Program-made: the position numbers and the translations under genes
DNA from: a virus
Lineage: Duplodnaviria; Heunggongvirae; Uroviricota; Caudoviricetes
IMG/VR virus record: IMGVR_UViG_2802429219_000017
Coordinates: 1 to 20,241 of that record
DNA length: 20,241 nucleotides
Reading direction: 5' to 3' (one strand)
Notes under the pieces: model-generated
What the model saw: only the letters and a program-made list of their open reading frames with translations
What the model was told of the DNA's origin: nothing
Database searches by the model: none
In this document: positions 1 to 20,241 of the stretch, piece by piece
Position numbering within the stretch: the stretch's first letter is position 1
Layout of the letters: the number at the start of each line of letters is the position of its first letter

Positions 1-342
1 ATGATGAAAAAAAGTATTCTGGCGTTTCTGTTACTCACCAGTTCGGCAGCGGCGTTGGCGGCTCCGCAGGTGATTACCGTCAGCCGTTTTGAAATGGGTA
101 AAGACAAATGGGCGTTTAATCGCGAAGAGGTGATGCTGACCTGTCGTCCGGGCAATGCTTTGTATGTCATTAACCCAAGTACCCTGGTACAGTATCCTTT
201 AAACGATATCGCACAAAAGGAAGTAGCCAGCGGGAAGACTAAAGCCCAGCCCATTTCGGTGATCCAGATTGATGATCCCAATAAACCAGGTGAAAAAGTG
301 AGTCTGGCACCGTTTATTGAAAGAGCTGAGAGACTCTGTTAA
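1..342 (+). CDS. yebY: Host periplasmic DUF2511-type protein (YebY-like), 113 aa with N-terminal signal peptide
   Basis: Complete ORF starting at window position 1 ([23 protein letters not shown]...). Signal-peptide-like N-terminus. Matches my memory of E. coli YebY; the adjacent SdsR/RyeA locus fits the known yebY neighbourhood. Identity is recalled, not searched. Confidence 0.7.
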
Positions 343-371
343 TTATCTATAGTAATTTTTTGATTTTAAAT

Positions 372-412
372 AAAAAACCGCCCGGGTGCTTTCACCAGAA
401 CGGGCGGTTTTT
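372..412. terminator. Bidirectional rho-independent terminator (A-run, CCGCCCG...CGGGCGG stem, T-run)
   Basis: Stem 378-384 pairs with 401-407, with an inner GGTG/CACC extension; A-run 372-377 and T-run 408-412, so it can terminate yebY on + and a minus-strand RNA (RyeA) on -. Confidence 0.7.
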
Positions 413-500
413 AACATTTTAGAGGATGATAAACGCGCTTTTTTTCTGACCACTTTACGCGCGGACTGGAAAACCTGGCGTCGTCATCTATTCTTAAAAG

Positions 501-603
501 GCAAGGCAACTAAGCCTGCATTAATGCCAACTTTTAGCGCACGGCTCTCTCCCAAGAGCCATTTCCCTGGACCGAATACAGGAATCGTATTCGGTCTCTT
601 TTT
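501..603 (+). ncRNA. sdsR: SdsR (RyeB) sigma-S-dependent small RNA
   Basis: Sequence GCAAGGCAACTAAGCCTGCATTAATGCC... ending in hairpin ACCGAATAC/GTATTCGGT (571-595) plus CTCTTTTT matches my memory of SdsR. A sigma-S-like -10 CTATTCT lies at 488-494, 7 nt upstream. Length ~103 nt fits. Confidence 0.6.
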
Positions 604-734
604 AATTGTATTTAAAATCAATTAGTTGCAAGCGCCTCCCCGAAATTCCCCGAAATTTACTCGAATTTCTGTATTCCGGTCTTTTTTGGTTATATCACAA
701 CCAATATACATTTAACAATCCATTTACGTAAAAA

Positions 735-1811
735 TCAGAGCAGTAAGTACGTTTTTTCTCTCTCATCAAGATACATTTTTGTTGTCTTCTCCGATGTGTG
801 GCCAAGTAGACGCTGAGCAAATTCTTCTCCACATGTTTCTTTGTATAATCGTCCAGCCAGGCTTCTGATCTCGTGAAAAGTTGGTGGGTTTTCACTGAAC
901 TGGATACCTGTTAATTTTCTGGCTGCAACAAATTTTTTTGTCAGGCCGTCCGGGTGAATGCTTCCGTCAGGGCTGTTTTTTCTAATCCCGGCACTGATTA
1001 GAAAATCTCCCCGGCTTACCAGGCGGCACCGTTCAACTACTGTACCAAGACGTAGACCAGCGACAGGAAGGCTGAGTGACAGGGGGATAGCAATCATCAT
1101 TCCTGTCTTAATTTGCCTGATGTGGAGACGATCATCATAAATATCACTGAACCGCATATTCGTTATGTCTTCGCGACGTTGTCCTGTTACAAGGGCTAAG
1201 TCCATAGCTAATGGGAACCATGTCGGAAGTTGATCTGCTGCCTCCCTGATGCAGTTGTATGTCTTTAGTTTCAGCCGTTCTCTTGTAACTACTATTTTCG
1301 GTGCTCTTGTTGGCGTTACTGGATTTTGAGATATACGCCCTTCAACAATGGCTTCGCGGAACATATCAGATAACACAGAACGCATTGATCCTGCCATCGT
1401 GTTTTTCCCTCCTTCAATCCACAAATCAAGAAACTCGGCAATATGGCGAGTGGTTATTTCTGTCAGTAAAATCCCTCCTAATTTTTCTTTTATTGTTTCC
1501 AGTTGATTTCCCCGAATTTTATAAGTATTTCTGGACACTTTTCTCCTTATAAGAATCGTTTTGTAACGTTCAATCCAGTCTGCCATAGTAAATGAGTCGA
1601 ACCCTTTAAGTTTTTCAATTAAGGCAGCAGGAGAGTAGTTTTTGTATATATAATGATTTGCTTCAATTGCCTGCGCGATTGCATCTCTTCTTGAAATTTT
1701 ACCTAGTGTAAATTCTTCTTTCGTCAGAGGGTTGCGCCAGTAATATGCTTTGTCCCTCCTTCGATATGTTAAGTTCCTAGGCAAATTGGGATCGTATTTT
1801 TTCCGCTGCAT
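735..1811 (-). CDS. int: Phage tyrosine integrase, lambda Int family (358 aa)
   Basis: Translation aligns by eye with lambda Int along its length (N-terminal arm-binding region NLPRNLTYRRR, C-terminal ...PTFHEIRSLAGRLY...LLGH... catalytic region). Confidence 0.9.
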   Translation of the reverse strand: MQRKKYDPNLPRNLTYRRRDKAYYWRNPLTKEEFTLGKISRRDAIAQAIEANHYIYKNYSPAALIEKLKGFDSFTMADWIERYKTILIRRKVSRNTYKIRGNQLETIKEKLGGILLTEITTRHIAEFLDLWIEGGKNTMAGSMRSVLSDMFREAIVEGRISQNPVTPTRAPKIVVTRERLKLKTYNCIREAADQLPTWFPLAMDLALVTGQRREDITNMRFSDIYDDRLHIRQIKTGMMIAIPLSLSLPVAGLRLGTVVERCRLVSRGDFLISAGIRKNSPDGSIHPDGLTKKFVAARKLTGIQFSENPPTFHEIRSLAGRLYKETCGEEFAQRLLGHTSEKTTKMYLDEREKTYLLL

Positions 1812-2058
1812 GTTTTAACTTCTCCAGTAACGGACTGTCTCTCCCTTGTCGCCCATTAGGCTGATGGTGTGTTATATCGGTATCAACCTTATTTGGGTTG
1901 ATATAGAAAGCCTCCGGAACCACCCTGTAACTCCTCCCGTGTAGTTCAGGTGCAGGATAAATGTTTCCATTCCTTGCCCATCGTCTCAGCGTTGATATTG
2001 ATGGTGGGTTATCCGGATATCTGAGTTTTCCCCACGTTTTGAGTGTCACAAGATTCAT
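1777..2058 (-). CDS. xis: Excisionase (Xis-like), overlapping the int start
   Basis: Small basic ORF immediately upstream of and overlapping int. SD AAGAGGT favours the second ATG (MNLVTLKTWGKL...) at 2058; the first ATG is at 2064. Confidence 0.65.
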   Translation of the reverse strand: MNLVTLKTWGKLRYPDNPPSISTLRRWARNGNIYPAPELHGRSYRVVPEAFYINPNKVDTDITHHQPNGRQGRDSPLLEKLKHAAEKIRSQFA

Positions 2059-2164
2059 TGCCATACCTCTTACGATATGACCGCCAGTAAATATACAGAA
2101 TACTGGCGGACGTGATTGATTTTTAATAATCAGCTATGAAGTTATAATTTGGATATAATGCAAC

Positions 2165-2353
2165 TCACGAGGGCAGAAGTTTCTCGCAATTAAAATTTAT
2201 CAGCTTTACTTTCTGCTCTCTGGAAACGCCTGCTTCTTTTTTTCCCGAGAGCATTTTTTCGCATTCCGATTTGGTTAACTTTGTTTTTGAGTACCTTGTC
2301 CAGTTAGTAGGAGTGCCACCTTCCTTTTCAATAGTGGCGGTAACTTTATACAT
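2165..2353 (-). CDS. ydaC: YdaC-like small protein (Rac prophage family)
   Basis: MYKVTATIEKEGGTPTNWTRYSKTKLTKSECEKMLSGKK... resembles Rac YdaC. GGAGG lies 5 nt before the ATG at 2353; upstream in-frame starts at 2365 and 2425 are possible. Confidence 0.6.
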   Translation of the reverse strand: MYKVTATIEKEGGTPTNWTRYSKTKLTKSECEKMLSGKKEAGVSREQKVKLINFNCEKLLPS

Positions 2354-2540
2354 GAACACCTCCATTATTATTTCCAGTGGTTCGTTTATTCCATCGTTCG
2401 AGTGCTTCTTTTTCACTTCCACCATAGCCGGTTCGGGATTCGCATCCGTTACACTTCGCGCGGTAATATCCTGAAATGGCTTTCACCGTTACTGATGGGC
2501 AACCACAAAAAGGGCATGGTTTGACTTTTTCATACCGCAT
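2346..2540 (-). CDS. ralR: RalR / Lar restriction-alleviation protein, type I toxin (64 aa)
   Basis: MRYEKVKPCPFCGCPSVTVKAISGYYRAKCNGCESRTGYGGSEKEALERWNKRTTGNNNGGVHV is near-identical to my memory of Rac RalR. Purine-rich SD precedes the ATG at 2540; the ORF is open back to 2555. Confidence 0.8.
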   Translation of the reverse strand: MRYEKVKPCPFCGCPSVTVKAISGYYRAKCNGCESRTGYGGSEKEALERWNKRTTGNNNGGVHV

Positions 2541-2603
2541 TGTCTTTTCTCTCATATAATAAAATTTTGTGATGGCGGTGAGGCTACACCGCCAAAGTCA
2601 ATA

Positions 2604-3692
2604 TCAGGAGCCGATATATTCTGGTTTCATATCTGTCAGTGTCGTTTTATACGCCTCATATAATTCACCCAGATGTGGCCGGGCAGCATTCAGCGTATTT
2701 TCCAGAGCAGTAAATTTTTGTTCTGCATCTGGATCACCGGATGAAGGAAGGTCATTTATCATCTTCTCGATACTGGCAATAGCATTGAGACGGTGATGAC
2801 GCCGAACCACTTTTCCTTTAAGCTCGGCAAAGAATTCGCCGATCTGGTTTTTCTGATCCTCTATCTCTTGGCGTAATGCAGTGGTTTCCTCAGTCGTGGC
2901 CGCGCTTTCGACACGCTGCCGGAATTCATCAATCCACGCTTCGTCAATACGCTGTTCGATGGTTTCTGTTCGCTGCTCGCTTACCTCGCTATAATTCTGT
3001 ACCGGCACAGGATTGATGATTTTTTCCTGTGGCTCTTCCAGTTCGTCCGGGGTATACACGCCCAGGATGACGTCAGGACAATAAAGGCGAGCCCAGTATT
3101 TCAACGCCAGATAGGCGAGCTGTTGTTTCGGGTTTGAGGTCCATAAAGGAGAATTACGCGTAATCACGCTGGAAAGAAACACCGGTTCTCCCCAGGTAAT
3201 CTCACTTTCACCGCGAAGAACTGCACCAACTCGAACTGAGAGACCATACTCATCTTCACTGGTCCAACATGGGATCGTTTCTTTTTTCTCATAGATTCCG
3301 CCTCCTTTGGCCGTTTTCTTAACGGTCTCCACTCGGGTGCGAGAGCATTTCTCCCAGTCTCCCTCGTACTTGTAATGGAAGCGGCCTACAATTGCACTTG
3401 AGCTAGAGATCACAGCGTTAACCAGTTGTGCTTCATAACCCAGAACTCCGTTTACCAGGTGTGTTTTCTGAGCCACAGCGTAGGGGTTCATGCCCCATTG
3501 CATGGCTTGCATGATGATTGCCATGCAGTCGGCAGGCTTTCCGCGAAGGTGATCGGGAACTGTGACGGTGGCCTGTGACATCAACCCGGCTACTTCCTGA
3601 AGTTGCGTCAACGCCTGAACGTTAAAAATAGTGTTACTGGCAGAAATGGTATTTGGTGTCTGCTCTGTCGTGATGATATTGGTATTTTGCAT
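2604..3692 (-). CDS. Single-strand annealing recombinase in the RecT position (divergent from K-12 RecT)
   Basis: Sits immediately downstream of recE with overlapping stop/start. GGAGAA SD favours the ATG at 3692 (MQNTNIIT...); the ORF is open to 3707. The RecT-family call rests on position and general resemblance only. Confidence 0.65.
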   Translation of the reverse strand: MQNTNIITTEQTPNTISASNTIFNVQALTQLQEVAGLMSQATVTVPDHLRGKPADCMAIIMQAMQWGMNPYAVAQKTHLVNGVLGYEAQLVNAVISSSSAIVGRFHYKYEGDWEKCSRTRVETVKKTAKGGGIYEKKETIPCWTSEDEYGLSVRVGAVLRGESEITWGEPVFLSSVITRNSPLWTSNPKQQLAYLALKYWARLYCPDVILGVYTPDELEEPQEKIINPVPVQNYSEVSEQRTETIEQRIDEAWIDEFRQRVESAATTEETTALRQEIEDQKNQIGEFFAELKGKVVRRHHRLNAIASIEKMINDLPSSGDPDAEQKFTALENTLNAARPHLGELYEAYKTTLTDMKPEYIGS

Positions 3693-3706
3693 GGTCAGGT
3701 TCTCCA

Positions 3707-6700
3707 TTAAGCCAGATGCAGTGCTTCAAGACGACGAAGATCAAAGTCGTTTAATTCGTCGGTATAACTTTCGGTTATCGGTGCTGGCCAATTGTTTGTC
3801 TCCAGGGCTTCGTTTATCTGGCGTAGCGTCCGGCGATATTCCTGTCGACCAAGTTCCAGGAGTTCCTGCGAGGCTTCCACGACAGCCACCCAGTGATAGC
3901 CAGCATCTTTGTTGACGAAGATCCAGAAAAATTTGTCCAGGTTTGCCACATCGCAATACATTGCGGCGCTGAGGTGATAATCACGCTCAATAATTTCACG
4001 GTGCAGGCGATCTTTAAGTCGTTCCTGCCGCACATAACCGAGGCTGACTGACTTCACGTCAGCGCAAATGCTTTCGTATGGCAGCCGGATTTCGATATCA
4101 GGACGGACCCTGATTTCCAGCCCGGTTTCTTCATCAAACCCGAAATAGCTGATTTCAGATTTGCGATCCGGGTGGTTGAGTAGCCTTGCTGCATCGGTAT
4201 TGTTTTGCAGTGCCGCGTGAATATTTTTTGCCTGTTCATACATATCCGGACTGATAAACGTTTTCCCGGCGTTTTCTTCTTGCTGGCGTTTTTGCCAGTC
4301 CTCCAGTGTCACCAGTTCCGGGCGAATTTTCCGTGCGATTTCGGTTAATTGCTCTTTTGTGCCACTGATGTTGTAAGGCAAAGATTTAGCACGTTCTTTT
4401 TTTGCCAGTTCTGGGTCTACAGTTTCAATTTGATCCAGAAGCTGCTCCCGTGCTCCACTGGTTTTCAACAGAGGAGGGAGGCTTGCGTTGTATTCTTTAA
4501 TACAGGCTTTCATTGCTGATGCTGTATGTTTTTCCCCCTCAGGAATACGCCGAAATTCCACCGGAAGCGAACCGTAAAGGATGCCTGTTTCTTCGGCCCC
4601 AGCACTTACAGACAGTGGCTGTATAAGAGTGCTGTTGTAGCTTTCGATCCACTCTTTCATCTGCTCTGGTGTCATCAGTGCTGGCAGACTGGCATTGTGT
4701 TTTTTAATGATGGCGATCAGTTCGTTAGAAGTAGTAACCACATATTCAGGAACCGGTACCGGAATGGCATATTCATCAGCGAATTTATCCGTTTCCAGAA
4801 CATAGCTGTGAATGATCCGCCCACGCAGCAGTGCATCACTTTCCTCGTTCGGAATAGTTCCGGCAATGTGCCGCCCGTGGTAATACATCAGGCTGATACG
4901 GGCATCCTTCAGCATCGTGCTGCTTATTCCGTTGGCGGAGTGATAAACCTCGTTCGGGAGGTTTTCATAGCGGCCTGGCTCGAAATATGACGGCCACATG
5001 ATTTCAGTTGCTACAGGAGCTGACGCTTCACCAGTTTCATCACTGCAATCACGATGCGGATCGCTGCCAGCATTCTCATTGTGCGGATGTTCAGCGCCTT
5101 CCATTTCCACCGGATCTTTTTCCTTAGCTTCAACCTGATTCTCTTCATCGAATGTTTCCTGGTATGTTGCGTCGCCCATTACCGCACCACAGTCAGGGCA
5201 GTTATCCCCGTCAGTCTGACCGCAGGCGGCGCAGACTTTTTCCGGTTCCTGTTGCGCTTCTGGTTCATTTTGTCGCGCATTTTGGCCGTTTTGTTCCGAT
5301 TTTCGGTCGTTCTGTTCCGTTTTTGGCTGATGCTGGTACACAGAATCGCGGGTCTGGATCCCCTTAACCCATTTCGGATCATTCGGGTCGCTAATCCCTT
5401 CAACAAATTCTCCGCGATAGGCAGCCAGTAATTTGTCTGCATCGACAGGATTTTTGGGCGGAATGTTTTTCCGGGCTTCATGGAGTTCTGCCCGCAGTTC
5501 TTGATATTTCGCATCAACAGAATTTACCTGTGACTGAGCATCCAGCGGCTGCGTGTCCTGATGATGTTCAGTTGCGTCCGGTTCCATTGTTTCAGCCTCT
5601 CCCTGTTCATCTGCCGTTGTTCCAGATGGTTGCGGTTTTTCTTCATCATCCTGTTTTCCTTCTTCTGTTACACGCTGCGGCATCGGGGCAGAGGAACGAC
5701 CGCAGGCAATATCCACGATTTCCGGATCAGGGTTGGCATGATCAGTTTCAGTCAGTACTTTGTTCAGATATTCAGTGACGTGCGCGGGGGTGACCTCGAT
5801 CCCAATTGGTGCTTCTTTCACGGACGCAACCACGATGGCGCGGGAATAATCCAGCCCGCCAGGCATGGTGATGAATTTGTCGCGGAAAACAGAAAAGGGC
5901 GGTTTATTTTCAGCGATAATTTCCTCAATGCGTTTAGCGTGTGCCGGATGAAGGTTATAAATGTCCACGTCCATTGAACGGGCCAGTACGCCAGTGGCTA
6001 CGTCGCGCGCCAGCGACGTCAGATCGTGGACGAAACCTTCGCCGCGATCGGTGAGGTTCCCGCCGCCAGCATTAGCACCGGAAGCCATGCGCGTGATGCG
6101 TGAAACACGATTCCCTTTTCGCCATTCTTTTGTCAGAAGACCGCGATCAATGTGTTCGGTATCCAGCCAGGCTGAAATGAAATTCTTAAATTCATAGGGC
6201 TGATGTTTTTTCGTGATAGAGAAAACCCCCTTAATTGCATCAGTCAGGCGGAGCAGGGCGGCATTATCCAGAGTTGTCGGTTCTGCCATGCCGCGTATGG
6301 CCAACAGCAGATTCTGGACATAGCTGTTTTCCTGATCCATCTCAAGAGCAGTAATGTGTTCGCGTTGTTCTCGGGTGGCATGATGCAGGTATTTCCGATC
6401 CCCGGCCGCATAGGTAAAAATGTGCAGAAGACGCTGTGTGAACCGCAAAGTGGCTACAGAGACTTCGCAATCCTGGCAATCCTCGTGGGCGTCTGCCTGC
6501 GTGTTTTCTTCCTGGCCTCCCGCCAGTTCTTTGGTTTCTTGAGCATTATCCTGGTGGTGAACGTCGTCTGGCGCTGCTCCCGGTTTTAGTTCCCAGGTCA
6601 TGGAGTCTTTGCTGAGTTGATAGCGTTCACTCCAGGTAAAATCGATCTCACCTTCAGGGGGCAGGTCATTAACGACAGGAAAATTCGTGGCAACAGCTTT

Positions 6701-6853
6701 AAAATAGCTGCTCAGTTTTTTACCTGACTTAACGATCAGGTAGTCCAGAGTGGCACAGGTCGATTCAAAATCGTCGCTTGCCCACAGGACGACGTCAGGT
6801 TCACCGGATGATTTTTTCGCTTTCCGTAACAGGAAGAGTGGTTTTGTGCTCAT
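3707..6853 (-). CDS. recE: Exodeoxyribonuclease VIII (RecE-like), 1048 aa, with a divergent C-terminal PD-(D/E)XK nuclease domain
   Basis: N-terminal ~590 aa closely match my memory of Rac RecE, including the CxxC...CPDC zinc motif. The C-terminal region has a RecE/YqaJ-like YH..GIS motif and a PD...(D/E)xK core (RPDIEI...ADVKS) but carries a large insertion with three related repeats. Confidence 0.85.
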
Positions 6854-6923
6854 TGTTTTTTAACCTCAACTCAGATTAAAATTACTGCGAGTGATGAATA
6901 AATGTCCCAGGTTCTTCACTCAG

Positions 6924-6952
6924 GCCTGCACGTTGTGCAGGCTTTCTTTTTT
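6924..6952 (+). terminator. Plus-strand rho-independent terminator between recE and racC, antisense to the leftward operon
   Basis: GCCTGCAC-GTT-GTGCAGGC stem-loop (6924-6942) followed by TTTCTTTTTT (6943-6952). On the minus strand the run is A-rich, so it does not terminate the operon. Confidence 0.5.
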
Positions 6953-7227
6953 CAGATTTCACCTTTTAATTTAATTGCAATCAGAGTTGCCAGAAATCCG
7001 GCTTTTTTTTCTACGGGCAGATTCTTTCCGATGTGAACCAGACTCATTTTTGTGACACCTTCATCAAGTGTTTTTACGTTGCCTGATGGGCCGTCAATAT
7101 CAACCACAGTGAATGGGGTTTCTTTATTTTCTGTTTTAATCACGTAGCCAATACGCTTTCCTTCCAGATTAACCTCGTGAACAATGTCATCGGTAGTTAC
7201 AACAGTGACTTCATAATTGGTAATCAT
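6952..7227 (-). CDS. racC: RacC (91 aa)
   Basis: MITNYEVTVVTTDDIVHEVNLEGKRIGYVIKTENKETPFTVVDIDGPSGNVKTL... is near-identical to my memory of Rac RacC. Confidence 0.85.
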   Translation of the reverse strand: MITNYEVTVVTTDDIVHEVNLEGKRIGYVIKTENKETPFTVVDIDGPSGNVKTLDEGVTKMSLVHIGKNLPVEKKAGFLATLIAIKLKGEI

Positions 7228-7300
7228 TTTTTCTCCTTAATTAAGGTTGAGCGAATCCCTGCCATTGCTGGCATAAATTCAGTTTCGCATAGTCAGTTAA

Positions 7301-7471
7301 TTAAAGTTCGTGTGCCATCTGGTCTTTTTCGGCACATATTTCACTACAATATTTTTTCATTTCCGTCGTTGGGATAACTCCACGCATGAAATGAAGTGGT
7401 TTTGTAATGCTTTTGCTTTTTTCAACTTCTTTATTGCAAAGGTGGTAAGCACATTTTATTTTCTTAGTCAT
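7301..7471 (-). CDS. ydaE: YdaE-like small zinc-binding protein (56 aa)
   Basis: Hand-translated from the minus strand (below the ORF-track size cutoff): [56 protein letters not shown]. Start overlaps the kilR stop (ATGGTGATGA). Cys pairs at both ends. Position matches Rac ydaE. Confidence 0.6.
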   Translation of the reverse strand: MTKKIKCAYHLCNKEVEKSKSITKPLHFMRGVIPTTEMKKYCSEICAEKDQMAHEL

Positions 7472-7692
7472 CACCATGACTCCGCCTTTACAGGTAAACC
7501 ATCACGACCGAGGAAGACTTTAATCATGCAGTCAGTAATGCATGTTTTTGTGGTCAGGTTACGAATATAAAGTTTTCGCTTTTTGATATTGTTTGCCGAG
7601 GCGATATATGTCCGACCTTCATGAAGAACATAATCGCCAGGGGTCACACACTGACGTGGTATTTCATCAGTTCCGAAGTGATGAGCAATCAT
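7471..7692 (-). CDS. kilR: KilR cell-division inhibitor (73 aa)
   Basis: [49 protein letters not shown]... matches my memory of Rac KilR. GGAG SD lies 6 nt before the ATG at 7692. Confidence 0.85.
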
Positions 7693-7858
7693 AATTATCT
7701 CCATTTTTACAAATGAATTTTGTCGATGCGGTGCCTGGTGCCTCCAGGTGACGTTAACCAGTTAACAATTAACGCCGGAGTATTTCACCCATAACTCTTA
7801 CGCTTTTAACTGTTCCGCGTGCGCTGAGCCGCATTCACCGCATCACAAAATTCACTTT

Positions 7859-7916
7859 AAAAAGGACGGACATCAGCCAGCAATGAAACTGATGCCGCCA
7901 AAAGGTAATCAACATG
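7859..7916 (-). ncRNA. Candidate DicF-like sRNA 3' module: minus-strand hairpin plus U-run upstream of kilR
   Basis: Minus strand reads ...UUUUGGCGGCAUCAGUUUCAUUGCUGGCUGAUGUCCGUCCUUUUU: an ~11-bp stem with two bulges followed by U5. It occupies the dicF position (immediately before the division inhibitor, in a dicA/dicC-controlled operon). Resemblance to DicF is from imperfect memory. Confidence 0.35.
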
Positions 7917-8149
7917 GGTTGTTGCAGCGGGGTTGTCACTCAAGCGTATGGTCAACCTGACAACCCGGTGCTCCACAGGGGGAGGGAGAATAGCACCCCT
8001 GCCATACTTACCGCCGCGCCATTTCGCGGATTGCCACAACCGGAAGCGCACGGTCGAAGAAATTTAACGACAAGCCTTCTAAGGGAAAAACATCACCTCC
8101 GTGCGCTTTCGTGTTGTGCGCCTGTCTTTTTTTACCACTTCAGGCTCGG

Positions 8150-8158
8150 TGGTATACT
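8150..8158 (+). promoter_or_regulatory. Extended -10 promoter element (TGgTATACT) for the downstream zinc-ribbon gene
   Basis: TG-n-TATACT at 8150-8158, about 33 nt upstream of the ATG at 8191, preceded by a T-run at 8124-8131. The -35 is weak. Confidence 0.4.
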
Positions 8159-8190
8159 GGAGTTCTCACACAACCAGTAAGGAATTTAGT

Positions 8191-8469
8191 ATGGTAATTA
8201 CTTCACTCTGCCCTGTTTGTTTGGCTACATCTTCTGTGCAGACTTTAGTTGAAGGGCAGCGCGAGTTTTTGAAAATTTATCATTGTCCAAATCATGGTAG
8301 TTTTGCCGTTCTTCCTGACCTTGATGTGAAATTGCAAGCAATGAGGTGTTCATCGGGTTATAAGATTGAACATTCGGAAGAGGCTATCAGGCTCGATGCA
8401 CGCTTACGTGAAAGCATACGCCCAGTAGATGGTCCTCAGTCGAAAATTCCAGTATTCCGCTCTGTCTAG
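8191..8469 (+). CDS. Small zinc-ribbon protein (92 aa), function unknown, in the sieB slot
   Basis: ORF MVITSLCPVCLATSSVQ...HCPNHGSF... with AAGGAA SD 6 nt upstream. CPxC...CPNH motif. Convergent to the leftward operon, the orientation of sieB in Rac. Confidence 0.6.
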   Translation: MVITSLCPVCLATSSVQTLVEGQREFLKIYHCPNHGSFAVLPDLDVKLQAMRCSSGYKIEHSEEAIRLDARLRESIRPVDGPQSKIPVFRSV

Positions 8470-8500
8470 TTTTCCCCTGACTGGCACCTTGTGGTGCCGG

Positions 8501-8800
8501 TCACATCTCCTCGATCATCGCATTTACTACGATTCGCAGATCTTCCAGTGCACTTTCAACTTTTAGATCATTTGCAGCTTCACTGACTTTTTTCATGGCA
8601 TCAGCCATTCTTTTAATCAGATCATTTGGAGTCTCTTTTGTGTTAGCAGAAACCCTGCTGGCCAGTTCCAGTGCGAGACGTGCATCTTTCGGTGTAATGC
8701 CTTTATCTTTTGCCATCTCTGCTGCCAGCTCAGAAAGCTCGGATGCAAGAGTGAGTACGCTTCTTCCCGTTTTTGACGGATATATATCGTGCGTGAACAT
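8501..8800 (-). CDS. First gene of the leftward early operon: 99-aa helical protein (YdfA/YdaF-YdaG-like position)
   Basis: ORF with AAGGAA SD, directly downstream of a sigma-70 promoter and operator-like palindromes. Acidic, helical composition. Homology to Qin YdfA/YdfB or Rac YdaF/YdaG is inferred from position only. Confidence 0.6.
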   Translation of the reverse strand: MFTHDIYPSKTGRSVLTLASELSELAAEMAKDKGITPKDARLALELASRVSANTKETPNDLIKRMADAMKKVSEAANDLKVESALEDLRIVVNAMIEEM

Positions 8801-8875
8801 TGTTTTCCTTTTCCCCTTAACGCCGGGTGGCAGAACTGTTTGCTGAGAACACCGTGCGGTGTCTTGATGGATTGT

Positions 8876-8904
8876 AATTTAGTTTTCTCATGAAAATTGG
8901 TCAA
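8876..8904 (-). promoter_or_regulatory. pL-like leftward early promoter (-35 TTGACC, 17-nt spacer, -10 TAAATT)
   Basis: On the minus strand: TTGACC (8899-8904), 17-nt spacer, TAAATT (8876-8881). An operator-like palindrome lies 10 bp upstream of the -35. Confidence 0.55.
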
Positions 8905-8913
8905 GCGTTTTTG

Positions 8914-8927
8914 GTGAGAAAACTCAA
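8914..8927. promoter_or_regulatory. Operator-like site OL (GTGAGAAAACTCAA), near-identical to the palindrome at OR
   Basis: 13/14 match to TTGAGAAAACTCAA at 9448-9461; the two copies flank the repressor gene. Confidence 0.55.
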
Positions 8928-8989
8928 TATTTAATGCAAAATAAAGCCAATACATTGAAATGTAAGGCTTTAAAATTTGTGAAGGGGGG

Positions 8990-9397
8990 TTATTGATGTT
9001 TGTTACGTTTGCGAGCTTCTAGTAGCTCGGTGAATAGGCGATTAAAATTCTCAACGCGGGCACGGAGTTCGCTGATTTGTGCTTGCTGCTCTGATTTTGG
9101 AAGTGCGCGATACAATCGCAACATCTCCAACTCATCTTCCGATAAGTCTAAGGCGCTGTTGAGTGCAACTGGTGGATCTGGTGTTTTATCCTCGTCACCA
9201 AACAGTATCCAAGTTGGTGAACATTGCAATACCTCAGCCAGGCGATGCAAATTTTGCCCGCGCGGGGCTGTATGGTCGCTTTCCCATAGTGAAATTGATG
9301 AGCCAGATACGCCAGCAGCTTTGCTTAAATCGTTTTGACTTAAACCAACCTGTTTGCGTCTTTCTCTAATTCGTTGACCTAAAGTTTTCTCGTTCAT
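8990..9397 (-). CDS. dicA: Prophage repressor, DicA-type XRE-family HTH protein (135 aa, no peptidase domain)
   Basis: HTH region LGQRIRERRKQVGLSQNDLSKAAGVS... and the ...LQCSPTWILFGDEDK... segment match my memory of Qin DicA, which is also 135 aa. Confidence 0.8.
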   Translation of the reverse strand: MNEKTLGQRIRERRKQVGLSQNDLSKAAGVSGSSISLWESDHTAPRGQNLHRLAEVLQCSPTWILFGDEDKTPDPPVALNSALDLSEDELEMLRLYRALPKSEQQAQISELRARVENFNRLFTELLEARKRNKHQ

Positions 9398-9418
9398 ATT
9401 TAGATATCTTAATAACCC

Positions 9419-9448
9419 TTGACTTGAGATTCCTTGAGTGATTACTAT
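9419..9448 (+). promoter_or_regulatory. PR-like rightward early promoter (-35 TTGACT, -10 TACTAT) with TTGAG repeats
   Basis: TTGACT at 9419-9424, 17-18 nt spacer, TTACTA/TACTAT at 9442-9448. Direct TTGAG repeats sit in the spacer. Confidence 0.5.
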
Positions 9449-9461
9449 TGAGAAAACTCAA
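9448..9461. promoter_or_regulatory. Operator OR: perfect 14-bp palindrome TTGAGAAAACTCAA at the PR start site
   Basis: Perfect inverted repeat immediately downstream of the PR -10, just upstream of the cro-like SD. Confidence 0.6.
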
Positions 9462-9474
9462 CTTTGGAGGGGTG

Positions 9475-9702
9475 ATGTTTAAATCAGACGTAATTAATTT
9501 TTATGGGACGAAAGCCAAAGTAGCGAAAGCTGCTGGTGTTGATCCATCCGCTGTTTCTCAATGGGGGGAACTGGTTCCTGAAGGTCGCGCGATGCGCCTG
9601 CAAGAGGCATCCGGCGGGGAACTTCAGTATGACCCCAAAGTTTATGACGAATATCGTAAGGCAAAGCGGGCGGGGAAGGTGATTCATGAAAATCAGGCAT
9701 GA
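9475..9702 (+). CDS. dicC: Cro-like regulator, DicC-type (75 aa)
   Basis: MFKSDVINFYGTKAKVAKAAGVDPSAVSQWGELVPEGRAMRLQEASGGELQYDPKVYDEYRK... resembles DicC. GGAGGGG SD precedes the ATG at 9475; the track ORF begins with TTG at 9448. Confidence 0.7.
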   Translation: MFKSDVINFYGTKAKVAKAAGVDPSAVSQWGELVPEGRAMRLQEASGGELQYDPKVYDEYRKAKRAGKVIHENQA

Positions 9703-10111
9703 GCACATCGAATCAGTGCTGTTAGCCCTGGCAGCCGAAAAAGGGCAGGCGTGGGTCGCTAACGCAATTACTGAAGAATATCTGCGCCAGGGGGGGGGCG
9801 GCGAATTACCCCTGGTACCAGGCAAGGACTGGAACAATCAGCAGAATATCTATCACCGCTGGTTGAAAGGTGAAACGGAAGCGCAAAGGGAAAAAATTCA
9901 GAAACTGATCCCTGCAATTCTGGCAATCCTTCCGCGCGAGCTGCGCCACCGATTCAGCATCTTCGATACCCTGGAACGCCGTGCATTACTGGCGGCGCAG
10001 GAAGCGTTGAGTACGGCAATTGATGCGCATGATGATGCAGTCCAAGCCGTTTACCGGAAAGCGCATTTCAGCGGTGGTGGGTCGTCCGACGATTCTGCTG
10101 TTGTTCATTAA
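9686..10111 (+). CDS. ydaT: YdaT (CII-like fold), 141 aa
   Basis: MKIRHEHIESVLLALAAEKGQAWVANAITEEYLRQGGGG... is near-identical to my memory of Rac YdaT. AAGGTGA SD; overlaps the cro-like stop. Confidence 0.85.
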   Translation: MKIRHEHIESVLLALAAEKGQAWVANAITEEYLRQGGGGELPLVPGKDWNNQQNIYHRWLKGETEAQREKIQKLIPAILAILPRELRHRFSIFDTLERRALLAAQEALSTAIDAHDDAVQAVYRKAHFSGGGSSDDSAVVH

Positions 10112-10130
10112 GTGAATAGGGTAACTAACA

Positions 10131-10544
10131 ATGAAAATCAAACCGTTTATCAATGCTGGAAATCTTACTCCCGGCGAACTACGAGACTGGATCCTGAAAC
10201 TTGCAAAAAATGCAGAAATTGCGGGTTGGGGTACAGAAACTTCGGTTCGGAAGCTTCAGAGCGCAGAACTTAGCCTGCGCTCAGTTATGGACGATTTATC
10301 CCCAAGAATTAATTTTCTGGGGTCAGAGCAAATAATTCGTTCGGAAGGTCACTCCAGCGAAGTTGCGGAAGTTCTGAATACTTTGAGGATAACTTTTGCT
10401 GCCGTTCGCGATATTCAACGAACCATTCTCTCATTGATTTCTCAGCTTCAAGAAATTGATAGTCGCATTCCTGATGGGGGTCATAGAGAGCGTCTTCCAG
10501 AATGTGAAGAGCAAGGACAGGAGAAACAGATAAGGGATCAGTAA
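10131..10544 (+). CDS. Hypothetical protein (137 aa) directly after ydaT; overlaps a convergent ORF
   Basis: Open frame starting 19 nt after the ydaT stop, with protein-like helical composition and a weak SD. Its 3' 236 nt overlap the minus-strand ORF 10309-10764. Confidence 0.4.
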   Translation: MKIKPFINAGNLTPGELRDWILKLAKNAEIAGWGTETSVRKLQSAELSLRSVMDDLSPRINFLGSEQIIRSEGHSSEVAEVLNTLRITFAAVRDIQRTILSLISQLQEIDSRIPDGGHRERLPECEEQGQEKQIRDQ

Positions 10545-10764
10545 TACGTTTTTCACTTGCCTGGTATAGCAATCTCGCCAGCGAATCATAGTTACTGGGA
10601 CTCAGGAGAGAATCTCGTGAGTGATTTGTAAGAAGTAGATGGAAGCGGGTGAGAACTATAGCCCTGCATGTTACCAGGTTAACCATGTCGTGGTCGTGCT
10701 GGTTAATTTTGTACACAGTGCGCATGTGATTTTTAATTTTTTGGCAAACAGCCATTAAAGACAT
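10309..10764 (-). CDS. Hypothetical protein (151 aa) with its own -10 and strong SD, divergent from the replication gene
   Basis: AAGGAGGT SD 5 nt before the ATG at 10764. Perfect minus-strand -10 TATAAT at 10804-10809, ~33 nt upstream of the ATG. No recognisable family. Confidence 0.5.
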   Translation of the reverse strand: MSLMAVCQKIKNHMRTVYKINQHDHDMVNLVTCRAIVLTRFHLLLTNHSRDSLLSPSNYDSLARLLYQASEKRITDPLSVSPVLALHILEDALYDPHQECDYQFLEAEKSMREWFVEYRERQQKLSSKYSELPQLRWSDLPNELFALTPEN

Positions 10765-10843
10765 GTCGAACCTCCTTTGGTTCTGTTGATTGGGGAATCA
10801 CAGATTATATCCGGAGGAAGGTTCGACACCAGATGAGGCAATT

Positions 10844-11968
10844 ATGGTTAAGGCTAAAAACATGCCAAATCCCATGCCAAAAACTAAGGCAAACAATGAG
10901 CCTTATCGCAAGGTAAAAATAACGATATGGGATGATCCCAAATTTAGGGCGTTATCTCCTCTGCCTCCAAGTGGACAGAGTTTGTTTATTTATCTGCTGA
11001 CCAGTCCATTTACCGGGATTATTCCTGGGTTGTTTAAAGCCGGGCGGGCAGCAATGGCTGAAGAGTTGGGGTGGGATATCGAAGCCTTTGACTTAGCCTT
11101 AGGCGAAGCCATGAATCTTGGCATGGTGAAAGCAGATATCAAAGCCAGAGTTTTTTGGCTCCCGAATGCTGCGAAACACAATCCGCCAAACTCGATAAAT
11201 GTCATTAAATCCTGGGCAAAGGCATTCGCTTTAATTCCTGACTGCCCTCTCAAATGGGAGGCCAGGGAATCGCTGAGAGCCGCGTCCTACGGGGTTTCTG
11301 AGGCTTTGGGGATGGCATTCGATAAGGCAATCCCTTTGCCTGAGGATAAGCCTAAGGATAAGGCTAACGCTTTGTCATGCGGTATCCAGATAACAGATAA
11401 CAGATATATAAACCCCACACATAACGCGCGCGTGCGCGAGAGTGCTCCGGCCAGTGAGGCAAATGGCGTGCCGTTGCAGACAGCGGAACCTGATTACCTG
11501 GAAGGCCTGAGCGAACCCATCGGGAAATTTCCGATGACCGATGGCTGGCATCCGTCGCCGGATTTTCGACGACGGGCTGCGCTGTGGGGCGTGGCTCTTC
11601 CTGAGCCGGAATTTACACCAGCTGAACTTGCCGCCTTCCGGGACTACTGGGCAGCGGAGGGGAAAGTATTTACGCAGATTCAGTGGGAGCAGAAATTCGC
11701 CCGTCACGTAAATCACGTCAGGGCGCAGGTTAAACCAGTCAGCAAGGGGGTGAGCCATGCAGCCGCACCAGGTGGCACCGCATCACGGGCAGTTCAGGAA
11801 ATTCGGGCAGCACGTGAGCAGTGGGAACGTGAAAACGGATTTATCAGCGACGGAAACGGCGTGGAAGCTGTGGGAACTCATGGGGGAGGTTTATTCGAAC
11901 CGCTGGACCCAGAAGAACGGGGCCGCACCTTCGAAGCTCTGGATTGCACAGATTGGCGCGATGACTGA
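10844..11968 (+). CDS. Putative replication initiation protein (O-like slot; YdaU/DnaT-like C-terminal motif)
   Basis: Large ORF in the lambda O position. C-terminal ...[31 protein letters not shown]... resembles phage replication/primosomal proteins. GAGG SD favours the ATG at 10844; the track ORF starts with TTG at 10790. The last ~70 codons overlap the next gene. Confidence 0.6.
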
Positions 11969-12422
11969 GCAGCAAATCCGTCAGGTCTGCCGCCAGTGCA
12001 TGGACCGCTGCCGGGCGGGTGAAACATGGCCTCCGGACCTGGCTGAGTTTGTGGCGCTGATTTCGGAGAGTGGGGCAAATCCATTTGGTCTGACGGTGGA
12101 TGCTGTGATGGAGGAGTACCGCCGCTGGCGCAATGAGTCCTGGCGATACGACGGAAGTGATAAGTACCCGTGGTCTCAGCCCGTGCTGTATCACATTTGC
12201 CTCGAGATGCGTTCAAAGGGGATTGAGCGCCAGATGACCGAAGGGGAGTTAAAACGGCTTGCAGAACGGCAACTGACGAAATGGGCAAAGCATGTTGGTA
12301 ATGGCCTCAGTGTTCCGCCCGTCCGGCGGCAACTGGCAGCACCAAAACGCCCGTCGGGGCCAACACCAATTGAGTTGCTGAAACAGGAATATGAACGCCG
12401 GAAAGCGGCTGGTTTTGTTTGA
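11757..12422 (+). CDS. Lambda P-like replication protein (helicase loader)
   Basis: ...[36 protein letters not shown]...YPW... aligns by eye with the central and C-terminal parts of lambda P. AAGGGGGTGAG SD precedes the ATG at 11757; alternative starts at 11880 and 11961. Confidence 0.65.
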
Positions 12423-12455
12423 GTTTAGAAGTATTTTTACCGGGAGGAAATTTTA

Positions 12456-13211
12456 ATGGAGACCGTTTTTGACGCACTGAAAGCGATGGGAAAGGCCACG
12501 TCGGCAGAACTGGCTGCGCGACTTGATATCAGTCGAGAAGAAGTGCTGAACGAACTATGGGAACTGAAAAAGGCTGGTTTCGTTGATAAAAGCGCGTACA
12601 CCTGGCGTGTGGCTGATAACAACGTTCAGCAGGAACAGCCAGCGCCGGCAGAACTGCCGGAAGAAACCACCACGGCGACAGTAGCGAAAATCTCAGAGTG
12701 CGATTTAACCGCGACGATTGAACAACGCGGACCACAAACGGCGGATGAGCTGGCTACATTGTTTGGTACCACATCACGCAAAGTGGCTTCAACGCTGGCA
12801 ATGGCAATCAGCAAAGGTCGTCTGATTCGCGTAAATCAGGGCGGTAAATTTCGTTACTGCATACCGGGCGATAATTTACCAGCAGAGCCGAAAGCAGCAT
12901 CGGTAGCGGAAACTGATGGTAAGGCCTTTCCTCAGCCCGCAGGTGTTGCGTTACCAGTACAGGAGGCTGCAACACAGGAAGAAATTAAAACAGAAACTGT
13001 GGCGGACATTGTGCAGTCGCTGCCATCGTTTACTGCAACGCGATCTGATGATTTGATTTTGCCATCGCTGCATTTGGCAAACCGCGAACTGCGTCGGGCG
13101 AAAAATCATGTCCGGAAGTGGGAGCGTGTCTGCGCCGCGCTGCGGGAGCTGAATAAATATCGCGATATTGTCGCCCAGCTTTGCCAGGAGGAAACCAGTG
13201 AGCAACATTAA
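12456..13211 (+). CDS. Hypothetical protein with two winged-helix-like domains (251 aa)
   Basis: GGGAGGAAA SD. N-terminal and central segments each look like a winged helix-turn-helix; the C-terminus is basic and helical. Confidence 0.6.
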
Positions 13212-13812
13212 TTACCAGGCACTGCGAATGGCGGCAGAAAATGCAACCCCTGGCGAATGGTGTTCTGATGATTATGGGTTAATTGCTGATGCCGGACTGA
13301 ACGCAAATTACTACATAGCATCATGCTCAGGACCAGATAATCGCGCCAATAAGCGATTCATAGCAGCAGCCAATCCGGCTACCGTGCTGGCACTGCTGGA
13401 TGAACGGGAAGCCCAAAGCAAACGCATTGCAGAGCTGGAGACTAATCTTGCTGCACTTGCGGCGGAGAATGCGGGGCTGAAGGTGATGTGTGAGGACCGC
13501 CGCAGGTTCATCATGAAAGGGGTGCAACTGGGGTATATCAAGGTGCCAAAAGCGGAAACAGATCCGGACCTTGAGACAATTCGTATTGCTATATCACCAC
13601 AAAAGCCCATTCCAGCCACCGATGCTTTTTTGGCTGAAGTAAGGGCGCAGGGGGTAGAGATGATGCGCGAACACCCATCAATCAAACTTTGCTCTTTGAC
13701 GCACATATGTGATGAGTTAGCCGCCCAGCTTCGAAAAGGAGAGCTGCATATGATGTTTGACGCTGGCATTCACATCAAAGGAGAAGAGCATGGAAATAAA
13801 ACCAGAAGATGA
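13198..13812 (+). CDS. Ead/Ea22-like protein (N-terminal Ea22-like domain, variable C-terminus)
   Basis: AGGAGG SD 6 nt before GTG at 13198. ...[47 protein letters not shown]... resembles the Ea22-like N-terminal domain of lambdoid prophage proteins. Confidence 0.55.
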
Positions 13813-14149
13813 GTTAAGTAATATTGTTTTATTTCCGGTAAAAGAGGATGACCCACGTAATCAGGTTAATTTTCTTTATGAACCATCGGAAAGACCATAT
13901 TGCCATCATGCCTCTGTCCGGGTTGATGAAAAAGAGCGTCAGGTCCGCTGTAAAATCTGCGGTGCAGTTGTGGAGCCATTTGACTGGATGCTCTCTGTTG
14001 CGAAAAGAGAAACCAGGCTGGCAGATGATGTAAAACTATTGCGCCAGGAGGAACAGGAAAGGCGAAAAAATATAGAAAAGCTAATTCAGATTGAGCGTAA
14101 CGCGAAAGCGCGGATACGCAGAGCGACAAAATCCAGAACTGAATATTAA
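13790..14149 (+). CDS. Hypothetical zinc-ribbon plus coiled-coil protein (119 aa)
   Basis: AAAGGAGAAG SD. CHH...CKICG motif followed by a basic/acidic coiled-coil tail. Confidence 0.55.
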   Translation: MEIKPEDELSNIVLFPVKEDDPRNQVNFLYEPSERPYCHHASVRVDEKERQVRCKICGAVVEPFDWMLSVAKRETRLADDVKLLRQEEQERRKNIEKLIQIERNAKARIRRATKSRTEY

Positions 14150-14194
14150 ATCAGCACTGTAAATAAAATTTAATCCTTAACCGGAGGTATATCT

Positions 14195-14407
14195 ATGTTA
14201 AATACACAGAAAACCATTAACGCGGAAAAATATAACGAGTGGGTAAAAAAATTCTCTGAGCAGATTTTTAAAATTACTGCTGACGAGAATGTAGCAAAAA
14301 ATGAATTAGAGCCGTGGACACCTGAAGGAACCGACCCAAATTATTGCTGGTGGGAGGTTGATCCGGTTGATGCTGCAAATGAAGCCATGAGTTACCACAA
14401 CGATTAA
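14195..14407 (+). CDS. Hypothetical small protein (70 aa)
   Basis: GGAGGT SD 5 nt upstream; acidic, Trp-rich C-terminus. Confidence 0.5.
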   Translation: MLNTQKTINAEKYNEWVKKFSEQIFKITADENVAKNELEPWTPEGTDPNYCWWEVDPVDAANEAMSYHND

Positions 14408-14719
14408 TGTCGGGATGCCGCCCGAAAGGGCGGTAATAAAAATGGCTGAACTAATCGGAGAACAAAACGATGAAAAACCGTAAGGCAAAGATGCTGATAG
14501 CAAAGCCCGGGCAGCGTATCCGTATCTCAAATCGGCTTGTTATTTACTATAGATATCTGGGTTTTAGGGGGTGTTCCTCTATTCGTTTTTACGGTGTCTG
14601 GCGGAGCAGAAGCGCGGCGCAAAACCGCTGGAAAAACCACTTGCGCACTAAAGGAGAGTGAGGTGCCTACACTATTCAGGAAGCTACACAATAAAATTAA
14701 CCCACATAAGGAAACAGAT

Positions 14720-15298
14720 ATGGCAACTATTACCAGAGAAAGCGCAGAGATTAAATCATTCATCACTGGCTTTCTGAGCGATGCGGCGCACGATAACCAA
14801 TCTTCAAACAGTCTGCTTGCTAATGTGTTTCGTATCGCGCTGGCATCGCTGGAAGCAAAACCAATAGGTGCATTCCACATTGCAGAACAGCAAGTTGACG
14901 GTACAAGTGACTACCTCAAGGATGGAGAATGGCCTATTGATAATGGAATTATTGAGGTCTACGCCGCTCCCCCCGTTCCCGTAATACAGGCTGATGTCGC
15001 GCAAGCAATTGAAAATCTCAAGCAGAAGTTAGTGGAATGCAATCGCTATAACTACTGCGCAGATGCAGTTAAAGGTGTTGAGGATGCCTGCCGCGCAGCC
15101 ATGCTTCAGGGGAAAGACGATGGTATCCTCACCAATGAGGATACCAAAGGGGACGTTCAGGTACGGGAATTAACAATGCTGATTAAACAACTGGTTAGCC
15201 AATTGAGGAAAGCGAAGCCGGACTGCAAATTACCGGAGAAGGCGATGGTCTACCTGAAGCGAAACGGACTGATAAGTGCAGAGGATGTTTTGCGATGA
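14720..15298 (+). CDS. Hypothetical protein (192 aa)
   Basis: AAGGAAA SD before the ATG at 14720; the track ORF extends to 14537 but that N-terminal part looks non-coding. Soluble, acidic. Confidence 0.6.
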   Translation: MATITRESAEIKSFITGFLSDAAHDNQSSNSLLANVFRIALASLEAKPIGAFHIAEQQVDGTSDYLKDGEWPIDNGIIEVYAAPPVPVIQADVAQAIENLKQKLVECNRYNYCADAVKGVEDACRAAMLQGKDDGILTNEDTKGDVQVRELTMLIKQLVSQLRKAKPDCKLPEKAMVYLKRNGLISAEDVLR

Positions 15299-15378
15299 CC
15301 TGGCCTGAAGCATTCACAACGGTAGGAATTGCAATGGCGGTGGCGCTGGTGGTGTATTCGATTTGCCGCTGGGGATAA
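15295..15378 (+). CDS. Candidate 27-aa hydrophobic peptide, start overlapping the preceding stop
   Basis: Hand-translated: MTWPEAFTTVGIAMAVALVVYSICRWG; ATGA overlap with the 14720-15298 stop. One predicted transmembrane helix. Confidence 0.3.
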   Translation: MTWPEAFTTVGIAMAVALVVYSICRWG

Positions 15379-15588
15379 AAACGATTTGCGGGAAAAGGAT
15401 AGTTAAGTAGAATTGCTGCGGGTGCTTGAGGCTATCTGTCTCAGGCATGAACACCAAAGGCAGATAGAGAAAAGCCCCAGTTAACATTACGCGTCCTGCA
15501 AGACGCTTAACATTAATCTGAGGCCAATTTCATGCTAGACACATGTAGGTTAGCCTCTTACGCGCCGAAAGGCAAGGAGAAGCAGGCT

Positions 15589-15744
15589 ATGAAGCAGCAA
15601 AAGGCGATGTTAATCGCCCTGATCGTCATCTGTTTAACCGTCATAGTGACGGCACTGGTAACGAGGAAAGACCTCTGCGAGGTACGAATCCGAACCGGGC
15701 AGACGGAGGTCGCTGTCTTCACAGCTTACGAACCTGAGGAGTAA
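15589..15744 (+). CDS. hok: Hok/Gef-family type I toxin (HokD/RelF-like, 51 aa)
   Basis: MKQQKAMLIALIVICLTVIVTALVTRKDLCEVRIRTGQTEVAVFTAYEPEE matches my memory of the Hok family. AAGGAGAAG SD. An in-frame upstream ATG at 15532 gives a mok-like leader. Confidence 0.85.
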   Translation: MKQQKAMLIALIVICLTVIVTALVTRKDLCEVRIRTGQTEVAVFTAYEPEE

Positions 15745-15810
15745 GAGACCAGGCGGGGTAAACCCCCGCCACCTCTGATGTGTCAGGCATCCTCAATGCA
15801 CCCACACTTA

Positions 15811-15836
15811 ACCCGCTTCGGCGGGTTTTTGTTTTT
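15811..15836 (+). terminator. Rho-independent terminator of the hok transcript
   Basis: ACCCGC-TTCG-GCGGGT followed by TTTTGTTTTT. An upstream hairpin GGCGGGG-TAAA-CCCCCGCC (15752-15770) resembles a hok fold-back element. Confidence 0.7.
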
Positions 15837-15961
15837 ATTTTCAACGCGTTTGAAGTTTTGGATAGTGCCGGAATAGAATCAAAAATACTTAAGTAGCGCG
15901 CAGGGAGAAGAGGGATGGACCCCGAACAGGGGAGTGCTATTTATCTGGAAGGATTCTGTTG

Positions 15962-16222
15962 ATGAAAATCGAAGAATTGCGTGAAATTTTTAGTGAAAAT
16001 GGCCTCTATACTGTGCGCGTTGAGAATGGCGCTATTGTCAGTCACTGCCGTATTAAATGTTTACAGTCTCAACAAAGGAAGAGTGGAGCTGCGTTATTTT
16101 ATTTTTGTAATGGACTTCTGACGGACGGTTTTATTTTGCGTGAGGACGAATTTGTCACATCATTAGGGGTTTTGAAAGAGATTGGTTTTAAGGCTGGTTT
16201 TTCTGCTTTTGCTGAAGAATAA
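15962..16222 (+). CDS. Hypothetical small protein (86 aa)
   Basis: GGAAGGA SD 8 nt before the ATG at 15962. Confidence 0.5.
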   Translation: MKIEELREIFSENGLYTVRVENGAIVSHCRIKCLQSQQRKSGAALFYFCNGLLTDGFILREDEFVTSLGVLKEIGFKAGFSAFAEE

Positions 16223-16288
16223 ACTCATCTACAATCTTGAGCAGGATTGAACTCCTGCTGAGTAACACCGTGCCACCGGAGAAAGCCG

Positions 16289-16888
16289 ATGGCACATATA
16301 CAACTGGTCAAACAAACCTCTTCCGGATTACTTCTCCCGGCGACGCCGGAGAGTTGTGATTTTCTGCATCAAATCAAAATAGGCGAGTGGATACACGCTG
16401 ATTTTAAGCGCGTTCGTAACTACGCATTCCATAAGCGTTTTTTCAAACTTCTGCAACTCGGATTCGATTACTGGACTCCGGTCGGTGGGGCGATCACTCC
16501 TCGCGAACGAAAACTGGTGTCCGGTTTCGTTGATTATCTGTGTGAATCAGTAGGCCGGGAACATACGCCAGCTCTGAGCGAAGCCGCAGAGCAATATCTG
16601 AATACAGTTGCGACACGCAGAACCCGGGATACAGCATTGCTAAAGTCGTTTGAGGCTTTCCGCGAGTGGGTAACCATTCAGGCCGGATTTTACACCGAGC
16701 ATATTTATCCGGACGGTAGCCGTGGGCGCAGGGCGAAATCCATCTCGTTTGCGAATATGGACGAAACCGAGTTTCAGCAGGTTTATAAATCTGTGCTGAA
16801 TGTACTGTGGAACTGGATCCTGTTCCGTAAATTTTCCTCTCCGGAACAAGTCGAAAATGTGGCCGCGCAGCTACTGGAGTTTGCGTAA
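16289..16888 (+). CDS. nin-region hypothetical protein (199 aa; possibly DUF1367-type)
   Basis: GGAGAAAG SD; stop overlaps the next start (TAATG). Family name is from vague memory only. Confidence 0.6.
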   Translation: MAHIQLVKQTSSGLLLPATPESCDFLHQIKIGEWIHADFKRVRNYAFHKRFFKLLQLGFDYWTPVGGAITPRERKLVSGFVDYLCESVGREHTPALSEAAEQYLNTVATRRTRDTALLKSFEAFREWVTIQAGFYTEHIYPDGSRGRRAKSISFANMDETEFQQVYKSVLNVLWNWILFRKFSSPEQVENVAAQLLEFA

Positions 16889-17178
16889 TGGTGGATTTAC
16901 GTAAAGCGGCGCGGGGGCAGATGTGCACCGTCAGAATTCCTGGCTACTGCAATCACGATCCGGAAACGTCTGTGCTGGCGCATTACAGGCTGGCGGGGAC
17001 GTGCGGAACAGCGACAAAACCACACGATATGCAGGCGGCGATTGCCTGTAACTCATGCCACGATTTAATCGACGGGAGAGTAAAAACCAGCGATTACACC
17101 AAAGAAGAATTGCGCCTGATGCATGCAGAAGGTGTTTTTCGCACACAAGAAATCTGGAGAAAGGAGGGATATTTATGA
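16888..17178 (+). CDS. YbcO-like DUF1364 protein (putative nuclease, 96 aa)
   Basis: MVDLRKAARGQMCTVRIPGYCNHDPETSVLAHYRLAGTCGTATKPHDMQAAIACNSCHDLIDGR... resembles DLP12 YbcO, including the conserved Cys/His pattern. Confidence 0.7.
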   Translation: MVDLRKAARGQMCTVRIPGYCNHDPETSVLAHYRLAGTCGTATKPHDMQAAIACNSCHDLIDGRVKTSDYTKEELRLMHAEGVFRTQEIWRKEGYL

Positions 17179-17723
17179 TTTACCCAACGAATACAGGAAA
17201 AAGCGGAGAACACCTTCGTCTCACCACGCTGGAAAGTGTCTGGATTCAGGGAAAACTACGTATGTGGGGGCGCTGGTCGTATATTGGCGGCGGCAGGTCA
17301 GGGAATATGTTTAACCAGTTGCTGGCATCCCAAAAAATGACAAAAACAGCCATCAATGAAGCCCTGCGCAGATTGAAAAAAGCGGGAATTGATAAACCAG
17401 AGTTGGAAGCATTTTTGCGAGAGATGATCAATGGTAAGCAAAAGAGCTGGCTGGCGCATTGTACTGATGCAGAGGCGTTATGTATTGATCGGGTTATAAG
17501 TGAGGTGCTGGCAGAACATCCGGGGTTGATTAGCATCCTCCGACAACGGTATGAGGGGCGGGGGATGAGTAAGCTAAAAATGGCAGAGGAGATAAATAAA
17601 ACGCACCCAGAATGGTCGCTAATTACTTGCCGGAGAAGAGTAGAACACTGGTTGACTGTGGCTGAATTCATGTTGTACCTCCCGATGAAAAATTCGTTTG
17701 GTGAAATGACAGATGGTTGGTGA
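17175..17723 (+). CDS. Putative late-gene antiterminator (Q-like, by position), 182 aa
   Basis: AAGGAGGG SD; ATGA overlap with the ybcO-like stop. Last gene before an AT-rich promoter-like region. Family not recognised with confidence. Confidence 0.5.
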   Translation: MIYPTNTGKSGEHLRLTTLESVWIQGKLRMWGRWSYIGGGRSGNMFNQLLASQKMTKTAINEALRRLKKAGIDKPELEAFLREMINGKQKSWLAHCTDAEALCIDRVISEVLAEHPGLISILRQRYEGRGMSKLKMAEEINKTHPEWSLITCRRRVEHWLTVAEFMLYLPMKNSFGEMTDGW

Positions 17724-17739
17724 AAACGAGTGAGACATA

Positions 17740-17766
17740 TTGAAGTGTGCTAAAATTATGTATAAT
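17740..17766 (+). promoter_or_regulatory. Candidate late promoter (TTGAAG ... TATAAT)
   Basis: TTGAAG (17740-17745) and a perfect TATAAT (17761-17766) with a short 15-nt spacer, in an AT-rich gap. Other -10-like hexamers lie nearby. Confidence 0.4.
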
Positions 17767-17851
17767 TTCAGTGATTTTCCAGAAGGATAGCTTAAAATTT
17801 GTTAGTACTTGGAATAATTTTTTCACATAGTATGTATGTTAAGGAGGGTAA

Positions 17852-18160
17852 ATGGTAACAAAATCAATGCATATTATTGAGATTGTTAAACTTTTCTTTC
17901 AACTTGTTAGAGATGACGAAAAAAAGTATGAGCCAGAAGTGTACGTACATACTATGCCGAAAAACGGTTTAGGCAGCATCAAGATTCATGGTCGTGGGGG
18001 ATTGGAGGTTTCTTCCTCTGAGATAAAAAAATCGCCGGAGTTTAAGGCAATGGTGGGCTATGCAAAGGAAAGAGTGAAACATGATTCATCTTTGAACGAC
18101 TTACCAAACGGGTATGAGCAACATCTGCCACACACGAAGTTTGAGGCAGAACACCGATGA
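17852..18160 (+). CDS. Hypothetical soluble protein (102 aa), first gene of the AT-rich cassette
   Basis: AAGGAGGG SD. AT-rich coding sequence. Stop overlaps the next start (ATGA). Confidence 0.6.
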   Translation: MVTKSMHIIEIVKLFFQLVRDDEKKYEPEVYVHTMPKNGLGSIKIHGRGGLEVSSSEIKKSPEFKAMVGYAKERVKHDSSLNDLPNGYEQHLPHTKFEAEHR

Positions 18161-18945
18161 TTGCTGTTTTGCTTGTGCCTCTTCTGATTAGCGGATTTAT
18201 CCTTTTGACCAAACATCCTTATCATTACTACAGGTTACACCGTTACTCTGGCCAGTTGCTTTACATGAAAGCGGCTGGCTATGGGTTTTATTGTGTCCTG
18301 ATAGCAGTAGGGAGTGCTGTCATCACTAAAGCTGTTTTTGCCGATATCCATCCGGTTATGGCGATCGCAGAGTGGGCTGATTTTACCGAGAGTGAGTCGC
18401 AAAATCGACTATGGGCTTGGTTCATTATTATATCTGTAACTTCGATTTCAATCGGCTATGTTTGGGCTTATTTAGCTAAAACTGTATATACAATTAAATT
18501 TCTCAAGGCGCTAATGGCAGAAAACGAAGGGCGTCAATCAATTGTACCGAGAGAGTTAATGAAGCATCTAAAGCTGTCAGTTATGGCTCCCTTAATGCAT
18601 GAAACCCCTATGAATTCATTGTTGTTTAACTCACTGCTTCATAAACGACATATTTTAATAACAATGGATTGTGGAAAAGTTTATGTTGGGGTGGTTTCTC
18701 GCATTACGGAACCGAACGAGACAGAGGCACCTACACAAGAAATCGCATTGACCCCGGTTATGTCTGGATATCGTAACAAGGACACTCGCAGGATATGTTT
18801 TATCAACGATTATTCTGCTCTGTCTGATGTCGATACCAATATTAACATTCCGCGCGAGAACATCACTCATGCATCGTGGTTTAATGAAGAGGTTCATAAA
18901 TCAGTAGACAATACATTCATTGGTCCGCCTGAGCCAGAGAGGTAG
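18157..18945 (+). CDS. Hypothetical membrane protein (262 aa): three N-terminal TM helices plus C-terminal soluble domain
   Basis: Translationally coupled to the preceding gene. Hydrophobic segments around residues 3-18, 42-57 and 85-107. Confidence 0.65.
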   Translation: MIAVLLVPLLISGFILLTKHPYHYYRLHRYSGQLLYMKAAGYGFYCVLIAVGSAVITKAVFADIHPVMAIAEWADFTESESQNRLWAWFIIISVTSISIGYVWAYLAKTVYTIKFLKALMAENEGRQSIVPRELMKHLKLSVMAPLMHETPMNSLLFNSLLHKRHILITMDCGKVYVGVVSRITEPNETEAPTQEIALTPVMSGYRNKDTRRICFINDYSALSDVDTNINIPRENITHASWFNEEVHKSVDNTFIGPPEPER

Positions 18946-19060
18946 TTGTTGGAGTGGCAGTATAAAACCATTGCAAAATGAGCAACAAACTGCTTTAATT
19001 CCGGTACGCTTCGCAAAGCTGTATCGCGAGGCGAACCAAGCGCAATTGAACTTTAATAGA

Positions 19061-19088
19061 ACCCGCCATCGAGCGGGTTTTGTTGTTT
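19061..19088 (+). terminator. Rho-independent terminator after the two-gene unit
   Basis: ACCCGC-CATCGA-GCGGGT followed by TTTGTTGTTT; same stem sequence as the hok terminator. Confidence 0.65.
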
Positions 19089-19164
19089 CTGGTGAACTTG
19101 GTGTTTCATCGTCAGGCGTTCAGGTAAAATTGAGCGTATTACAGATTACGTGGTTGGTGAAGGA

Positions 19165-19734
19165 ATGAAAAATCTACCCGGCGACTATTTTCTTGATGCG
19201 GATGATGACATTCTTGATTTTCTTGAAAAACAGGGAGAAGAGTGCATTCGGGAAATCCATTGCTCAAACAGCATCAACAAGGAAAATGGCTATAAATTAT
19301 TAAGCATTCTGATAGTTGGCATCGGTTCATCATTTTTACTATTAACGCAAAAAACTCATCTGGATTTTTTGGGCGCTGGACTGGCTGTTTTTGTCTTTTA
19401 CTGGTCCATTTGTGCTGTGTACCTTGTTGTTAATGTGCTGAAAGTGCATAAGCGTGCCATTATTCATGCGTCGCCAGATATTCTGTACACTCCGGCGATT
19501 AAGGGCATTACTGCGATGGATTACGCCAGGTTTAAAGAGCGAGGTTTTTCGGGGAAAGACAGCCGTTTGTCCATATTGAGAAGGTACAGATTGATGGCTT
19601 TGTGCAGAACTGCAAACGAATTATTGCAGGAAAATAAAAGACTGAGAGAAGGACTCGAGAAGGCAAGGATATCAGCTATCCTTGCCCCCGTTTATTCATT
19701 AATGGTTTCTGTTGTTATTTACTTTTTCTTCTGA
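19165..19734 (+). CDS. Hypothetical membrane protein (189 aa): two central TM helices and a hydrophobic C-terminal tail
   Basis: ATG at 19165; the track ORF starts with GTG at 19150. AT-rich. Acidic soluble N-terminus. No recognisable family. Confidence 0.55.
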   Translation: MKNLPGDYFLDADDDILDFLEKQGEECIREIHCSNSINKENGYKLLSILIVGIGSSFLLLTQKTHLDFLGAGLAVFVFYWSICAVYLVVNVLKVHKRAIIHASPDILYTPAIKGITAMDYARFKERGFSGKDSRLSILRRYRLMALCRTANELLQENKRLREGLEKARISAILAPVYSLMVSVVIYFFF

Positions 19735-19867
19735 TACCTCCCCAGGAATCACCAACGACCAATCTCTCTACGGAAAAAGGATCCTTCTTTGGTTCCTCTG
19801 TTGATTTGGGCTTTGGAGCTGACTTGGATTTGTCATTTTCATCTAATGGTTTGTTATTCTGACCCAT
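19715..19867 (-). CDS. Candidate 50-aa lysine-rich peptide, convergent with and overlapping the preceding gene
   Basis: Hand-translated: MGQNNKPLDENDKSKSAPKPKSTEEPKKDPFSVERLVVGDSWGGIRRKSK. GAGGT SD ~5 nt upstream. Overlaps the last 20 nt of 19165-19734. Confidence 0.3.
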   Translation of the reverse strand: MGQNNKPLDENDKSKSAPKPKSTEEPKKDPFSVERLVVGDSWGGIRRKSK

Positions 19868-19983
19868 TTCTTACCTCATTTGAGACATTGTTACTTTTGG
19901 CGATTTAACAATATCAAAAATCCGGGTATGTGGTGAATACAGCACTATGAATACGAGAGCAATTACCCACGCACTTTAATCTG

Positions 19984-20007
19984 AGGCTCGCTACGGCGGG
20001 CCTTTTT
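19984..20007 (+). terminator. Rho-independent terminator (8-bp stem AGGCTCGC/GCGGGCCT, UACG loop, T-run)
   Basis: Stem 19984-19991 pairs with 19996-20003 (one G-U pair), tetraloop TACG, then TTTT. Confidence 0.5.
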
Positions 20008-20145
20008 CATATCCGCGCCACGCCCGGCGCACATCAAAAACCACAGAGCCTTTCAGGGGTGAGCTTACGGGATGGTCAGTGTGACTTTCTCTGTGGGCTG
20101 GTCACCCCCCGGGCGGAGGCTCACCCACTAAAAGGAAAAGTCACG

Positions 20146-20241
20146 ATGTTTGGTATTTTCAAAAAGAAAACCCGCAAGGCCATTACTGAAGTAAAGAAAA
20201 TGGAGAACCGCGATGCAGTGGAGGCGACCGTCTGGGGCGCG
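20146..20241 (+). CDS. Partial CDS (N-terminal 32 codons), truncated by the window end
   Basis: AAGGAAAAG SD before the ATG at 20146; MFGIFKKKTRKAITEVKKMENRDAVEATVWGA...; not recognised. Confidence 0.4.
   Translation, partial: MFGIFKKKTRKAITEVKKMENRDAVEATVWGA

Follow-up and report, generated by a model that had tools for sequence, protein, structure and literature searches.

Integrases that target tRNA or tmRNA genes act where a small stable RNA gene ends in a symmetric stem-loop at its 3' side, and the phages concerned supply the 3' portion of that gene themselves, so that the target is rebuilt on integration. Regarding regulatory RNAs, prophage insertion at sdsR/ryeA is already known, namely in Salmonella since 2008, and the ryeA/ryeB pair is referred to as an insertion hot spot in the citing passages of PMC7380047, PMC3333887 and PMC3603311 (Balbontin et al. 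2008, J Bacteriol 190:4075). According to the citing passage of PMC7380047 (after Balbontin 2008), PhiW104 uses the final 23 bp of ryeB for its integration, and its lysogeny alters the 5' part of ryeA, lowers ryeA and raises ryeB. Since the principle was published for Salmonella in 2008, the main result reported here will be unsurprising to the specialist. In the window, i.e. the whole stretch of 20,241 nucleotides under analysis, positions 570-734 are the attL junction of a prophage that is lambdoid and has an early region of the Rac-like type, and this junction falls within the terminator of the sRNA SdsR, opposite its antisense partner RyeA.

The sdsR/ryeA locus and the attL core

The chromosomal side of the window opens with yebY (positions 1-342, plus strand), identified from the ORF list and the RefSeq annotation of homologous E. 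coli DNA, which lies left of the sRNA locus and whose exact protein is present in Escherichia marmotae-type genomes. It is followed at 373-412 by a GC-rich inverted repeat (AAAAACCGCCCG/CGGGCGGTTTTT), retrieved by an inverted-repeat scan, which is the terminator common to yebY on the plus strand and RyeA on the minus strand; the 3' ends of K-12 RyeA, at +261 to +270 (PMC6610125), map there and put the RyeA 3' end near 370 in the window. Searched at the Rfam gathering threshold, both sRNAs named in a preliminary description of this DNA are strong matches over the full model, namely SdsR (RyeB) at 504-603 on the plus strand (RF00111 SdsR_RyeB, model positions 1-100, 116.4 bits vs. a cut-off of 38) and the body of RyeA (SraC) at 463-607 on the minus strand (RF00101 SraC_RyeA, 175.3 bits vs. 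37), from which a transcript in the window would extend to about 370. The -10 element of SdsR, TATTCT at 489-494, agrees with the promoter-mutation primer used in K-12 (PMC6610125), and yebY stands upstream as expected, while pphA, the usual other neighbour, is displaced by the prophage. A terminator scan locates the intrinsic terminator hairpin of SdsR at 569-597 on the plus strand, with stems GACCGAATAC/GTATTCGGTC, loop AGGAATC and a predicted fold of -15.8 kcal/mol (z = -3.4).

On the phage side, int (735-1,811, minus strand) encodes a lambda-family heterobivalent tyrosine integrase with the domains Phage_integrase (PF00589, 60.9 bits), Phage_int_M (PF22022) and Arm-DNA-bind_1 (PF09003, residues 4-61, 29.7 bits vs. 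a cut-off of 22). Its catalytic residues R212, K235, H313, R316, H338 and Y347 are invariant in an alignment with the Int proteins of lambda and Tbat2_3; the protein shares 39-41% identity with the Int of lambda and that of HK022 and, compared with Tbat2_3 Int, its N-terminal domain is the best conserved part (63%, the remainder 46-51%). The excisionase gene xis lies at 1,777-2,064 on the minus strand (PF07825, E = 6.5e-14), its RM8082 homologue being an excisionase in RefSeq. From the 3' end of SdsR to the int stop codon, the distance is 131 nt, in keeping with the initial estimate of some 130 nt.

That the prophage junction adjoins sdsR/ryeA, as first described, is borne out by comparison with prophage-free DNA. 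The alignment of K-12 with the window diverges at 604/605, and six prophage-free conspecific genomes are 99.3-99.7% identical to it over 1-604, their junction reading ...CGTGTTCGGTCTCTTTTTA|TCTATAAAGCC. Besides, positions 1-604 are matched by every complete E. coli genome (5426/5426), the match continuing into int in 228 of them (~4%) and otherwise stopping at 604. The attL core, ACAGGAATCGTATTCGGTCTCTTTTTA, is the 27-bp block at 578-604 common to attP, attB, attL and attR, as defined from K-12, RM8082, conspecific attB sequences (n = 6), one attR and the attP sites of pPE4, ZC-S1 and Tbat2_3. It sits within the SdsR terminator, SdsR ending at about 603, and not within 604-735 as initially proposed, homology ending exactly at 604/605. 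In phage pPE4, the Int of which is 99% identical, the attP core stands between both arms, and likewise in ZC-S1 (Int 74%) and Tbat2_3 (Int 51%). The P' arm of attL, at 605-734, is nearly identical to that of the pPE4 attP and without homology to prophage-free genomes past 604. Regarding the opposite end of the prophage, a second copy of the core was sought in the 20-kb window and a single copy only was found, which implies that the prophage extends past the window end. Thus, of the two comparisons envisaged in the preliminary description, the alignment fixed the junction but attR lies outside the window and was taken from E. coli RM8082, which has the same int and in which phage DNA ending ...GACGAAA is followed by ACAGGAATCGTGTTCGGTCTCTTTTTA and by K-12-type DNA as far as pphA. 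A search of genome contigs with the Int protein returned two loci, both apparently in error-prone assemblies.

The limits of the crossover follow from allele reciprocity. As position 577 of attL is T, the bacterial base, and position 589 is A, the phage base, and the attR of the E. coli relative RM8082 shows the reverse, strand exchange is confined to 578-588, i.e. 11 bp in which attP and attB do not differ and for which the terminator stems supply the inverted repeat. The 7-bp overlap is likely to be the terminator loop AGGAATC itself (580-586), and the stems would then provide the two core-type Int half-sites. Position 589 is G in K-12 and at the six prophage-free conspecific loci, and A in the window and in the lysogens L002, L009 and L013-L015, which turns a U-G pair of the terminator stem into U-A. 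A stronger SdsR terminator through this G589A change was considered and discarded, the predicted energy being -15.8 kcal/mol with either allele. In the lysogen, the last 15-17 nt of SdsR (587-603) are phage-derived.

Predicted arm-type sites and other elements of the P' arm

Within the P' arm, Tandem Repeats Finder reports at 637-657 a repeat of period 10 with 2.1 copies, 100% match and the unit TCCCCGAAAT, and no perfect tandem of the window is longer. The perfect doubling had been recognised beforehand at 637-656, one base off, the CCCCGAAATT copies in that phase being at 638-647 and 648-657, and a degenerate third copy, TACTCGAATT at 658-667, had been overlooked. From its position and conservation, the tandem repeat almost certainly represents the integrase arm-binding sites P'1 and P'2. 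On the grounds of the repeat, its degenerate copy and motif conservation, three arm-type Int sites are predicted, all on the plus strand, namely P'1 (637-646, TCCCCGAAAT), P'2 (647-656, TCCCCGAAAT) and P'3 (658-667, TACTCGAATT), which together span +54..+84 from the crossover centre.

This prediction was examined in 70 unique P' arms, each beside an Int homologue 50-99.7% identical. Over +54..+84, adjacent units agree at 15-17 of 20 positions, vs. 5.0 for random positions (99th percentile 10), and the arm motif differs by Int clade. A 10-mer position weight matrix (PWM) derived from the P' sites missed the sites of the P arm on account of flanking positions, and the 7-mer core motif C.CGAA[ATC] was used instead; with a background rate of 7.4e-4 per position, it occurs in the 420-bp att regions solely at +56, +66, +77 and close to -150 and -128, each time on the plus strand. 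Among 42 P arms, the positions most often taken by CGAAA are -149/-147 and -127/-126, and its occurrences divide into 53 on the plus strand and 7 on the minus strand. The predicted arm sites, which stand away from the core in both arms, are therefore position-conserved across the 70 P' arms as well as the 42 P arms.

The preliminary description had left two options for the repeat, namely an integrase arm site or part of the core. Membership of the recombination core is extremely improbable: while the repeat lies 33 nt from the junction and its CCGAA motif is similar to the core half-site CCGAAT, it is present in attP and attL and missing from attB (K-12 and the six conspecific genomes) and from attR, which excludes it from the core; the repeat is confined to phage-derived DNA and the homology between attP and attB stops at 604. 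The arm-site option is much the more probable, the triplet being kept at the same place and in a lambda-like register in the 70 P' arms, with Int down to 50% identical and the flanking spacer diverged. This conservation, together with the matching sites whose place in the P arm is constant, also makes it very improbable that the repeat would be a functionless duplication born of chance or slippage, even though it has 2.1 perfect copies only and the relatives L057 and L117 have two units, not three; when 20-kb sequences were simulated with a first-order Markov model, only 3 of 200 contained a perfect tandem >=21 nt long with a period of 5-20. A further alternative, considered unlikely, is that the repeats bind another protein or domain, be it the core-binding domain of Int, Xis or an accessory factor, or act as an operator for an antisense promoter. 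Such a role would fit the partial likeness of the arm motif CCGAAA/T to the core half-site ACCGAATA, the small-core-like inverted repeat that P'3 forms with the downstream TATTCCGGTCT, and the conserved candidate promoter just upstream on the minus strand. Yet the sites agree with the arm-type sites of lambda in both arms as to how many they are, how they are spaced and oriented, and where they lie, the Xis sites of lambda are in the P arm and not in the P' arm, and Int has an arm-binding domain that is its best conserved part across the clades sharing CGAAA. Binding by the arm-binding domain of Int thus stands as the preferred reading.

Besides, a 26-nt near-copy of the arm-site region (81% identical) occurs inside int at 1,508-1,533; the motif is missing from the corresponding codons of Tbat2_3 int, and the near-copy is regarded as probably due to chance.

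Several other elements can be distinguished in the P' arm. An IHF site is predicted at 616-628 on the plus strand, where the consensus AATCAATTAGTTG is a perfect match to WATCAANNNNTTR, one of 3 such matches in the 20-kb window. In related arms, ATCAA and TT do not change, in contrast to the N positions, and in distant clades among the 70 P' arms the match is weaker, mostly with <=2 mismatches; it would be the equivalent of H' in lambda. At 672-682 on the plus strand, TATTCCGGTCT is a second copy of the right half-site of the core, found at +89/+90 in the attL of the window and in three diverged attP sequences, with a related element in most of the 70 P' arms; in L067, a deletion joins it to the core. 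Next comes an invariant block, GGTTATATCACA at 688-699, the same in 10 aligned arms including one with an int only 73% identical in DNA, and which on the minus strand reads TGTGATATAACC, a candidate extended -10 element (TG-N-TATAAC). RNA structure was also sought in the P' arm and none was found (z -0.16 and -0.33).

Displacement of the ryeA promoter

The -10 element of K-12 ryeA, TATGGT, is known from a promoter-mutation primer (PMC6610125) and maps 45-50 nt right of the junction. The native promoter, together with at least the first 38 nt of RyeA (about 40-55 nt), lies on that side; it is retained at the attR of RM8082 and, when sought in the window, proved absent, RyeA being there without its native promoter. 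The RyeA promoter and 5' end are consequently replaced by phage DNA, in agreement with the early suggestion that integration parts RyeA from its native promoter. As far as the sequence allows to judge, only a chimeric RyeA is possible in the lysogen, and a shift of the SdsR/RyeA balance by the insertion is plausible.

The block at 688-699 is a candidate -10 element for such a chimeric RyeA, its TG-A-TATAAC occupying the register of the native TG-T-TATGGT, which has been mapped; promoter activity may be supposed from this arrangement. A scan of the P' arm with a sigma-70 PWM gives candidates at 732-703, 717-689 and 631-605, with scores of 8-11 bits, but the matrix is weakly discriminating, since the 90th percentile of the background is 9.3 bits and the mapped K-12 ryeA promoter scores 7.6, fourth in its own region. 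Calling the replacement promoter from these scores was therefore abandoned, as those of the candidates overlap the background tiles. Between the int stop codon and the body of RyeA, the terminator scan found no minus-strand terminator.

As for the native ryeA promoter itself, the case appears evenly poised that, together with the 5' segment of RyeA, it would be a fossil P' arm followed by the last ~20 int codons from the same family of sdsR-targeting phages, in Escherichia and other Enterobacteriaceae. The -10 element TATGGT would then correspond to the final ...Y-V-M-V codons and the -35 element TGGAC to the L-D codons beside the catalytic tyrosine. An HMM of the P' arm and int 3' end, from a clade with Int identity <56%, matches the native sdsR-pphA spacers of several genera, with E-values from 4.5e-11 to 7e-3 in several genera and about 0.02 in K-12 and E. 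marmotae, all matches being collinear and at equal distance from the core. If true, RyeA, antitoxin-like and antisense to SdsR, would represent a prophage scar that was exapted, and a positionally homologous promoter block (TG-A-TATAAC at 688-699 vs. TG-T-TATGGT) would be swapped in by every fresh lysogenisation.

Integration model and comparison with known systems

From the junction, core, crossover limits, phage allele, site layout with its conservation and promoter displacement, as established by the alignments, a model can be drawn up in which we infer the protein binding, the exact overlap and every effect on expression. Taken as a whole, i.e. an attL in the sdsR terminator, a P' arm with an IHF site and three arm sites, and a displaced RyeA promoter, this model is considered highly probable. 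A lambda-type integrase would have put the prophage into the 3' end of sdsR in an Escherichia marmotae-like chromosome, the attP of the phage bringing the SdsR terminator as a 27-bp copy. Int would most likely bind both terminator stems as inverted core sites, with strand exchange in or beside the loop AGGAATC, while its N-terminal arm-binding domain would hold the sites at 637-667 and IHF at 616-628 would bend the arm so as to return it to the core. Integration makes phage DNA of the terminator's right half, so that SdsR is rebuilt intact save for the G-to-A change at 589. Since the RyeA promoter is beyond the junction on the opposite strand, it is lost with the first nucleotides of the transcript to the far end of the prophage. 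Any RyeA-like antisense RNA in the lysogen would start in phage DNA, from the candidate promoter at 689-717 or by read-through from int, and the sdsR-pphA read-through transcript would be severed as well.

The locus offers a worked example of a phage attachment site that is an sRNA terminator, where SdsR is rebuilt and both RyeA and the sdsR-pphA read-through are cut. With carriers amounting to ~4% of complete E. coli genomes (228/5426) besides several E. marmotae genomes, the element is frequent enough that strain differences in SdsR/RyeA levels, and through them in the SdsR targets known from the literature, such as porins, tolC and mutS, could track lysogeny. In addition, the related att sites with their clade-specific arm motifs constitute a data set on the evolution of arm-site specificity in lambda-type integrases.

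Among known systems, PhiW104 is alike by its site: as described in the citing passages mentioned above, its att site occupies the final ~23 bp of ryeB (sdsR) and thus lies within ryeA, here corresponding to the core at 578-604, the 5' part of ryeA is replaced upon lysogeny, and the locus is hit repeatedly by foreign DNA. It differs by the host, here an Escherichia marmotae-like chromosome, and the likeness concerns the site; the arm-site map and crossover limits of the present element were derived in this analysis. Lambda is alike by its integrase, 39-41% identical, with an arm-binding N-terminal domain and the full catalytic set, by the same order and orientation of int and xis beside the P' arm, and by the register of the sites, the ATCAA of H' starting at +33 and P'1-3 covering +52..+83, vs. 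+34 and +54..+84 in the window. However, the arm motif is C.CGAAAT instead of CAGTCACTAT and the core is an sRNA terminator hairpin instead of the gal-bio site; int ends 66 nt past P'3 whereas that of lambda overlaps it, an additional copy of the core half-site stands at +89, and the P-arm sites are all direct whereas P2 of lambda is inverted. With the tRNA- and tmRNA-targeting integrases, the element shares a stem-loop target at the 3' end of a small RNA gene that is restored by the phage copy. The difference is that the target here belongs to the regulatory sRNAs of the Hfq type and is overlapped over its full length by an antisense partner, so that rebuilding SdsR unavoidably truncates RyeA.

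Junction and core within the SdsR terminator

At the left end of the prophage, Rfam assigns SdsR/RyeB to 504-603 on the plus strand (116 bits) and the body of its antisense partner RyeA/SraC to 607-463 on the minus strand (175 bits), both at the gathering threshold, with yebY at 1-342. Positions 1-604 are matched in all 5426 of 5426 complete E. coli genomes, though the match runs on into the integrase in only 228; elsewhere it ends at 604, and the alignment with K-12 diverges at 604/605. The identity of this segment to E. coli is only about 91%. Ten loci found via the exact YebY protein are 99.3-99.7% identical to it, including CP025979, which is named in a paper on Escherichia marmotae. As six of the ten lack the prophage, which the other four carry, the comparison with an unoccupied region proposed in the preliminary description was possible within the species.

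At the junction, the sequence of the conspecific genomes without prophage is ...ACAGGAATCGTGTTCGGTCTCTTTTTA|TCTATAAAGCC, against ...ACAGGAATCGTATTCGGTCTCTTTTTA|ATTGTATTTAAAATC in the window. In the E. coli relative RM8082, where the same integrase adjoins yebY, the far prophage end lies about 42 kb away and consists of phage DNA ...GACGAAA, then ACAGGAATCGTGTTCGGTCTCTTTTTA, then K-12-type DNA carrying pphA and the promoter of ryeA. The undivided attP is present in three free-phage records, namely vB_Apl-pPE4 (Int 99% identical), Salmonella phage ZC-S1_prp (74%) and Flyfo siphovirus Tbat2_3 (51%, with a slightly different core). From the comparison of attB, attR and attP, the shared core is thus 27 bp long and spans 578-604, within the SdsR terminator, rather than lying in 604-735 as had been proposed for attL; the phage P' arm of attL follows at 605-734. 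Regarding pPE4 (PP818812.1, 'Actinobacillus phage vB_Apl-pPE4'), the record gives Actinobacillus pleuropneumoniae as host. The attP-int region of this phage and the Escherichia prophage of the window share 98% identity, and the core of its attP is the sdsR terminator of enterobacteria; the Actinobacillus host looks doubtful.

The attP and attB sites differ at the positions equivalent to 577 (A vs. T) and 589 (A vs. G). Since attL in good-quality lysogens combines T577 with A589 and attR of RM8082 shows the reverse combination, A and G, exchange occurs inside ACAGGAATCGT (578-588). Two representative genomes matched by the Int scan (L007 and L008) were left out of these allele calls; they show single-base indels and substitutions within the otherwise invariant terminator, which look like assembly errors. 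The terminator consists of a 10-bp perfect inverted repeat separated by a 7-nt loop, and the natural reading, we infer, is that each stem serves as a core-type Int site and that the overlap is the loop, AGGAATC (580-586). In lysogens, the final 15-17 nt of SdsR are phage-encoded, and the change at 589 converts a U-G pair to U-A with the predicted terminator energy unaltered.

Integrase and its putative arm-type sites

The lambda-family integrase is a 358-aa ORF (735-1811, minus strand) with Phage_integrase, Phage_int_M and Arm-DNA-bind_1 domains, next to a 95-aa excisionase ORF (1777-2064, minus strand). In the P' arm, Tandem Repeats Finder reports TCCCCGAAAT in 2.1 copies at 637-657, the longest perfect tandem of the window, a comparable one appearing in only 3 of 200 Markov simulations. 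The twofold repeat first described is therefore real, albeit with its phase off by one base and its third, degenerate copy (658-667) missed.

With offsets counted from the loop centre (583), the window attL and all three attP sequences have the motif C.CGAA[ATC] (background rate 7.4e-4 per position) at +56, +66 and +77. The P arms of pPE4, RM8082 and Tbat2_3 also have it near -150 and -128, and neither strand of the 420-bp att regions shows it anywhere else. Between core and repeats stands a perfect IHF consensus (AATCAATTAGTTG, 616-628), whose ATCAA and TT positions are invariant and whose four N positions vary among relatives. In lambda, ATCAA of H' starts at +33 and P'1-P'3 extend over +52..+83; here, ATCAA starts at +34 and the repeats cover +54..+84. 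A core scan of viral contigs gave at least 119 stretches, and an Int homologue lies just right of the core in 89 of the 120 core-centred segments cut from these. Adjacent 10-mers within +54..+84 of the 70 unique P' arms are alike at 15-17 of 20 positions, compared with 5.0 at random positions, and the motif drifts with the integrase clade (TCCCCGAAAT, CCTCGAAATT, GTCCGAAAAT, ACACGAAAA and, rarely, CCACCAAAAT). CGAAA shows sharp peaks at -149/-147 and -127/-126 over 42 unique P arms, predominantly on the plus strand. Between the window and Tbat2_3 integrases, conservation is highest in the N-terminal domain (63% vs. 46-51% elsewhere).

The motif positions, the match to lambda and the family-wide conservation together strongly support, at the sequence level, the reading of the repeat as putative arm-type integrase sites (P'1-P'3), one of the two options first considered; the other, that it is part of the core, is excluded as the repeat is missing from both attB and attR. 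In other words, the initial observation stands, while its interpretation survives for the arm sites and neither for the core position nor for the core alternative. Inside the int coding sequence, 26 nt (1508-1533) nearly repeat the P'2-P'3 region (81%), probably by chance, the motif being missing from the corresponding codons of int in Tbat2_3.

The right half-site of the core occurs a second time just past the third arm site (TATTCCGGTCT, 672-682), where it and P'3 make up a small inverted repeat. This copy keeps its +89/+90 position in the window attL and in the attP of pPE4, ZC-S1 and Tbat2_3, down to 51% Int identity, and an element related to TATTCCGGTCT is found in most P' arms. In the lysogen IMGVR_UViG_2728369554_000022, an 85-bp deletion joins the core to the +89 copy; the IHF site and the three arm sites are all lost with it, and this prophage is probably locked in as a result.

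Displacement and possible origin of the ryeA promoter

In K-12, the ryeA -10 box, TATGGT as deduced from a promoter-mutation primer (PMC6610125), lies 45-50 nt right of the junction, the start site thus being about 38 nt right; the equivalent block of E. marmotae is about 14 nt further out. No native ryeA promoter sequence occurs in the window and, in RM8082, it is located at attR; the RyeA promoter and 5' end are thus displaced by the whole prophage, just as the preliminary description had anticipated for the promoter. PMC6610125 reports that pphA relies on read-through from sdsR for its expression and that sdsR is subject to interference from ryeA transcription; both relations are physically broken in the lysogen. 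As no terminator is found on the minus strand from the int stop (735) to the body of RyeA, int read-through would be antisense to SdsR. On the minus strand, the sequence of a conserved block (688-699) is TG-A-TATAAC, in register with the native TG-T-TATGGT; the block is a candidate replacement promoter, which promoter scoring does not discriminate.

The native ryeA promoter region (-10 TATGGT, -35 TGGAC) aligns with roughly the last 65 nt of int from the most distant clade (Int <56% identical), whose 3' end codes for ...LLGHKNLTMTKKYLDARGAEYVMV*. The aligned regions are 2148-2212 in the K-12 locus (L001) and 3662-3725 in the E. marmotae locus (L010), with local alignment scores of 31-33 against a shuffle maximum of 25-29. 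An nhmmer HMM of the P' arm and int 3' end of this clade matches native sdsR-pphA spacers of several other genera (E = 4.5e-11 to 7e-3) and those of Escherichia at E about 0.02. All these matches are collinear, with identical HMM positions and an identical distance from the core, and pphA comes directly after them, except in a few loci where additional DNA has been inserted in between; right flanks with the likeness include those of loci L099, L048 and L043 (core +70..+145). Taken together, the alignment and the HMM matches suggest that the ryeA promoter may be an exapted prophage scar.

Prophage content and comparison with known systems

A RalA antitoxin RNA (Rfam, 214 bits; 2169-2347) with a ralR-like ORF antisense to it, and a sok antitoxin RNA (Rfam, 117 bits; 15420-15594) adjoined by a hok-like ORF, provide the prophage with two type I toxin-antitoxin modules. 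The early-left region resembles that of Rac, with RecT-like (367 aa) and RecE-like (1048 aa) ORFs in 2604-6853, so annotated in RM8082, whereas Rac differs in integrase and site. Both pPE4 and RM8082 have a strong GC-rich hairpin beyond the P arm, GCTGCGGCACG...CGTGCCGCAGC (2700-2745 in the pPE4 locus, about -310..-265 from the crossover centre). It occupies the position of tI/sib in lambda and, by analogy, may act on int as a terminator or retroregulator in the free phage; in the prophage state, it is separated from int.

The sdsR-pphA junction is intact in 5191/5426 complete E. coli genomes and split in 235/5426, with the window's integrase type in 228 of these 235. In Salmonella, a passage of a review (PMC7380047) states that PhiW104 lysogeny alters the 5' part of ryeA, with ryeA lowered and ryeB raised, and akin statements appear in passages of PMC3333887 and PMC3603311. 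The prophage system of the window is a new and well-populated Escherichia member of the sdsR-targeting prophages, a kind already known.

Follow-up and report, generated by a model that had tools for sequence, protein, structure and literature searches.

How is the RalR toxin of this prophage held in check? The stretch of viral DNA analysed here (Caudoviricetes record IMGVR_UViG_2802429219_000017, positions 1 to 20,241, hereafter the window) carries at 2165-2555 a ralR gene that runs into a second small gene, ydaC, also called rcbA. An earlier note on this DNA described RalR as a DNase toxin repressed by a small RNA (sRNA), RalA, via a short pairing region, which agrees with what has been reported for the Rac prophage of Escherichia coli K-12 (PMC4041452), and it left the antitoxin of the present prophage 'undefined'. 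We put at roughly 0.82 the probability that 2165-2555 is a ralR-ydaC(rcbA)/ralA module belonging to a Rac-like lambdoid prophage; the antitoxin gene lies, complete, on the strand opposite ydaC.

The locus and its neighbours

The features that define the locus are as follows.

735-1811, minus strand: lambda-type integrase gene (ORF list and profile search)
1777-2064, minus strand: excisionase gene (ORF list and profile search)
2165-2353, minus strand: ydaC/rcbA, DUF1187 family, 62 aa (ORF list, Pfam and NCBIfam)
2348-2346, minus strand: ralR stop codon, TAA (sequence)
2353-2351, minus strand: ydaC start codon, ATG (sequence)
2359-2363, minus strand: Shine-Dalgarno sequence GGAGG, inside the last part of ralR, 5 nt before the ATG of ydaC
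2346-2540, minus strand: ralR coding sequence, 64 aa (K-12-equivalent start, ATG at 2540)
2604-3707, minus strand: recT (ORF list and profile search)
3707-6853, minus strand: recE (ORF list and profile search)

Every gene in this left arm of the prophage is on the minus strand, and the module sits in a leftward early operon that reads recE-recT-ralR-ydaC-xis-int. The reading of ralR, ydaC and their 8-nt overlap (2346-2353, the start of ydaC lying over the stop of ralR) that the earlier note had given holds true, and the same geometry is found in K-12. The closest complete E. coli genome, that of ETEC4085, is 99.4% identical across 1750-2650 and is annotated by PGAP with an integrase, an excisionase, a 'DUF1187 family protein' (189 nt), ralR (195 nt), RecT and RecE, both small genes overlapping by 8 nt as they do in the window.

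The boundary originally drawn at 2555 needs a correction. The open reading frame 2346-2555 does contain ralR, but the start equivalent to that of K-12 is at 2540, and the ATG at 2555 is an upstream in-frame codon that would add five residues (MREKT) to the protein. K-12 ralR is likewise preceded by a comparable in-frame upstream ATG. RalR is identical to its K-12 counterpart at 62 of 64 residues and is matched from end to end (1-64 of 64) by the NCBIfam RalR equivalog NF007260 (163 bits, cut-off 113), as well as by Pfam PF14354, Lar_restr_allev (52.9 bits, cut-off 28.6), and by TIGR03655 (55.3 bits, cut-off 39.6). Since the only differences from K-12 fall at residues 4 (D to E) and 5 (N to K), the residues needed for toxicity, which are 14, 37, 39, 49, 51 and 52 (PMC4041452), are all unchanged. 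K-12 RalR is a non-specific DNase that is toxic on overexpression (PMC4041452) and, by analogy with these experiments, RalR of the window prophage would be expected to be toxic too.

An antitoxin gene antisense to ydaC

The feature that had been missing can be given in one line.

2169-2347, plus strand: ralA, gene for the 179-nt RalA antitoxin sRNA (Rfam RF02694)

When the whole window was scanned against Rfam, the RalA model matched here with 214.2 bits (gathering score 170, E 2.5e-51) over positions 1-179 of 179, i.e. at full length and at the K-12 position, so that the RalR antitoxin of this prophage, far from undefined, can now be placed for annotation. All of the gene is antisense to ydaC, and at its 3' end it shares 2 nt with the ralR stop codon. 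The prospect that no ralA-like sequence would turn up on alignment with K-12 has not materialised either: the two ralA sequences are 92.2% identical, with 14 substitutions and no indels, and from ydaC to ralR the window aligns with K-12 Rac without a gap. [quoted passage not shown] The window allele is shared, letter for letter, with another IMG/VR contig (L103). We assign the gene to the RalA family on the strength of its model score, its position, its intact target box in ralR and its intact 11-nt pairing core (see below), and by these measures a full-length ralA orthologue is present at the K-12-equivalent position.

Automatic pipelines omit the gene: in the closest genomes, PGAP calls only ralR and a 'DUF1187 family protein'. 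RalA-like sequence is found in 1922 of 5426 complete E. coli genomes, where it always lies under features annotated only as DUF1187 and ralR. The absence of ralA from such records is a gap in automatic annotation, not a biological one.

Pairing between RalA and ralR

Two short boxes, one in each RNA, are at the heart of the matter.

2231-2246, plus strand: RalA 16-nt pairing box, RalA nucleotides 63-78 (TGCTTCTTTTTTTCCC; in K-12 TGCTTCTTTTTTACCT)
2403-2418, minus strand: RalA target box in the ralR mRNA, coding nucleotides 123-138 (AAGUGAAAAAGAAGCA; codons Ser-Glu-Lys-Glu-Ala)

The target in ralR (AAGTGAAAAAGAAGCA, 2403-2418) does not differ from that of K-12. In the RalA box a perfect core of 11 nt (2231-2241) is kept, which is complementary to ralR nucleotides 128-138 and is followed by one G-U pair. 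The 20-kb window contains this core, TGCTTCTTTTT, at two positions only, 2231 and 2403, against an average of 0.02 matches in shuffled sequences; the ralR target box is a direct-repeat copy of the core of the RalA box. The pairing core is beyond chance.

Outside the core, two substitutions relative to K-12 (A75U and U78C) remove two of the 15 K-12 pairs, so that 13 of the 16 box positions can pair in the window (15 in K-12), of which the computed duplex forms about 12-13, and the predicted energy of the 16-nt duplex is -13.6 kcal/mol as against -17.5 kcal/mol in K-12. This weaker duplex is not unusual, because about half of the natural alleles belong to the same class: of 43 unique RalA alleles, 23 carry C or U in place of A at position 75, with predicted pairing limited to the ~12-bp core, and 22 of these 23 give duplexes of about -13 kcal/mol, like that of the window. 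Duplex energy was not distinctive. Local duplexes between RalA and the ralR mRNA were not significant when compared with shuffled RalA, which did as well in 14 of 30 cases for the window and in 4 of 30 for K-12, and the informative tests of pairing are the exact-complement and repeat tests, used in place of duplex energy; computation of a full-length RalA-ralR duplex was left out as not meaningful.

What RalA might do with this complementarity is best read from K-12, from which its transcription, its ends, its dependence on Hfq and translational repression of its target are all carried over. RalA would, by orthology, be an Hfq-dependent sRNA of ~179 nt, nucleotides 63-74 of which (UGCUUCUUUUUU, 2231-2242) would pair with ralR coding nucleotides 127-138 through 11 Watson-Crick pairs and one G-U pair, and this pairing would lower the synthesis of RalR protein, thereby holding the small DNase in check. 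In K-12, changes at RalA 63 or 64 weaken antitoxin activity, four changes abolish it and matching changes in ralR restore it (PMC4041452). Our search of the literature found no paper combining RalA with RIL-seq and Hfq.

The position of ralA suggests a different use of the same RNA, in which it would act mainly as a cis-antisense RNA that controls the stability of a ralR-ydaC mRNA or the translation of ydaC, the 16-nt pairing in trans being secondary. The whole of RalA is encoded opposite ydaC and reaches into the ralR stop, while the 8-nt overlap of the two genes and the GGAGG inside ralR imply one transcript and coupled translation, and the consensus scan found no terminator between ralR and ydaC. 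Co-transcription of the two genes would make every one of the 179 nt of RalA complementary to the 3' part of their mRNA. We nevertheless regard a mainly cis-acting RalA as unlikely, because in K-12 a ralR expressed in the absence of ydaC was neutralised by RalA from a second plasmid (PMC4041452), a result which, together with the loss of activity on box mutation and its return on compensatory mutation (PMC4041452), indicates that short pairing in trans is sufficient.

ydaC as a protein gene

YdaC is matched by Pfam PF06688, DUF1187 (126.7 bits, cut-off 20.7), over the entire profile (1-61 of 61) and by NCBIfam NF007283 at full length (134 bits); the region before its start codon, read directly, is ...AATGGAGGTGTTCATG. 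The ydaC genes of the window and K-12 differ by 10 synonymous and 2 non-synonymous changes, which gives a dN/dS of 0.04; the ratio is 0.036 in a second, independent pair (L009 and L010, introduced below), and between the two clades to which these pairs belong synonymous sites are saturated and pN is 0.21. Variable sites number 13, 8 and 24 at the first, second and third codon positions, most of them at the third, and a protein-coding pattern of divergence was not found in any of the other five reading frames of the ydaC DNA. On this evidence ydaC evolves as a real protein gene, whose 62-aa form is in the majority and whose 69-aa form, that of K-12, is in the minority. Its dS (0.35) is no lower than that of ralR (0.30), which argues that RalA imposes little extra constraint overall.

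We gathered 170 related loci from bacterial genomes and IMG/VR, some contigs being repeated, so that the counts include repeats. Among the 145 E. coli-type loci with both genes, 135 keep the perfect 11-nt complement, and in one or two loci RalA T63A is matched by ralR A138T, so that pairing is preserved by changes on both sides. A Citrobacter-type clade, a small sample of eight loci (L009 and L010, which are genome contigs, and L092-L097, viral contigs found by a scan with a YdaC alignment), has a RalR that is 65-72% identical (tblastn), and its ralR and DUF1187 genes are adjacent without overlap. In these eight loci, the 11-nt complementarity is absent, the longest ralR complement being 7-8 nt at inconsistent positions, and the RalA model reaches 35 and 29 bits on L009 and L010, the two that were scanned with Rfam. 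As far as these comparisons go, the predicted RalA-ralR pairing is well kept in the Escherichia-type clade and is not general to ralR-DUF1187 pairs. DUF1187 genes without ralR are found in other phage contexts (L102, L109 and L116), and two loci (L112 and L115) have an E. coli-type ydaC and an intact RalA box without ralR; conservation of the box may therefore partly reflect the coding of ydaC (Lys-Lys-Glu-Ala) rather than pairing.

Could the conserved function of the locus then be that of the YdaC/RcbA protein, to which any protection against RalR or chromosome breaks would at least partly be due, RalA being a young antisense RNA of the E. coli lineage and of minor importance? Much of what precedes would suit this idea, i.e. 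(i) the two low dN/dS values and the saturated synonymous sites between clades with their pN of 0.21, (ii) variation at the third codon position, a strong Shine-Dalgarno sequence and full-length Pfam and NCBIfam matches, (iii) DUF1187 genes that do without ralR, (iv) the loss of complementarity and of RalA model score in the Citrobacter-type clade and (v) a ydaC dS that is not below that of ralR, to which can be added an AlphaFold model of YdaC (single sequence) with a compact beta-beta-alpha-beta fold (pLDDT 81). In K-12, however, a ydaC stop at codon 9 or loss of the start codon left antitoxin activity in place, and neither gels nor western blots showed any YdaC protein (PMC4041452). Neither does structure point to an inhibitor, since the YdaC model had no match at E <= 0.001 in PDB or BFVD, and its best PDB match, the phage UDG inhibitor p56 (E 0.16, TM about 0.5), is a lead at most and not a finding. 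A protective YdaC with RalA in a minor role thus looks improbable to us, and the evidence that ydaC is coding does not contradict the translation of ydaC being dispensable for antitoxin activity.

Rather doubtful, although worth stating, is a bifunctional locus, its two strands encoding a protein and RalA respectively, in which the pairing would be a recent, Escherichia-restricted addition born of a chance direct repeat (Glu/Lys-Lys-Glu-Ala, present in both genes), and in which the ancestral partner of ralR, where there was any, would be the DUF1187 protein, which might inhibit a DNA-processing enzyme.

Promoter, terminator and fold of RalA

Three features of RalA, the first and last of them candidates, belong here.

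2154-2159, plus strand: candidate RalA -10 hexamer, TATAAT (TACAAT in K-12)
2170-2207, plus strand: RalA 5' stem-loop, model positions 2-39 (Rfam consensus structure)
2314-2347, plus strand: putative RalA terminator (Rfam structure; stem-loop 2314-2339, tail 2340-2347)

That neither a promoter nor a terminator of RalA can be read from the letters, as had been remarked before, is borne out by a consensus scan of 1900-2800, in which neither strand gave a sigma-70 promoter or an intrinsic terminator, and homology was used instead. In K-12, primer extension puts the start of RalA 62 nt before the 16-nt box, and the predicted terminator, a 5-bp GC-rich stem with a 14-nt loop and four U, the short U run lying at a distance, gives an RNA of 179 nt (PMC4041452); according to a review, mapping of the RalA end had not been reported (PMC4147584). 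By orthology, RalA of the window would start at G2169 and end at 2347. The last base of the TATAAT is 10 nt upstream of G2169, which leaves a rather long 9-nt gap, and no -35 element is recognisable upstream of this hexamer, for which nearly all related loci have either TATAAT or TACAAT. RalA would thus be transcribed from a weak promoter of which the -10 at 2154-2159 is the sole recognisable element. The putative terminator consists of a 6-bp stem (UGCCAC/GUGGCG), a 14-nt loop and the tail GUAACUUU, and its hairpin (-7.8 kcal/mol) is not better than shuffles. It is this combination of a missing -35 with a weak, atypical terminator that kept the RalA signals from being placed at first reading. 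One substitution in the tail, T176C, shortens the terminal U run from 4 to 3 and changes YdaC Ile4 to Val; among 91 aligned sequences (90 loci and the window) it is peculiar to the window.

The structure of RalA is weak as a whole. The 5' stem-loop is thermodynamically weak (-2.8 kcal/mol); its pair 5-36 is A-U in K-12 and G-C in the window, a compensatory change, and its pair 7-34 is A·A in the window, where three model pairs in all are non-canonical. The whole RNA folds at -39.2 kcal/mol (z -0.66), no better than shuffles, its hairpins taken one by one do not stand out either, and thermodynamics gives no independent support for the RalA structure. As for covariation, 2 of the 48 pairs in the Rfam structure show double-sided changes across the 43 unique alleles and 20 of 48 never vary, a set of alleles too close, and too constrained by ydaC coding, for covariation to test the structure.

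That ralA is silent or non-functional in the window, and ralR harmless simply through prophage repression of the leftward early operon, is very unlikely, since the lack of a -35 and of a consensus promoter, the U run shortened by a change unique among the 91 aligned sequences, the pairing weaker than in K-12 and the repression that dominates expression of the K-12 Rac early-left region (whose genes, including ydaC and ralA, rise >70-fold when RacR, the Rac repressor, is down-regulated; PMC6765115) have to be set against a perfect -10 TATAAT that is better than the TACAAT of K-12, a core-only box class to which about half of the natural alleles belong, and 179 nt with no indels and an identical allele in L103.

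Comparison with known systems

The interval is an ordinary copy of a module that is already known, the RalR/RalA type I toxin-antitoxin module with overlapping ydaC/rcbA, and the window leaves our understanding of RalR/RalA unchanged. Its points of note are a slightly weaker pairing box, a unique change in the terminator tail, the coding of ydaC and the lineage extent of the pairing. A mildly useful by-product is the support that comparison gives to ydaC as a protein gene under purifying selection and to a RalA-ralR complementarity confined to the Escherichia-type clade, a limit that bears on the generality of the published type I mechanism.

The closest relative is RalR/RalA of K-12 Rac (PMC4041452), with which the window shares (i) the order recT-ralR-ydaC on one strand with ralA antisense within ydaC, (ii) the 8-nt overlap between ralR and ydaC and the 2-nt overlap between ralA and ralR and (iii) an identical ralR target box, together with an identical 11-nt core and G-U pair in the RalA box. 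It differs from K-12 Rac in its -10 (TATAAT, not TACAAT), in its terminal U run (3, not 4) and in a ydaC of 62 aa, not 69, which ends 2 nt before the RalA start. The prophage as a whole differs too, with a lambda-type integrase, a location adjoining yebY and ryeA/ryeB rather than ttcA, and a longer recT and recE.

Among other type I modules with divergently encoded antitoxins, TisB/IstR-1, ShoB/OhsC and ZorO/OrzO resemble RalR/RalA in that the antitoxin RNA adjoins the toxin gene and pairs with its target over a short stretch, about 12-20 nt, instead of overlapping it in full (PMC4041452; PMC4147584). RalR/RalA departs from these three in that its pairing lies inside the toxin coding region, not in the 5' UTR or at the ribosome-binding site, and in its Hfq-dependent regulation (PMC4147584). 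In addition, and unlike the antitoxin genes of those systems, ralA lies over a protein-coding gene of the opposite strand, ydaC, and its toxin, RalR, is not a membrane peptide but a soluble DNase from the Lar zinc-ribbon family. Within the Lar/restriction-alleviation proteins, both of whose models (PF14354 and TIGR03655) RalR matches above their cut-offs, it is set apart from restriction alleviation by the DNase toxicity that Guo et al. report for it (PMC4041452).

ydaC as a protein gene and its association with ralR

The sequence evidence indicates that ydaC/rcbA, the DUF1187 gene on the minus strand of the window (2165-2353), follows a protein-coding mode of evolution. Two independent comparisons gave a dN/dS of ~0.04, the signal being specific to the reading frame, and a GGAGG motif lies 5 nt upstream of the ATG in the window. 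From a single sequence, AlphaFold models YdaC fairly confidently as a beta-beta-alpha-beta fold (pLDDT 81). The top neighbours of this model in the PDB, copies of p56, a phage inhibitor of uracil-DNA glycosylase, were non-significant (E 0.16, TM ~0.5).

Homologues of ydaC were also found without the toxin gene ralR. In two related IMG/VR loci (L112 and L115, around 1380-1690), ydaC is of the E. coli type and the RalA box (TGCTTCTTTTTTCCCT), the segment of the antitoxin sRNA that pairs with ralR, is intact, but ydaC has no ralR upstream, where a 365-aa protein different from RalR is encoded. These are 'orphan' RalA/ydaC copies, from which the published target is missing. In the diverged Citrobacter-type clade (L009, L010, L092-L097), ralR and the DUF1187 gene are adjacent but do not overlap (11-18 nt apart), there is an additional ORF of ~100 aa between recT and ralR, and no complement to ralR longer than 8 nt was found antisense to ydaC.

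The intergenic hairpin and neighbouring genes

Upstream of ralR, the following features are found.

2574-2593, minus-strand RNA: GC-rich hairpin, flanked by the stop of recT (2604) and the start of ralR (2540)
within 2604-6853, minus strand: recT ORF, 367 aa
within 2604-6853, minus strand: recE ORF, 1048 aa

The hairpin (stem GGCGGUG / CACCGCC) is predicted to be very stable (-15.3 kcal/mol, z -4.1), with none of 200 shuffles equalling it. It could be a terminator, an attenuator or an RNA-stabilising element between the two genes; since 9 nt separate it from the U run, a consensus scan did not call it as a terminator.

Elsewhere, the window carries a second type I toxin-antitoxin module (15420-15744).

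15532-15744, plus strand: hok/mok ORF
15420-15594, reported on the plus strand: Rfam 'sok' match, 117 bits

Comparison with Rac of E. coli K-12

The recT-ralR hairpin is retained in K-12 with a different loop. The recT and recE ORFs in the window are far longer than those annotated in Rac (810 nt and 2601 nt, respectively). The left end of the window carries the following.

1-342: yebY, adjoining the prophage
463-607, minus strand: SraC/RyeA sRNA gene, adjoining the prophage and overlapping SdsR/RyeB
504-603, plus strand: SdsR/RyeB sRNA gene, adjoining the prophage and overlapping SraC/RyeA
735-1811: lambda-type integrase

While Rac is located at ttcA and has IntR, the prophage in the window sits beside yebY and the SraC/RyeA-SdsR/RyeB pair and has a lambda-type integrase, that is, a different integration module (1-1811) is attached to a Rac-like early region.

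Follow-up and report, generated by a model that had tools for sequence, protein, structure and literature searches.

A Rac-like prophage recE gene with a Gifsy-type nuclease domain and a putative SAP-derived helical array

The recE gene and its exchanged nuclease-recT cassette

The window (the whole stretch of DNA analysed, 20,241 nt) contains the early-left operon of a Rac-like lambdoid prophage, the lambda-type integrase of which (358 aa) adjoins yebY and the ryeA/ryeB sRNA locus. The prophage carries an intact recE gene for exonuclease VIII, and this gene is adjoined by a co-oriented gene for a RecT single-strand annealing partner, with the recE stop and the recT start overlapping as TAATG. 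An antisense open reading frame inside recE (4526-4990, plus strand) lies wholly opposite conserved coding region. The genes and the larger segments that can be distinguished within them are listed below.

2595..5011, minus strand: exchanged cassette, comprising RecE codons ~615-1048 and all of recT; no blastn similarity to K-12 Rac
2604..3707, minus strand: recT, a RecT-family annealase of 367 aa (Pfam RecT at residues 41-227; PHROG 561)
3707..6853, minus strand: recE, full-length exodeoxyribonuclease VIII of 1048 aa; uninterrupted open reading frame
3710..4255, minus strand: C-terminal nuclease core, RecE residues 867-1048, with E900-x-S902, R917-P-D919 and D932-x-K934
4256..4771, minus strand: helical insertion, RecE residues 695-866 (172 aa), a putative SAP-derived repeat array (from alignments, AlphaFold2, hhalign and repeat statistics)
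4772..4966, minus strand: N-terminal part of the nuclease core, RecE residues 630-694, with YH..GIS (Y637, H638) and the catalytic-site His682 in HxxVLE; invariant alignment columns, aligning to 3H4R residues 5-116
5012..6853, minus strand: Rac-type N-terminal and central RecE, residues 1-614, with a non-Rac block at ~100-240 inside it (from blastn against K-12)

Every testable feature assigns the protein to the RecE family. Pfam places Exonuc_VIII (PF06630) at residues 2-182 (E = 8e-68) and the PD-(D/E)XK domain DUF3799 (PF12684) at residues 860-1024 (50.9 bits against a cut-off of 26), the whole protein scores 1344.3 bits on the NCBIfam RecE equivalog NF007259 (cut-off 1269), and the same gene is called recE by PGAP in other E. 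coli genomes. Judged from its sequence, the new C-terminal domain, which has the RecE nuclease fold, is a true RecE-family PD-(D/E)XK nuclease with a complete catalytic set. H682, E900, S902, R917, D919, D932 and K934 fall in invariant or nearly invariant alignment columns, and H682, E900, D919, D932 and K934 are the equivalents of H652, E729, D748, D759 and K761 in K-12 RecE (numbering from pairwise alignment, anchored on His-652 as given in PMC11611040). The YH..GIS motif (Y637, H638) and the PD...(D/E)xK core (RPD919...D932-x-K934) described in the first-pass annotation are both present in invariant columns. Its suggestion of YqaJ-likeness is excluded, as Pfam YqaJ (PF09588) has no match in the window RecE and the domain is of the RecE/DUF3799 type. 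Compared with the lambda Exo/Red-beta system, which belongs to the YqaJ family, the window RecE has the catalytic motif PD-DxK rather than the lambda type PD-ExK, and the quaternary packing of lambda Exo also differs from that of RecE (PMC11611040).

The reference for comparison is the K-12 Rac RecE, a protein of 866 aa with a nuclease domain of known structure (PDB 3H4R). BLASTP gives 65% identity to it over residues 1-760, and this identity is very uneven: residues 1-100 and 241-614 are 90-100% identical, the values per 40 aa being 98% for residues 1-80, 12-32% for 121-240 and 92-100% for 241-480, and there is a sharp drop past residue ~614. The resemblance to K-12 RecE that had been claimed for the N-terminal two-thirds holds for residues 1-100 and 241-614 and fails in a second divergent, non-Rac block at residues ~100-240 (window 6149-6556, with no blastn match to K-12). 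The difference claimed for the catalytic C-terminus is borne out, since the nuclease domain (residues 615-1048) is only ~25-29% identical to its K-12 counterpart and ~140 aa longer, and the sole further BLASTP similarity is one of 29% between residues 899-1024 and K-12 residues 728-850. Relative to Rac RecE, the nuclease core of the window protein also has a small extra segment (14 aa). The low identity, together with the absent DNA similarity, rules out that this is an ordinary RecE C-terminus. The upper end of the interval first assigned to the divergent region (3707-5070) is off the reading frame by one base; in frame, residues 595-1048 correspond to 3710-5071.

At the DNA level the borders of the divergent segment are sharp. 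When the window is compared with the K-12 Rac region by blastn, identity is ~90% at 2116-2594, 91% at 5012-6148 and 90% at 6557-7900, and there is no similarity across 2595-5011, so that the breakpoints lie at 2594/2595, just past the recT stop, and at 5011/5012, which is RecE codon ~614 and the start of the nuclease domain. Since a single non-K-12 block spans both the nuclease domain and recT, and BLASTP detects no similarity between the window RecT and Rac RecT, the nuclease domain (the last ~434 codons) and the whole of recT have been replaced together, as a single cassette, by a recET module of the Gifsy-1/HK225 type. This exchange is ordinary lambdoid mosaicism, and it bears out the domain shuffling of the exonuclease that had been proposed from the sequence. 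The accompanying suggestion of an altered partner also finds support, because the adjacent recT was swapped in the same block. The window RecT represents a different lineage of the RecT family from Rac RecT (269 aa), with 367 aa and a C-terminal extension of ~140 aa that the Rac form lacks.

The sequence variant itself is already known: it is annotated as exodeoxyribonuclease VIII, and deposited, annotated versions exist in Rac-SA53, Gifsy-1/2 and HK225. Escherichia phage Rac-SA53 (KU052037) encodes nearly the same two proteins (98.1% identity over 1048 aa for RecE and 99.2% for RecT) on cassette DNA that is 99.6% identical; it is located at ttcA with an IntR-type integrase, whereas the window prophage has its lambda-type integrase by yebY. 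The cassette DNA is also ~70% identical to Gifsy-1, Gifsy-2, SPN3UB, HK225 and mEp237, with the genes there annotated as RecE and RecT. These five elements share the nuclease subtype with its 172-aa array, at ~52% identity over 95% of the domain, and Gifsy-type systems have the same long type of RecT as the window (61-64% identity to the RecT of Gifsy-1 and HK225). In protein searches, the same domain appears in Salmonella under the label 'Gifsy-1 prophage RecE', at ~52% identity, and in Enterobacter at 70%. Among 5426 complete E. coli genomes, 196 contain the cassette, and one match runs across both genes in 38 of the 40 matches listed, which are a spread of the 196. Compared with Gifsy-1 RecE, the N-terminal two-thirds of the window protein is Rac-type (12-30% identity over residues 281-480), and with its Gifsy-type nuclease domain the gene is therefore a Rac/Gifsy chimera. 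The Gifsy-type subfamily is deposited, annotated and genetically characterised, and the system is already known. A passage in PMC3121763 that cites Lemire 2008 reports that, once activated or derepressed, the recET orthologs of Gifsy-1/2 suppress recombination defects.

A helical insertion with internal repeats

Residues 695-866 form an insertion of 172 aa at a site where K-12 RecE has ~32 aa (inside K-12 residues 665-698), a net gain of ~140 aa. In Rac RecE, residues 665-698 are described as disordered DNA-binding loops at the rim of the channel (PMC11611040, section 2.3), and the passages of that article that deal with the rim loops describe them as disordered in 3H4R, with parts becoming visible when the crystals were grown with DNA. 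In place of this disordered rim loop of 34 aa, the window RecE is predicted to have a folded array. AlphaFold2 models the insertion as eight helices at a pLDDT of ~90, whether the insertion is modelled in context or by itself, and the prediction is confident over the whole nuclease domain. The repeat units that can be recognized in the insertion are of two kinds, H1 and H2.

4682..4729, minus strand: unit H1a, residues 709-724, invariant N720; 27-nt DNA copy at 4694-4720
4622..4669, minus strand: unit H1b, residues 729-744, invariant N740; 27-nt DNA copy at 4634-4660
4475..4522, minus strand: unit H1c, residues 778-793, invariant N789, aligns to SAP helix 1; 27-nt DNA copy at 4487-4513
4403..4459, minus strand: unit H2a, residues 799-817, R802 in 95% of orthologs
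4313..4369, minus strand: unit H2b, residues 829-847, G831 and K833 conserved, aligns to SAP helix 2

The three H1 helices share the pattern h..hI..(Y/H)N(A/S)(S/T)L and the two H2 helices share (S/T)G.(R/K)..L....h..P(E/D). By Smith-Waterman alignment, residues 700-765 and 766-815 are related with a score of 60 (z = 9.4), which is reached by none of 2000 shuffles, and residues 766-815 and 816-862 with z = 5.0; the comparison of 700-765 with 816-862 is not significant (z = 1.1). The first-pass annotation had described the insertion as containing three related units. The repeats are above chance and are better described as 3 + 2 half-motifs of an SAP-like fold. The three peptides that it singled out, located at residues 717-735, 786-806 and 827-847, form a chain in which the first resembles the second by one motif and the second resembles the third by another: unit 1 covers H1a and extends into the beginning of H1b, unit 2 covers H1c and H2a, and unit 3 is H2b. 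The three 27-nt copies listed above constitute a direct DNA repeat at 67-70% identity. Since Tandem Repeats Finder reports none in 3700-5100 and this weak three-copy repeat alone remains, the repeats are old, and a recent tandem duplication is ruled out.

The insertion is 170-175 aa long across 19 orthologs, down to 21% identity, and 191 aa long in one more (P0260; relatives are designated here by P numbers). N720, N740, N789 and L743 are invariant in the insertion orthologs, and L792, R802, G831 and P845 are nearly invariant. The net charge of the array is -3 in the window and ranges from -4 to -14 in orthologs, being negative in 25 of the 25 examined, and its conserved K/R residues are concentrated in the C-terminal half (residues 775-864).

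Putative SAP ancestry and variable unit number

An HMMER search of 1.84 billion representative proteins yields 3624 relatives at E <= 0.001. Among the best 150 of these 3624, the spacing from the catalytic His to the E.S motif falls into classes of ~70-80 (as in K-12), 106-124, 185-198, 215-222 (as in the window) and ~270. In a subset of the 106-124 class (P0232, P0248, P0257 and P0223), the additional residues form a classical SAP motif, such as TTDDLKARLKEHGLPVSGKKADLIDRLREADP. The SAP-type segments of this subset score 25-47.5 bits on Pfam SAP (gathering score 23.9), and the precomputed Pfam annotation of P0232 also has SAP. The rest of the class contains either a YN-type single unit (the P0144 group) or one unit of an unrelated repeat type (P0172, P0188). 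In closer relatives such as P0144, the flanks of the one unit match both ends of the array (...TLKAFIRDYN...LKLTGKKEELQEAIRAVNPDAIFADE). Larger arrays, with four H1 and three H2 units, are found in P0129, P0158 and P0161, and in another clade (P0177, P0181, P0185) this site is filled by the unrelated repeat type.

When the profile of the array is compared by hhalign with that of the single-unit inserts at the same site (four of these, when tested, scored at or above the gathering threshold of Pfam SAP), the two match with a probability of 98.6% (E = 5.2e-16), and H1c is aligned with SAP helix 1 and H2b with SAP helix 2. Pfam SAP (PF02037) has no match to the 172-aa insert of the window at E <= 10. 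The insert of a Gifsy-type ortholog reaches 17.6 bits, under the cut-off of 23.9, and weak or sub-threshold SAP matches (best 1.3e-5) are found in 12 of 19 array orthologs. From these profile and sequence comparisons, we conclude that the array is probably an internally duplicated derivative of an SAP-type helix-extended-helix motif, with three first and two second helices, and that the number of units at this site has changed repeatedly, with relatives that have none, one canonical SAP, this array or a longer one. The window module differs from known SAP domains (HeH class, PF02037) in several respects: a single SAP is 35 aa long whereas the window has 3 + 2 units in one fold of 172 aa; the module is net acidic and below any Pfam SAP score; and, unlike SAP domains that are attached to nucleases, it sits inside the catalytic domain and is not appended to it.

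In the searchable literature, a scope that leaves out the primary papers on the RecE structure and on Gifsy recET, no paper joins SAP with exonuclease VIII or DUF3799, and none that is relevant combines RecE, RecT and 'SAP domain'. A survey of PD-(D/E)XK nucleases (PMC3424549) includes RecE/DUF3799 and leaves SAP unmentioned. The SAP-like nature and the variable unit number of the insertion thus appear to be undescribed within that literature, which falls short of proving a gap.

Possible roles of the array and of the exchanged pair

The reading that we consider probable joins the intact RecE and its Gifsy-type cassette of nuclease domain and recT with an SAP-derived array that would help to hold the duplex at the ring and with a specific cognate RecT. 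The enzyme would form a RecE-like ring for 5'-strand resection at dsDNA ends. Each subunit would contribute one SAP-derived module, and these modules would be arranged around the rim of the channel and may help to hold or orient the duplex, so that a structured duplex-binding crown would stand in place of the flexible DNA-capturing loops of the rim. The co-inherited, translationally coupled RecT would then be loaded on the 3' tail and anneal it, and the nuclease domain and RecT may travel together through a specific interaction. A DNA-end-gripping role of the array is favoured by the insertion site, the SAP ancestry of the units and the conserved K/R residues at 775-864, and we infer that substrate handling may be altered as well. 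Counting against a DNA role is the net acidic character of the array, which is unusual for a DNA-binding module. A further possibility, which we put forward tentatively and would not yet rely on, is that the array acts as an adjustable crown that grips DNA at the mouth of the RecE ring, with the unit number (0, 1, 3+2, 4+3) tuned by expansion and contraction and setting end affinity or processivity.

The negative charge of the array in every ortholog examined would fit a different role, in which it would serve not to bind DNA but as a platform for docking proteins, either the cognate long RecT or a host factor (SSB, for example). The movement of the nuclease domain and recT as one cassette fits this role too, which would explain the co-inheritance of the array with recT, as does the ~140-aa extension of the cognate RecT that is absent from Rac RecT. 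However, P0144, a RecE with one unit, has as its partner a RecT of this long type, 59% identical and complete with the extension, and the stand-alone nuclease P0197, which has the full array, is followed by an unrelated protein (phrog_3657). Array size therefore does not track RecT type, and the array as a docking site for the long RecT C-terminus is unsupported, given that P0144 has that RecT with one unit only. Moreover, the insertion site corresponds to the loop proposed to touch dsDNA on the entry side, whereas the lambda annealase docks on the exit face (PMC11611040), and the units descend from a DNA-binding motif. We regard a docking function as unlikely.

The array could also lack any specific role and be a tolerated, slippage-prone expansion of a surface loop, with a copy number that drifts to little effect. 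The wide range of unit numbers among close relatives (0 or 1 to 4+3), the unrelated repeat type at the same site in another clade, and the fact that Rac RecE works with a short, disordered loop are all consistent with such drift. Nevertheless, the length of the insertion stays near constant (170-175 aa in all but one) down to 21-30% identity, in stand-alone as well as fused proteins, and its Asn caps are invariant, an Arg and a Gly near-invariant, and its pLDDT ~90. Constant length, invariant residues and a confident fold point to purifying selection, and make neutral expansion quite improbable in our judgement. Finally, Rac-type prophages are often defective, and truncated or internally deleted versions of the gene occur in other strains (for example P0025), which might suggest that the gene is a decaying or inactive remnant and its C-terminus a product of degeneration. 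This is very hard to reconcile with 1048 uninterrupted codons, intact catalytic residues throughout and a confident model over the whole domain, with the presence of the same protein in the record of phage Rac-SA53, which was deposited as a complete genome, or with the genetic activity of the Gifsy orthologs as related in a passage of PMC3121763; we give it almost no weight.

The locus can be viewed as a natural domain-swap experiment, in which the breakpoint falls exactly at the boundary of the nuclease domain and the annealase has been exchanged too. The swap supports the idea that the nuclease domain and RecT are a specific, co-adapted pair and that one long N-terminal region can stand in for another. 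Recombineering relies heavily on RecET, and, to our knowledge, a solved nuclease structure exists for the Rac version of RecE only. A folded SAP-like array in place of the presumed dsDNA-capture loop offers a testable handle on how RecE engages DNA ends, and the alternative recET pair, which is already widespread, could behave differently in genome engineering. If the array is indeed an adjustable crown, it would represent an undescribed route by which phage recombination exonucleases diversify, and Gifsy-type RecE/RecT would be functionally distinct from Rac RecET for recombineering.

Integration module and toxin-antitoxin elements of the prophage

The left edge of the prophage carries an integration module that differs from those of the K-12 Rac prophage and phage Rac-SA53. 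Both of these are located at ttcA and encode IntR, whereas the prophage studied here lies beside yebY, which is followed by a bidirectional small RNA locus and then by the gene for a lambda-type integrase. The difference in both site and integrase indicates that the same early-left operon has been joined to a different integration module.

Features of the left edge and of the toxin-antitoxin regions (window coordinates)
1-342, yebY, adjoining the prophage
463-607, minus strand, SraC/RyeA sRNA, after yebY
504-603, plus strand, SdsR/RyeB sRNA, forming the bidirectional locus with SraC/RyeA
735-1811, minus strand, lambda-type integrase of 358 residues, after the sRNA locus
2169-2347, plus strand, RalA antitoxin sRNA (214 bits; gathering score 170)
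about 2346-2555, minus strand, ralR toxin region
15420-15594, plus strand, sok antitoxin RNA (117 bits)
15532-15744, plus strand, ORF of 70 residues

The ralR toxin region, which the RalA sRNA overlaps, lies just downstream of recT, an arrangement that is likewise found in K-12 Rac. Further along the prophage, the sok RNA overlaps the 70-residue ORF. The annotation of the matching gene in a related genome names a Hok/Gef family protein, so the prophage contains a hok/sok-type toxin-antitoxin system.

Additional features of RecE and RecT

Features of the recE-recT region (window coordinates)
2604-3024, recT, acidic, helical C-terminal extension of about 140 residues (RecT residues ~228-367)
4526-4990, plus strand, ORF of 154 residues, antisense to recE within the nuclease and array coding region
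about 5186-5236, recE, CxxC...CxxC cluster (RecE residues 540-556) in the linker ahead of the nuclease domain
6149-6556, recE, second mosaic block (RecE residues ~100-235)

The second mosaic block lacks DNA similarity to K-12; the protein segment that it encodes shares 28-40% identity with Gifsy-1 RecE and is similar to the N-terminal regions of the Enterobacter and Gifsy proteins, including a 16-residue motif. The cysteine cluster is common to this RecE and K-12 RecE and looks like a small zinc-binding knuckle. The RecT extension has no counterpart in Rac RecT; the RecT proteins of Gifsy-1 and L006 both have it in conserved form. Nothing suggests that the antisense ORF is a gene.

Repeat arrays at the rim-loop site

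One RecE allele (P0025, 786 residues, from E. coli O79:H40) has the middle of the array (LKTSGAREQ...) fused directly onto the Rac-type Cys-rich linker (...CPDCGAV). With this join the nuclease core loses its N-terminal part and, along with it, the catalytic-site His, which probably renders the allele inactive.

Repeats also occur at the same rim-loop site in another clade of RecE-like nucleases (P0172, P0176, P0177, P0181, P0184 and P0185), where the spacing is 106 to 243 residues. Their repeat (...W...GKPENQSLKPSDK... and ...GKPEPYKGKPTDKQI...) is quite different from that of the array described here, and its copy number is variable. This site looks like a hotspot for repeat arrays in general.

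Follow-up and report, generated by a model that had tools for sequence, protein, structure and literature searches.

Between recE and racC of a Rac-type prophage, two genes that are both transcribed leftwards, lies a hairpin that has the form of a strong terminator for transcription in the opposite direction, which raises the question of what RNA it ends and what such an RNA might do there. We addressed this in a window of 20,241 nucleotides (IMG/VR record IMGVR_UViG_2802429219_000017; positions are those of the window), by comparison with homologous loci and with published transcript-end data for Escherichia coli K-12. Most likely, a small gene for a cis-antisense RNA ends at this terminator; the features on which this reading is built are collected in Table 1.

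Table 1. Positions, strands and supporting evidence of the features in the window.
Feature	Position	Strand	Basis or remark
SraC/RyeA	463-607	-	
SdsR/RyeB	504-603	+	
SdsR terminator	569-597		strict terminator criteria (see text)
Integrase	735-1811		
Leftward early operon: integrase, excisionase, DUF1187 protein, RecT, RecE, RacC homologue, YdaE, KilR-sized ORF		-	
RalA antitoxin sRNA	2169-2347	+	full-length match, 214 bits
recE (exodeoxyribonuclease VIII, 1048 aa)	3707-6853	-	Pfam Exonuc_VIII, E = 8e-68; annotation of the best-matching genome
Second promoter-like site, AGGAAA-17-TAAAAT	6677-6705	+	7.9 bits
recE start codon (6851-6853) and Shine-Dalgarno (SD) GAGG (6864-6867)	6851-6867	-	sequence
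Candidate sigma-70 promoter: -35 TTGTTT (6853-6858), 18-nt spacer, -10 TAAAAT (6877-6882)	6853-6882	+	weight matrix
Predicted pairing of recE SD with the block holding TAAAAT	6858-6884	-	mRNA fold
Predicted ~63-nt non-coding RNA	6889-6951	+	5' end predicted; 3' end by homology to the K-12 Term-seq end
Predicted 5' hairpin: GAGTGA (6889-6894) pairs with TCACTC (6916-6921)	6889-6921	+	folds
Terminator hairpin: 5' arm 6922-6931, loop 6932-6934, 3' arm 6935-6944	6922-6944	+	
T tract of terminator, TTTCTTTTTT	6943-6952	+	sequence; T-rich in all three allele families
racC homologue (91 aa), stop codon 6952-6954	6952-7227	-	neighbour of spacer and hairpin
STnc100	7685-7875	-	Rfam, sub-threshold, 39.5 bits
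DicF	7864-7914	-	Rfam, sub-threshold, 28.6 bits
sok antitoxin RNA	15420-15594	+	117 bits

The window contains a Rac-type lambdoid prophage whose leftward early operon lies entirely on the minus strand, with a CI-like repressor gene further to the right; a spacer of 98 nt separates recE from racC. The segment from 6600 to 7300 shares 99.9% identity with E. coli strain 190 and 92% with the K-12 Rac prophage, and is found in 1,845 of 5,426 complete E. coli genomes. The recE and recT genes are the basis of Rac RecET recombineering, and both are longer here than in K-12 (1048 vs 866 aa for recE, 367 vs 269 aa for the RecT ORF). A block inside recE is only ~50% identical to K-12; these differences in size and identity, at 6100-6560 and 2604-3707, reflect mosaic exchange within the recombination genes.

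The prophage carries several other small-RNA loci and differs from K-12 Rac in its site. SdsR/RyeB and SraC/RyeA form a bidirectional sRNA locus just to the left of the integrase gene, and the prophage thus adjoins this sRNA pair and yebY and not ttcA, the site of Rac in K-12. The host flank (1-720, the yebY region) is only ~92% identical to each of the 5,426 complete E. coli genomes while the prophage reaches 99.9%, and the host is probably a non-coli Escherichia. A full-length match to the antitoxin sRNA RalA lies inside the minus-strand early operon, sub-threshold Rfam matches to STnc100 and DicF are located 5' of the kilR-like ORF (together spanning 7685-7914), and the sRNA KilS is annotated upstream of kilR in K-12. 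The match to sok antitoxin RNA suggests that the right part of the prophage has a type I toxin-antitoxin locus of the hok/sok type.

The plus-strand hairpin reads AGGCCTGCAC-GTT-GTGCAGGCTT and is followed by TCTTTTTTCA. Its GC-rich stem consists of ten pairs, six of them G-C and one G.U, closed by a loop of 3 nt and adjoining a U-rich tract in the RNA, as in a Rho-independent terminator. The predicted fold has a free energy of -16 kcal/mol (z = -3.2), and none of 200 shuffled sequences was as stable. With strict criteria of our own making (a stem of at least 8 pairs with at least 5 G-C and at most one G.U, a loop of 3-8 nt, and at least 7 T in 10), just two sites are recovered from both strands of the whole window, compared with 0.02 ± 0.14 expected from dinucleotide shuffles, and the other is the terminator of SdsR. 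The stem, the T tract and this rarity confirm the claim of a preliminary description of the locus that a strong plus-strand terminator sits between the two minus-strand genes, and the coordinates it gave (6924-6952, in a spacer of 6854-6952) are correct to within 2 nt. The same description held that the hairpin could not terminate the operon itself, and this also stands for canonical termination: the minus strand 3' of the stem reads GAGUGAAG (also written GAGUGAAGAACC), and because a U tract is missing there the hairpin is no canonical intrinsic terminator of the racC-recE operon, in keeping with which recE rises together with racC on silencing of RacR.

Evidence that such a terminator is used comes from the homologous locus of K-12, which has a hairpin of different sequence at the matching place, TAGCCTGCG-CCATA-CGCAGGCTA followed by TTTCTTTCAG (6459-6483 of the K-12 locus, L003). 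The two alleles share the stem core GCCTGC...GCAGGC and are ~55-60% identical across the spacer, hairpin included. Mapping of plus-strand 3' ends by Term-seq had been proposed as a check of the terminator, and such an end is found, at the K-12 allele rather than that of the window: Adams et al. (2021), in their supplementary file 1, report a Term-seq 3' end on the plus strand at NC_000913.3 1417486, which they class as 'antisense' to racC and give with the K-12 sequence above (PMC7815308). This position falls within the U tract, 5 nt past the K-12 stem, and the racC stop codon follows 2 nt later.

The end at 1417486 occurs three times in the file, which covers three growth conditions, and two of the rows, in the portions used, score 185,664 and 146,140 (PMC7815308). 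Plus-strand scores in the two table parts compared are mostly 700-20,000, with 275,198 for the lpp terminator (taken from a different condition sheet than the racC-antisense end) and 10.8 million for a tRNA (PMC7815308), which places the racC-antisense end among the highest plus-strand values in those parts. We compared scores within the plus strand only, because the minus-strand scale is visibly and unexplainedly higher, the lowest values in parts 5 and 31 of the file being ~700 on the plus strand vs ~23,000 on the minus strand. In the portion of the same sheet that was available, no 3' end is listed for RalA, a known plus-strand sRNA of Rac. The location of the 3' end in the U tract shows the terminator to be functional in vivo in K-12 under prophage repression, and the high plus-strand scores in these parts of the table indicate that the RNA is abundant in this state. 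Hairpin and T tract together make up a working plus-strand intrinsic terminator, with use in vivo documented for the K-12 homologue and expected by homology for the allele in the window.

To place the two alleles in context, approximately 100 loci were compared, drawn from viral contigs and from genomes of Escherichia and Shigella. They contain 14 spacer variants that fall into three families: the K-12 type, the window (W) type, and L096. Of the 14 variants, 13 have an undamaged terminator stem, and changes within families are almost confined to its loop. At one stem position, the outer pair, the families have A-U (K-12), G.U (window) and G-C (L096), and because diversity is so low, with three families all from Escherichia or Shigella, covariation has little power. 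A search for more distant homologues found the RacC family confined to these two genera, with only the three spacer families.

The terminator loops differ by exact reverse complementation (CCATA/TATGG and ACT/AGT; window 6932-6934, L051-L054, L009 and L095), which is the signature of a template-switch inversion at a palindrome. We also considered whether co-resident prophage copies need different alleles and found no support for this, as the two genomes with two copies each have the W type in both.

These comparisons bear on the suggestion, made in the preliminary description, that the terminator is the remnant of a lost plus-strand gene. A functionless relic would account for a terminator oriented against every neighbouring gene, but it sits poorly with pairing that is maintained across three allele families, with an intact stem whose changes are mostly in the loop, with the high expression of the RNA, and with the lack of a conserved plus-strand ORF upstream, the short ORFs present being different in each allele. 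We regard this explanation as very improbable indeed.

The comparisons also address the strand on which the hairpin acts. It could function in the minus-strand mRNA, either protecting a processed or Rho-terminated 3' end of kilR-ydaE-racC or providing a processing site that uncouples recE, with plus-strand termination being incidental. The hairpin is ~10 nt after the racC stop codon and travels with racC, its minus-strand fold is predicted at -15.6 kcal/mol, and the stems of K-type variants are equally stable on both strands, all of which would suit such a role. In all eight W-type variants, however, the plus-strand fold is 5-7 kcal/mol more stable than that of the minus strand. Three G.U pairs in different variants (the W-type outer pair, a further inner pair in L096, and one through which L009 and L010 keep stem 1 of the predicted RNA) would each be an A.C mismatch in the minus-strand RNA and so favour the plus strand. 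The L025/28/30 variant shows the opposite bias at its loop-closing pair (plus-strand C.A against minus-strand U.G), and stem 1 of L096 contains a G.G mismatch. The plus-strand T tract is conserved in all three families and in K-12 is the site of a real 3' end, whereas the minus strand lacks a U tract and no minus-strand 3' end is listed between 1417400 and 1417499 in the Term-seq file, for which the operon was repressed. A primary role in the mRNA is thus improbable.

If the hairpin ends a plus-strand RNA, a second question is where that RNA begins. Scoring with our own approximate sigma-70 weight matrix gives the candidate promoter in Table 1 a score of 9.6 bits (rank 19 among the 202,090 combinations of site and spacer that the two strands of the window offer), and no plus-strand site in the 600 nt preceding the terminator scores better; it is 40 nt upstream of the hairpin. 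Its -35 hexamer matches the consensus only at TTG, and a stricter consensus scan makes no promoter call there. The site overlaps the recE start codon and flanks or overlaps the ribosome-binding site of that gene.

The block from the recE ATG to TAAAATT, which contains the candidate promoter, is invariant in the examined variants that keep the spacer, including L095 and L096, in which the 5' coding sequence of recE differs. This conservation is no proof of a promoter, since the block is also the 5' UTR of recE and the predicted partner of its SD: folding of the mRNA places the GAGG in a predicted helix with the UUUUAAUCU block, which contains TAAAAT. Such pairing could act as a weak translational brake on recE that is independent of any antisense RNA.

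An RNA from the candidate promoter would begin at about 6889 and end at ~6948-6951, just ahead of the racC stop codon. It is predicted to fold into two adjacent hairpins, a 5' hairpin and the terminator (-26.8 kcal/mol, z = -5.1), and the K-12 counterpart is predicted to have the same two-hairpin fold (-24.9 kcal/mol, z = -4.9), with an analogous CAGTG...CACTG stem in the 5' hairpin. Directly after the TAAAAT block, the identity of the W type with K-12 falls to ~55-60% over the body of the predicted RNA, with flanks at 94-100%, and the two-hairpin architecture is kept by both of these diverged alleles.

The preliminary description envisaged instead that a plus-strand RNA runs antisense across the recE start region. 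An RNA that starts inside the recE coding region would cover the recE SD and start codon and could block translation directly; the second promoter-like site in Table 1 would give a transcript of ~245 nt, the first 250 nt of recE are 98-100% identical to K-12, and the Term-seq 3' end is silent on where the RNA begins. Against this, the upstream site scores below that at 6853-6882, L095 and L096 keep the spacer cassette despite another type of recE 5' coding sequence, and the island of divergence sets in sharply right behind the TAAAAT block, which fits a start of the RNA body at that point. We consider a start within recE to be unlikely, although it retains a minority chance. Of the earlier proposal, the existence of an antisense plus-strand RNA is upheld by the end at the homologous K-12 hairpin; its extension across the recE start is the less likely course, the best candidate start being ~6889. 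As this position is downstream (on the plus strand) of both the recE start codon and the SD, the predicted RNA is antisense to the spacer only.

The distribution of the spacer provides further information about its association with the flanking genes. The spacer and hairpin form a cassette that travels with racC. In a Rac-like locus of E. coli GPT24-02 (L094, 1751-2071), a 98-aa gene annotated as 'DNA breaking-rejoining protein' takes the place of racC and the spacer; its stop codon is 23 nt from the recE start, and the hairpin is missing. In L095 and L096, with their different type of recE 5' coding sequence, the cassette is kept from the ATG onward, and from this arrangement the unit that travels together begins at the recE ATG and not inside recE.

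This linkage is relevant to the view that the terminator is an insulator against stray plus-strand transcription into racC-kilR, with the RNA a targetless by-product of which a stable hairpin fragment accumulates. Any upstream transcription can leave a stable hairpin end that accumulates; moreover, the RNA is missing among the Hfq partners in the tables as far as covered and among listed small-RNA candidates, and it has no trans complementarity in the prophage (see below). Such a view does not readily explain why the Term-seq score is so high for the plus strand in the table parts compared, why a diverged allele retains the 5' hairpin, which an insulator does not need, or why the cassette disappears along with racC instead of remaining upstream of recE. 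We think it quite unlikely that insulation is the whole explanation.

Other identities for the spacer were considered and set aside. A coding reading of the plus strand was rejected because the short frames are not the same in different alleles and continue across the terminator, and a REP or other repeated element was rejected because the hairpin, with a median of one copy in each genome, invariably accompanies racC. The minus strand of the spacer has no ORF of at least 30 aa, and its short reading frames are not common to the alleles; with no small toxin ORF opposite it in the spacer, the predicted RNA does not belong with the antitoxin RNAs of type I toxin-antitoxin systems.

The reading we prefer, and to which we give about an even chance of being correct in full, is that the hairpin ends a plus-strand cis-antisense RNA gene of ~60-63 nt contained wholly within the racC-recE spacer of Rac-type prophages. 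A sigma-70 promoter overlapping the recE ribosome-binding site would drive synthesis of the RNA at ~6889-6951, consisting of the 5' hairpin and the terminator hairpin, while the prophage is repressed. The RNA would be fully complementary to the leftward early transcript from the racC stop codon to ~20 nt upstream of the recE SD. A target mRNA exists, since silencing of RacR derepresses racC as well as recE, as published, and the predicted RNA therefore overlaps an expressed transcript of the opposite strand, with complementarity that is complete by construction. By pairing with leaky or newly induced racC-recE mRNA it would form a duplex of ~60 bp that is a substrate for RNase III, and transcription initiated at its promoter, head-on to the operon, may contribute as well, so that recE and the genes after it would be held down or delayed relative to racC. 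The 5' end, promoter and size are predictions, and the regulatory effect, a cis-antisense brake on recE, is proposed on the model of the phage precedents P22 sar and lambda OOP.

A more specific purpose can be imagined. RacC is reported to block, and RecE to trigger, a retron toxin system, and with such a blocker-trigger pair the ratio of racC to recE might be controlled. The abundant antisense RNA, its body a separate and fast-diverging module, would then uncouple the RacC blocker from the RecE trigger at the junction of the two genes, giving blocker without, or ahead of, trigger. We offer this as a doubtful extension with only a small chance of being right.

Searches of databases and of the literature locate the RNA only by its end. 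With permissive thresholds, Rfam 15 returns chance-level matches at the hairpin for the window and the K-12 allele (RefA5 for the window, E = 1.7), none of which reaches its gathering threshold. RefSeq NC_000913.3 annotates ralA and kilS and leaves this RNA unannotated. The Hfq RIL-seq tables of Bar et al. (2021), within the passages covered, have no entry for racC and none for recE, and thus no Hfq chimera of the kind that marks an Hfq-dependent trans-acting sRNA; complementarity to possible trans targets inside the prophage is limited to chance 9-12-mers. There is no entry at the spacer among the 229 small-RNA candidates of the Shinhara 2011 deep-sequencing list, and searches of the literature, including for the hairpin sequence itself, found no paper describing the RNA or a regulatory effect. 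What is already known is the 3' end, as a row in a published table; the RNA itself is unnamed and unstudied in the sources checked.

K-12 is the best-annotated bacterium, and yet this RNA end has no name there, even with a score which, in the table parts compared, is comparable to that of the lpp terminator (same strand, other condition sheet). If a constitutive antisense RNA does operate at the racC-recE junction, it would be a second silencing layer beside the RacR repressor and would offer a simple handle on how prophages stage the expression of risky genes. Should the RNA be merely a stable by-product, its identification would still be useful for annotation.

Several known RNAs provide points of comparison. 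The K-12 counterpart is one row (1417486, plus strand) among the unclassified antisense Term-seq 3' ends of Adams et al. (2021), where the RNA is neither discussed, named nor tested, and the term 'Rac prophage' is absent from the main text (PMC7815308). RalA (Rfam RF02694) is likewise a plus-strand small RNA within the minus-strand early-left operon of Rac, present both in the window and in K-12, and it targets the mRNA of the ralR toxin by means of a 16-nt complementary stretch (PMC4041452). It differs in being 179 nt long, included in Rfam and annotated, whereas the RNA described here is ~60 nt, unannotated and has no toxin partner.

The closest parallels in arrangement are found outside Rac. 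Like the predicted RNA, P22 sar is a small opposite-strand RNA in or at an intercistronic region of a phage operon, with its own promoter facing the operon promoter (a candidate promoter in the present case), and it acts in cis on the downstream gene, as we propose here. It is ~68-69 nt long and is encoded in the arc-ant region of phage P22. The two have no sequence relation, and sar covers the ant ribosome site while the predicted Rac RNA ends ~20 nt short of the recE SD. The OOP RNA of lambda, at 77 nt, is similarly a short, terminator-ended antisense RNA of a lambdoid phage; it differs in belonging to the cII-O region of the rightward operon and in overlapping a coding 3' end and not an intercistronic spacer, and there is no homology. 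Both sar and OOP are listed as examples of phage antisense control, and pairing of OOP with an early mRNA promotes RNase III-dependent decay of that message (PMC5415839). It is in kind, as a short RNA laid against an early phage transcript, that the one predicted here would resemble these known phage antisense RNAs.

Follow-up and report, generated by a model that had tools for sequence, protein, structure and literature searches.

A probable kilR-linked allele of a modular dicF cassette in a Rac-like prophage

The region upstream of the division-inhibitor gene kilR in a Rac-like prophage (minus strand, 8121-7693) appears to be an allele of a modular lambdoid 'dicF cassette', neither a protein gene nor a functional copy of DicF, whose transcript would be processed by the mechanism proposed below; we give this reading a probability of about 60%. 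It comes from a computational analysis of the window, by which we mean the whole 20,241-nt stretch of IMG/VR virus record IMGVR_UViG_2802429219_000017. DicF is a textbook prophage small RNA, and the locus belongs to a known class, that of dicF and its 190-nt DicF species; what the window has is a diverged, kilR-linked allele that is not DicF by test. The reading rests on homology and collinearity, on structural conservation and on the absence of the two DicF seeds.

As a whole, the window is a Rac-like prophage of E. coli type, and the closest complete E. coli genome has 93.7% identity to it over the prophage stretch around the gap upstream of kilR. The allele is uncommon: a search of 5426 complete E. 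coli genomes returned 7 records at ≥99% identity and 71 at 95-99%. The genomic setting comprises the following features.

463-607: SdsR/RyeA, a full-score Rfam match; host locus at the prophage edge.
2169-2347: RalA, a full-score Rfam match; antitoxin RNA of the RalR/RalA system.
7471-7704, minus strand: kilR, so named in relatives, with the Shine-Dalgarno sequence GGAG at 7702-7699; cargo gene 3' of the cassette.
8191-8469, plus strand: 92-aa zinc-ribbon ORF, the right neighbour of the gap upstream of kilR, with a 99-aa minus-strand ORF to its own right.
8990-9397, minus strand: repressor with an HTH_3 domain (Pfam).
9448-9702, plus strand: P22_Cro-like gene (Pfam).
15420-15594: sok, a full-score Rfam match of the hok/sok type.

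The RalA and sok matches mean that the window also holds at least two RNA-antitoxin systems. The RefSeq annotation of relatives places the kilR start at the ATG at 7692. The HTH_3 repressor and its P22_Cro-like neighbour bear out a preliminary description of this DNA, which had recognized a DicA/DicC-type immunity region and had assigned the region upstream of kilR, correctly, to the early transcript (here the early-left one) as a non-coding and structured stretch. The 92-aa ORF occupies the position of sieB in K-12 Rac, has a weak match to the HMPTM N-terminal zinc ribbon (23.4 bits, cut-off 27) and has a promoter-like site of its own at 8131-8158; the early-left transcript would need to cross this ORF in antisense.

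A multiple alignment that included phages Tritos and mEp460 showed the minus strand from 8121 to 7693 to be collinear with the ydfC-dicF-dicB intergenic region of K-12 Qin, with kilR replacing dicB, and the collinearity with Qin is base-for-base from 8110 to 7693. BLAST returned ~82% identity over ~430 nt to dicF loci in 21 phages; DicF or dicB is annotated in phages such as Tritos and mEp460. The window and Qin share one order of elements (RNase III hairpin, ~125-nt domain, AU-rich spacer, terminator, long helix, structured spacer, division-inhibitor gene) and the terminator base UUUGGCGG/CCGCC with its U tail. The GC-rich part 5' of the DicF core is nearly identical in the alignment, the ~125-nt domain being near-identical as judged by eye rather than by an identity figure, and the DicF core is the least conserved part. 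The two loci differ in the loop and upper stem of the hairpin, in ~10 nt of the 5' seed arm that are gone from the window, in the downstream gene (kilR versus dicB) and upstream, where the window has the opposite-strand zinc-ribbon gene and Qin has ydfABC. The elements of the cassette, all on the minus strand, are these.

8121-8033: H1, a long hairpin of ~20 bp; 5' arm 8121-8099, 3' arm 8053-8033 (repeats I2 and I5).
8045-7919: core domain, a predicted four-way junction with pseudoknot (model R1, 129.9 bits).
8040-8033 with 7928-7921: P0, the closing helix (repeat finder, I4).
8029-8014: H2.
8007-8002 with 7951-7946: pseudoknot, GUAUGG pairing with CCAUAC in the H4 loop.
8001-7976: H3, with a CU-rich loop.
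7966-7930: H4 (repeat finder, I3).
7920-7900: AU-rich spacer AACCCAUGUUGAUUACCUUUU, single-stranded, where DicF has its 5' arm and RNase E site (alignments).
7899-7859: DicF-position intrinsic terminator, allele 'type B', made up of an 11-bp stem in which one U is bulged, loop UUUCAUUGCUGG and U5.
7875-7685: STnc100-like spacer (39.5 bits, E=7e-7).
~7863-7836 with 7733-7705: long-range helix of 23-30 bp that closes three hairpins (fold and repeat I1).
7776-7750: TTAAC hairpin, within the STnc100-like spacer.
7748-7734: CCUGG-AGGCA-CCAGG hairpin, within the STnc100-like spacer.

Four features of this region had been listed in the preliminary description, and all four are present at coordinates that were exact or within 1 nt: a hairpin followed by U5, an inverted repeat (GGAAGCGCACGG at 8042-8053 against CCGTGCGCTTTC at 8099-8110), a CCTGG-TGCCT-CCAGG hairpin at 7734-7748 and TTAAC copies at 7754, 7762 and 7769. 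The repeat finder extended the inverted repeat to 13 nt at 92% complementarity (I2), and on the minus strand the TTAAC copies form a 10-bp hairpin (7776 to 7750). The processing of the Qin transcript places these features in a common frame. The polycistronic RNA of Qin dicBp gives rise to three species: one of 190 nt, with a 5' end generated by RNase III; a DicF species of 53 nt, with a 5' end generated by RNase E; and a DicF species of 72 nt, for which RNase III generates the 3' end in transcripts that read through (bioRxiv 10.1101/2023.04.14.536235; PMC9438474). The 72-nt species ends ~19 nt into the long-range helix (PMC9438474), and the 190-nt and 53-nt species accumulate as stable RNAs (bioRxiv 10.1101/2023.04.14.536235). 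Counting from the 3' end of Qin DicF, 190 nt back falls within the 3' arm of H1 and 19 nt forward falls inside the 5' strand of the long-range helix. Thus the listed features are not independent oddities; the inverted repeat, the CCTGG hairpin and the TTAAC repeats correspond to the two stems cut by RNase III in the dicBF transcript and to its dicF-dicB spacer.

H1 contains the 8042/8099 inverted repeat, folds from 8121 to 8033 with z=-2.4 against shuffles and is conserved in the alignment in Qin, Tritos, mEp460 and K-12 Rac. RNase III cleavage at the H1 stem has been demonstrated in Qin (bioRxiv 10.1101/2023.04.14.536235); H1 of the window is the counterpart of the stem that forms the 5' end of the 190-nt Qin DicF, and by analogy it would be cut as well. 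Two RNase III transcriptome papers gave no site data for this locus. The long-range helix matches the 3' RNase III site of the Qin read-through RNA. In the predicted fold of the long precursor, H1 forms in place of P0: the 3' arm of H1 is paired inside H1, so that P0 cannot form. A cut of H1 by RNase III would be expected, on this folding model, to free the 3' arm for P0.

Three relatives (L013, L027 and L070) have lost the interior of H1, its 5' arm being joined straight to H2, so that P0 cannot form; their model R1 scores are lower, at 92-113 bits. H1/P0 appears to be a second deletion-prone joint. Just 5' of H1, a candidate local promoter (TGGTAAAAA) was unsupported by the promoter scan, and the stretch forms a small hairpin (8120-8145, minus strand) instead. 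By eye, its arms are GCCUG..CAGGC in the window and mEp460 type and CCCUGA..UCAGGG in the Qin type, a difference between lineages that speaks for transcription starting further upstream and against a promoter in this stretch.

The hairpin at the position of DicF was found by the terminator scan, in which the number of terminators is not significant by itself (4 found versus 2.5 expected). On the minus strand from 7899 to 7859 it reads GGCGGCAUCAG-UUUCAUUGCUGG-CUGAUG(U)CCGUCC-UUUUU, with 11 pairs and one bulged U. The collinear alignment with Qin confirms that it lies where DicF sits, and its location is that of DicF: early-left operon, structured region 5', division-inhibitor gene 3' and Rho-independent termination. 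It also has the DicF-type base UUUGGCGG/CCG(U/C)CC followed by U5. DicF matures through RNase III and RNase E and depends on Hfq; the window has, in conserved form, both structures that this maturation calls for, H1 and the helix of 23-30 bp. At gathering threshold, an Rfam scan returned nothing in the region upstream of kilR, and the covariance-model scan that had been proposed as a check gave 28.6 bits for DicF (RF00039) on the minus strand from 7914 to 7864 (E=6.5e-4), short of the 48 bits set as gathering score; the K-12 Rac hairpin scores 39.1 bits and Qin DicF 76.7 bits.

Both seeds of DicF are gone. The DicF 5' arm UUUCUGGUGACG, which pairs with xylR and pykA (PMC5069750), is absent from the window in the alignments; ~10 nt are missing and CCCAUGUUGAUUACCU stands in its place. 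In place of the loop UUUUACUCCGUGAC, which in DicF pairs with the ribosome-binding site of ftsZ, the window has UUUCAUUGCUGG, without CUCCG. Full-length RNAduplex calculations of the hairpin alleles against ftsZ were non-discriminating, shuffles doing equally well, and 28-nt windows were therefore used; with these, the best duplex of the window hairpin with ftsZ is -16.8 kcal/mol, which is weaker than the shuffle mean (z=+1.0; 54 of 60 shuffles at least as good), as against -27.0 kcal/mol for canonical DicF in its published register (PMC5069750). Judged from its sequence, the hairpin is DicF by position and ancestry and is not DicF by the defining tests. The 5' arm and loop of the hairpin RNA are unlike those of DicF; were it to act in trans, it would have targets other than ftsZ, xylR and pykA. 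The suggestion that a DicF-family small RNA is made here thus holds for the locus, the position and the non-coding structure, and fails on the DicF threshold, the 5' arm and ftsZ pairing; the comparison with the Qin dicF copy likewise gave a collinear locus with the 5' arm and loop lost.

The ~125-nt core domain, a strongly conserved folded element, lies 5' of the terminator, with 21 nt between them. In the isolated 188-nt RNA the minimum free energy fold consists of the P0, H2, H3 and H4 helices plus the terminator, and its energy is not unusual (z=-1.2). P0 and H4 were also returned independently as inverted repeats by the repeat finder. Covariation was assessed in two alignments. A MAFFT alignment of 29 sequences, in which H3 was left out because its 3' strand was misaligned, had 97.7% of cells paired versus 28-56% with slid partners, and 7 pairs changed on both sides, a number matched by 0 of 500 shuffles. 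H3 was assessed through per-sequence folds and a model-fitted alignment, the latter biased towards the structure. That alignment, of 68 distinct sequences, had 10 pairs changed on both sides and exceeded 500 of 500 shuffles in five of five measures; one H3 pair occurs as GC, CG, UA, AU and GU. H3 has about ten stem types among relatives, and its loop is CU-rich in every case (UCCUUCC, UCCUCC, CUCC). For the pseudoknot, P7 and the lambdoid phages have GUAUGG:CCAUAC, P1, a close relative of P7, has GCAUGG:CCAUGC, and two lineages have the U-G intermediate. An H4 change in one relative (L042) was rejected as compensatory and counted as a U-G pair plus a C-A mismatch. These figures support a four-way junction with a pseudoknot, with the qualifications that the structure was derived from the same sequences that served to test it, that alignment A4 was fitted to the model, that part of the covariation comes from a few lineages only (P1/P7, type F), and that the viral-contig homologues were fetched with a pattern fixing 25 core bases, which limits diversity and leaves much of the core invariant.

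The domain has no match in Rfam even in a permissive scan (E up to 10), which over the region returned only DicF, STnc100 and two chance miRNA matches. A C4-type antisense RNA of P1/P7 was rejected because C4 is absent from that scan, which returned no tRNA either, and a tRNA-like or tmRNA-like identity was rejected because ARAGORN finds nothing. The helices P0, H2, H3 and H4, the GYAUGG:CCAURC pairing and the CU-rich H3 loop place the domain with the 5' domain of the 190-nt DicF species and the P1 'dicF-like region'.

Coding potential is lacking by several tests. The two ORFs in the 430-base gap have no Pfam match, and no forward-strand ORF of ≥35 aa runs across the core domain in relatives. 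The H3 segment is 25-31 nt long in relatives, with lengths in all three phases and 1-nt differences between near-identical copies, so that a reading frame across H3 is ruled out. A protein-coding reading was rejected on the Pfam result and these frame-breaking indels, which also uphold the earlier statement that the ~430 nt lack any protein-like ORF. The 439-nt minus-strand RNA folds with z=-3.3, better than 100 of 100 shuffles.

Relatives show what accompanies the domain. Pattern scans fetched 132 loci with the conserved core; a genome-contig scan yielded 12 loci only, its pattern being too strict. The core is always followed by a terminator hairpin in these relatives, and the hairpins are of at least eight kinds among the 132 loci, canonical DicF being the commonest. 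Common to all of them are a U tail and the base UUUGGCGG...CCGCC; upper stem, loop and 5' arm vary. Earlier DicF surveys took in only near-identical copies, >99% identical (PMC5069750). The element is always in the early-left operon, 3' of the repressor gene, and the cargo genes 3' of it include dicB, kilR, RdgC-like and YfdQ-like genes. Hairpin and cargo do not go together in fixed pairs: the hairpin type of the window, which is paired with kilR, occurs also in L070 and L120; canonical DicF lies directly upstream of kilR in L055 and L058; and the type C hairpin is found with kilR in L004 and with dicB in L020, L121 and L127. By these sequence comparisons, the cassette is modular, with hairpin alleles shuffled against dicB or kilR.

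Four loci (L017 from Trabulsiella, L019 from Erwinia, the IMG/VR contig L063 and L142 from Salmonella phage F1055) have a long terminator hairpin 3' of the core, with a Shine-Dalgarno sequence and start codon in its loop (AGGAG..AUGUUCUACCGUGGUACCGCCUUUUUU). A short ORF starts in the loop and runs through the 3' half of the terminator; translation-coupled control of termination is possible in these loci.

The spacer between terminator and kilR aligns with the full length of the STnc100 model (RF02076; positions 1-206) and has in common with it the CACC-GGAGGCACC-GGCACC hairpin and the closing helix. Its score of 39.5 bits is below the gathering score of 47, as is that of the Qin dicF-dicB spacer (34.4 bits). 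Among 54 distinct relatives the spacer is near-invariant, and most changes in the long helix exchange C and U across from G, or A and G across from U, so that pairing is kept. STnc100 is reported to be related to PasD, which is found close to the Q gene, in the late region (bioRxiv 10.64898/2026.05.13.724894); the spacer of the window is in the early-left operon. Phage P1 (L006) has a second, partial STnc100-like match (2842-2961, plus strand, 33.4 bits) in the ban operon, 3' of the two tRNA genes and 5' of tciA; P1 thus has both halves of the cassette, separated.

The K-12 Rac prophage has the same kilR, the same STnc100-like spacer (~91% identity over window positions 7471-7878), the same hairpin stem GGCGGCAUCAG/CUGAUGUCCGCC and a retained H1. 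It differs in its hairpin loop and 5' arm, and the four-way junction has lost its interior in a clean deletion that joins GGUUGU to AAAUAACGACAUUG; a search with model R1 gave no match in K-12 Rac. The domain is therefore not essential for prophage maintenance. The terminator hairpin upstream of kilR in K-12 MG1655 Rac (L005, 2715-3100, minus strand) is DicF-like and unannotated (39.1 bits, threshold 48).

P1 and P7 have the same core of H2, pseudoknot, H3 and H4 (model R1, 89.6 bits), which the P1 record AF234173 labels 'dicF-like region'. As in the window, the transcript is an early, repressor-controlled one and an intrinsic terminator lies within ~20 nt of the domain. In these phages, however, the domain lies ~45 nt 3' of the C1-controlled Pban promoter and has no H1, the closing helix is different, the terminator is their own (GCCCA-UCUUCGG-UGGGC-U6), and tRNA genes and ban are downstream. 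Since P1 has the same domain with an unrelated terminator, we rejected both a riboswitch-like pairing of H2 (CCGCGAAA) with the 5' half of the terminator (UUUGGCGG) and a functional link through the shared heptamer GGCGGUA.

The position of the domain is analogous to that of the HK022 put RNAs, cis-acting processive antiterminators in early transcripts of an N-less lambdoid phage 5' of terminators; this is a functional analogy only. put lies just 3' of an early promoter, binds the zinc-binding domain of the RNA polymerase beta-prime subunit and is ~70 nt long with two stem-loops (PMC9378689), whereas the domain is ~125 nt long with four helices and a pseudoknot. Identity with put was rejected on this difference in architecture and because model R1 finds no match in HK022 at 22-34 kb.

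Tentatively, and at odds that we judge to be against it, the domain may be a distinct, uncurated functional RNA of temperate enterobacterial phages with a specific role, always coupled to a terminator, with DicF as one 'cartridge' allele. Possible roles are modulation of read-through at its own terminator, in put-like or riboswitch-like cis control of delayed-early genes such as kilR, dicB and ban, and action as a stable RNA through the anti-Shine-Dalgarno-like loop of H3. The alternative is that it is a passive segment of the precursor.

From these data we infer each processing step, the promoter and any trans activity, with the RNA ends assigned to the window extrapolated from Qin. The early-left transcript, repressed by the DicA/RacR-type repressor (8990-9397), would probably start at the promoter-like site 8904 to 8876, which matches the consensus at 9 of 12 positions, such sites occurring at chance level in number. 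It would then enter the untranslated stretch of ~430 nt. RNase III would cut H1, and the freed 3' arm (GGUUGUGGC) would pair with GCUGCAAC at 7928-7921, closing the four-way junction with its pseudoknot. Most polymerases would stop at the hairpin and U5 of 7899-7859, giving an RNA of ~188 nt and shielding the toxic kilR gene. RNase E would probably cut in the AU-rich spacer at 7900-7920, trimming it to leave a hairpin RNA of ~45-50 nt. RNA from polymerases that read through would fold the 23-30 bp helix directly 3' of the terminator, and RNase III would cut this helix, which lies directly against the ribosome-binding site of kilR, so that small RNA and kilR message are parted. K-12 kilR is silenced via NusG/Rho-dependent termination (PMC10798246), with which the proposed mechanism fits.

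A simpler account, in which the leader acts purely in cis, would make the hairpin only a terminator or attenuator whose flanks process and stabilize the kilR message, with no trans role. It accords with the control of kilR by termination (PMC10798246), with an ftsZ complementarity of the window hairpin that does not exceed chance, with a window loop that lacks the CU-rich anti-Shine-Dalgarno motif of most other alleles, and with the conservation among all alleles of the stem base UUUGGCGG/CCGCC and U tail only. On the other hand, stable 190-nt and 53-nt forms of the equivalent RNAs build up in Qin, the loops are hypervariable while the stem base stays fixed, a pattern to be expected of diversifying target-recognition sequences, and the strong conservation of the 125-nt domain is left unexplained. 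We consider a purely cis-acting leader rather unlikely, well behind an allele of the cassette with the processing mechanism set out above.

The remaining accounts are far less probable. That the window encodes a functional DicF orthologue, a small RNA that blocks ftsZ translation and works with KilR against cell division, is suggested by the shared position and stem base, by the sub-threshold DicF match and by the true DicF copies upstream of kilR in two relatives; it is contradicted by the size of the shortfall from both the threshold and the Qin score, by the deleted 5' arm and replaced CUCCG loop, and by an ftsZ duplex that most shuffles equal, and we hold it to be very improbable. The chances are slimmer still that a DNA-level element (a recombination linker or a protein-binding site) or a small protein gene lies behind the conservation. 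In its favour, the cassette is bordered by recombination joints, with shuffling of alleles and cargo genes, and a 'hypothetical protein' is annotated here in some phage records; yet compensatory changes keep the helices on one strand and RNAs of the Qin copy have been detected experimentally, which speak against a DNA element, and the three phases of H3, the Pfam result and the want of an ORF across the core speak against a protein.

Together, these results suggest that the dicF locus is a modular cassette with three parts (a folded domain under deep conservation, a terminator hairpin that can be swapped, and a processing spacer that is conserved), that this cassette recombines freely before toxic cargo genes of different kinds, dicB and kilR among them, and that K-12 Rac carries a decayed copy upstream of kilR. 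The domain without an Rfam family and the cartridge-like diversity of the hairpins go beyond what the preliminary description had claimed and are the more interesting lead. Should the hairpin alleles prove to be genuine small RNAs, prophages would possess a regulator family whose members act on different host targets. If the domain controls its terminator, this would explain gene expression past the terminator in phages without N protein and would add an extra layer to the silencing of kilR.

Follow-up and report, generated by a model that had tools for sequence, protein, structure and literature searches.

The closest described counterpart of the gene analyzed here, which we call ORF92, is sieB of phages lambda and P22 and of the Rac prophage, with which it shares its slot, each being a lone plus-strand gene close to the repressor and within the leftward early operon. 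In P22, sieB is controlled by the sas antisense RNA (PMC12197685). Two other kinds of loci resemble that of ORF92 in part. Anti-CRISPR (acr-aca) loci occupy a fixed place in mobile elements and have a conserved promoter, behind which a large variety of unrelated small proteins is exchanged. The morons of lambdoid phages, as recognized in the comparative genomics of HK97 and HK022, are autonomous promoter-gene-terminator insertions with expression from the prophage. Here we analyzed a 20,241-nt stretch of viral DNA (the window; positions 1 to 20,241 of IMG/VR record IMGVR_UViG_2802429219_000017), and our main new result is that the element upstream of ORF92, which is shared with sieB of lambda, P22 and K-12 Rac, precedes about 39 unrelated cargos.

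Position of ORF92 in the leftward early region

Alone among the genes of the leftward early region, ORF92 is on the plus strand in this Rac-like prophage, and the aligned position in K-12 Rac holds sieB. The genes of this part of the window are:

7471-7704, minus strand: kilR
8191-8469, plus strand: ORF92, 92 aa, ATG at 8191 to TAG at 8467-8469 (ORF call and translation)
8501..8800, minus strand: 99-aa gene, the first of the leftward operon, convergent with ORF92
8990-9397, minus strand: HTH repressor

A first-pass annotation of this DNA had described a 92-aa CPxC...CPNH protein encoded convergent to the leftward operon, between kilR and the repressor. Both statements are borne out, as the ORF has CPVC at residues 7-10 and CPNH at residues 32-35 and lies between the two genes named, with the 99-aa gene on the minus strand also in between. 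The bounds then given for the feature, 8132-8469, are right at the downstream end; the start at 8132 takes in the promoter, and the ORF itself begins at 8191. Gene callers produce a 122-aa form (P0001) from a GTG at 8101, which we disfavor; the ATG at 8191 is preferred based on the starts of homologs, the ribosome-binding site (a Shine-Dalgarno AAGGA at 8179-8183, 7 nt 5' of the ATG) and the boundary of a conserved upstream element.

The element upstream of ORF92 is shared with sieB

The approximately 70 nt 5' of ORF92 form a near-invariant element with sharp boundaries, which is found with unrelated upstream flanks, is near-identical before family members having only ~30% protein identity, and ceases to be conserved directly after the ribosome-binding site; the conservation of promoter and leader reaches far beyond the coding sequence. 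Its parts are:

8118..8158, plus strand: core element with a promoter-like site (promoter scan); sieB of lambda, P22 and K-12 Rac is preceded by this core as well
8120-8124 and 8141-8145: inverted repeat GCCTG/CAGGC in the core
8134-8138 and 8149-8153: inverted repeat ACCAC/GTGGT in the core, interleaved with the preceding one
8127-8133, plus strand: T-run inside the core
8131-8136, plus strand: -35 hexamer TTTACC (promoter scan), followed by a 16-nt spacer
8150-8151, plus strand: TG of the extended -10
8153-8158, plus strand: -10 hexamer TATACT
8159..8190, plus strand: leader GGAGTTCTCACACAACCAGTAAGG, which holds the Shine-Dalgarno sequence

The core upstream of sieB, TGCCTGTC-TTTT-AACCAC-nTCAGGCTCG-GTGGT, is homologous to that of ORF92 in each of K-12 Rac, lambda and P22, and in this respect the earlier assignment of ORF92 to the sieB slot stands. 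The promoter geometry differs between the two genes: the -10 of ORF92 abuts the core and is followed by a leader of ~26 nt, whereas in the P22 record the promoter of sieB and its RNA start are annotated a short way downstream of the core, which may therefore serve some other function. In addition, an internal translational switch like that of sieB/esc is not evident in ORF92.

The proposal that ORF92 has its own extended -10 promoter was likewise supported, in the form of a predicted promoter-like site, TTTACC-16-TGgTATACT, that matches nine of 12 consensus positions plus the TG, is kept across unrelated cargos and flanks, and would place the transcript start near 8164-8166. As promoter-like sites are no more numerous in this region than in shuffled sequence, the support for this one comes from its conservation and not from its match to the consensus. 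The companion proposal, that the T-run insulates the gene from upstream transcription, was not supported: the scan calls no terminator, the sole nearby hairpin is weak, and the T-run belongs to the conserved promoter element, being conserved also in loci with unrelated upstream flanks. We rejected it as a terminator.

The leader is predicted to be unstructured. It is single-copy, with neither a second copy nor a trans-encoded complement in the window, and the element matched no Rfam family. A 35-nt leader pattern (with two Y positions) occurs exactly in 53 IMG/VR contigs, 5' of at least ten unrelated ORFs; in a first scan of genome contigs it had no exact match. Three variants of the GCCTG/CAGGC repeat are compensated and several singleton variants break the pairing, a test that is biased by the right arm having been fixed in the search patterns. 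By eye, TTATCCAC variants resemble a DnaA box.

The cargo behind the element is exchangeable

We located the element at no fewer than 187 distinct loci, and the 151 cargos called there fell into 39 BLAST clusters (E of 1e-4 or better), SieB making up one of these and ORF92 belonging to a separate one. These unrelated cargos are mostly small genes (median 92 aa) and are consistently intact ORFs. At 96 of 161 loci GGTGG is directly adjoined by a -10 of the form TAT[ACT][CT]T, with the ATG 33-42 nt further on. Searched against PADLOC-DB 2.0, the cargos other than ORF92 gave only weak coiled-coil or ribbon matches. Among E. coli strains the same slot holds, for instance, a 64-aa ORF in M19 and sieB in K-12. 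In our literature search, no publication described the sieB slot as behaving like a cassette. The Gifsy-1 variable region that is reported to control RtcR was set aside as a different, multi-gene region.

These patterns allow a broader reading, which we consider possible but on balance doubtful: temperate phages throughout the Enterobacterales would have at their sieB locus a cassette platform for single genes, marked by the ~70-nt element and not recognized before, with a fixed promoter and leader and possibly antisense control. The dozens of swapped small genes would then be a reservoir of one-protein effectors for phage-phage conflict (or for use against host defenses), and ORF92 would found a new class of zinc-ribbon effector whose mechanism is unlike that of SieB.

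Like the morons, ORF92 has its own promoter-like site, is oriented against its neighbors and is present in only some of a set of similar prophages. Unlike them, it stands behind a conserved and reusable element with exchangeable cargo, whereas a moron is a unit carried in with each gene; the hairpin that follows ORF92 has no U-run; and its GC content (0.437) does not set it apart from the flanking genes. The likeness to acr-aca loci lies in the exchange of many unrelated small proteins, but the ORF92 slot takes a single-gene cargo, has no adjacent Aca-type HTH regulator, and has neighbors that shuffle independently.

This last likeness bears on an alternative that we judge unlikely, namely that ORF92 is a counter-defense or host-takeover inhibitor, which would be expressed constitutively at DNA entry, before the antitermination-dependent early genes, and would neutralize a host immune or restriction component in the way of Ral, Lar or anti-CRISPR proteins, with expression in the lysogen being incidental or low. 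It fits the character of the cargos, which are small, soluble and without enzymatic domains, and the accumulation of some 39 unrelated families behind one promoter, as well as the presence of ralR in the same region of closely related prophages of strain U90 and p727A3-47K. However, the one cargo so far characterized in the slot, SieB, is an exclusion protein that lysogens express and not an inhibitor of host defense, no Aca-like regulator stands beside the cargo, and convergent transcription from pL would oppose the expression of ORF92 exactly in early lytic growth. We know of no cargo of the sieB slot with anti-defense activity.

Prophage fate can depend on small proteins encoded close to immunity regions. 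ORF92 lies approximately 0.5 kb from the repressor and adjoins kilR, and it could on these grounds be a regulator of its own prophage, affecting repressor stability or induction or tempering the toxicity of leftward-operon products such as KilR, with no action on other phages. The turnover of the slot makes this distinctly improbable in our view: the flanking regulators persist where some 39 unrelated families replace one another as cargo, the relatives of ORF92 adjoin unrelated genes that replace kilR and occur with different types of repressor, and a core function would not be expected in only seven of the 72 E. coli genomes that bear the element.

Convergent transcription and the neighboring gene

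Between ORF92 and the repressor we identified the following further features, together with one near pR:

8478..8503, no strand assigned: 11-bp hairpin located within the 31 nt that separate the stop codon of ORF92 from that of the convergent 99-aa gene
8876..8928, minus strand: candidate pL, TTGACC-17-TAAATT, running from 8904 down to 8876 (promoter scan)
8878-8890 and 8915-8927: operator-like repeats TTGAGTTTTCTCA that bracket pL (repeat and pattern searches)
9449-9461: third operator-like copy, near pR

The hairpin, which might be a terminator or an RNA stabilizer, is predicted to be stable (-21.2 kcal/mol, z-score -5.6), and across four sequences 95.5% of its cells are paired, with compensatory changes in three pairs. 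There is no U-run next to it on either strand, and ORF92 is thus not a textbook promoter-gene-terminator unit. The 99-aa gene on its far side had no family match in Pfam, PHROGs, PADLOC or NCBIfam. We considered whether the two genes form a module (a toxin-antitoxin pair, or a defense protein with its self-immunity) and rejected this, as cargo and neighbor shuffle independently: the 99-aa family also adjoins an unrelated 77-aa cargo, and relatives of ORF92 are found with five other types of neighbor. A comparison of the neighbors of family members likewise revealed no partner gene that co-varies with ORF92.

Repeat and pattern searches found the operator-like motif of the repressor only at pL and pR and not at the ORF92 promoter, which fits expression of ORF92 in lysogens. 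Transcripts from the candidate pL would run antisense through ORF92 towards kilR. This is the geometry of P22 sas, in which the 5' end of the slot gene is covered by leftward early transcripts in antisense orientation; for ORF92 it is predicted from the sequence.

Such an arrangement could also act at the level of RNA, rightward transcription colliding or pairing with leaky read-through from pL and so shielding the lysogen from kilR, with the coding content secondary. In its favor, no cargo comes near the element in conservation, ORF92 and pL converge, with a structured hairpin lying between ORF92 and the 99-aa gene, and sense/antisense control at this locus has a precedent in P22, in the sas antisense RNA of sieB (PMC12197685). 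We nevertheless hold this to be quite improbable, since there is purifying selection on ORF92 at the protein level (see below), the cargos are consistently intact ORFs, and the strong ribosome-binding site, the unstructured leader and the ATG fixed at 33-42 nt after GGTGGT (in the 'TAT' class) point to translation.

ORF92 is a putative zinc-ribbon protein under purifying selection

We predict ORF92 to be a small, putatively metal-binding CCCH zinc-ribbon protein, similar to PF23545 and extended by two helices and a conserved tail. In the 25 family members aligned, C7, P8, C10, C32 and G36 are invariant, while H35 is kept in the branch of 88-92 aa; the putative metal ligands are C7, C10, C32 and H35, and family alignments retain both these ligands and the C-terminal motif, IPVFRS, down to ~25% identity. 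In one assembled variant (P0004) half of the ribbon is gone through an in-frame deletion. A first AlphaFold2 model based on three sequences was weak (pLDDT 61), and that based on 25 sequences was compact (pLDDT 78, pTM 0.71), with four strands over residues 3-40 and helices at ~42-53 and ~63-76. In this model the two knuckles of PF23545, CxxC and CxxH/C, are predicted around a beta hairpin.

Searches of Pfam, PHROGs, NCBIfam and PADLOC with ORF92 returned only a sub-threshold match to PF23545 (Zn_ribbon_HMPTM; E = 4.5e-5 and 23.4 bits, Pfam's gathering threshold being 27 bits) and one to the ribbon at the N-terminus of TrsS, a radical SAM protein. The family member P0014 carries a precomputed PF23545 hit, and a profile of the ORF92 family matched the N-terminal ribbon of PDB 7tol (residues 26-60) with an E-value of 0.0033. 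The PF23545 ribbon occurs in some radical SAM enzymes, such as GDGT-MAS (PDB 7tol/7tom), which have in common with ORF92 the pattern CPxCL...(beta hairpin)...CPxHGxF; ORF92 lacks their radical SAM domain, no catalytic domain being recognizable in it, and its ribbon is followed by the two helices and conserved tail that are absent from the enzymes. The resemblance to PF23545 would identify a metal-binding module and says nothing on function.

SieB proteins have no sequence similarity to ORF92, and no SieB family appeared among its Pfam or NCBIfam matches. They are also of another kind, being hydrophobic and of 162-192 aa, whereas ORF92 has 92 aa and is predicted to be a compact ribbon-plus-helix protein. 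Its highest Kyte-Doolittle average over 19 residues is 1.57, as compared with 1.73, 2.19 and 3.01 for SieB of lambda, Rac and P22, respectively. By reading the sequence, we placed this peak in the N-terminal stretch around the CPVC knuckle, which forms strands in the AlphaFold2 model and has charged residues in homologs, and a membrane helix in ORF92 is unlikely.

The structure-based homology search suggested with the first-pass annotation, together with the family searches, gave no informative relative and no homology to a housekeeping phage protein. A Foldseek search of the model against BFVD found nothing below an E-value of 0.08. Among the top viral fold matches are proteins that bear the name 'restriction alleviation protein', which would favor a counter-defense role, at a non-significant E-value of 0.096 (TM-score 0.29); against that role, the Lar family (PF14354) did not match ORF92 at E-values up to 0.1. 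The defense models of PADLOC-DB 2.0 also gave no match to ORF92 at E-values up to 0.1. CarD, UvrD Tudor-like domains and Elf1 came up repeatedly, with matches that we considered too weak to rely on.

In comparison with its copy in E. coli U90, ORF92 has six synonymous differences and no non-synonymous ones (dS 0.10), and its dN/dS is 0.21 against the Cronobacter copy and 0.19 against the Salmonella copy. These substitution patterns identify ORF92 as a genuine gene on which purifying selection acts. The great rarity of the family and the deletion in P0004 might raise the suspicion of a decaying or functionless passenger ORF; we consider this highly improbable, given the dN/dS of ~0.2, the lack of non-synonymous change between the E. 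coli copies, the ligands and tail motif kept at ~25% identity and the confident, compact structure prediction.

Proposed role of ORF92

The explanation we prefer, while stopping short of calling it probable, is that the sieB cassette slot of this Rac-like temperate phage holds in ORF92 a self-contained accessory gene ('moron'), whose product is made in the lysogen and excludes or aborts competing phages. An exclusion or defense role is suggested by SieB being the sole characterized occupant of the slot and by the high turnover of cargo. The ORF92 promoter would fire without phage regulators, and the protein would thus be made in the lysogen. On induction, convergent transcription from pL would lay antisense RNA over ORF92 and its leader and turn the gene down, for which P22 sas is the model. 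The protein would act by binding a target and not by catalysis, the target being either a protein of the incoming phage or a host factor on which this phage depends; the competitor would be excluded or its infection made abortive. We infer this function from position only, by analogy with SieB, itself a different and hydrophobic protein, and on this footing ORF92 is a plausible phage-versus-phage factor; small soluble binders behind a constitutive promoter would fit counter-defense or host modulation equally well.

Should ORF92 and the other cargos be made in lysogens and affect other phages, a single short DNA motif would give a practical handle to many new single-gene exclusion or defense proteins in enterobacterial prophages, and slot cargos of this kind are all missed by homology-based tools such as PADLOC and Pfam. 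The exchange of such genes among lambdoid phages would then consist in retaining a shared expression platform and changing what it carries. ORF92 itself, a putative metal-binding protein of 92 residues without functionally known relatives, would call for a mechanism that is new.

Occurrence of ORF92 and its relatives

ORF92 is present in seven of 5426 E. coli genomes. Successive rounds of a word-indexed search of 5.8 billion clusters yielded five, eight and finally 27 ORF92-family clusters at 90% identity, and an exhaustive profile search of 1.84 billion representatives matched three proteins; none of the relatives from either search bears a functional name. A literature search with the accessions of the ORF92 protein found no paper on it. 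A tblastn search of 50,697 phage records with ORF92 gave no match, and one of plasmids gave a single match, the 'plasmid' being a circular phage genome. An identical copy of ORF92 is carried by a complete circular 47.7-kb Rac-like phage genome, which speaks for an active phage. All family members for which the context is available lie between the recE/ydaE/kil module and the repressor, in the orientation opposite to their neighbors.

Genomic context of ORF92

The window covers the left part of a Rac-like prophage that is inserted beside yebY. Here ORF92, the gene for a 92-residue CCCH zinc-ribbon protein, lies among the following features:

735–1811, − strand, integrase
2604–3707, − strand, RecT-like
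3707–6853, − strand, recE
6952–7227, − strand, racC-like
7301–7477, − strand, ydaE
7471–7704, − strand, kilR
7705–8190, kilR–ORF92 intergenic region (485 nt)
8191–8469, + strand, ORF92
8501–8800, − strand, 99-aa gene, the first of the leftward operon
8904 down to 8876, − strand, candidate leftward early promoter pL (TTGACC-17-TAAATT; promoter scan)
8990–9397, − strand, HTH repressor
9448–9702, + strand, Cro-like
9686–10111, + strand, ydaT-like

ORF92 does run convergent to the leftward operon between kilR and the repressor, as the first-pass annotation had it, and the 99-aa gene shares this interval. The candidate pL is flanked on both sides by inverted copies of the operator-like motif TTGAGTTTTCTCA (8878–8890 and 8915–8927), a third copy of which lies near the rightward early promoter pR (9449–9461). 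ORF92 points towards pL, and a search of the window for this putative repressor operator found no copy at the ORF92 promoter. From the position of the candidate pL, leftward early transcripts would traverse the 99-aa gene, a stable hairpin, ORF92 (antisense) and then kilR. The hairpin (8478–8503; −21.2 kcal/mol, z-score −5.6) lies where ORF92 and the 99-aa gene converge, exactly between their stop codons, and has three compensated pairs across four sequences; the copies from Salmonella and Cronobacter supply the compensatory changes, and a U-run is absent on both strands. The T-run at 8127–8133, on the other side of ORF92, had been proposed to insulate the gene, a claim that we could not sustain: the scan called no terminator there and the only hairpin 5′ of it is weak. 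We find it improbable that the locus is mainly an RNA-level insulator, with the ORF secondary.

Several minor features of these flanks were recorded. TAGTTTTCCCCTGA, a 12-of-14 look-alike of TTGAGTTTTCTCA, begins at the ORF92 stop codon (8467–8480) and may be due to chance. The kilR–ORF92 intergenic region is homologous (7859–8056, − strand; also 7685–7914) to the KilS small-RNA region of K-12 Rac, with an insertion of ~100 nt; it also holds a terminator-like hairpin and T-run at 7896–7869. Sub-threshold Rfam matches were to DicF (7864–7914, 28.6 bits) and STnc100 (7685–7875, 39.5 bits).

Coding sequence and ORF92 family

As first proposed, the + strand encodes a 92-residue protein, from ATG 8191 to TAG 8467–8469, with the translation MVITSLCPVCLATSSVQTLVEGQREFLKIYHCPNHGSFAVLPDLDVKLQAMRCSSGYKIEHSEEAIRLDARLRESIRPVDGPQSKIPVFRSV and a ribosome-binding site (AAGGA) 7 nt 5′ of the ATG. 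ORF92 is a real gene: it differs from the E. coli U90 copy by six synonymous and no non-synonymous substitutions, and in comparisons with the copies of Cronobacter sakazakii (89% identity) and Salmonella enterica (70% identity) dN/dS comes to 0.21 and 0.19, respectively. That it is a functionless passenger is very hard to credit. Gene callers extend the homologues to upstream GTG starts (122 and 117 residues; records P0001, P0004 and P0005). For ORF92 the longer form from GTG 8101 (122 residues, as in P0001) is unlikely, because all homologues begin at the equivalent of M1 and a conserved upstream block stops at the ribosome-binding site. One variant in an assembly, P0004, has lost roughly residues 13–41 in frame and with them the ribbon's second half.

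ORF92 belongs to a very small family: a first search of 5.8 billion clusters gave five, a profile search run exhaustively over 1.84 billion representatives gave three proteins, and iteration with diverged members gave 27 clusters.

In the putative metal-ligand motif originally read as CPxC...CPNH, C7, P8, C10 and C32 are invariant across 25 ORF92-family sequences, as is G36. A branch of 88–92 residues keeps Y-x-C-x-x-H-G-x-F and a C-terminal P-x-F-[RH]-S, and one of 95–99 residues keeps CYIYTCEKDGWF and TPLKLIESLE. The first 40 residues are similar to the PF23545 ribbon (23.4 bits, threshold 27), one relative carries a precomputed PF23545 match, and the family profile matches 7tol at residues 26–60, the N-terminal ribbon of GDGT-MAS, a radical SAM enzyme (E = 0.0033). 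The ORF92 ribbon is of PF23545 type at motif level only. An AlphaFold2 model from the 25 sequences (pLDDT 78, pTM 0.71) predicts four strands (residues 3–40), helices at 42–53 and 63–76, and a short C-terminal strand. With a pI of 7.7 the protein is not markedly basic. Hydropathy by itself would leave room for a membrane segment, but the model folds the stretch of highest hydrophobicity into the ribbon hairpin.

A conserved element with exchangeable cargo in the sieB slot

The assignment of ORF92 to the sieB slot was confirmed: in K-12 Rac sieB occupies the aligned position, and a homologous core lies 5′ of both genes. The block CCACTTCAGGCTCGGTGGTATACTGGAGTTCTCACACAACCAGTAAGG is near-identical 5′ of ORF92 relatives that share just ~30% protein identity, and in E. 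coli M19 81 nt upstream are 100% identical to window 8100–8180 and are followed by a different ORF of 64 residues. A 35-nt pattern from this block (two Y positions) matched 53 IMG/VR contigs, in which the ORFs that follow belong to at least 10 unrelated families (55–104 residues). By alignment of representatives, the conserved element is ~70 nt long, from TGCCTGTC to just past the ribosome-binding site, and at some loci its upstream flanks are wholly different. The core, TGCCTGTC-TTTT-AACCAC-nTCAGGCTCG-GTGGT, also stands 5′ of sieB in lambda, P22 and K-12 Rac, and is present in SfII and SfV; it is found at window 8118–8153, at about 1395–1435 in lambda (L072) and at 29660–29685 in P22 (L073). 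Lambda sieB, like ORF92, is a lone + strand gene within the leftward operon.

The promoter scan placed a promoter-like site at 8131–8158 (TTTACC, 16-nt spacer, TATACT with TG 5′ of it). Such sites are no more numerous around ORF92 than in shuffled sequence, so that the consensus match alone proves nothing; the proposal that ORF92 has its own extended −10 promoter stands instead on upstream conservation, which extends well beyond ORF92. In the curated P22 record the sieB promoter (29690–29720) and RNA start (29727) lie directly 3′ of the core. At 96 of the 161 loci listed, the window among them, a −10 matching TAT[ACT][CT]T (TATACT, TATCCT or TATCTT, for example) directly adjoins GGTGG, with the ATG 33–42 nt further on; in the lambda/P22 layout the ATG is instead 65–118 nt downstream. 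The core holds two interleaved inverted repeats (GCCTG/CAGGC and ACCAC/GTGGT, in the order GCCTG..ACCAC..CAGGC..GTGGT), with a few compensated variants (GCCTT/AAGGC, GCCCGG/CCGGGC) and several uncompensated ones in a biased sample. Its role may be that of an upstream promoter or factor-binding site, of a structure formed in the leftward RNA, or of a boundary for recombination.

Two pooled collection scans, with identical copies and chance matches removed, placed the element in at least 187 distinct loci, at least 151 of which have a called cargo, i.e., an ORF directly downstream. These cargos form at least 39 clusters, with a median length of 92 residues among the matches listed. SieB makes up one cluster (at least 11 members) and is the only cargo listed with an informative Pfam or PADLOC match. 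CxxC...Cxx[CH] motifs occur in at least eight clusters mutually unrelated in sequence (cargo ORFs in L085, L105, L126 and others), and some of these cargos join a coiled coil to a ribbon at the C terminus. The hosts span Enterobacterales, among them Xenorhabdus, Photorhabdus, Proteus, Providencia, Morganella, Hafnia, Edwardsiella, Pantoea, Klebsiella and Citrobacter.

Two side observations concern individual records. In SfV (L070, NC_003444) the element precedes an unannotated 81-residue ORF with its own ribosome-binding site (2578–2823), whose family has at least eight further loci; the record annotates a − strand terminator (2557–2589) at this position. The exact lambda version of the element appears on very short contigs (L229, L232, L233, L239, L253, L254, L256, L262, L270 and similar) in assemblies of unrelated bacteria (Pseudoxanthomonas, Nocardioides, Enterococcus, Vibrio, Paenibacillus and others), most likely as lambda DNA contamination.

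Proposed role of ORF92

In the sieB slot, ORF92 stands as a lone conserved gene downstream of an expression element whose cargo is exchangeable. Cargo turnover, and the presence of SieB in the same slot, favour a role in phage–phage or phage–host conflict; they do not discriminate defence from counter-defence. We tentatively propose, at somewhat less than even odds for the whole chain, that ORF92 would be expressed constitutively in the lysogen; that after induction convergent and antisense transcription from pL would shut it down, on the model of the P22 sas RNA, the antisense RNA of sieB described in PMC12197685; and that the protein may act by binding, excluding or aborting competing phages. 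An immediate-early inhibitor of host defences, to which the same cargo turnover applies, seems to us unlikely. Less likely again is that ORF92 regulates the switch of its own prophage or the toxicity of Kil. Genes adjoining the cargo in this slot do not co-vary with it, so that nothing points to a partner gene.

ORF92 and SieB share a slot and a homologous upstream element; the proteins themselves are not homologous, and sequence comparison led us to reject ORF92 as a SieB homolog. ORF92 fits the moron concept except that the canonical terminator is missing, and its expression platform is common to many cargos, where those of morons are private to each gene. Literature searches found no publications on the ORF92 protein or on the sieB slot as a cassette. 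Taken alone the gene is a modest finding; it becomes more interesting, and directly testable, because the element ties it to SieB and about 38 other cargo families.

Carriers of ORF92

ORF92 is present in 7 of 5426 complete E. coli genomes. An identical copy is carried by CP100067.1 (L004), a 47.7-kb record deposited as the E. coli plasmid p727A3-47K. With its int, xis, recET, replication, lysis, head and tail genes, this record is a Rac-like phage genome, complete and circular, which suggests that the phage excises and is active.

Follow-up and report, generated by a model that had tools for sequence, protein, structure and literature searches.

ORF99 of a Rac-like prophage, a small early-left gene in a recombination slot behind a conserved leader

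The window, the whole stretch of 20,241 nucleotides analysed, is a Rac-like prophage. Judged from sequence, ORF99 is a genuine protein-coding gene, and its assignment as the promoter-proximal gene of a repressor-controlled leftward operon in a prophage of the Rac/Qin type is well supported. What follows PL in Rac/Qin-type prophages is not one diverging first gene but a recombination slot with an invariant leader in front of it: by sequence comparison, recombination swaps at least five small cargos there that are unrelated to one another (DUF1391, YdaG/UBA-like, rac11/ORF99, a 72-aa protein and others). The polymorphism of the slot tells only that none of the cargos is indispensable by itself, and nothing on what any of them does. 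The likeliest role of ORF99, proposed tentatively, would be that of a dispensable accessory protein of lytic onset, binding a protein of the host or of a competing phage (host takeover or counter-defence). Features of the window are listed in Table 1.

Table 1. Positions of ORF99 and of the features around it in the window.
Feature	Position	Strand	Basis or remark
Putative integrase, 358-aa ORF	735-1811	-	Named by analogy to its place in Rac and related loci, not by profile
RalA RNA	2169-2347	+	
Putative recT, 367-aa ORF	2604-3707	-	Named by analogy to its place in Rac and related loci, not by profile
recE-like gene, 1048 aa	3707-6853	-	Named from N-terminal sequence and position of annotated recE in L001/L002
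racC	6952-7227	-	
ydaE	7301-7477	-	
kilR	7471-7704	-	PHROG 294
DicF-like small RNA	7864-7914	-	Rfam DicF 28.6 bits, E 9e-4, below gathering score
Intrinsic terminator of DicF-like RNA	7869-7896	-	Between ORF99 and kilR
Zinc-ribbon-like gene, 92 aa, convergent with ORF99	8191-8469	+	RefSeq CDS in L001/L002
GC-rich hairpin between convergent genes	8478-8503	.	Overlaps the stop codon of ORF99; neither strand has a U-run
ORF99, coding sequence, 'rac11' family	8501-8800	-	ORF listing of the window, dN/dS, family alignments
Conserved leader GTTCTGCCACCCGGCGTTAAGGGGA (8812-8836) and AGGA ribosome-binding site (8806-8809)	8806-8836	-	Junction of immunity module and cargo module
Small hairpin GACACC-GCAC-GGUGUU in 5' untranslated leader	8848-8863	-	RNA fold; common to Qin dicBF leader
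Leftward early promoter (PL-like), sigma-70-like, predicted	8876-8904	-	TTGACC 8904-8899, 17 nt, TAAATT 8881-8876; consensus scan
Operator copy ATGAGAAAACTAAA	8878-8891	-	Overlaps spacer and -10 of leftward promoter
Operator copy GTGAGAAAACTCAA	8914-8927	.	Immediately upstream of leftward-promoter -35
Terminator-like hairpin (8942-8972), then UUUAUUUU U-run	8934-8972	-	Downstream of repressor gene; RNA fold -11.3 kcal/mol, z -3.2
DicA-type repressor, 135 aa, HTH_3	8990-9397	-	Pfam HTH_3 1.2e-16; 56% identity to K-12 DicA
Palindromic operator TTGAGAAAACTCAA	9448-9461	.	At rightward promoter (TTGACT 9419, TACTAT ending 9448)
P22-Cro-like gene	9448/9475-9702	+	
YdaT-like gene	9686-10111	+	

Description of ORF99 and its product

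The product is a protein of 99 aa, read from an ATG that lies 5 nt from the ribosome-binding site. It is mildly, not strongly, acidic, because the pI is 5.16 and 17 D+E residues stand against 14 K+R (net charge -3). Residues 1-30 contain one R and one K. Four helices, at about residues 8/11-32, 37-52, 58-75 and 79-98, are predicted; two AlphaFold2 runs agree on them at low confidence (pLDDT 64 and 60). The models suggest two helical hairpins: an N-terminal one, predicted at about residues 8-52, which is conserved and contains the motif MAKDKGITPKDARLALELASRV, and a C-terminal one, predicted at about residues 57-99, which is swappable. The acidic, helical 99-aa protein of the sequence-only reading is thereby recovered, with the qualification that its acidity is mild.

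Purifying selection is indicated by dN/dS values of 0.10-0.24 between ORF99 and its orthologues (Nei-Gojobori). Against Salmonella L010, dS is 0.68 and dN 0.08 for the gene (Nei-Gojobori), and dS is 0.49 and dN 0.017 for the N-terminal half (dN/dS about 0.035). A chance, non-coding ORF might be suspected from the short length, the lack of a family match and the low-confidence structure models. It is scarcely tenable, given that synonymous changes far exceed non-synonymous ones, that a ribosome-binding site is present, and that frame, length and start are preserved in relatives from E. coli, Salmonella and Cronobacter down to 32% identity.

Description of the rac11/ORF99 family

Members resemble ORF99 over the full length and carry the motif MAK-x-x-G-(I/L)-(T/S)-P-(K/R)-(D/Q)-A-(R/K)-x-A-L in the alignment. 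When 5.8 billion proteins were searched by word index, seven related clusters were found (matches to P0001-P0007 at E 1e-42 to 4e-20). Nine profile matches, P0008 and P0009 included, were obtained in a full HMMER search of 1.84 billion representatives. Two of the nine, the Clp_N repeats and an unknown 38-aa repeat, were rejected as homologues; they share only the helix-GITP-helix turn, at less than 10 bits per repeat. Clp_N itself (PF02861) was likewise set aside: the family profile touches the repeats of P0011, and ORF99 has no Clp_N match.

The family is represented by one locus among 185,579 species-representative genomes and by 17 IMG/VR loci, and the ORF99 clade by 7 of 5426 complete E. 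coli genomes. The only deposited phage with a member is Escherichia phage Rac-SA53, which carries rac11 (ALP46914.1, KU052037), annotated as 'hypothetical protein'. Rac11 is a true homologue, with 44% identity to ORF99 over the full length (E 2e-21). Its gene also follows a dicA-type repressor and the same leader, and precedes the same kilR-ydaE-racC-recE arm. It differs from ORF99 in the C-terminal half and in its convergent neighbour, which is rac10 and not the zinc-ribbon gene.

Family genes precede the kil/recombination arm and lie on the strand of the prophage repressor, 190-390 bp downstream of it. P0005, P0008, P0009 and the chimera P0013, which are relatives at 32-55% identity, keep this distance and strand behind an HTH_3 repressor; their loci have differing repressors and RecET, ERF or YdfE/GamL recombination arms. 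The exception is Salmonella P0007, in which the entire kil-recE arm lies behind a Q-like antiterminator on the replication strand. The N-terminal half is strongly conserved throughout the family, its motif nearly invariant. The C-terminal half is exchanged by recombination: P0005 joins the N-terminal half of ORF99 to another C-terminal half, and P0013 joins a C-terminal half of the P0005 type to an unrelated N-terminal half.

Profile, structure and fold searches

For ORF99 and for nine family members, no match below E 0.01 was obtained from Pfam, PHROGs, NCBIfam or PADLOC; none of the nine had a PHROGs match at E 0.01. The best PADLOC value for ORF99 was E 0.02, and ORF99 was not assigned to a defence family. 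Fold searches with the low-confidence model returned generic four-helix bundles only, nothing specific. Sequence, profile and fold searches alike gave no clear homology to a characterised protein, all database copies of ORF99 are labelled 'hypothetical protein', and no paper on the protein was found in the literature searched by accession and topic; ORF99 had been called unrecognised, and that description stands.

The helix-G-I-T-P-helix turn could also fit a DNA contact of the helix-turn-helix (HTH), ribbon-helix-helix (RHH) or histone-like kind, and ORF99 would then be a small DNA-binding regulator that tunes early transcription. This is rather unlikely. In its favour, residues A, G and I of LAAEMAKDKGITPKDARLAL fall at positions 5, 9 and 10 of the classical HTH pattern, the best sequence-profile match in the PDB is the alpha2-L2-alpha3 stretch of histone H4 (32 residues, E 0.059-0.098, non-significant), and a PHROG 'CII-like activator' appears at E 0.058. 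All these scores are non-significant, however, and the turn motif is the only feature on which this reading draws. No HTH or RHH family of Pfam or NCBIfam was matched by ORF99, nor an HTH, RHH or histone Pfam family by any of nine members, up to E 10; in the low-confidence models (pLDDT 60-64) there are four helices, and an N-terminal strand is absent. Besides being acidic, the protein has many A, L and E residues in its putative recognition helix. The gene is accompanied by unrelated repressors and operators, so that no conserved DNA target is evident.

Two specific folds were considered and rejected. Ribbon-helix-helix, proposed from a by-eye alignment to CopG, is unsupported by profiles and models. 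The histone fold is a resemblance of motif only: the 10 N-terminal residues, which include a proline, give no space for alpha1, and histone Pfam families are not matched.

Description of the control region

The leftward operator copy nearest to ORF99 is marked by the inverted repeat I1/I2 and has two mismatches against the palindromic operator of the rightward promoter. The copy upstream of the -35 shares 13 nt exactly with that operator (8915-8927 and 9449-9461). The hairpin behind the repressor gene is terminator-like, and would keep the transcript of that gene apart from the early-left operon. For the conserved leader at 8812-8836 RNA folding predicts no stable structure, and the leader variants sampled are highly uniform, too uniform for covariation.

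The promoter of ORF99 and its 68-nt leader can be aligned with Qin's dicA-ydfA spacer, which holds the dicBF promoter and leader. The Qin promoter is subject to repression by DicA and DicC (PMC5069750). In K-12 Rac, ydaF and ydaG occupy the same slot, and are derepressed 40-70-fold along with kilR, ydaE and racC when RacR is displaced (PMC11014345). The placement of ORF99 as the first leftward early gene is well supported because the sequence signals coincide with homology to a characterised Qin promoter. The sequence-only reading had put ORF99 first in the leftward early operon; a predicted promoter, two operator copies, a repressor, a terminator-like hairpin and a leader homologous to that of dicBF agree with it.

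Description of the cargo slot

A leader of about 25 nt, GTTC(C/T)GCCACCCGGCGTTAAGGGGA, directly precedes ORF99, ydaG of K-12 Rac, ydfA of K-12 Qin and rac11 of phage Rac-SA53, as well as the ORF99 copies of other E. coli. The same leader upstream of ydaG, ydfA and rac11 means that the positional claim made for ORF99, a place in the slot of Rac ydaG/ydaF and Qin ydfA/B/C, holds. The boundary of the mosaic falls inside the leader, at 8810-8841, in a megablast search of 8400-9000 against 5426 complete E. coli genomes. The segment 8400-8841 is matched by 7 of these genomes; the other approximately 2490 matching E. coli records mostly match 8810-9000 only, judging by the matches listed.

The first ORF behind the leader was classed in at least 224 IMG/VR contigs with the leader, among the matches listed, and the proportions are those of this sample. 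Among these listed matches it is of the DUF1391 (YdfA/YdaF) type in 143 of 224 contigs, of the YdaG type in 62, of the rac11 type in 6 and of the ORF99 type in 2; the remaining 11 have other ORFs, including the 72-aa protein in 6.

YdaG/YdaF and YdfA/YdfB/YdfC are like ORF99 in being small, promoter-proximal, repressor-controlled and placed behind the conserved leader (PMC5069750, PMC11014345). They are unlike it in having no sequence relationship to it, and in being two or three short genes in place of one of 99 codons. ORF99 had also been read as a single-ORF version, or fusion, of YdaG and YdaF or of YdfA and YdfB. The shared slot and leader, the similar summed length (44+51 aa) and a resemblance of 11-13 residues, GIT..(D/Q)A..AL, between ORF99 34-46 and YdaG 14-26 would suit such an origin. 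It is nevertheless highly improbable, and this part of the earlier reading failed when the alignments were run. Local alignments of ORF99 to YdaF, YdaG, YdfA, YdfB and YdfC stay at the level of shuffled sequences (z -0.2 to +0.4), and alignment to the concatenated K-12 genes gives no signal. Comparison with the YdaG family by hhalign gives a probability of 2.2% over 13 residues. YdaG matches Pfam UBA_4 (24.1 bits), and YdaF and YdfA match DUF1391 (PF07151; YdaF 98 bits), whereas ORF99 matches neither UBA nor DUF1391, and eight relatives also lack a DUF1391 match. Homology to the K-12 loci ends exactly at the start codon.

The convergent position is a slot as well: the zinc-ribbon, rac10-like and, in part, sieB genes found there have a common upstream promoter and leader. 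In the window the conserved promoter/leader of the convergent gene spans about 8100-8190, with the promoter at 8131-8158; the 92-aa product gives a weak Zn_ribbon_HMPTM match, below cutoff. K-12 Rac has sieB in this slot. The pairs observed are ORF99 with the zinc-ribbon gene (5) or SieB (2), YdaG with SieB (42) or the zinc-ribbon gene (1), and rac11 with rac10 (20).

ORF99 might accordingly act on its neighbour, as an antidote or modulator of a convergent gene expressed in the lysogen (zinc-ribbon, rac10-like or SieB), so that early synthesis frees the phage from its own exclusion. Such a partnership is judged unlikely on balance. ORF99 is always followed by a convergent gene that has a conserved promoter of its own. 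A 3'-overlapping rac10-like gene is retained beside distant members, at 48-69% identity, as far as those of 32% identity to ORF99; rac10 is present at 20 of 20 rac11-type loci, and SieB fills the same slot in K-12. The retained neighbour of the distant members could make a functional pair with the family protein, which would then not be a free-standing factor. Against this, the partners vary, both in the pairs counted above and in the wider family, where P0007 occurs with a rac10-like gene or SieB and P0008 with and without rac10. Linkage alone makes adjacent genes co-occur. The known antidote to SieB, Esc, does not come from a neighbouring gene; in P22 and lambda it is encoded inside sieB.

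Proposed role and significance

A host-takeover or regulatory factor, as hinted at in the sequence-only reading, would be a reasonable guess. As an accessory protein, ORF99 would be made at the very start of lytic growth, after derepression. Its product would consist of two helical hairpins, as modelled. The N-terminal hairpin, with its near-invariant MAKxxGITPKDARLALELASRV turn and helix, would form the functional surface and bind a protein of the host or of a rival phage; the C-terminal hairpin would be exchangeable. On this view the protein would not bind DNA, nor would it regulate the phage's own transcription as an essential factor. The dispensable accessory role is considered the likeliest because the alternatives in the slot are unrelated and because repressors, recombinases and convergent neighbours vary around the gene. 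It is further favoured because ORF99 lacks both the charge and the profile expected of a DNA-binding protein, and because it is independent of repressor, of recombinase and, within its own clade, of the convergent neighbour.

Gene 0.3 of T7 (Ocr) and Ral of lambda are comparable by analogy only: they are small, acidic, made first, dispensable and variable in position between related phages. ORF99 has no similarity to them in sequence or fold, and it is much less strongly charged than a DNA mimic.

A more specific proposal is speculative and rather doubtful as a whole. The rac11/ORF99 family would be a first-strike counter-defence or host-takeover protein whose near-invariant hairpin docks onto a conserved protein of the host or of a rival phage, the slot behind the PL leader would swap early weapons, and, together with the convergent exclusion slot (SieB, zinc-ribbon, rac10), it would form a two-cassette hot spot of offence and defence in Rac/Qin-type prophages.

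In its own right ORF99 is modest: one more small, unnamed accessory early gene of lambdoid prophages. The most useful by-product of the analysis is the two-slot cassette architecture, in which the cargo slot faces a second slot with a conserved promoter and SieB or its alternatives. Should the cargos prove to target the host or defences, the leader would be a cheap handle for mining them from thousands of E. coli prophages, and the ORF99 family, with its very conserved hairpin of 20 residues, would be a tractable test case.

Organisation of the leftward operon

The order of the operon is PL, leader, ORF99, hairpin, about 800 nt of untranslated sequence, kilR, ydaE, racC, recE and recT. The untranslated stretch, which has no leftward CDS, is antisense to the convergent gene and holds the DicF-like RNA with its terminator. 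Leftward transcription thus meets three obstacles between ORF99 and kilR: the hairpin at 8478-8503, this stretch and the terminator at 7869-7896.

ORF99 resembles lambda N, P22 gp24 and phage 21 N in being the first leftward early gene, right after PL/OL. N proteins are basic and disordered; they bear an arginine-rich motif at the N-terminus and work through boxA/boxB nut sites. ORF99, in contrast, is an acidic protein with predicted helices and a single R among residues 1-30, and it follows a leader without boxA: no boxA-like match with two or fewer mismatches occurs on the minus strand of 8801-8870, and the sole hairpin there (8848-8863) has no boxA before it. Both hallmarks of the lambda N type, the arginine-rich motif in a basic protein and the nut site, are absent from ORF99 and its leader, and the view that ORF99 is not an N-type antiterminator is upheld.

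An antitermination or anti-Rho factor of another type, carrying transcription past the hairpin, the untranslated stretch and the DicF-like terminator to kilR and recET, is quite improbable. ORF99 does hold the position of N, and the three obstacles do stand before kilR, which in K-12 Rac is reportedly silenced by Rho; Salmonella relatives have the whole arm behind a Q-like antiterminator instead. Yet an arginine-rich motif and boxA are missing, and no resemblance to N, Q or Psu, or to a known family, was found. DUF1391, YdaG and the 72-aa protein replace ORF99 in the slot, and such unrelated replacements make an essential, operon-specific factor unlikely. In the Qin operon, dicB has been expressed from a foreign promoter with ydfABC still present (PMC5069750).

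The hairpin that overlaps the ORF99 stop codon has a folding energy of -21.2 kcal/mol on the plus strand (z -4.6) and of -17.2 kcal/mol on the minus strand (z -2.6). It may serve as a 3'-end stabiliser or as a weak two-way terminator.

Leader and cassettes

The first leftward gene, of whatever identity, is preceded by a nearly invariant 25-nt leader, at whose position the mosaic junction lies. No stable fold is predicted for this leader, which may thus function either as a translation-initiation element or as a recombination linker. The zinc-ribbon-like gene, convergent with ORF99 (the 99-aa first gene of the leftward operon), occupies the slot of sieB in K-12 Rac. Upstream signals are TTTACC, 16 nt, TATACT with TG, then GTTCTCACACAACCAGTAAGGA. 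This promoter and leader are also found with unrelated rac10-like cargos and, in part, with sieB, which makes the region a second cassette of constant signals and changing cargo, possibly for exclusion genes.

Convergent arrangement

Rac10-like ORFs encode 74–80 aa at 48–69% identity in five compared loci. They are always convergent with a gene of the rac11 family, to which ORF99 belongs, and overlap its final 20–40 nt; both hold even where ORF99 and the rac11-family gene share only 32% identity. No family match was obtained for the rac10-like ORF (best IraP-like, E 0.01). In the window, a strong GC hairpin (−21.2 kcal/mol on the + strand, −17.2 on the − strand) includes the ORF99 stop codon in its span and is without a U-run on either strand.

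Coordinates of features in the window and in compared loci (L-numbers)
Feature	Location	Strand	Remarks
Zinc-ribbon-like gene	window 8191–8469	+	92 aa, convergent
Its promoter and leader	window 8100–8190	+	
25-nt leader	window 8812–8836	−	GTTC(C/T)GC(C/T)ACCC(C)GGCGTTAAGGGGA
Further leader copies	L003 about 6460–6485; L004 about 5470–5497; L005 about 4962–4990		
GC hairpin	window 8478–8503		between convergent ORF99 and zinc-ribbon-like gene
Rac10-like ORF	L005 5262–5495	−	
Rac10-like ORF	L009 5268–5510	−	
Rac10-like ORF	L028 6292–6516	−	
Rac10-like ORF	L032 6262–6504	−	
Rac10-like ORF	L037 5214–5456	−	
DicF-like RNA	window 7864–7914	−	28.6 bits, below gathering score of 48
Its intrinsic terminator	window 7869–7896		
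STnc100-like match	window 7685–7875	−	39.5 bits, sub-threshold; upstream of kilR
SraC/RyeA and SdsR/RyeB	window 463–607		left end; Rfam, gathering level
RalA antitoxin RNA	window 2169–2347		adjoining ralR; Rfam, gathering level
sok antitoxin RNA	window 15420–15594		hok/sok module, right arm; Rfam, gathering level

Operon layout and other RNAs

With the DicF-like RNA, its terminator and the STnc100-like match before kilR, the operon resembles dicBF of K-12 Qin, except that kilR replaces dicB. SraC/RyeA and SdsR/RyeB indicate that the prophage borders the ryeA/ryeB locus.

Related loci

In Rac, the kil-ydaE-recE arm runs leftward from the repressor, whereas in four Salmonella enterica contigs (L006–L009) the arm, including an ORF99 relative, lies behind a Q-like antiterminator (PF03589), on the strand of the replication genes. 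K-12 YdaG (L003 6323–6457, 44 aa, 'uncharacterized') matches the UBA-like domain UBA_4 at 24.1 bits (E 3e-5), exceeding the Pfam gathering threshold. In one ORF99-carrying prophage, that of E. coli TUM1881, the repressor gene and the leftward promoter region are separated by an inserted relBE toxin-antitoxin pair (L002 6670–7148).

Follow-up and report, generated by a model that had tools for sequence, protein, structure and literature searches.

Predicted P22-type operators around a DicA-like repressor gene, and a probable leader RNA hairpin, in the immunity region of a Rac/Qin-like prophage

Do the 14-bp palindromes on either side of a phage repressor gene act as the operators of a lambdoid switch, and does a further palindrome near the leftward promoter bind a second regulator? 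Both questions arise from a 20,241-nt stretch of viral DNA (Caudoviricetes), here called the window, for which an earlier note had proposed an OL/OR arrangement as well as a separate site for a Cro-like protein. We estimate at about 80% the probability that positions 8810-9700 are the immunity region of a Rac/Qin-like lambdoid prophage, with control DNA homologous to P22 immC and with the 14-bp sites as operators. For the further palindrome, the most likely explanation is a hairpin in the leader of the leftward transcript, as opposed to another operator.

Genes of the immunity region

The repressor and cro genes are divergent, with a short control region between them, and a second control region beyond the repressor gene faces the leftward operon (ORFs from 8800 down). 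The rightward operon comprises cro, a cII-like gene, replication genes and Q, and the leftward operon a 99-aa ORF, kilR, recE, recT, xis and int; no family could be assigned to the acidic product of the first leftward ORF. The repressor matches Pfam HTH_3 at 1.2e-16, and the Pfam search returned only HTH families for it and no S24 peptidase domain. Among solved structures, P22 C2 is the nearest to its N-terminal domain (1adr, 2r1j; E 2e-15), while its identity to DicA proteins is 53-55% (55% to K-12 DicA), with the C-terminal half conserved. Its length, HTH domain, C-terminal half and lack of a peptidase domain thus make it a short repressor of the DicA type. Between immunity types the N-terminal half of Cro differs and the C-terminal half is conserved. 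The region is altogether of the standard lambdoid kind, combining a short DicA-type repressor that is not cleavable with a P22-type Cro and a homologue of the Rem antirepressor (Table 1).

Table 1. Genes and predicted control elements in the window; minor-haplotype fractions (MHF) refer to 48 haplotypes
Feature	Positions	Strand	Sequence or structure	Basis	MHF
Immunity repressor	8990-9397	-	135 aa, DicA type: P22 C2-like HTH domain, DicA-like C-terminal half		
Cro-like regulator	9475-9702	+	75 aa	Pfam P22_Cro at 1e-17	
Rem homologue (Rem = antirepressor of DicA)	15962-16219	+		67% identity to K-12 Rem, E 7e-37	
PR	9419-9448	+	-35 TTGACT 9419-9424, -10 TACTAT 9443-9448	Consensus scan; alignment with annotated P22 early right promoter	
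pL (equivalent to dicBp)	8876-8904	-	-35 TTGACC 8904-8899, -10 TAAATT 8881-8876	Consensus scan	
PRM, predicted	9400-9434	-	-35 AGGAAT 9434-9429, -10 TAAGAT 9411-9406	Homology only	
OR1, putative	9448-9461		TTGAGAAAACTCAA = TTGAG-AAAA-CTCAA, perfect 5-N4-5 inverted repeat; last base of PR -10 across expected start	Aligned with P22 OR1 and with DicA operator Oc of K-12	0.004
OR2, putative	9424-9437		TTGAG-ATTC-CTTGA; left half consensus, right half poor	Aligned with P22 OR2, ACTAAAGATTCCTTTAGT	0.007
OR3, putative	9399-9412		TTTAG-ATAT-CTTAA; immediately 5' of repressor ATG, over predicted PRM -10 and start	Aligned with P22 OR3	invariant
OL1, putative	8878-8891		Minus-strand reading ATGAG-AAAA-CTAAA = ATGAGAAAACTAAA; leftward promoter spacer and part of -10	12/14 match to OR1; aligned with P22 OL1	0.004
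OL2, putative	8914-8927		GTGAGAAAACTCAA = GTGAG-AAAA-CTCAA; 10 bp upstream of leftward -35	Aligned with P22 OL2 (TGAAG-AAAA-CTTAA)	0.018
Repressor-gene intrinsic terminator	8941-8972	-	Main stem-loop 8942-8972, then UAUUUUG	RNA fold -12.3 kcal/mol, z = -4.0	0.002 (8945-8972)
Palindrome (hairpin 1)	8849-8862	-	ACACCGTGCGGTGT; RNA GACACC-GCAC-GGUGUU, about +7 to +20 of leftward transcript		0.003
Leader element 2	8813-8836	-	GUUCUGCCA then hairpin CCC-GGCGUUAA-GGG; ends just before ribosome-binding site of first leftward gene		

Sites in the two control regions

The two 14-bp palindromes of the earlier note lie exactly where it had put them, and its reading of their surroundings holds: TTGAGAAAACTCAA covers the expected PR start (the start itself being placed by homology), and GTGAGAAAACTCAA stands beside the leftward -35, upstream of TTGACC. 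The same note had seen additional TTGAG half-sites in the PR spacer. They are indeed present, at 9424-9428 and 9434-9438, but it overlooked that together they occupy the place of P22 OR2. Likewise, its OL/OR arrangement is borne out in that the 14-bp palindromes are positional homologues of P22 operators and of Oc, whereas OL1, OR2 and OR3 were missed. The OR sites are spaced 24-25 bp centre to centre. With CTTGA in its right half instead of the expected CTCAA, OR2 is effectively one good half-site. The left half of OL2 reads ATGAG in most relatives. Beyond OL2 we looked for an OL3 and found none; positions 8928-8944 are variable and are followed by the repressor terminator.

All of these sites overlap, or in the case of OL2 adjoin, elements of the predicted PR, pL or PRM (their -35, -10 or start, from the scan and the P22 alignment). 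OR2 runs from the end of the PR -35 into the spacer and takes in the predicted PRM -35. By P22 homology the PR -10 would be at 9441-9446, and the start is expected near 9453-9456. For pL, homology with the P22 promoter, whose 5' nucleotide is annotated, predicts a start at about 8868-8869. The predicted PRM start is near 9400, three bases ahead of the repressor ATG.

How far would such sites be expected by chance? When up to two mismatches are allowed, the 14-mer has three matches in the window, OL1 being the third, and all of them fall within 266 bp flanking the repressor gene. The expectation is 0.32 per 20 kb in Markov-1 random sequence (P = 0.003 for at least three) and 0.0036 if only the two intergenic stretches are shuffled. 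The motif search that had been suggested for the palindrome thus confines these matches, across the window, to the two control regions. If three mismatches are permitted, the window has about as many matches as chance would give. Half-site matches at 8 of 10 specified bases, which is the level of OR2, OR3 and OL1, occur nine times in the window, six of them outside the immunity region, so it is the comparative evidence, and not their motif score, that supports these three sites. At the two-mismatch level, imperfect inverted repeats of a shared consensus are found in both control regions and essentially nowhere else, as in a P22-type array, with the two weaker sites placed by homology.

Conservation was assessed in 48 distinct haplotypes from 86 loci whose repressors are 96-100% identical. 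A search of viral contigs with the repressor alignment returned solely repressors at least 99% identical, and these were used for the footprint and not for diversity. At each of the five sites, as at the pL hexamers and the -35 of PR, the minor-haplotype fraction stays at or below 0.018; it is 0.056 at the PR -10, whereas the stretches in between vary up to 0.15-0.26. The unoccupied part of the pL spacer, for instance, reaches 0.259, against 0.007 at OR2.

At OR2 and OR3, conservation could be due to the PR and PRM promoters that overlap them and to the repressor translation start instead of to protein binding.

Half-sites and recognition helices across immunity types

To the earlier note the palindromes defined the immunity specificity, and the comparison of immunity types agrees, for the half-sites change along with the recognition helix of the repressor. 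The diversity of types was drawn from a tblastn 'spread' search of a phage collection and from an anchor-pattern scan. The window, mEp460 and E2348/69 combine the helix GSSISLWESD with the half-site TTGAG, P22 combines NVAISQWERS with TTAAG, and PPompW, Rac-442 and the L135 type combine HVTISQWERD with TTAG[GA]. A Klebsiella phage also has HVTISQWERD, and its TTAG[GA] halves are mixed with TTAAG halves. K-12 DicA pairs HVSVSQWERG with TTAG[TC], and phiES15 pairs SSVSVFKWENG with CTAAC, as read at OR1, OL1 and OL2 only. Five helix types thus correspond to five half-site types at homologous positions. In the PPompW, Rac, Klebsiella and K-12 types the change is seen at both OL positions, at OR1 and at OR3; the OL1 position, for example, reads TTAGA-ATAG-CCTAA in PPompW and TTAGC-CATG-ACTAA in K-12, and the OR3 position of PPompW, Rac-442 and K-12 each holds a full consensus site of its own type. 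The OR2 position is degenerate in several immunity types.

In P22, Val33 and Gln37 of C2 contact bases of TTAAG half-sites lying 4 bp apart (PMC5175364). The corresponding residues of the window repressor are Ser and Leu. We infer that the half-site TTGAG and the helix S-G-S-S-I-S-L-W-E-S-D jointly determine the immunity specificity.

Comparison with P22 and with K-12 Qin

The OR and OL regions align base for base with OR3-OR2-OR1 and OL1-OL2 of P22, which are annotated C2 binding sites (NC_002371.2). As in P22 immC, the 5-bp half-sites lie 4 bp apart, and the sites hold the same places relative to PR, PRM and pL. P22 and the window have identical -35 and -10 hexamers at pL and at PRM and an identical -35 at PR; their PR -10 sequences differ. 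The N-terminal domain of the repressor is homologous to C2 (47% identity, tblastn), and Cro belongs to the P22 family. Apart from the half-site itself (TTAAG in P22, TTGAG in the window), the differences are that C2 has 216 aa and a self-cleaving domain, against 135 aa and a DicA-type C-terminal half here; that P22 has an OL3 where the window has the repressor terminator hairpin beyond OL2; and that the window pL lacks a downstream boxA/boxB nutL and gene 24 (N-like).

The dicA-dicC-dicBp region of the K-12 Qin prophage shares gene order, orientation and repressor length with the window, OR1 being the positional homologue of Oc, and the Rem homologue of the window likewise comes after hok/sok. 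DicA of K-12 binds Oc, TTGTTAGTCATAACTAACAA, and a single base change abolishes this binding in vivo, whereas Om and Oa, at the OR2 and OR3 positions, showed no DicA binding when tested alone in vivo (PMC3441716). The leftward dicB-type promoter in K-12 is repressed by DicA, and this repression is relieved by Rem (PMC10448788). The two prophages differ in helix and half-site, as given above, and in the leftward genes, which are ydfABC-dicF-dicB in K-12 and the 99-aa orphan ORF, kilR and recET in the window.

The comparative data already contradict the notion that the repeated 14-mers are chance similarities of AT-rich intergenic DNA with no regulatory role. The number of three-mismatch matches, being at the chance level, would agree with it, but the clustering of the three closer matches, the homology of the sites to annotated P22 operators and DicA Oc, their covariation with the recognition helix and the conservation footprint make it highly improbable. 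A more serious objection is that only the strong sites, OR1, OL2 and perhaps OL1, are true operators, with OR2 and OR3 kept as promoter, PRM or translation-start sequence or for Cro only. The chance-level score of OR2 and OR3, the overlap of both with promoter elements and the behaviour of Om and Oa alone in K-12 (PMC3441716) all speak for such a restricted set. Against it stand the full own-type consensus sites at the OR3 position of other phages, the lack of variation in the part of the PR spacer within OR2, against strong variation in the free part of the pL spacer, and the 24-25 bp spacing, which fits cooperative arrays as in P22. We regard the restricted set as rather unlikely.

A proposed switch

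Under the reading with five operators, dimers of the DicA-type repressor would recognise the 14-bp TTGAG-N4-CTCAA sites. On the right side they would cover the PR start from OR1, the PR -35 and spacer from OR2 and the weak PRM from OR3, and on the left side they would bind within the leftward promoter at OL1 and upstream of its -35 at OL2. Occupation of OR1, OR2, OL1 and OL2 would shut off both the rightward and the leftward operon. By analogy with P22 C2 and DicA, the OR-bound repressor may also stimulate its own promoter, and the P22-type Cro would be expected to act on the same sites with the opposite preference. Since the repressor has no peptidase domain, induction should run through an antirepressor, for which the Rem homologue is the candidate.

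The leftward leader

The earlier note had placed a further palindrome, ACACCGTGCGGTGT, near 8848-8861. The perfect 6-N2-6 repeat is there, one base away from this position (Table 1), and it does not lie at the pL start as claimed but some 7-20 nt downstream of the start predicted from P22 pL homology. As an inverted repeat it is not special by itself, because the window holds seven perfect 6-N2-6 repeats against 5.6 +/- 2.2 expected. The leftward leader of K-12 Qin is essentially equal to that of the window (two base differences), palindrome included. Element 2, downstream of the palindrome, is unique in the window; it is also found in many phage contigs, ahead of several different first genes.

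The suggestion that a second regulator, such as the Cro-like protein, binds the palindrome fares poorly. If it were a DNA operator for a second dimeric regulator (Cro, a cII-like protein or a host factor) modulating the leftward promoter just past its start, a perfect, nearly invariant inverted repeat adjoining the start would be fitting, as would its core, CAC-N6-GTG, whose spacing is unchanged in three leader types. But the palindrome shows no similarity to TTGAG-N4-CTCAA and so does not resemble a Cro or repressor operator here. Moreover, it is identical in four immunity types (the window, PPompW, K-12 Qin and the L135 type) whose repressor helices are all different; the N-terminal halves of Cro differ in the three of these that were compared, and the fourth has its own helix and operators. 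To our knowledge, no LexA, CRP or NrdR host-factor box fits it. In leaders retrieved via an independent anchor, about ten different stems take the place of the palindrome, and in other leader types the palindromes measure 12 to 20 bp, their arms lying 2 to 6 bases apart. Such variation is in keeping with a hairpin but not with a protein site of fixed form. One of these leader types, L112, needs a G.U pair in its stem that is possible only in the leftward RNA, although the G.U against A.C evidence bearing on the strand that forms the hairpin is split two to one. With a repeat no rarer than chance, we consider the DNA operator improbable.

Short folds of the leaders also favour the hairpin reading. 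A MAFFT alignment of the leaders misplaced hairpin 1, and each leader was folded singly instead. The z-scores of 40-nt folds, one for each of 13 leader types, combine to about -5.5 by our own arithmetic, and contexts in which element 2 follows coding sequence have no such hairpin. Folded as a whole, the leader is no better than shuffled sequence (z = -0.23). Hairpin 1 and element 2 may influence how stable the leftward transcript is, or how it is processed or translated. It is possible, and we put it forward tentatively, that the two belong to one cis-acting leader RNA in two parts, with the palindrome as its first half. This would be an undescribed regulatory RNA consisting of a +7 to +20 hairpin of variable sequence followed by GUUCYGCYA and a CCC-GGCG[UA][UC]AA-GGG hairpin. 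Rfam gave no match to the leader at gathering scores, and permissive E-values over 8700-9000 gave none on the leader strand at 8813-8868.

Some features of the leader recall nutL of lambda and P22. Element 2 lies at +33 to +56 and P22 nutL at +36 to +70, and in both a conserved single-stranded stretch is followed by a short hairpin rich in GC, whose stem in element 2 is CCC/GGG, as it is in lambda boxB. Element 2 differs in having no boxA consensus and an 8-base loop instead of the boxB pentaloop. A nut site was considered and rejected, given that the 20-kb window, including the rightward operon through Q, holds no second copy, that inspection of the leader showed no boxA-like sequence and that no N-like protein or protein with an arginine-rich motif is encoded downstream. 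A leader peptide was rejected as well: the window has a GUG-started frame of 11 codons, but the C-run differs in length by one base between relatives, which shifts the frame. Finally, the similarity of GGGGTAGCGG to the RfaH ops element was discarded: leftward transcription uses the strand that carries it as template, and the window does not retain it.

Distribution and significance

If the two-part leader RNA is real, prophages of the Rac/Qin/DicA type and their relatives in Escherichia, Klebsiella and Cronobacter would have it in common in their early leftward transcripts, irrespective of immunity type and first gene. It would then control the long leftward operon, through stability, translation or read-through, in phages with no recognisable N/nut. 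This conserved leader is the only part of the region that might be new, and the understanding of such switches is otherwise unchanged. The window adds one more helix-to-half-site pair (GSSISLWESD / TTGAG-N4-CTCAA) to the P22/DicA series, which can help to predict homoimmunity, to engineer orthogonal pairs of repressor and operator and to annotate the switches of prophages. A literature search on mEp460 found no work on its operators, and full-text searches for the operator, palindrome and leader sequences returned nothing relevant.

The closest relatives are mEp460_ev081 and HannyBb, with repressors 96% identical to that of the window, and the potC-adjacent prophage of E2348/69, with an identical translation. 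Over the whole cassette, E2348/69 is 98% identical to the window. Their OR regions are identical or differ only outside the sites, and small changes are found in the OL spacers and in OL2, which has two substitutions in E2348/69. All three carry the immunity of the window and are therefore predicted to be homoimmune with it. Their flanking genes differ, which makes the cassette a mosaic with joints at about 8810-8834 and 9695. Several hundred complete E. coli genomes, among them that of the reference EPEC strain E2348/69, contain the immunity cassette at 95% identity or above, as does phage mEp460.

Predicted operator sites around the repressor gene

The sites predicted to the right (OR1, OR2 and OR3) and left (OL1 and OL2) of the repressor gene are listed in the table together with neighboring features. 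The earlier note had proposed repressor operators around this gene, and its main point is correct: homology, covariation and a conservation footprint agree, and OR1 and OL2 lie exactly where it had placed them. Three matches to the 14-mer with at most two mismatches were found in the window, the third (OL1), within the leftward promoter, having been overlooked in that note. All three are confined to the 266 bp flanking the repressor gene, compared with 0.32 expected per 20 kb in random sequence of the same composition and 0.0036 in shuffles of the two intergenic stretches.

Features of the control region and of the surrounding prophage
Feature	Position	Strand	Remarks
SraC/RyeA and SdsR/RyeB sRNA pair	463-607		with yebY, immediately left of integrase
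Integrase	735-1811		
RalA antitoxin sRNA of RalR/RalA system	2169-2347	plus	214 bits; between xis and recT, as in Rac
ORF	8101-8469 (or internal ATG near 8191)	plus	antisense to leftward operon, where Rac has sieB
99-aa ORF	8501-8800	minus	acidic; first gene after leftward promoter; no Pfam or PHROG family
Mosaic joint	8810-8834		at ribosome-binding site of 99-aa ORF
Immunity cassette	about 8810-9695		mosaic
Leader element 2	8836-8813	minus	also at loci L087, L088, L090-L193
Second palindrome	8849-8862		ACACCGTGCGGTGT
Leftward start, predicted	about 8868-8869		by transfer from P22
OL1	8878-8891	minus	ATGAGAAAACTAAA
Leftward promoter (pL)	-35 8904-8899, -10 8881-8876	minus	TTGACC, TAAATT; consensus scan
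OL2	8914-8927		GTGAGAAAACTCAA
Repressor	8990-9397	minus	135 aa, helix-turn-helix
OR3	9399-9412		TTTAGATATCTTAA; 8/10 half-site bases
PRM start, predicted	about 9400		by transfer from P22; three bases ahead of repressor ATG
Rightward promoter (PR)	-35 9419-9424, -10 9443-9448	plus	TTGACT, TACTAT; consensus scan
OR2	9424-9437		TTGAGATTCCTTGA; 8/10 half-site bases
OR1	9448-9461		TTGAGAAAACTCAA
Cro	9475-9702	plus	75 aa, Pfam P22_Cro family
YdaT/cII-like gene	9686-10111		
hok/sok	15420-15744		
Rem homologue	15962-16219	plus	67% identity to K-12 Rem, E 7e-37

OR2 and OR3 are weaker sites. Because their level of match recurs six times elsewhere in the window, their prediction is supported by comparative evidence and not by the motif match. 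OR2 has only one good half-site, and both halves of OR3 depart from the consensus at position 3; OR3 may be left over from the ancestral specificity, or its weakness may be deliberate. Center-to-center spacings are 24 and 25 bp within OR and 36 bp within OL, and no OL3 is present in the left control region.

The footprint was read from 86 loci whose repressors are 96-100% identical; over this region they represent 48 distinct haplotypes. Variation is almost absent from the sites and from most promoter hexamers and occurs in the stretches between them. Minor-haplotype fractions, which describe a footprint and not a probability because the loci are related, were 0.000 for OR3, 0.004 for OR1 and for OL1, 0.007 for OR2 and 0.018 for OL2, at most 0.014 for the pL hexamers and the PR -35, and 0.056 for the PR -10. 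They were 0.259 in the pL spacer outside OL1, 0.153 between the pL -35 and OL2, 0.083 between start and -10, and 0.074 just after OR1.

Relation to the P22 and DicA systems

The closest solved structures to the repressor N-terminal domain are those of P22 C2 (1adr and 2r1j, E about 1e-15), with a gap-free alignment over residues 1-72. The control DNA aligns with that of P22 both to the right (CAT-OR3-(-35)-OR2-OR1) and to the left (OL1-(-35)-OL2) of the repressor gene; the aligned stretches are annotated as binding sites of C2 (OR1-3 and OL1-3) in the P22 record, which also marks the PL and PRM transcript 5' ends. The pL hexamers, the PRM hexamers (AGGAAT and TAAGAT) and the PR -35 are identical in the two, whereas the operators differ, most of the changes falling within the half-sites and the 4 bp between them. 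OR3 differs at one base from the P22 consensus operator core (TTAAGATATCTTAA). At the OR2 position (9424-9438) the halves form a direct repeat (CTTGAG-ATTC-CTTGAG), whereas in P22 they are inverted (CTAAAG-ATTC-CTTTAG); 9438 is A in many relatives.

Over its whole length, the repressor is 53-55% identical to DicA proteins, including the DicA C-terminal half. E. coli K-12 DicA binds Oc, a 20-bp inverted repeat (TTGTTAGTCATAACTAACAA) in which single-base changes abolish binding in vivo, whereas the K-12 sites that correspond in position to OR2 and OR3, tested alone, are not bound (PMC3441716). The window site that aligns with Oc is OR1.

Half-sites vary along with the recognition helix: TTGAG with GSSISLWESD (window, phage mEp460 and the E2348/69 prophage), TTAAG with NVAISQWERS (P22), TTAG[GA] with HVTISQWERD (PPompW, Rac-442, the L135 type and a Klebsiella phage, in which TTAG[GA] and TTAAG halves are mixed), TTAG[TC] with HVSVSQWERG (K-12 DicA) and CTAAC with SSVSVFKWENG (Cronobacter phiES15). 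The equivalents of OR1, OR3, OL1 and OL2 in each phage are of that phage's own type (phiES15 was read at OR1, OL1 and OL2 only), and the OR2 position is degenerate in several immunity types. The HVTISQWERD helix and TTAG[GA] half-sites are common to three repressors that are otherwise different. In P22 C2, Val33 packs on the methyl groups of the TTAA thymines and a base is contacted by Gln37 (PMC5175364); the window repressor has Ser33 and Leu37, which agrees with the altered half-site position 3. Judged from sequence, the operators add a new specificity to the well-known P22/DicA family.

The second palindrome and the leftward leader

The earlier note had also described a second palindrome at the pL start as a possible site for another regulator such as Cro. 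The palindrome is present, one base from the coordinates given there, but it falls roughly at +7 to +20 counted from the predicted leftward start, and not at the start itself. By itself it is no rarer than chance (7 repeats of the 6-N2-6 form in the window, 5.6 expected). The leader of about 60 nt containing it is essentially the same sequence, with 2-5 base differences, across four immunity types (the window, PPompW, K-12 Qin and the L135 type). Each of the four has a different repressor, and the three compared for Cro differ in its N-terminal half. This rules out an immunity-specific operator and leaves a site for an immunity regulator such as Cro unsupported. Further leaders, retrieved via an independent anchor farther downstream in the transcript (CGCCGGG-N1-4-GCGGAAC), have hairpins at the same place with quite different stems: GCAC/GUGC, ACAGC/GCUGU, ACAACGA/UCGUUGU, UCGCU/AGCGA (with the GCAC loop of the window), CAAUCAC/GUGGUUG, AUCAC/GUGAU and CACU/AGUG. 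The gap between the arms varies from 2 to 6 nt, and such variable spacing is better explained by a nucleic-acid hairpin than by a dimeric protein's binding site. The combined fold z is about -5.5 (our own arithmetic, one 40-nt fold per leader type), and no hairpin occurs where the anchor follows coding sequence. The whole leader folds no better than shuffles (z = -0.23).

Downstream of this hairpin is a conserved leader stretch, element 2, consisting of GUUCYGCYA followed by a hairpin, (N)CCC-GGCG[UA][UC]AA-GGG(N'), closed by C-G, G-C or A-U. In phages of Escherichia, Klebsiella and Cronobacter it follows several different immunity regions and precedes several different first genes, always stopping a few bases 5' of the ribosome-binding site, whichever the gene. 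A coding role was rejected because relatives differ by one base in the length of the C-run. Nor is there support for a nut-like role, no second copy being present in the window, including the whole rightward operon up to Q. Element 2 has no Rfam match, and a full-text search of the searchable literature found no paper with the operator or leader sequences.

Proposed switch and prophage context

The arrangement is the textbook operator picture, ordinary in kind. Repressor on OR1 and OR2 would block PR, and on OL1 and OL2 the leftward promoter; OR3, presumably the weakest site, would overlap the maintenance promoter PRM, and Cro would bind the same sites as the repressor. This picture is tempered by the single good half-site of OR2 and by the failure of DicA to bind the K-12 counterparts of OR2 and OR3 on their own. 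An intrinsic terminator of the repressor gene (-12.3 kcal/mol, z = -4.0, then UAUUUUG) lies between the gene and OL2. DicA-type repressors are relieved by antirepressors, Rem being that of DicA in K-12 (PMC10448788). The window repressor lacks a peptidase domain and would likewise be relieved by an antirepressor; the Rem homologue directly follows hok/sok, the order of hokD-rem in Qin.

The window corresponds to the left arm of a Rac/Qin-like prophage whose insertion site lies next to yebY and the SraC/SdsR sRNA locus; an integrase adjoins yebY in some E. coli genomes as well. The host flank shares only about 92% identity with any of 5426 E. coli genomes, suggesting an Escherichia other than E. 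coli. The best-matching E. coli genomes carry the cassette at about 98% identity; among them is E2348/69, where ydfABC-dicB follow it. In mEp460 its identity is 90%. The 99-aa ORF occupies the place of ydfA in E2348/69 and K-12. No convincing leftward ORF was seen at 7705-8500 of the leftward operon. The plus-strand ORF antisense to it, which has no PHROG match, encodes a Cys-x2-Cys ... His-Cys-Pro-x-His pattern.

What the first reader, a model, noticed from the sequence alone, without database searches (positions are those of the whole stretch)
10131..10843. Two convergent ORFs overlapping by 236 nt between ydaT and the replication genes
A 137-codon plus-strand ORF starts 19 nt after ydaT. 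A 151-codon minus-strand ORF with a perfect -10 TATAAT (10804-10809) and AAGGAGGT SD runs the other way, and their 3' ends overlap by 236 nt. Both translations look protein-like and neither matches anything I recognise. Either this is a true antiparallel gene pair, or one is a shadow frame. The minus-strand gene has autonomous signals and would transcribe antisense to the early-right operon, the geometry of lambda oop RNA.
Basis: seen in the sequence. Interest (0 to 1): 0.6.

Follow-up and report, generated by a model that had tools for sequence, protein, structure and literature searches.

The report
Conserved antiparallel overlapping prophage gene pair
Two real protein-coding genes on opposite strands of a lambda-like prophage share about 150 bases that encode the conserved ends of both proteins, and the pair moves between prophages as one swappable unit that gene-annotation pipelines usually report as a single gene.

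Summary
A (10131-10544, +, 137 aa) and B (10309-10764, -, 151 aa) overlap by 236 nt, and B has a TATAAT and an AAGGAGGT Shine-Dalgarno (SD) site.

Neither ORF is a shadow frame. At least 10 lineages (Escherichia, Salmonella, Serratia and metagenomes; proteins 40-58% identical) keep both ORFs, with overlaps of 158-239 nt. The non-overlapping halves of both genes show coding periodicity. In 10309-10457 all three codon positions are conserved in both frames, which indicates dual coding. A's last 28 codons are an unconstrained, disordered read-on tail.

B's promoter lies in a ~70-bp block found in 635 of 5426 E. coli genomes. In EDL933 a mapped transcription start (TSS) lies 8 nt after the same TATAAT.

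That block precedes at least 9 unrelated leftward genes. Most have their own convergent partner, and these often overlap too. The closest relative is the ECs1072 cassette. Swaps occur exactly between the ydaT stop and the leftward ATG.

Function is unknown: there are no family, defence-system or fold matches. My inference is that convergent transcription makes expression mutually exclusive, with B made in the lysogen and A after induction, and that the two proteins work as a couple.

I rate it a new variant of a known kind; interest 0.72.

The parts
10131..10544 (+). Gene A, 137 aa: third cistron of the early-right (PR-type) operon, 19 nt after ydaT. Predicted three-helix protein (helices 14-31, 35-64, 72-112) with a disordered tail.
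10309..10764 (-). Gene B, 151 aa, transcribed leftward. All-helical model of low confidence. Invariant C-terminal motif LPEL.W.DLP.ELF.
10309..10457 (.). Dual-coding core: A codons 60-109 and B codons 102-151 plus the B stop. All three codon positions are conserved in both frames.
   Evidence: Nucleotide identity by codon position is 0.76/0.76/0.72 in the B frame and 0.79/0.73/0.77 in the A frame.
10458..10544 (+). Unconstrained read-on tail of A (codons 110-137 plus stop), running through B codons 74-101. Its stop is supplied by B's conserved Ile/Val-Thr codons 74-75.
   Evidence: The A frame shows an anti-coding pattern of 0.67/0.38/0.73. pLDDT is below 50. The tail is absent or shorter in L007, L006 and L165.
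10770..10777 (-). Shine-Dalgarno AAGGAGGT of B, 5 nt before the ATG at 10764. Invariant in all leaders examined.
10804..10809 (-). -10 element TATAAT of the B promoter. It overlaps the invariant TAnnnT columns at 10807-10802. The weak -35 CTGGTG lies at 10832-10827 with a 17-nt spacer. The start inferred by homology is about 10796.
10762..10833 (.). Conserved ~70-bp block between the B ATG and the SD/ATG (10844) of the replication gene. It holds the B promoter and translation start. Its two arms (CGAACCTTCC ... GGAGGTTCG) can form a long hairpin, which is more stable in the rightward transcript.
10841..10868 (-). Second candidate leftward promoter, TTGGCA-16-CATAAT (10 of 12 matches), inside the start of the replication gene. 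It would give a long leader containing the whole hairpin.
   Evidence: In EDL933 a second leftward start is mapped 164 nt upstream of the ECs1072 ATG, but that site is not sequence-homologous to this one.
9686..10111 (+). ydaT (cII-like). Its stop codon is the left boundary of the swappable cassette.

Best explanation
SHOWN. A and B are both genuine protein-coding genes, arranged tail to tail. About 150 nt (10309-10457) encode the conserved C-terminal ~50 residues of both proteins at once. The next 86 nt are A's reading frame running on as a dispensable disordered tail, until B's conserved Ile/Val-Thr codons supply a stop.

The pair is a unit. It is always inherited together, and it is exchanged between prophages precisely between the ydaT stop codon and the leftward ATG. 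It is distantly homologous, through the non-overlapping N-terminal parts of both proteins, to the ECs1072-plus-partner cassette of O157 prophages.

B has its own sigma-70 promoter, inside a ~70-bp block shared by hundreds of lambdoid prophages. The homologous promoter in EDL933 fires in uninduced cultures.

INFERRED. A has no promoter of its own and is read from the early-right operon, so it is made only when the prophage repressor is gone. Every early-right transcript that reaches the replication genes must cross B antisense, head-on against B's promoter. Every B transcript crosses A antisense. Expression should therefore be mutually exclusive, with B in the lysogen and A after induction or infection. 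The mechanisms would be transcriptional interference and RNA duplex formation.

MORE SPECULATIVE. B is a lysogen-expressed accessory protein, for example one that excludes other phages or modulates the host. A is its lytic-phase partner, most simply a neutraliser that stops B from harming the phage's own growth. Physical coupling through the shared codons keeps the two from being separated by recombination.

The overall confidence of 0.75 breaks down as about 0.9 for the true dual-coding gene pair, about 0.6 for mutually exclusive expression, and about 0.3 for the effector/neutraliser roles.
For: Both ORFs persist.
- B homologues down to 50% identity are all 151 aa.
- In Serratia L004 and Salmonella L006, which lack ydaT, the opposite-strand ORF is open and homologous to A.
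- Nine lineages have overlaps of 236, 236, 236, 212, 158, 236, 233, 239 and 236 nt, and L165 has 179 nt.
- A has a recognisable SD in most lineages.

Selection acts on both frames.
- Nucleotide identity by codon position 1/2/3 is 0.58/0.71/0.47 for non-overlapping B and 0.51/0.62/0.40 for non-overlapping A, which is normal coding periodicity.
- In the core it is 0.76/0.76/0.72 (B frame) and 0.79/0.73/0.77 (A frame).
- Opposite A's tail, B keeps 0.70/0.80/0.37 while the A frame reads 0.67/0.38/0.73. This stretch serves as an internal negative control.
- The fraction of identical codons given an identical amino acid, for B, is 0.47 outside the overlap, 0.39 opposite A's tail and 0.75 in the core.

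Re-encoding simulation.
- With random synonymous codons for B, the A frame stays open in only 5-30% of trials per lineage.
- With random synonymous codons for A, the B frame stays open in only 0.4-6%.

Structure. In the AlphaFold model of A, pLDDT is above 90 for residues 41-110 and the tail (116-137) is below 50.

Unit of exchange. L001 and L003 are identical up to the ydaT stop and again from the leftward ATG onward, with unrelated pairs in between.

Remote homology. A versus the ECs1072 partner family gives hhalign probability 91%, E = 1e-6. B versus ECs1072 gives 87%, E = 4e-6.

Promoter.
- The T, A and T of TAnnnT are invariant in 30 leaders, and many have an extended TGn.
- In EDL933, Cappable-seq maps a leftward start at 1257177. 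That is 31 nt before the ECs1072 ATG and 8 nt after TATAAT. It was seen in most of 8 non-inducing conditions (PMC10469882 supplements).
- No rightward start is listed inside or just before the partner gene in those data.
- ECs1072 was also detected on arrays in uninduced Sakai (PMC2241611).
Against: - No transcription or translation data exist for this window's own pair. The mapped start comes from a homologous leader in front of a different, remotely related cargo gene.
- A's SD in this window is weak.
- There is no match to any family of known function, no defence-system match and no informative fold match for either protein. The effector/neutraliser roles are therefore pure inference from architecture.
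- The B model has low confidence (pLDDT 59).
- Trabulsiella L008 keeps B while A's N-terminus is replaced. L166 carries an extra A-like gene that overlaps nothing. The coupling is therefore not absolute.
- Homology between the A/B and ECs1072 cassettes stops where the overlap begins. This could mean the overlapping ends are less essential than the N-terminal domains.
Confidence: 0.75

Rival explanations
1. Only B is a gene. A is a shadow ORF kept open because B's amino-acid sequence happens to avoid stops on the other strand.
For: Gene callers report only B in the distant relatives. A single-sequence search for A found only homologues of 85% identity or more. A's last 28 codons really do behave like a shadow frame. 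A's SD is weak in this window.
Against: A's first 59 codons lie outside B and evolve with coding periodicity, 0.51/0.62/0.40. B's synonymous sites are frozen only opposite A's core: 0.75 against 0.39-0.47 elsewhere. The A frame survives random synonymous re-encoding of B in only 5-30% of trials per lineage, yet it is open in all of them. A profile search recovers 22 called A proteins. The model of A is confident. A is homologous to the ECs1072 partner family.
Confidence: 0.04
2. Only A is a gene, as NCBI's pipeline annotates it in E. coli. B is the shadow frame.
For: PGAP annotates only A (WP_000695003.1) in strain 06-00048. PHROGs has a family for A and none for B.
Against: B is 151 aa without indels at 50% identity across genera. 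It has an invariant consensus SD and ATG. Its non-overlapping half shows coding periodicity of 0.58/0.71/0.47. The B frame stays open in only 0.4-6% of synonymous re-encodings of A. The homologous promoter is experimentally active.
Confidence: 0.02
3. Both genes are real, but the conservation of 10309-10457 reflects a nucleic-acid element rather than selection on both protein tails. Candidates are an RNA-RNA pairing, processing or termination signal for the convergent transcripts. On this view the functional domains are the N-terminal, non-overlapping halves.
For: Homology with the ECs1072 cassette is confined to the N-terminal parts of both proteins. B's C-terminal 24 residues are modelled as disordered. 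In EDL933 an internal leftward start (1256773) lies in the corresponding 3' part of ECs1072.
Against: No terminator-like site was found in the region and there is no Rfam match. Conservation follows amino-acid logic in both frames: B has invariant L132, W137, D139 and P141 across 23 diverse sequences, and A has invariant R59, I60, L63, S65 and I68. A residues 72-112 form a helix with pLDDT above 90.
Confidence: 0.1
4. An oop-like device: the leftward transcript acts mainly as an antisense RNA that damps A, ydaT and early-right expression. The B protein is secondary.
For: The promoter has the same position and direction as lambda Po. No terminator was found after B's stop, so the transcript probably covers all of A and may reach ydaT.
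Against: B's protein sequence is under clear purifying selection over its full length. The same promoter block drives at least 9 unrelated protein-coding cargo genes, so the constant part is the expression signal, not an antisense target. An RNA-level role may still exist alongside the protein.
Confidence: 0.06

Closest known systems
ECs1072 family phage-associated protein (NCBIfam NF033230) with its unannotated convergent partner (phrog_8304), in E. coli O157:H7 EDL933/Sakai lambdoid prophages
   Same: It occupies the same slot, between ydaT and the replication genes, and has the same conserved promoter block (93% identical). The leftward protein is 151-156 aa and the convergent partner overlaps it by 269-323 nt. 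The N-terminal parts are remotely homologous: hhalign probability 87% for the leftward proteins and 91% for the partners.
   Different: B does not reach the NF033230 model (no hit at E <= 1). The overlapping C-terminal parts are unrelated. The dual-coding signal in the ECs1072 overlap is weaker.
Lambda oop RNA and its promoter Po
   Same: A leftward promoter between the cII-type gene and the replication gene, giving a transcript antisense to the early-right operon.
   Different: oop is a 77-nt non-coding RNA that ends inside cII (from established knowledge). Here the transcript encodes a conserved 151-aa protein and overlaps another protein-coding gene, not ydaT. There is no sequence similarity and no Rfam hit.
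Antisense overlapping genes reported in E. coli O157:H7 (nog1, ano, laoB, asa, pop, the olo genes) and in Pseudomonas aeruginosa (PMC9927249, PMC5960689, PMC8850804)
   Same: Protein-coding sequence on both strands of the same DNA, which standard annotation misses.
   Different: Those are mostly young, taxonomically narrow ORFs embedded inside an older 'mother' gene. Here two genes of similar age overlap only at their 3' ends. Both have independent non-overlapping halves, and the arrangement is conserved across genera at 40-58% protein identity.
Switches built from convergent overlapping transcription: coliphage 186 pR/pL, Enterococcus pCF10 prgQ/prgX, Listeria 'excludons'
   Same: Face-to-face transcription units whose overlap is expected to make the two outputs mutually exclusive.
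   Different: In those systems the overlap lies in leaders or untranslated RNA (from established knowledge). Here it is dual coding, and the interference itself has not been tested.
Prophage defence genes with cognate self-immunity (BstA with its aba element; PMC8585504)
   Same: The proposed logic only: a lysogen-expressed effector plus an element that spares the prophage's own lytic cycle.
   Different: There is no sequence or structural relationship. In BstA the immunity element is a DNA site, not a protein. A defence role for B is untested, and PADLOC gives no hit.

Membership tests
Functional antiparallel overlapping (dual-coding) gene pair | Both reading frames stay open in divergent relatives | tested here: met
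   At least 10 lineages keep both ORFs, with overlaps of 158-239 nt. Chance expectation per lineage is 5-30% for A and 0.4-6% for B.
Functional antiparallel overlapping (dual-coding) gene pair | Purifying selection on both frames within the overlap | tested here: met
   In the core 10309-10457 all codon positions are conserved in both frames, and the synonymous sites of each gene are constrained. This is not met for 10458-10544, which is A's tail.
Functional antiparallel overlapping (dual-coding) gene pair | Each gene has its own translation start signals | tested here: met
   B has an invariant AAGGAGGT-N5-ATG. A has an SD in most lineages, though it is weak in this window.
Functional antiparallel overlapping (dual-coding) gene pair | Transcription of both strands | tested here: inconclusive
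   A leftward start is mapped only in the homologous EDL933 leader. Rightward transcription is inferred from A's position in the early-right operon. No data exist for this window's strain.
Functional antiparallel overlapping (dual-coding) gene pair | Both proteins are made | not testable with these tools
   This needs ribosome profiling, tagging or mass spectrometry.
ECs1072 family (NCBIfam NF033230) | Score above the curated cut-off (70 bits) of the family model | tested here: not met
   B has no hit at E <= 1. A distant B homologue scores 18 bits. Only profile-profile homology is seen, over the N-terminal ~100 residues.
oop-type antisense RNA | Leftward promoter between the cII-like gene and the replication gene | tested here: met
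oop-type antisense RNA | Short non-coding transcript ending at an intrinsic terminator inside the cII-type gene | tested here: not met
   The transcript carries a conserved 151-codon ORF. No terminator-like site was found on the minus strand and there is no Rfam match.
Type II toxin-antitoxin module | Two co-directional genes in one autoregulated operon, matching known toxin or antitoxin families | tested here: not met
   The genes are convergent. There are no Pfam or NCBIfam toxin or antitoxin hits.
Known anti-phage defence systems (PADLOC-DB 2.0) | Match to a system protein model | tested here: not met
   No hit for A or B at E <= 1.

The most novel reading that the evidence does not exclude
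Lambdoid prophages of enterobacteria may carry a previously unrecognised class of swappable, convergent two-gene cassettes. Each would be plugged in between the cro/cII-type gene and the replication genes, behind one shared promoter/leader block.

In each cassette the leftward gene would be a lysogen-expressed effector and the rightward partner its lytic-phase antagonist. Obligatory mutual antisense transcription would enforce either/or expression. Repeated evolution of long dual-coding 3' overlaps (0 to ~320 nt in at least four unrelated cassette families) would weld each couple together.
Probability: 0.3. Interest if true: 0.85.

Novelty: new variant of a known kind. Interest (0 to 1): 0.72.

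Why it matters
Long antiparallel coding overlaps in bacteria and their phages are rare and often disputed, because most candidates are young ORFs without conserved relatives.

This pair is different. Both genes have independent, conserved halves, so the comparative signal is clean. The same locus also supplies its own negative control, A's tail. That makes it a useful reference case for methods that detect dual coding.

It also exposes a systematic annotation gap. NCBI's pipeline keeps A and drops B in this cassette, and does the opposite in the ECs1072 cassette of O157:H7. PHROGs does the reverse of NCBI in both cases.

The wider pattern is one promoter block in about 12% of complete E. coli genomes, driving many unrelated small genes that each bring a convergent partner. 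This points to an unexplored accessory-gene slot in the regulatory heart of lambdoid prophages. It can be tested directly, because mutations that stop one frame and are silent in the other exist.

Tried and rejected
- **Family searches.** Pfam, NCBIfam, PADLOC and PHROGs on A, B and nine other cargo and partner proteins gave only families of unknown function. The one exception was a cargo gene in the BssS family.
- **Rfam.** Both strands of 9900-11000 gave nothing near threshold.
- **Exhaustive HMMER search with the B profile.** It found only 23 clusters, all of the same ~150-160-aa type, and no link to a known domain.
- **The idea that B's mRNA has a long leader that hides its SD**. I rejected this as the main form. 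The 5' arm lies between -35 and -10 of the conserved promoter, and the mapped EDL933 start is downstream of it. That helix is nearly invariant, so covariation says little. The hairpin is more stable in the rightward RNA in 27 of 30 lineages. With the structure held fixed, the pairing fractions of the outer helix are equal on the two strands, so strand assignment remains open.
- **The idea that YdaT binds in the leader.** The half-sites resemble the YdaT box, but the spacing is 4 nt and not 6. Leaders in prophages without ydaT differ. I left this as a note.
- **Literature.** Searches for accession numbers, ECs1072, sequence strings, overlapping genes and prophage hotspots found no description of the pair or of the cassette slot.

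Full report
**1. Observation**

The window carries the immunity and early region of a Rac/CP-933-type lambdoid prophage:
- a cI-like repressor (8990-9397, minus strand);
- a Cro/YdaS-like gene (9448-9702);
- the cII-like ydaT (9686-10111);
- a DnaT-domain replication gene whose likely start is the ATG at 10844.

A is 10131-10544 (+, 137 aa). B is 10309-10764 (-, 151 aa). They overlap by 236 nt. TATAAT (10809-10804) and AAGGAGGT (10777-10770) precede B.

Long antisense ORFs are common in this window. ORF length and a 'protein-like' look therefore prove nothing on their own.

**2. Both ORFs are conserved together**

- B has homologues down to 50% identity in Salmonella, Serratia and metagenomes. 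All full-length ones are 151 aa, without indels.
- A single-sequence search for A found only close relatives, because gene callers do not allow such overlaps.
- Reading the DNA of the distant B loci shows a homologous A-type ORF on the other strand in every case. Examples are Serratia L004 (139 aa, 236-nt overlap) and Salmonella L006 (212 nt), neither of which has ydaT. The same holds for L007, L032, L034, L040 and L042 (overlaps 158-239 nt) and for L165 (179 nt).
- A profile search then recovered 22 called A proteins, including one from Klebsiella.
- Annotation is inconsistent. PGAP keeps only A in E. coli. One phage record annotates both. Metagenome gene callers keep only B.

**3. Selection in both frames**

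I compared eight lineages whose proteins are roughly 40-60% identical. Nucleotide identity by codon position 1/2/3 was:

| Region | Frame read | Identity 1/2/3 |
|---|---|---|
| Non-overlapping B | B | 0.58/0.71/0.47 |
| Non-overlapping A | A | 0.51/0.62/0.40 |
| Core (A codons 60-109, B codons 102-151) | B | 0.76/0.76/0.72 |
| Core | A | 0.79/0.73/0.77 |
| Opposite A's last 28 codons | B | 0.70/0.80/0.37 |
| Opposite A's last 28 codons | A | 0.67/0.38/0.73 |

- The first two rows are normal coding patterns.
- In the core every position is conserved in both frames.
- Opposite A's tail, B evolves like an ordinary gene while the A frame shows an anti-coding pattern.

The fraction of identical codons given an identical amino acid, for B, is 0.47 outside the overlap, 0.39 opposite the tail and 0.75 in the core.

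The tail is a built-in negative control. With similar conservation of B, the A-frame amino-acid identity is 0.26 there and 0.58 in the core.

The nucleotide identity profile peaks in 10307-10456.

The re-encoding simulation points the same way. Random synonymous re-encoding of B keeps the A frame open in only 5-30% of trials per lineage. Re-encoding A keeps B open in only 0.4-6%.

The frame relation (A1 faces B1, A2 faces B3, A3 faces B2) means almost no site is silent in both genes.

A's stop at 10542-10544 is the complement of B's codon 74 (Ile/Val, NTT) followed by an A-initial Thr codon. That explains why the stop position recurs across lineages.

**4. The proteins**

- The AlphaFold model of A is a three-helix protein. 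pLDDT is above 90 for residues 41-110, and the tail from residue 116 is disordered. This matches the selection data.
- The model of B is helical but of low confidence, pLDDT 59.
- B's most conserved feature is the C-terminal motif LPEL.W.DLP.ELF, with L132, W137, D139 and P141 invariant in 23 diverse sequences. It lies inside the overlap and is modelled as disordered, as a binding motif would be.
- The B family is small: 23 clusters among 1.84 billion representatives.
- No family, defence or fold search gave a functional lead.

**5. Expression signals**

The ~70 bp between B's ATG and the SD of the replication gene are more conserved than the proteins.

In 30 divergent leaders the T, A and T of a TAnnnT hexamer are invariant. 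Many leaders have an extended TGn, and a TTG-type -35 lies 17-18 nt upstream.

The block occurs in 635 of 5426 complete E. coli genomes. In EDL933 it is 93% identical to this window's and precedes ECs1072.

Published Cappable-seq data for EDL933, from eight non-inducing conditions, list a leftward start at 1257177. That is 31 nt before the ECs1072 ATG and 8 nt after TATAAT. A second start lies 164 nt upstream. No rightward start is listed in or just before the partner gene (PMC10469882 supplements). By alignment, B's start in the window is about 10796.

No terminator-like site follows B, so its transcript probably covers all of A.

**6. A cassette class**

The SD-proximal motif of the block occurs in at least 119 IMG/VR contigs, in front of at least 9 unrelated leftward genes. 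Most of these have a convergent partner:

| Cargo family | Cargo size | Partner overlap |
|---|---|---|
| ECs1072 family | 151-156 aa | 269-323 nt |
| A 92-99-aa family | 92-99 aa | 207-273 nt |
| A 72-83-aa family | 72-83 aa | 0-176 nt |
| Others | various | abutting |

- In the first two families, the non-overlapping parts of both genes show coding periodicity.
- Leader subtypes do not follow cargo families.
- Strains L001 and L003 are identical up to the ydaT stop and again from the leftward ATG, with unrelated pairs in between. Whole pairs are therefore exchanged as units.
- A is homologous to the ECs1072 partner (probability 91%), and B to ECs1072 (probability 87%), but only in their non-overlapping N-terminal parts.

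**7. Mechanism**

Shown:
- the pair is dual coding;
- the two genes are co-inherited and exchanged as a unit;
- the leftward promoter is conserved, and its homologue is active in uninduced cells.

Inferred:
- A is expressed only from the early-right operon.
- Rightward transcripts bound for the replication genes must cross B head-on, and B transcripts cross A. The two should therefore be expressed in alternative states, B in the lysogen and A after induction.

Speculative: B is an accessory effector and A its lytic-phase partner or neutraliser.

**8. Comparison and novelty**

- The position and direction match lambda's Po/oop, but the product is a protein-coding mRNA.
- The overlap differs from published bacterial antisense genes in three ways. 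It is tail to tail, it joins two genes of similar age, and it is conserved across genera.
- No paper describing the pair or the slot was found.

I rate it a new variant of a known kind.

Noticed in passing
window 10762-10833 (minus strand); loci L044-L162; 635 of 5426 E. coli genomes: A ~70-bp promoter/leader block ending in GAACCnAAGGAGGTTCGACATG is shared by hundreds of lambdoid prophages. It precedes at least 9 unrelated leftward cargo genes, including ECs1072-family, BssS-family and membrane-protein genes. Leader subtypes do not follow cargo type.
   Followed up: partly
L044, L057, L063, L078 (ECs1072 family); L045, L051, L071, L081, L119 (92-99-aa family); L048, L060, L097, L142 (72-83-aa family); EDL933 locus L163 3072-3720: Other cassettes in the same slot also have convergent partner ORFs, overlapping by 269-323, 207-273 and 0-176 nt. 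The non-overlapping parts of both genes show coding periodicity in the first two families. In EDL933 the ECs1072 partner (phrog_8304) is not annotated by PGAP.
   Followed up: partly
window 10762-10830, plus strand: The two arms of the block form a long hairpin that is more stable in the rightward (early-operon) RNA than in B's sense in 27 of 30 lineages (mean -31.5 against -24.2 kcal/mol). It ends a few bases before the SD of the replication gene. It could be a processing or stability element. It has no U-tract, so it is not an intrinsic terminator. The inner stem shows compensatory changes.
   Followed up: partly
window 9679-9696, 10784-10801 and 12822-12839: GTGATTcatgaaAATCAG spans the ydaT start codon and matches the published YdaT box of Rac (ATGATT-N6-AATCAA; PMC11879457). 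The B promoter's +1 region carries the same half-sites with 4-nt spacing (GTGATTccccAATCAA on the minus strand). A perfect CTGATT-N6-AATCAG palindrome lies inside the DUF1627-type gene.
   Followed up: no
EDL933 NZ_CP008957.1 1256773 and 1257310 (minus strand): Published Cappable-seq lists an internal leftward start inside the 3' (overlapping) part of ECs1072 in all 8 conditions. It also lists a second start 164 nt upstream of the gene, which would give a leader containing the whole hairpin with the SD paired.
   Followed up: no
L166 2501-3597; L008 1505-1954: L166 has two tandem A-like genes, and only the second overlaps the B-like gene (194 nt). In Trabulsiella L008, B is intact but A's N-terminal half is replaced by unrelated sequence. 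The A-B coupling can therefore be broken.
   Followed up: no
L040 (Salmonella) and L007 (metagenome): The A/B pair with its leader also occurs outside the cro/ydaT context. One copy sits next to Cox, Ash and integrase genes of a P2-like or satellite-like element. Another sits among transposase fragments.
   Followed up: no
window 10790-11968: The start of the replication (DnaT-domain) gene is annotated inconsistently. The mechanical ORF starts at TTG 10790, a phage record uses ATG 10844, and PGAP uses a start about 210 nt further in. ATG 10844, with GAGG at 10834-10837, fits the conserved layout of the block.
   Followed up: no

Follow-up and report, generated by a model that had tools for sequence, protein, structure and literature searches.

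An out-of-phase overlap of 212 nt between the initiator and helicase-loader genes of a lambdoid prophage

Genes and features at the locus

The window, i.e. the whole analysed stretch of 20,241 nt of Caudoviricetes DNA, carries two adjacent replication genes whose reading frames run into each other (Table 1). The upstream frame contains no stop from 10790 up to its TGA at 11966-11968. ATG 10844 is its probable start, as a homologue of the resulting 374-aa protein with the same length and 98% identity (P0129) indicates. In a Pfam scan of the 392-aa ORF the DnaT DNA-binding domain was found with 64.8 bits (cut-off 25). It was the sole domain at E <= 0.01, and no match to the lambda O family was obtained in this ORF. 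Homologues are named "DnaT-like ssDNA-binding domain-containing protein" or "phage replisome organizer". A previous inspection of the letters alone (the sequence-only reading) had called this gene O-like, which holds as a functional label and fails as a statement of homology, because Pfam gives DnaT and not lambda O.

The initiator is composed of an origin-specific N-terminal part, the DnaT domain and a C-terminal tail. In the AF2 model the DnaT domain reached a pLDDT of 84-91; in the tail, values were below 50 outside a helix of residues 315-330. The tail starts with a short linker, followed by this one helix and about 40 disordered acidic residues. It is rich in G, E, A, R and D and mostly predicted to be disordered, in agreement with the low complexity that was noticed before. 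The motif of the tail helix is also kept in the initiators of Vibrio phages. Furthermore, the tail is acidic in all lineages, partly because of the codons of P in the same DNA.

The frame of the downstream gene, P, opens right after a TGA at 11751-11753 and has its first ATG at 11757. Pfam assigned the product to PF06992 with 61 bits (gathering cut-off 26, E 1.5e-16) over residues 56-188; the same profile also matches the lambda P chains 8v9t and 8v9s of the PDB. [quoted passage not shown] AF2 predicted a disordered stretch for residues 1-27 and helices at 26-105 (compact domain), 114-181 and 204-217. The helices 26-46, 48-54 and 60-67 (pLDDT about 80) lie opposite the disordered acidic C-terminus of the initiator. 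When the model was searched with Foldseek, the top three matches were the lambda P chains of 9oa1 (probability 1.0, E 2e-5; 196-216 aligned columns), with TM-scores of just 0.44-0.50 because the domain orientations differ. The 221-aa form of P is thus shown, at the level of the predicted model, to have the architecture of lambda P with a disordered lasso, the compact domain II, domain III and a C-terminal lasso. Seven residues of P (W39, W50, K53, N54, G55, P58 and W62) were invariant in 33 homologues. The first 30 residues or so are little conserved (dN/dS 0.91) and are short or absent in the homologues P0123 and P0045.

Table 1 Features of the initiator/loader locus in the window
Feature	Position	Strand	Description and basis
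Initiator / replisome-organizer gene ("O-like")	10844..11968	+	374 aa; ORF; start according to the pPE4 annotation and P0129
DnaT DNA-binding domain	11528..11728	+	Pfam PF17948, E 5.9e-18, residues 247-313 of the 392-aa ORF
Shine-Dalgarno site for P (AAGGGGGTGA)	11744..11753	+	5-nt spacer; within the initiator CDS
Helicase-loader gene (lambda-P-like), full form	11757..12422	+	221 aa; ORF; PF06992; conserved ATG; AF2 and Foldseek
Dual-coding segment, 212 nt	11757..11968	+	initiator residues 305-374 (frame 0), P residues 1-70 (frame +1)
Initiator tail helix (residues 315-330)	11786..11833	+	AF2 helix; faces the disordered domain I of P
First three helices of the compact domain II of P (residues 26-67)	11832..11957	+	AF2 helices 26-46, 48-54, 60-67
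ATGACTGA, initiator stop overlapping Met69 of P	11961..11968	+	start annotated by PGAP/GenBank (153-aa form)

Conservation of the overlap and start site of P

From the letters alone an overlap of about 210 nt had been described; it measures 212 nt, with P in frame +1 relative to the initiator. The P frame begins with an ATG, and both frames are open over 212-215 nt, in the window as well as in 14 further loci of Enterobacterales (P identity 65-93%). Both are also open in three more distant lineages, with overlaps of 203-224 nt, and in six Vibrio-phage loci, with overlaps of 191-212 nt. The region is carried by 1,252 complete E. coli genomes at 88-98% identity, and both frames were intact in all 46 distinct E. 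coli sequence variants. A scan of viral contigs yielded near-identical E. coli prophages only (97-99%) and was used for population diversity, not for depth. With a 78-aa query of the initiator tail only fragments of near-identical E. coli proteins and no domain architectures were retrieved, and the full-length query was used instead.

Vibrio phage D62 shows an overlap of 212 nt as well, and its initiator stop lies at the same aligned codons of P. Comparing the same DNA of E. coli and D62, homology was detected in the P frame with E 4e-13 and in the O frame with E 4e-6. The O tail matched that of Vibrio phage 1.184.A with E 0.19; pairwise BLAST was significant for the D62-type tail only. How often the O frame would be open by chance was estimated for each lineage by synonymous recoding, given the protein sequence of P and the local codon usage. 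It stayed open across the overlap in 0-9% of the recodings per lineage, and it is open in all 13 lineages used, as well as in three further ones. For the second half of the overlap alone the chance was 0.6-50% (0.6-14% in five Vibrio lineages). In the reverse case, given the O protein, the P frame remained open in 8-51% of the recodings, so that the openness of P by itself is weak evidence.

Altogether, homologues of more than 20 lineages share the overlap with both proteins at full length. This speaks for the genuine overlap that the sequence-only reading had listed beside readings as an anomaly. We therefore regard it as highly probable that the two central replication genes of this lambdoid prophage (Rac/DicA type) share a real and anciently conserved out-of-phase overlap, the loader being started independently at 11757. 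A published description of this initiator/loader overlap was not found.

A frameshift in the O-like gene, with the tail as read-through, had been considered as well. Such an artefact of this copy, or a sequencing error, would fit the low-complexity composition and the predicted disorder of most of the tail, and indel-derived frame switches are known in this stretch in some records (L025, P0115). However, the same frame and stop are present in a 98.3%-identical relative, in the sampled RefSeq records among the 1,252 complete E. coli genomes and in 46/46 variants, and the O frame is likewise open in all diverged lineages. In addition, purifying selection acts on the tail helix (dN/dS 0.44). The frameshift was thus refuted by comparison, and the chance that the tail is an artefact is negligible.

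The ATG at 11757 is preceded by AAGGGGGTGA, the last three bases of which are the TGA closing the P frame upstream. Its pairing with the anti-Shine-Dalgarno sequence amounts to -11.8 kcal/mol and ranks among the best 2% of positions within the O gene, which confirms the strong Shine-Dalgarno site proposed before. The sites in front of 11880, 11961 and 12000 reached -3 to -4 kcal/mol (11880: -4.2; 11961: -3.1) at a background mean of -3.3. The Shine-Dalgarno site of P is conserved with -7.1 to -11.8 kcal/mol in 12/12 Enterobacterales lineages and is weaker in Vibrio phages (-3.5 to -9.3 kcal/mol); all lineages keep the ATG at the head of the P frame. Around the start of P the RNA was folded no more stably than shuffled sequence (z = 0.94), and hence there is no sign of sequestration of the Shine-Dalgarno site. 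From this conservation we infer that P is translated from ATG 11757.

Two later starts of P, at 11880 and 11961, had been named as alternatives. As main starts both are disfavoured by the missing Shine-Dalgarno site, by a dN/dS of 0.09 of upstream P codons and by the invariant W39. Initiation at ATG 11880 (Met42) would yield a P of about 180 aa and reduce the true overlap to just 89 nt. Many gene calls in the databases are 177-181 aa long, Met42 is nearly invariant and some matches from representative libraries begin at query residue 42. On the other hand, the AW-LW segment upstream, which contains W39, is conserved at the level of P, the O frame being variable there. AF2 puts Met42 within the helix 26-46, the Vibrio phages D62 and K249 have no Met at this position and in most distant homologues 15-40 residues precede the domain match. 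The family of this N-terminal domain comprises 118 clusters at E <= 1e-3. Thus, we consider this start very unlikely.

Initiation at ATG 11961 would give 153 aa and would be coupled to the initiator stop in ATGACTGA, the upstream part of the P frame being untranslated. That this ATG overlaps the O-like stop had been correctly recognized. It is the start annotated in pPE4, Rac-SA53 and RefSeq E. coli genomes; stop/start overlaps of the ATGA type are normal in lambda (4 nt), phiV10 and HK639, and Met69 is conserved together with ATGA[CG]TGA in the close Enterobacterales loci. In many homologues, however, Met69 is replaced by Leu; it is not kept in more distant relatives, and in Vibrio phage D62 a start codon is missing at this place. 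The PF06992 match already begins 13 codons before Met69. P codons 33-69 show the low dN/dS mentioned above and contain the seven invariant residues, and the product would be devoid of three of the five helices of the compact domain that matches domain II of lambda P. As the start of P this codon is highly improbable; a minor short isoform of P, formed by termination-reinitiation at ATGACTGA, is possible.

At any point of the overlap, a +1 shift would join the two proteins, and the overlap could in principle serve a programmed frameshift from the O frame into P, leading to an initiator-loader fusion instead of two proteins. The G5 run at 11882-11886 is the frame-switch site in a Leclercia homologue. 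Yet the overlap of the window contains no slippery heptamer and none is conserved across the lineages, the P start has no significant RNA structure, no known RNA family was matched in Rfam between 10500 and 12700, and the fused ORFs in the databases stem from single-base indels. The conserved ATG, Shine-Dalgarno site and upstream stop are a signature of independent initiation. We give programmed frameshifting hardly any chance.

Selection and diversity in the two frames

Selection was estimated as dN/dS by pairwise Nei-Gojobori comparisons. In the first half of the overlap the O frame showed 0.44, compared to 1.4-2.6 for non-coding sequence read in this phase; for the P frame the value was 0.91 versus 1.38 in the non-coding control. 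In the second half P codons 33-69 showed 0.09, compared to 0.07 in the non-overlapping part of P, and the O frame 2.03 versus 2.64 in the control. As judged from these sequence comparisons, each frame was shown to be under selection in its own half, O in the first and P in the second; in the other half it is just weakly distinguishable from non-coding sequence. The motifs EERG and LD of the distal O tail were rejected as proof of function, being dictated by the KNG and LWI codons of P, of which KNG and W-I are invariant. Since the O frame is near non-coding there and its motifs follow the codons of P, any role of the last 40 or so initiator residues at the amino-acid level is putative.

A further explanation is that the overlap is real and these distal residues have no function as protein. 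The frame would then be kept open for a translational reason, e.g. ribosome traffic over the P start or termination at a fixed point for coupling. Apart from the dN/dS of 2.03 close to the non-coding control, the disorder predicted for this part is in line with this explanation, as is an alternation of R and W at one tail position that follows a synonymous AAC/AAT change in P. The stop position is, moreover, common to E. coli phages and Vibrio phage D62. Against it, the tail is acidic in all lineages, although this is partly set by the codons of P, and the translational mechanism is a proposal only. The overlap varies between 191 and 224 nt in other lineages, and therefore the termination point is not strictly fixed. 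We regard a functionless distal tail as possible, but rather unlikely.

Wobble diversity within E. coli was 0.021-0.028 in the overlap compared to 0.147-0.151 in the distal single-coding parts of the genes. This trough of low diversity reaches about 60-90 nt past the overlap on both sides and hence does not result from dual coding alone.

Comparison with known systems and possible role of the overlap

The order of initiator and loader is the same as in the O-P module of lambda; the loader is a homologue of lambda P (PF06992), and its model is folded like lambda P in the DnaB-P complex 9oa1. In contrast, O and P of lambda overlap by just 4 nt, and the initiator of the window, with its DnaT domain only, is not homologous to lambda O. 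For P, sequence similarity to lambda P is detectable from residue 86 onward only; the N-terminal 85 or so residues resemble the loaders of Vibrio phages and not lambda P. [quoted passage not shown]

The gp15/gp14-type pairs of phiV10, HK639 and phi80 likewise consist of a DnaT-domain initiator followed by a P-family loader, and their P proteins can be aligned collinearly with that of the window from about residue 26. They differ in the overlap, annotated as about 4 nt, and in their initiators, which end soon after the DnaT domain and are devoid of the helix and the acidic tail. With BLASTP no match of P residues 1-70 to phiV10 P was found. For this reason, homology of the N-terminus to canonical P proteins rests on the collinear profile alignment, which has low confidence over the first 70 residues, and on the fold.

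Phage loaders related to VdhL, a helicase loader of Vibrionaceae, adjoin genes for lambda-O-like or DnaD-like proteins; their identity to some PF06992 proteins is about 30%, they are undetected by Pfam, and loading depends on their N-terminus, which is variable and disordered (PNAS 2024, PMC11087808). For VdhL1, loading was abolished when this N-terminus was removed, and the word "overlap" is absent from the text of that study (PMC11087808). The Vibrio-phage loaders matched here fit this description and are putative relatives of VdhL. Their N-terminal 100-130 residues are common with P of the window; their C-terminal halves are unlike its lambda-P-type half.

Long out-of-phase overlaps in which one strand is read in two frames are known from phages and viruses, such as Rz/Rz1 of lambda and D/E and A/B/K of phiX174. 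In known overprinted pairs synonymous variation is depressed, and ordered segments lie opposite disordered segments of the partner. Different from Rz/Rz1, D/E and A/B/K, the end of one gene here joins the start of the next, neither gene being embedded. Furthermore, the two products work in one machine, binding between them is expected, and the arrangement is retained even when the remainder of the upstream gene is replaced.

According to the mechanism that we propose, the initiator would be translated from 10844 to the TGA at 11968, and the loader would initiate independently at ATG 11757 from the strong Shine-Dalgarno site within the initiator CDS and would be read in frame +1 to 12422. The shared 212 nt would then encode the C-terminal tail of the initiator together with the disordered domain I and the first three domain II helices of the loader. 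Constraint would be split in such a way that the initiator helix lies over the disordered leader of the loader and the loader helices over the disordered end of the initiator. In the distal half, the initiator side would be preserved mainly as an open frame with its stop position. The overlap may also couple the translation of both proteins.

In lambda the C-terminal domain of O recruits P, and domain I of P has been proposed to contact O at the origin. By analogy, the shared stretch probably encodes the contact surfaces of both proteins. Since they share DNA, initiator tail and loader would be inherited together. The tail is attached to initiators with DUF1376, T5orf172 and MUG113, HTH_36/DnaD_N, DUF6291 or other N-terminal domains, at least five different ones among the initiators carrying the overlap, and similarity to other E. 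coli phages starts inside the initiator gene at about 11384-11406. Tail and loader thus seem to be inherited as one unit in the recombining replication modules of phages, with the origin-binding N-terminal part being swapped freely.

As a tentative extension, the 212 nt could encode both sides of the interface: from the initiator its tail helix with the acidic end, and from the loader the N-terminal lasso with the first domain II helices. They would then act as a genetic lock, by which the contact surfaces are co-inherited and co-evolve while the origin-binding and DnaB-binding halves are swapped. Such a portable adaptor cassette would serve five or more initiator families and two types of loader in phages from Vibrionaceae to Enterobacteriaceae. 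Possibly, the domesticated VdhL/OG4911 pairs on Vibrio chromosomes belong to it as well.

In sampled RefSeq/PGAP models and several GenBank phage records "replication protein P" has 153 aa (or 141 aa). The 153-aa annotation removes 68 residues of the helicase loader, namely domain I and three of the five domain II helices, and in this way conceals the overlap. Other gene callers retained the long P and omitted the initiator gene entirely. Cloning or modelling of the loader from the annotated start would therefore yield a truncated protein; the region is present in about 1,250 complete E. coli genomes.

A long out-of-phase overlap of two partner proteins, found across phages of different bacterial orders and outlasting the replacement of the remaining initiator, would be an unusually clean natural case. 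It provides a concrete hypothesis for the contact site between initiator and loader. Moreover, it illustrates the sharing of sequence space with order opposite disorder, and how mosaic phage genomes may hold interacting parts together.

Conservation of the overlap

The window stretch is part of a Rac/DicA-type lambdoid prophage, in its early region. For the initiator gene, ATG 10844 is the likely start (374 aa), in agreement with the annotation of phage pPE4 and with a 374-aa database protein of 98% identity. The DnaT DNA-binding domain is its sole Pfam domain; thus, "O-like" refers to its function and implies no homology.

Features of the replication region (window positions)
Feature	Position	Strand	Remarks
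Neighbour genes			YdaS-like, YdaT-like, two replication genes, DUF1627 gene, ead-like gene
ORF	10131-10544	+	137 aa, no Pfam match
ORF	10309-10764	-	151 aa; convergent 236-nt overlap with the former
Initiator gene	open from 10790, stop 11966-11968	+	ORF
18-nt direct repeats	start 11216, 11321, 11357		three, type GATAAGGCAATCCCTTTG
Tandem 12-mers	11338-11361		GCCTGAGGATAA/GCCTAAGGATAA
AT-rich stretch	11388-11414		ATAACAGATAACAGATATATAAACC, after the repeats
TGA	11751-11753		closes P frame upstream of its ATG
P gene	ATG 11757 to 12422	+	ORF, 221 aa; Pfam lambda-P match 61 bits
Overlap	11757-11968	+	212 nt; P frame +1 relative to initiator

The overlap of about 210 nt described in the sequence-only reading was measured at 212 nt. 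In 14 further Enterobacterales loci of 12 genera (P identity 65-93%), including Escherichia albertii, Citrobacter, Enterobacter, Klebsiella, Pluralibacter, Phytobacter, Kluyvera and Salmonella, neither frame is interrupted, the P frame begins with an ATG and 212 or 215 nt are shared. The overlap measures 203-224 nt in three relatives that are more distant. By translated search the 221-aa P matched Vibrio phages with residues 1-132 (~30% identity), across two annotated genes; six Vibrio-phage loci of several clades keep the arrangement with overlaps of 191-212 nt. In Vibrio phage D62 the overlap is also 212 nt and the initiator stop aligns with the same P codons. E. coli and D62 are significantly similar over this DNA in the P frame (E 4e-13) as well as in the initiator frame (E 4e-6). 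Among the fetched loci, both frames are intact in 46 of 46 distinct variants of the region. The sole exceptions observed elsewhere are single-base indels in a Leclercia locus (L025) and a fused ORF (P0115). This conservation across variants and lineages excludes the earlier suggestion of a frameshift in the O-like gene, and likewise a sequencing artefact in the window. The overlap is confirmed as genuine, conserved and hidden by current annotation.

In Leclercia adecarboxylata NCTC13032 (L025:2600-2690) the P frame switches to the initiator frame at a G5 run (window equivalent 11882-11886) and both genes end early; the locus is a real pseudogene, or the run contains a homopolymer sequencing error. 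Together with the GAGG behind it, the G-run forms a strong Shine-Dalgarno-like motif within both genes. The database protein P0115 (385 aa, ENA) begins in the initiator frame (QWEQKFARH...), enters the P frame by a single-base deletion inside the overlap and continues into the gene that follows. Its appearance is that of an assembly full of indels and not of a natural fusion.

The pPE4 record (PP818812.1, "Actinobacillus phage vB_Apl-pPE4") matches the window at 98.3% identity across the replication module (1,633 nt), and its flanks carry the E. coli-type genes kil, dicA and ydaT, common to the window; Actinobacillus as stated host looks doubtful. Both convergent ORFs at 10131-10764 are annotated in this record; PGAP annotates the plus-strand ORF alone.

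Start site and annotation of P

The strong Shine-Dalgarno sequence noticed before ATG 11757 was verified (-11.8 kcal/mol, among the best 2% of positions in the initiator gene). It is found at -7.1 to -11.8 in 12 of 12 Enterobacterales lineages and is weaker in Vibrio phages. A later true start at 11880 or 11961 had been considered as well. These ATGs and the motif ATGACTGA are present as described; no Shine-Dalgarno above background was found before 11880, 11961 or 12000 (scores -3 to -4). In a 33-sequence alignment W39, W50, K53, N54, G55, P58 and W62 of P, all encoded in the overlap, are invariant. Met69 is frequently Leu in this alignment, and D62 has no start codon at this position. The Shine-Dalgarno scores and the alignment do not support either later ATG as the main start and, as far as comparison shows, P is initiated independently at 11757. 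No RNA structure, Rfam family or slippery site pointing to frameshifting or Shine-Dalgarno masking was found.

In GenBank phage records and RefSeq/PGAP, P starts at ATGACTGA (153 aa) or still later (141 aa). The same gene is called at 221-223, 177-181, 153 and 140 aa in the protein database, and where a gene caller kept the long P, the initiator gene was left out altogether. This ambiguity is systematic and arises because gene finders penalise long overlaps. The region is present in 1,301 of 5,426 complete E. coli genomes, with near-full coverage in 1,252. PGAP places the initiator start at differing internal ATGs by genome, e.g. 305 aa in E. coli M8 (L005:2055-2969) versus 374 aa from window position 10844; thus, the annotation of this start is also inconsistent.

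Selection and structure in the two frames

Pairwise Nei-Gojobori estimates of dN/dS were obtained for 12 Enterobacterales sequences. For P codons 33-69 dN/dS was 0.09, matching non-overlapping P (0.07); the initiator frame opposite reached 2.03, and a non-coding frame in that phase 2.64. Over P codons 2-32 the values were 0.44 for the initiator frame and 0.91 for the P frame (non-coding control 1.38), and 0.17 in the initiator-only region. Judged by this contrast, the overlap is partitioned, the initiator dominating the first half and P the second. In the distal tail of the initiator, the conserved motifs EERG and LD are a mechanical result of the KNG and W-I codons of P, and an R/W alternation in the tail follows a synonymous change of an Asn codon in P. 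In the second half, selection for the initiator acts chiefly on the open frame, found in every lineage. With the P protein fixed, it stayed open by chance in 0-9% of recodings of the whole overlap; for the second half alone, in 0.6-50% per lineage (0.6-14% in five Vibrio lineages). The reverse test was weak, the P frame being open by chance in 8-51% of recodings.

Among 64 distinct E. coli sequences wobble diversity in the overlap was 0.028 (P frame) and 0.021 (initiator frame), compared with 0.147-0.151 in distal single-coding parts. The trough extends 60-90 nt past the overlap on each side (0.050-0.059); thus, dual coding is not its sole cause.

In its AF2 model (pLDDT 74), the 221-aa P has disordered residues 1-27, a compact helical domain (helices 26-46, 48-54, 60-67, 71-86 and 95-105) and two more helical regions. 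The structures that match it best are lambda P chains of 9oa1, a DnaB-P complex (196-216 aligned columns, probability 1.0); at the sequence level, similarity to lambda P can be detected from residue 86. The P proteins of HK639 and phiV10 are collinear from residue 26, with a low-confidence N-terminal part. The paper on 9oa1 (PMC12661323) divides lambda P into four domains: I (residues 1-29), which is disordered in solution, the compact II (about 30-119), III and IV. It proposes that free copies of domain I bind the O-origin complex. The annotated 153-aa P would be without domain I and three of the five domain II helices. For the initiator (pLDDT 56 overall) the DnaT domain is modelled confidently; in the tail, a single helix (315-330) lies between a disordered linker and a disordered end (334-374). 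This helix (11786-11833) stops where the first helix of P starts (11832). According to the models, ordered segments of each protein face disordered segments of the other in the shared DNA.

Modularity of the replication genes

The match of other E. coli phages to the window starts only at ~11384-11406, a point inside the initiator gene. In database homologues the DnaT-plus-tail half is fused to varied N-terminal domains (DUF1376, T5orf172+MUG113+DUF1376, HTH_36 and others), and in Vibrio phages and some Enterobacterales even the DnaT domain has been replaced and the tail kept. The Vibrio-phage loaders, which have no Pfam match, have only their N-terminal 100-130 residues in common with window P. 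They fit the published description of phage relatives of VdhL loaders, in which the genes adjoin lambda-O-like genes and a variable N-terminus is essential for loading (PMC11087808); we infer their identity with VdhL. In a representative library, the N-terminal domain family of P comprises 118 clusters at E <= 1e-3, the match typically starting 15-40 residues into the protein. Comparison shows the tail-plus-loader unit to be, in all probability, co-inherited.

An enterobacterial initiator (L112:1561-2721) and a Vibrio-phage DUF6291 initiator (L107:1032-1880) have a common C-terminal motif directly before the tail (DSFWRSNILCPSKLREKW vs. KDSFWCSNVLSPDKLRKQF); this points to a further exchangeable domain in the middle, upstream of the overlap cassette.

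The repeats and AT-rich stretch (11216-11414) lie within the initiator gene, directly before the mosaic junction, and may represent an iteron-plus-unwinding-element origin. The lambda origin lies inside O.

Phages are well known to have long out-of-phase overlaps. The lambda genes O and P have 4 nt in common, in contrast to 212 nt here; the annotated DnaT-domain/P pairs of phiV10 and HK639 also overlap by about 4 nt, and their initiators have no tail. A full-text literature search found no published description of the present overlap, and the word "overlap" is absent from the text of the Vibrio loader paper (PMC11087808).

By comparison, the locus has two genes, P being initiated independently at 11757 and each frame selected in its own half. 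[quoted passage not shown] The overlap may hold the matching surfaces together through mosaic recombination, and it may also couple synthesis of both proteins. In a more novel reading, plausible but less likely than not, it is a portable cassette from which both faces of the initiator-loader contact are encoded.
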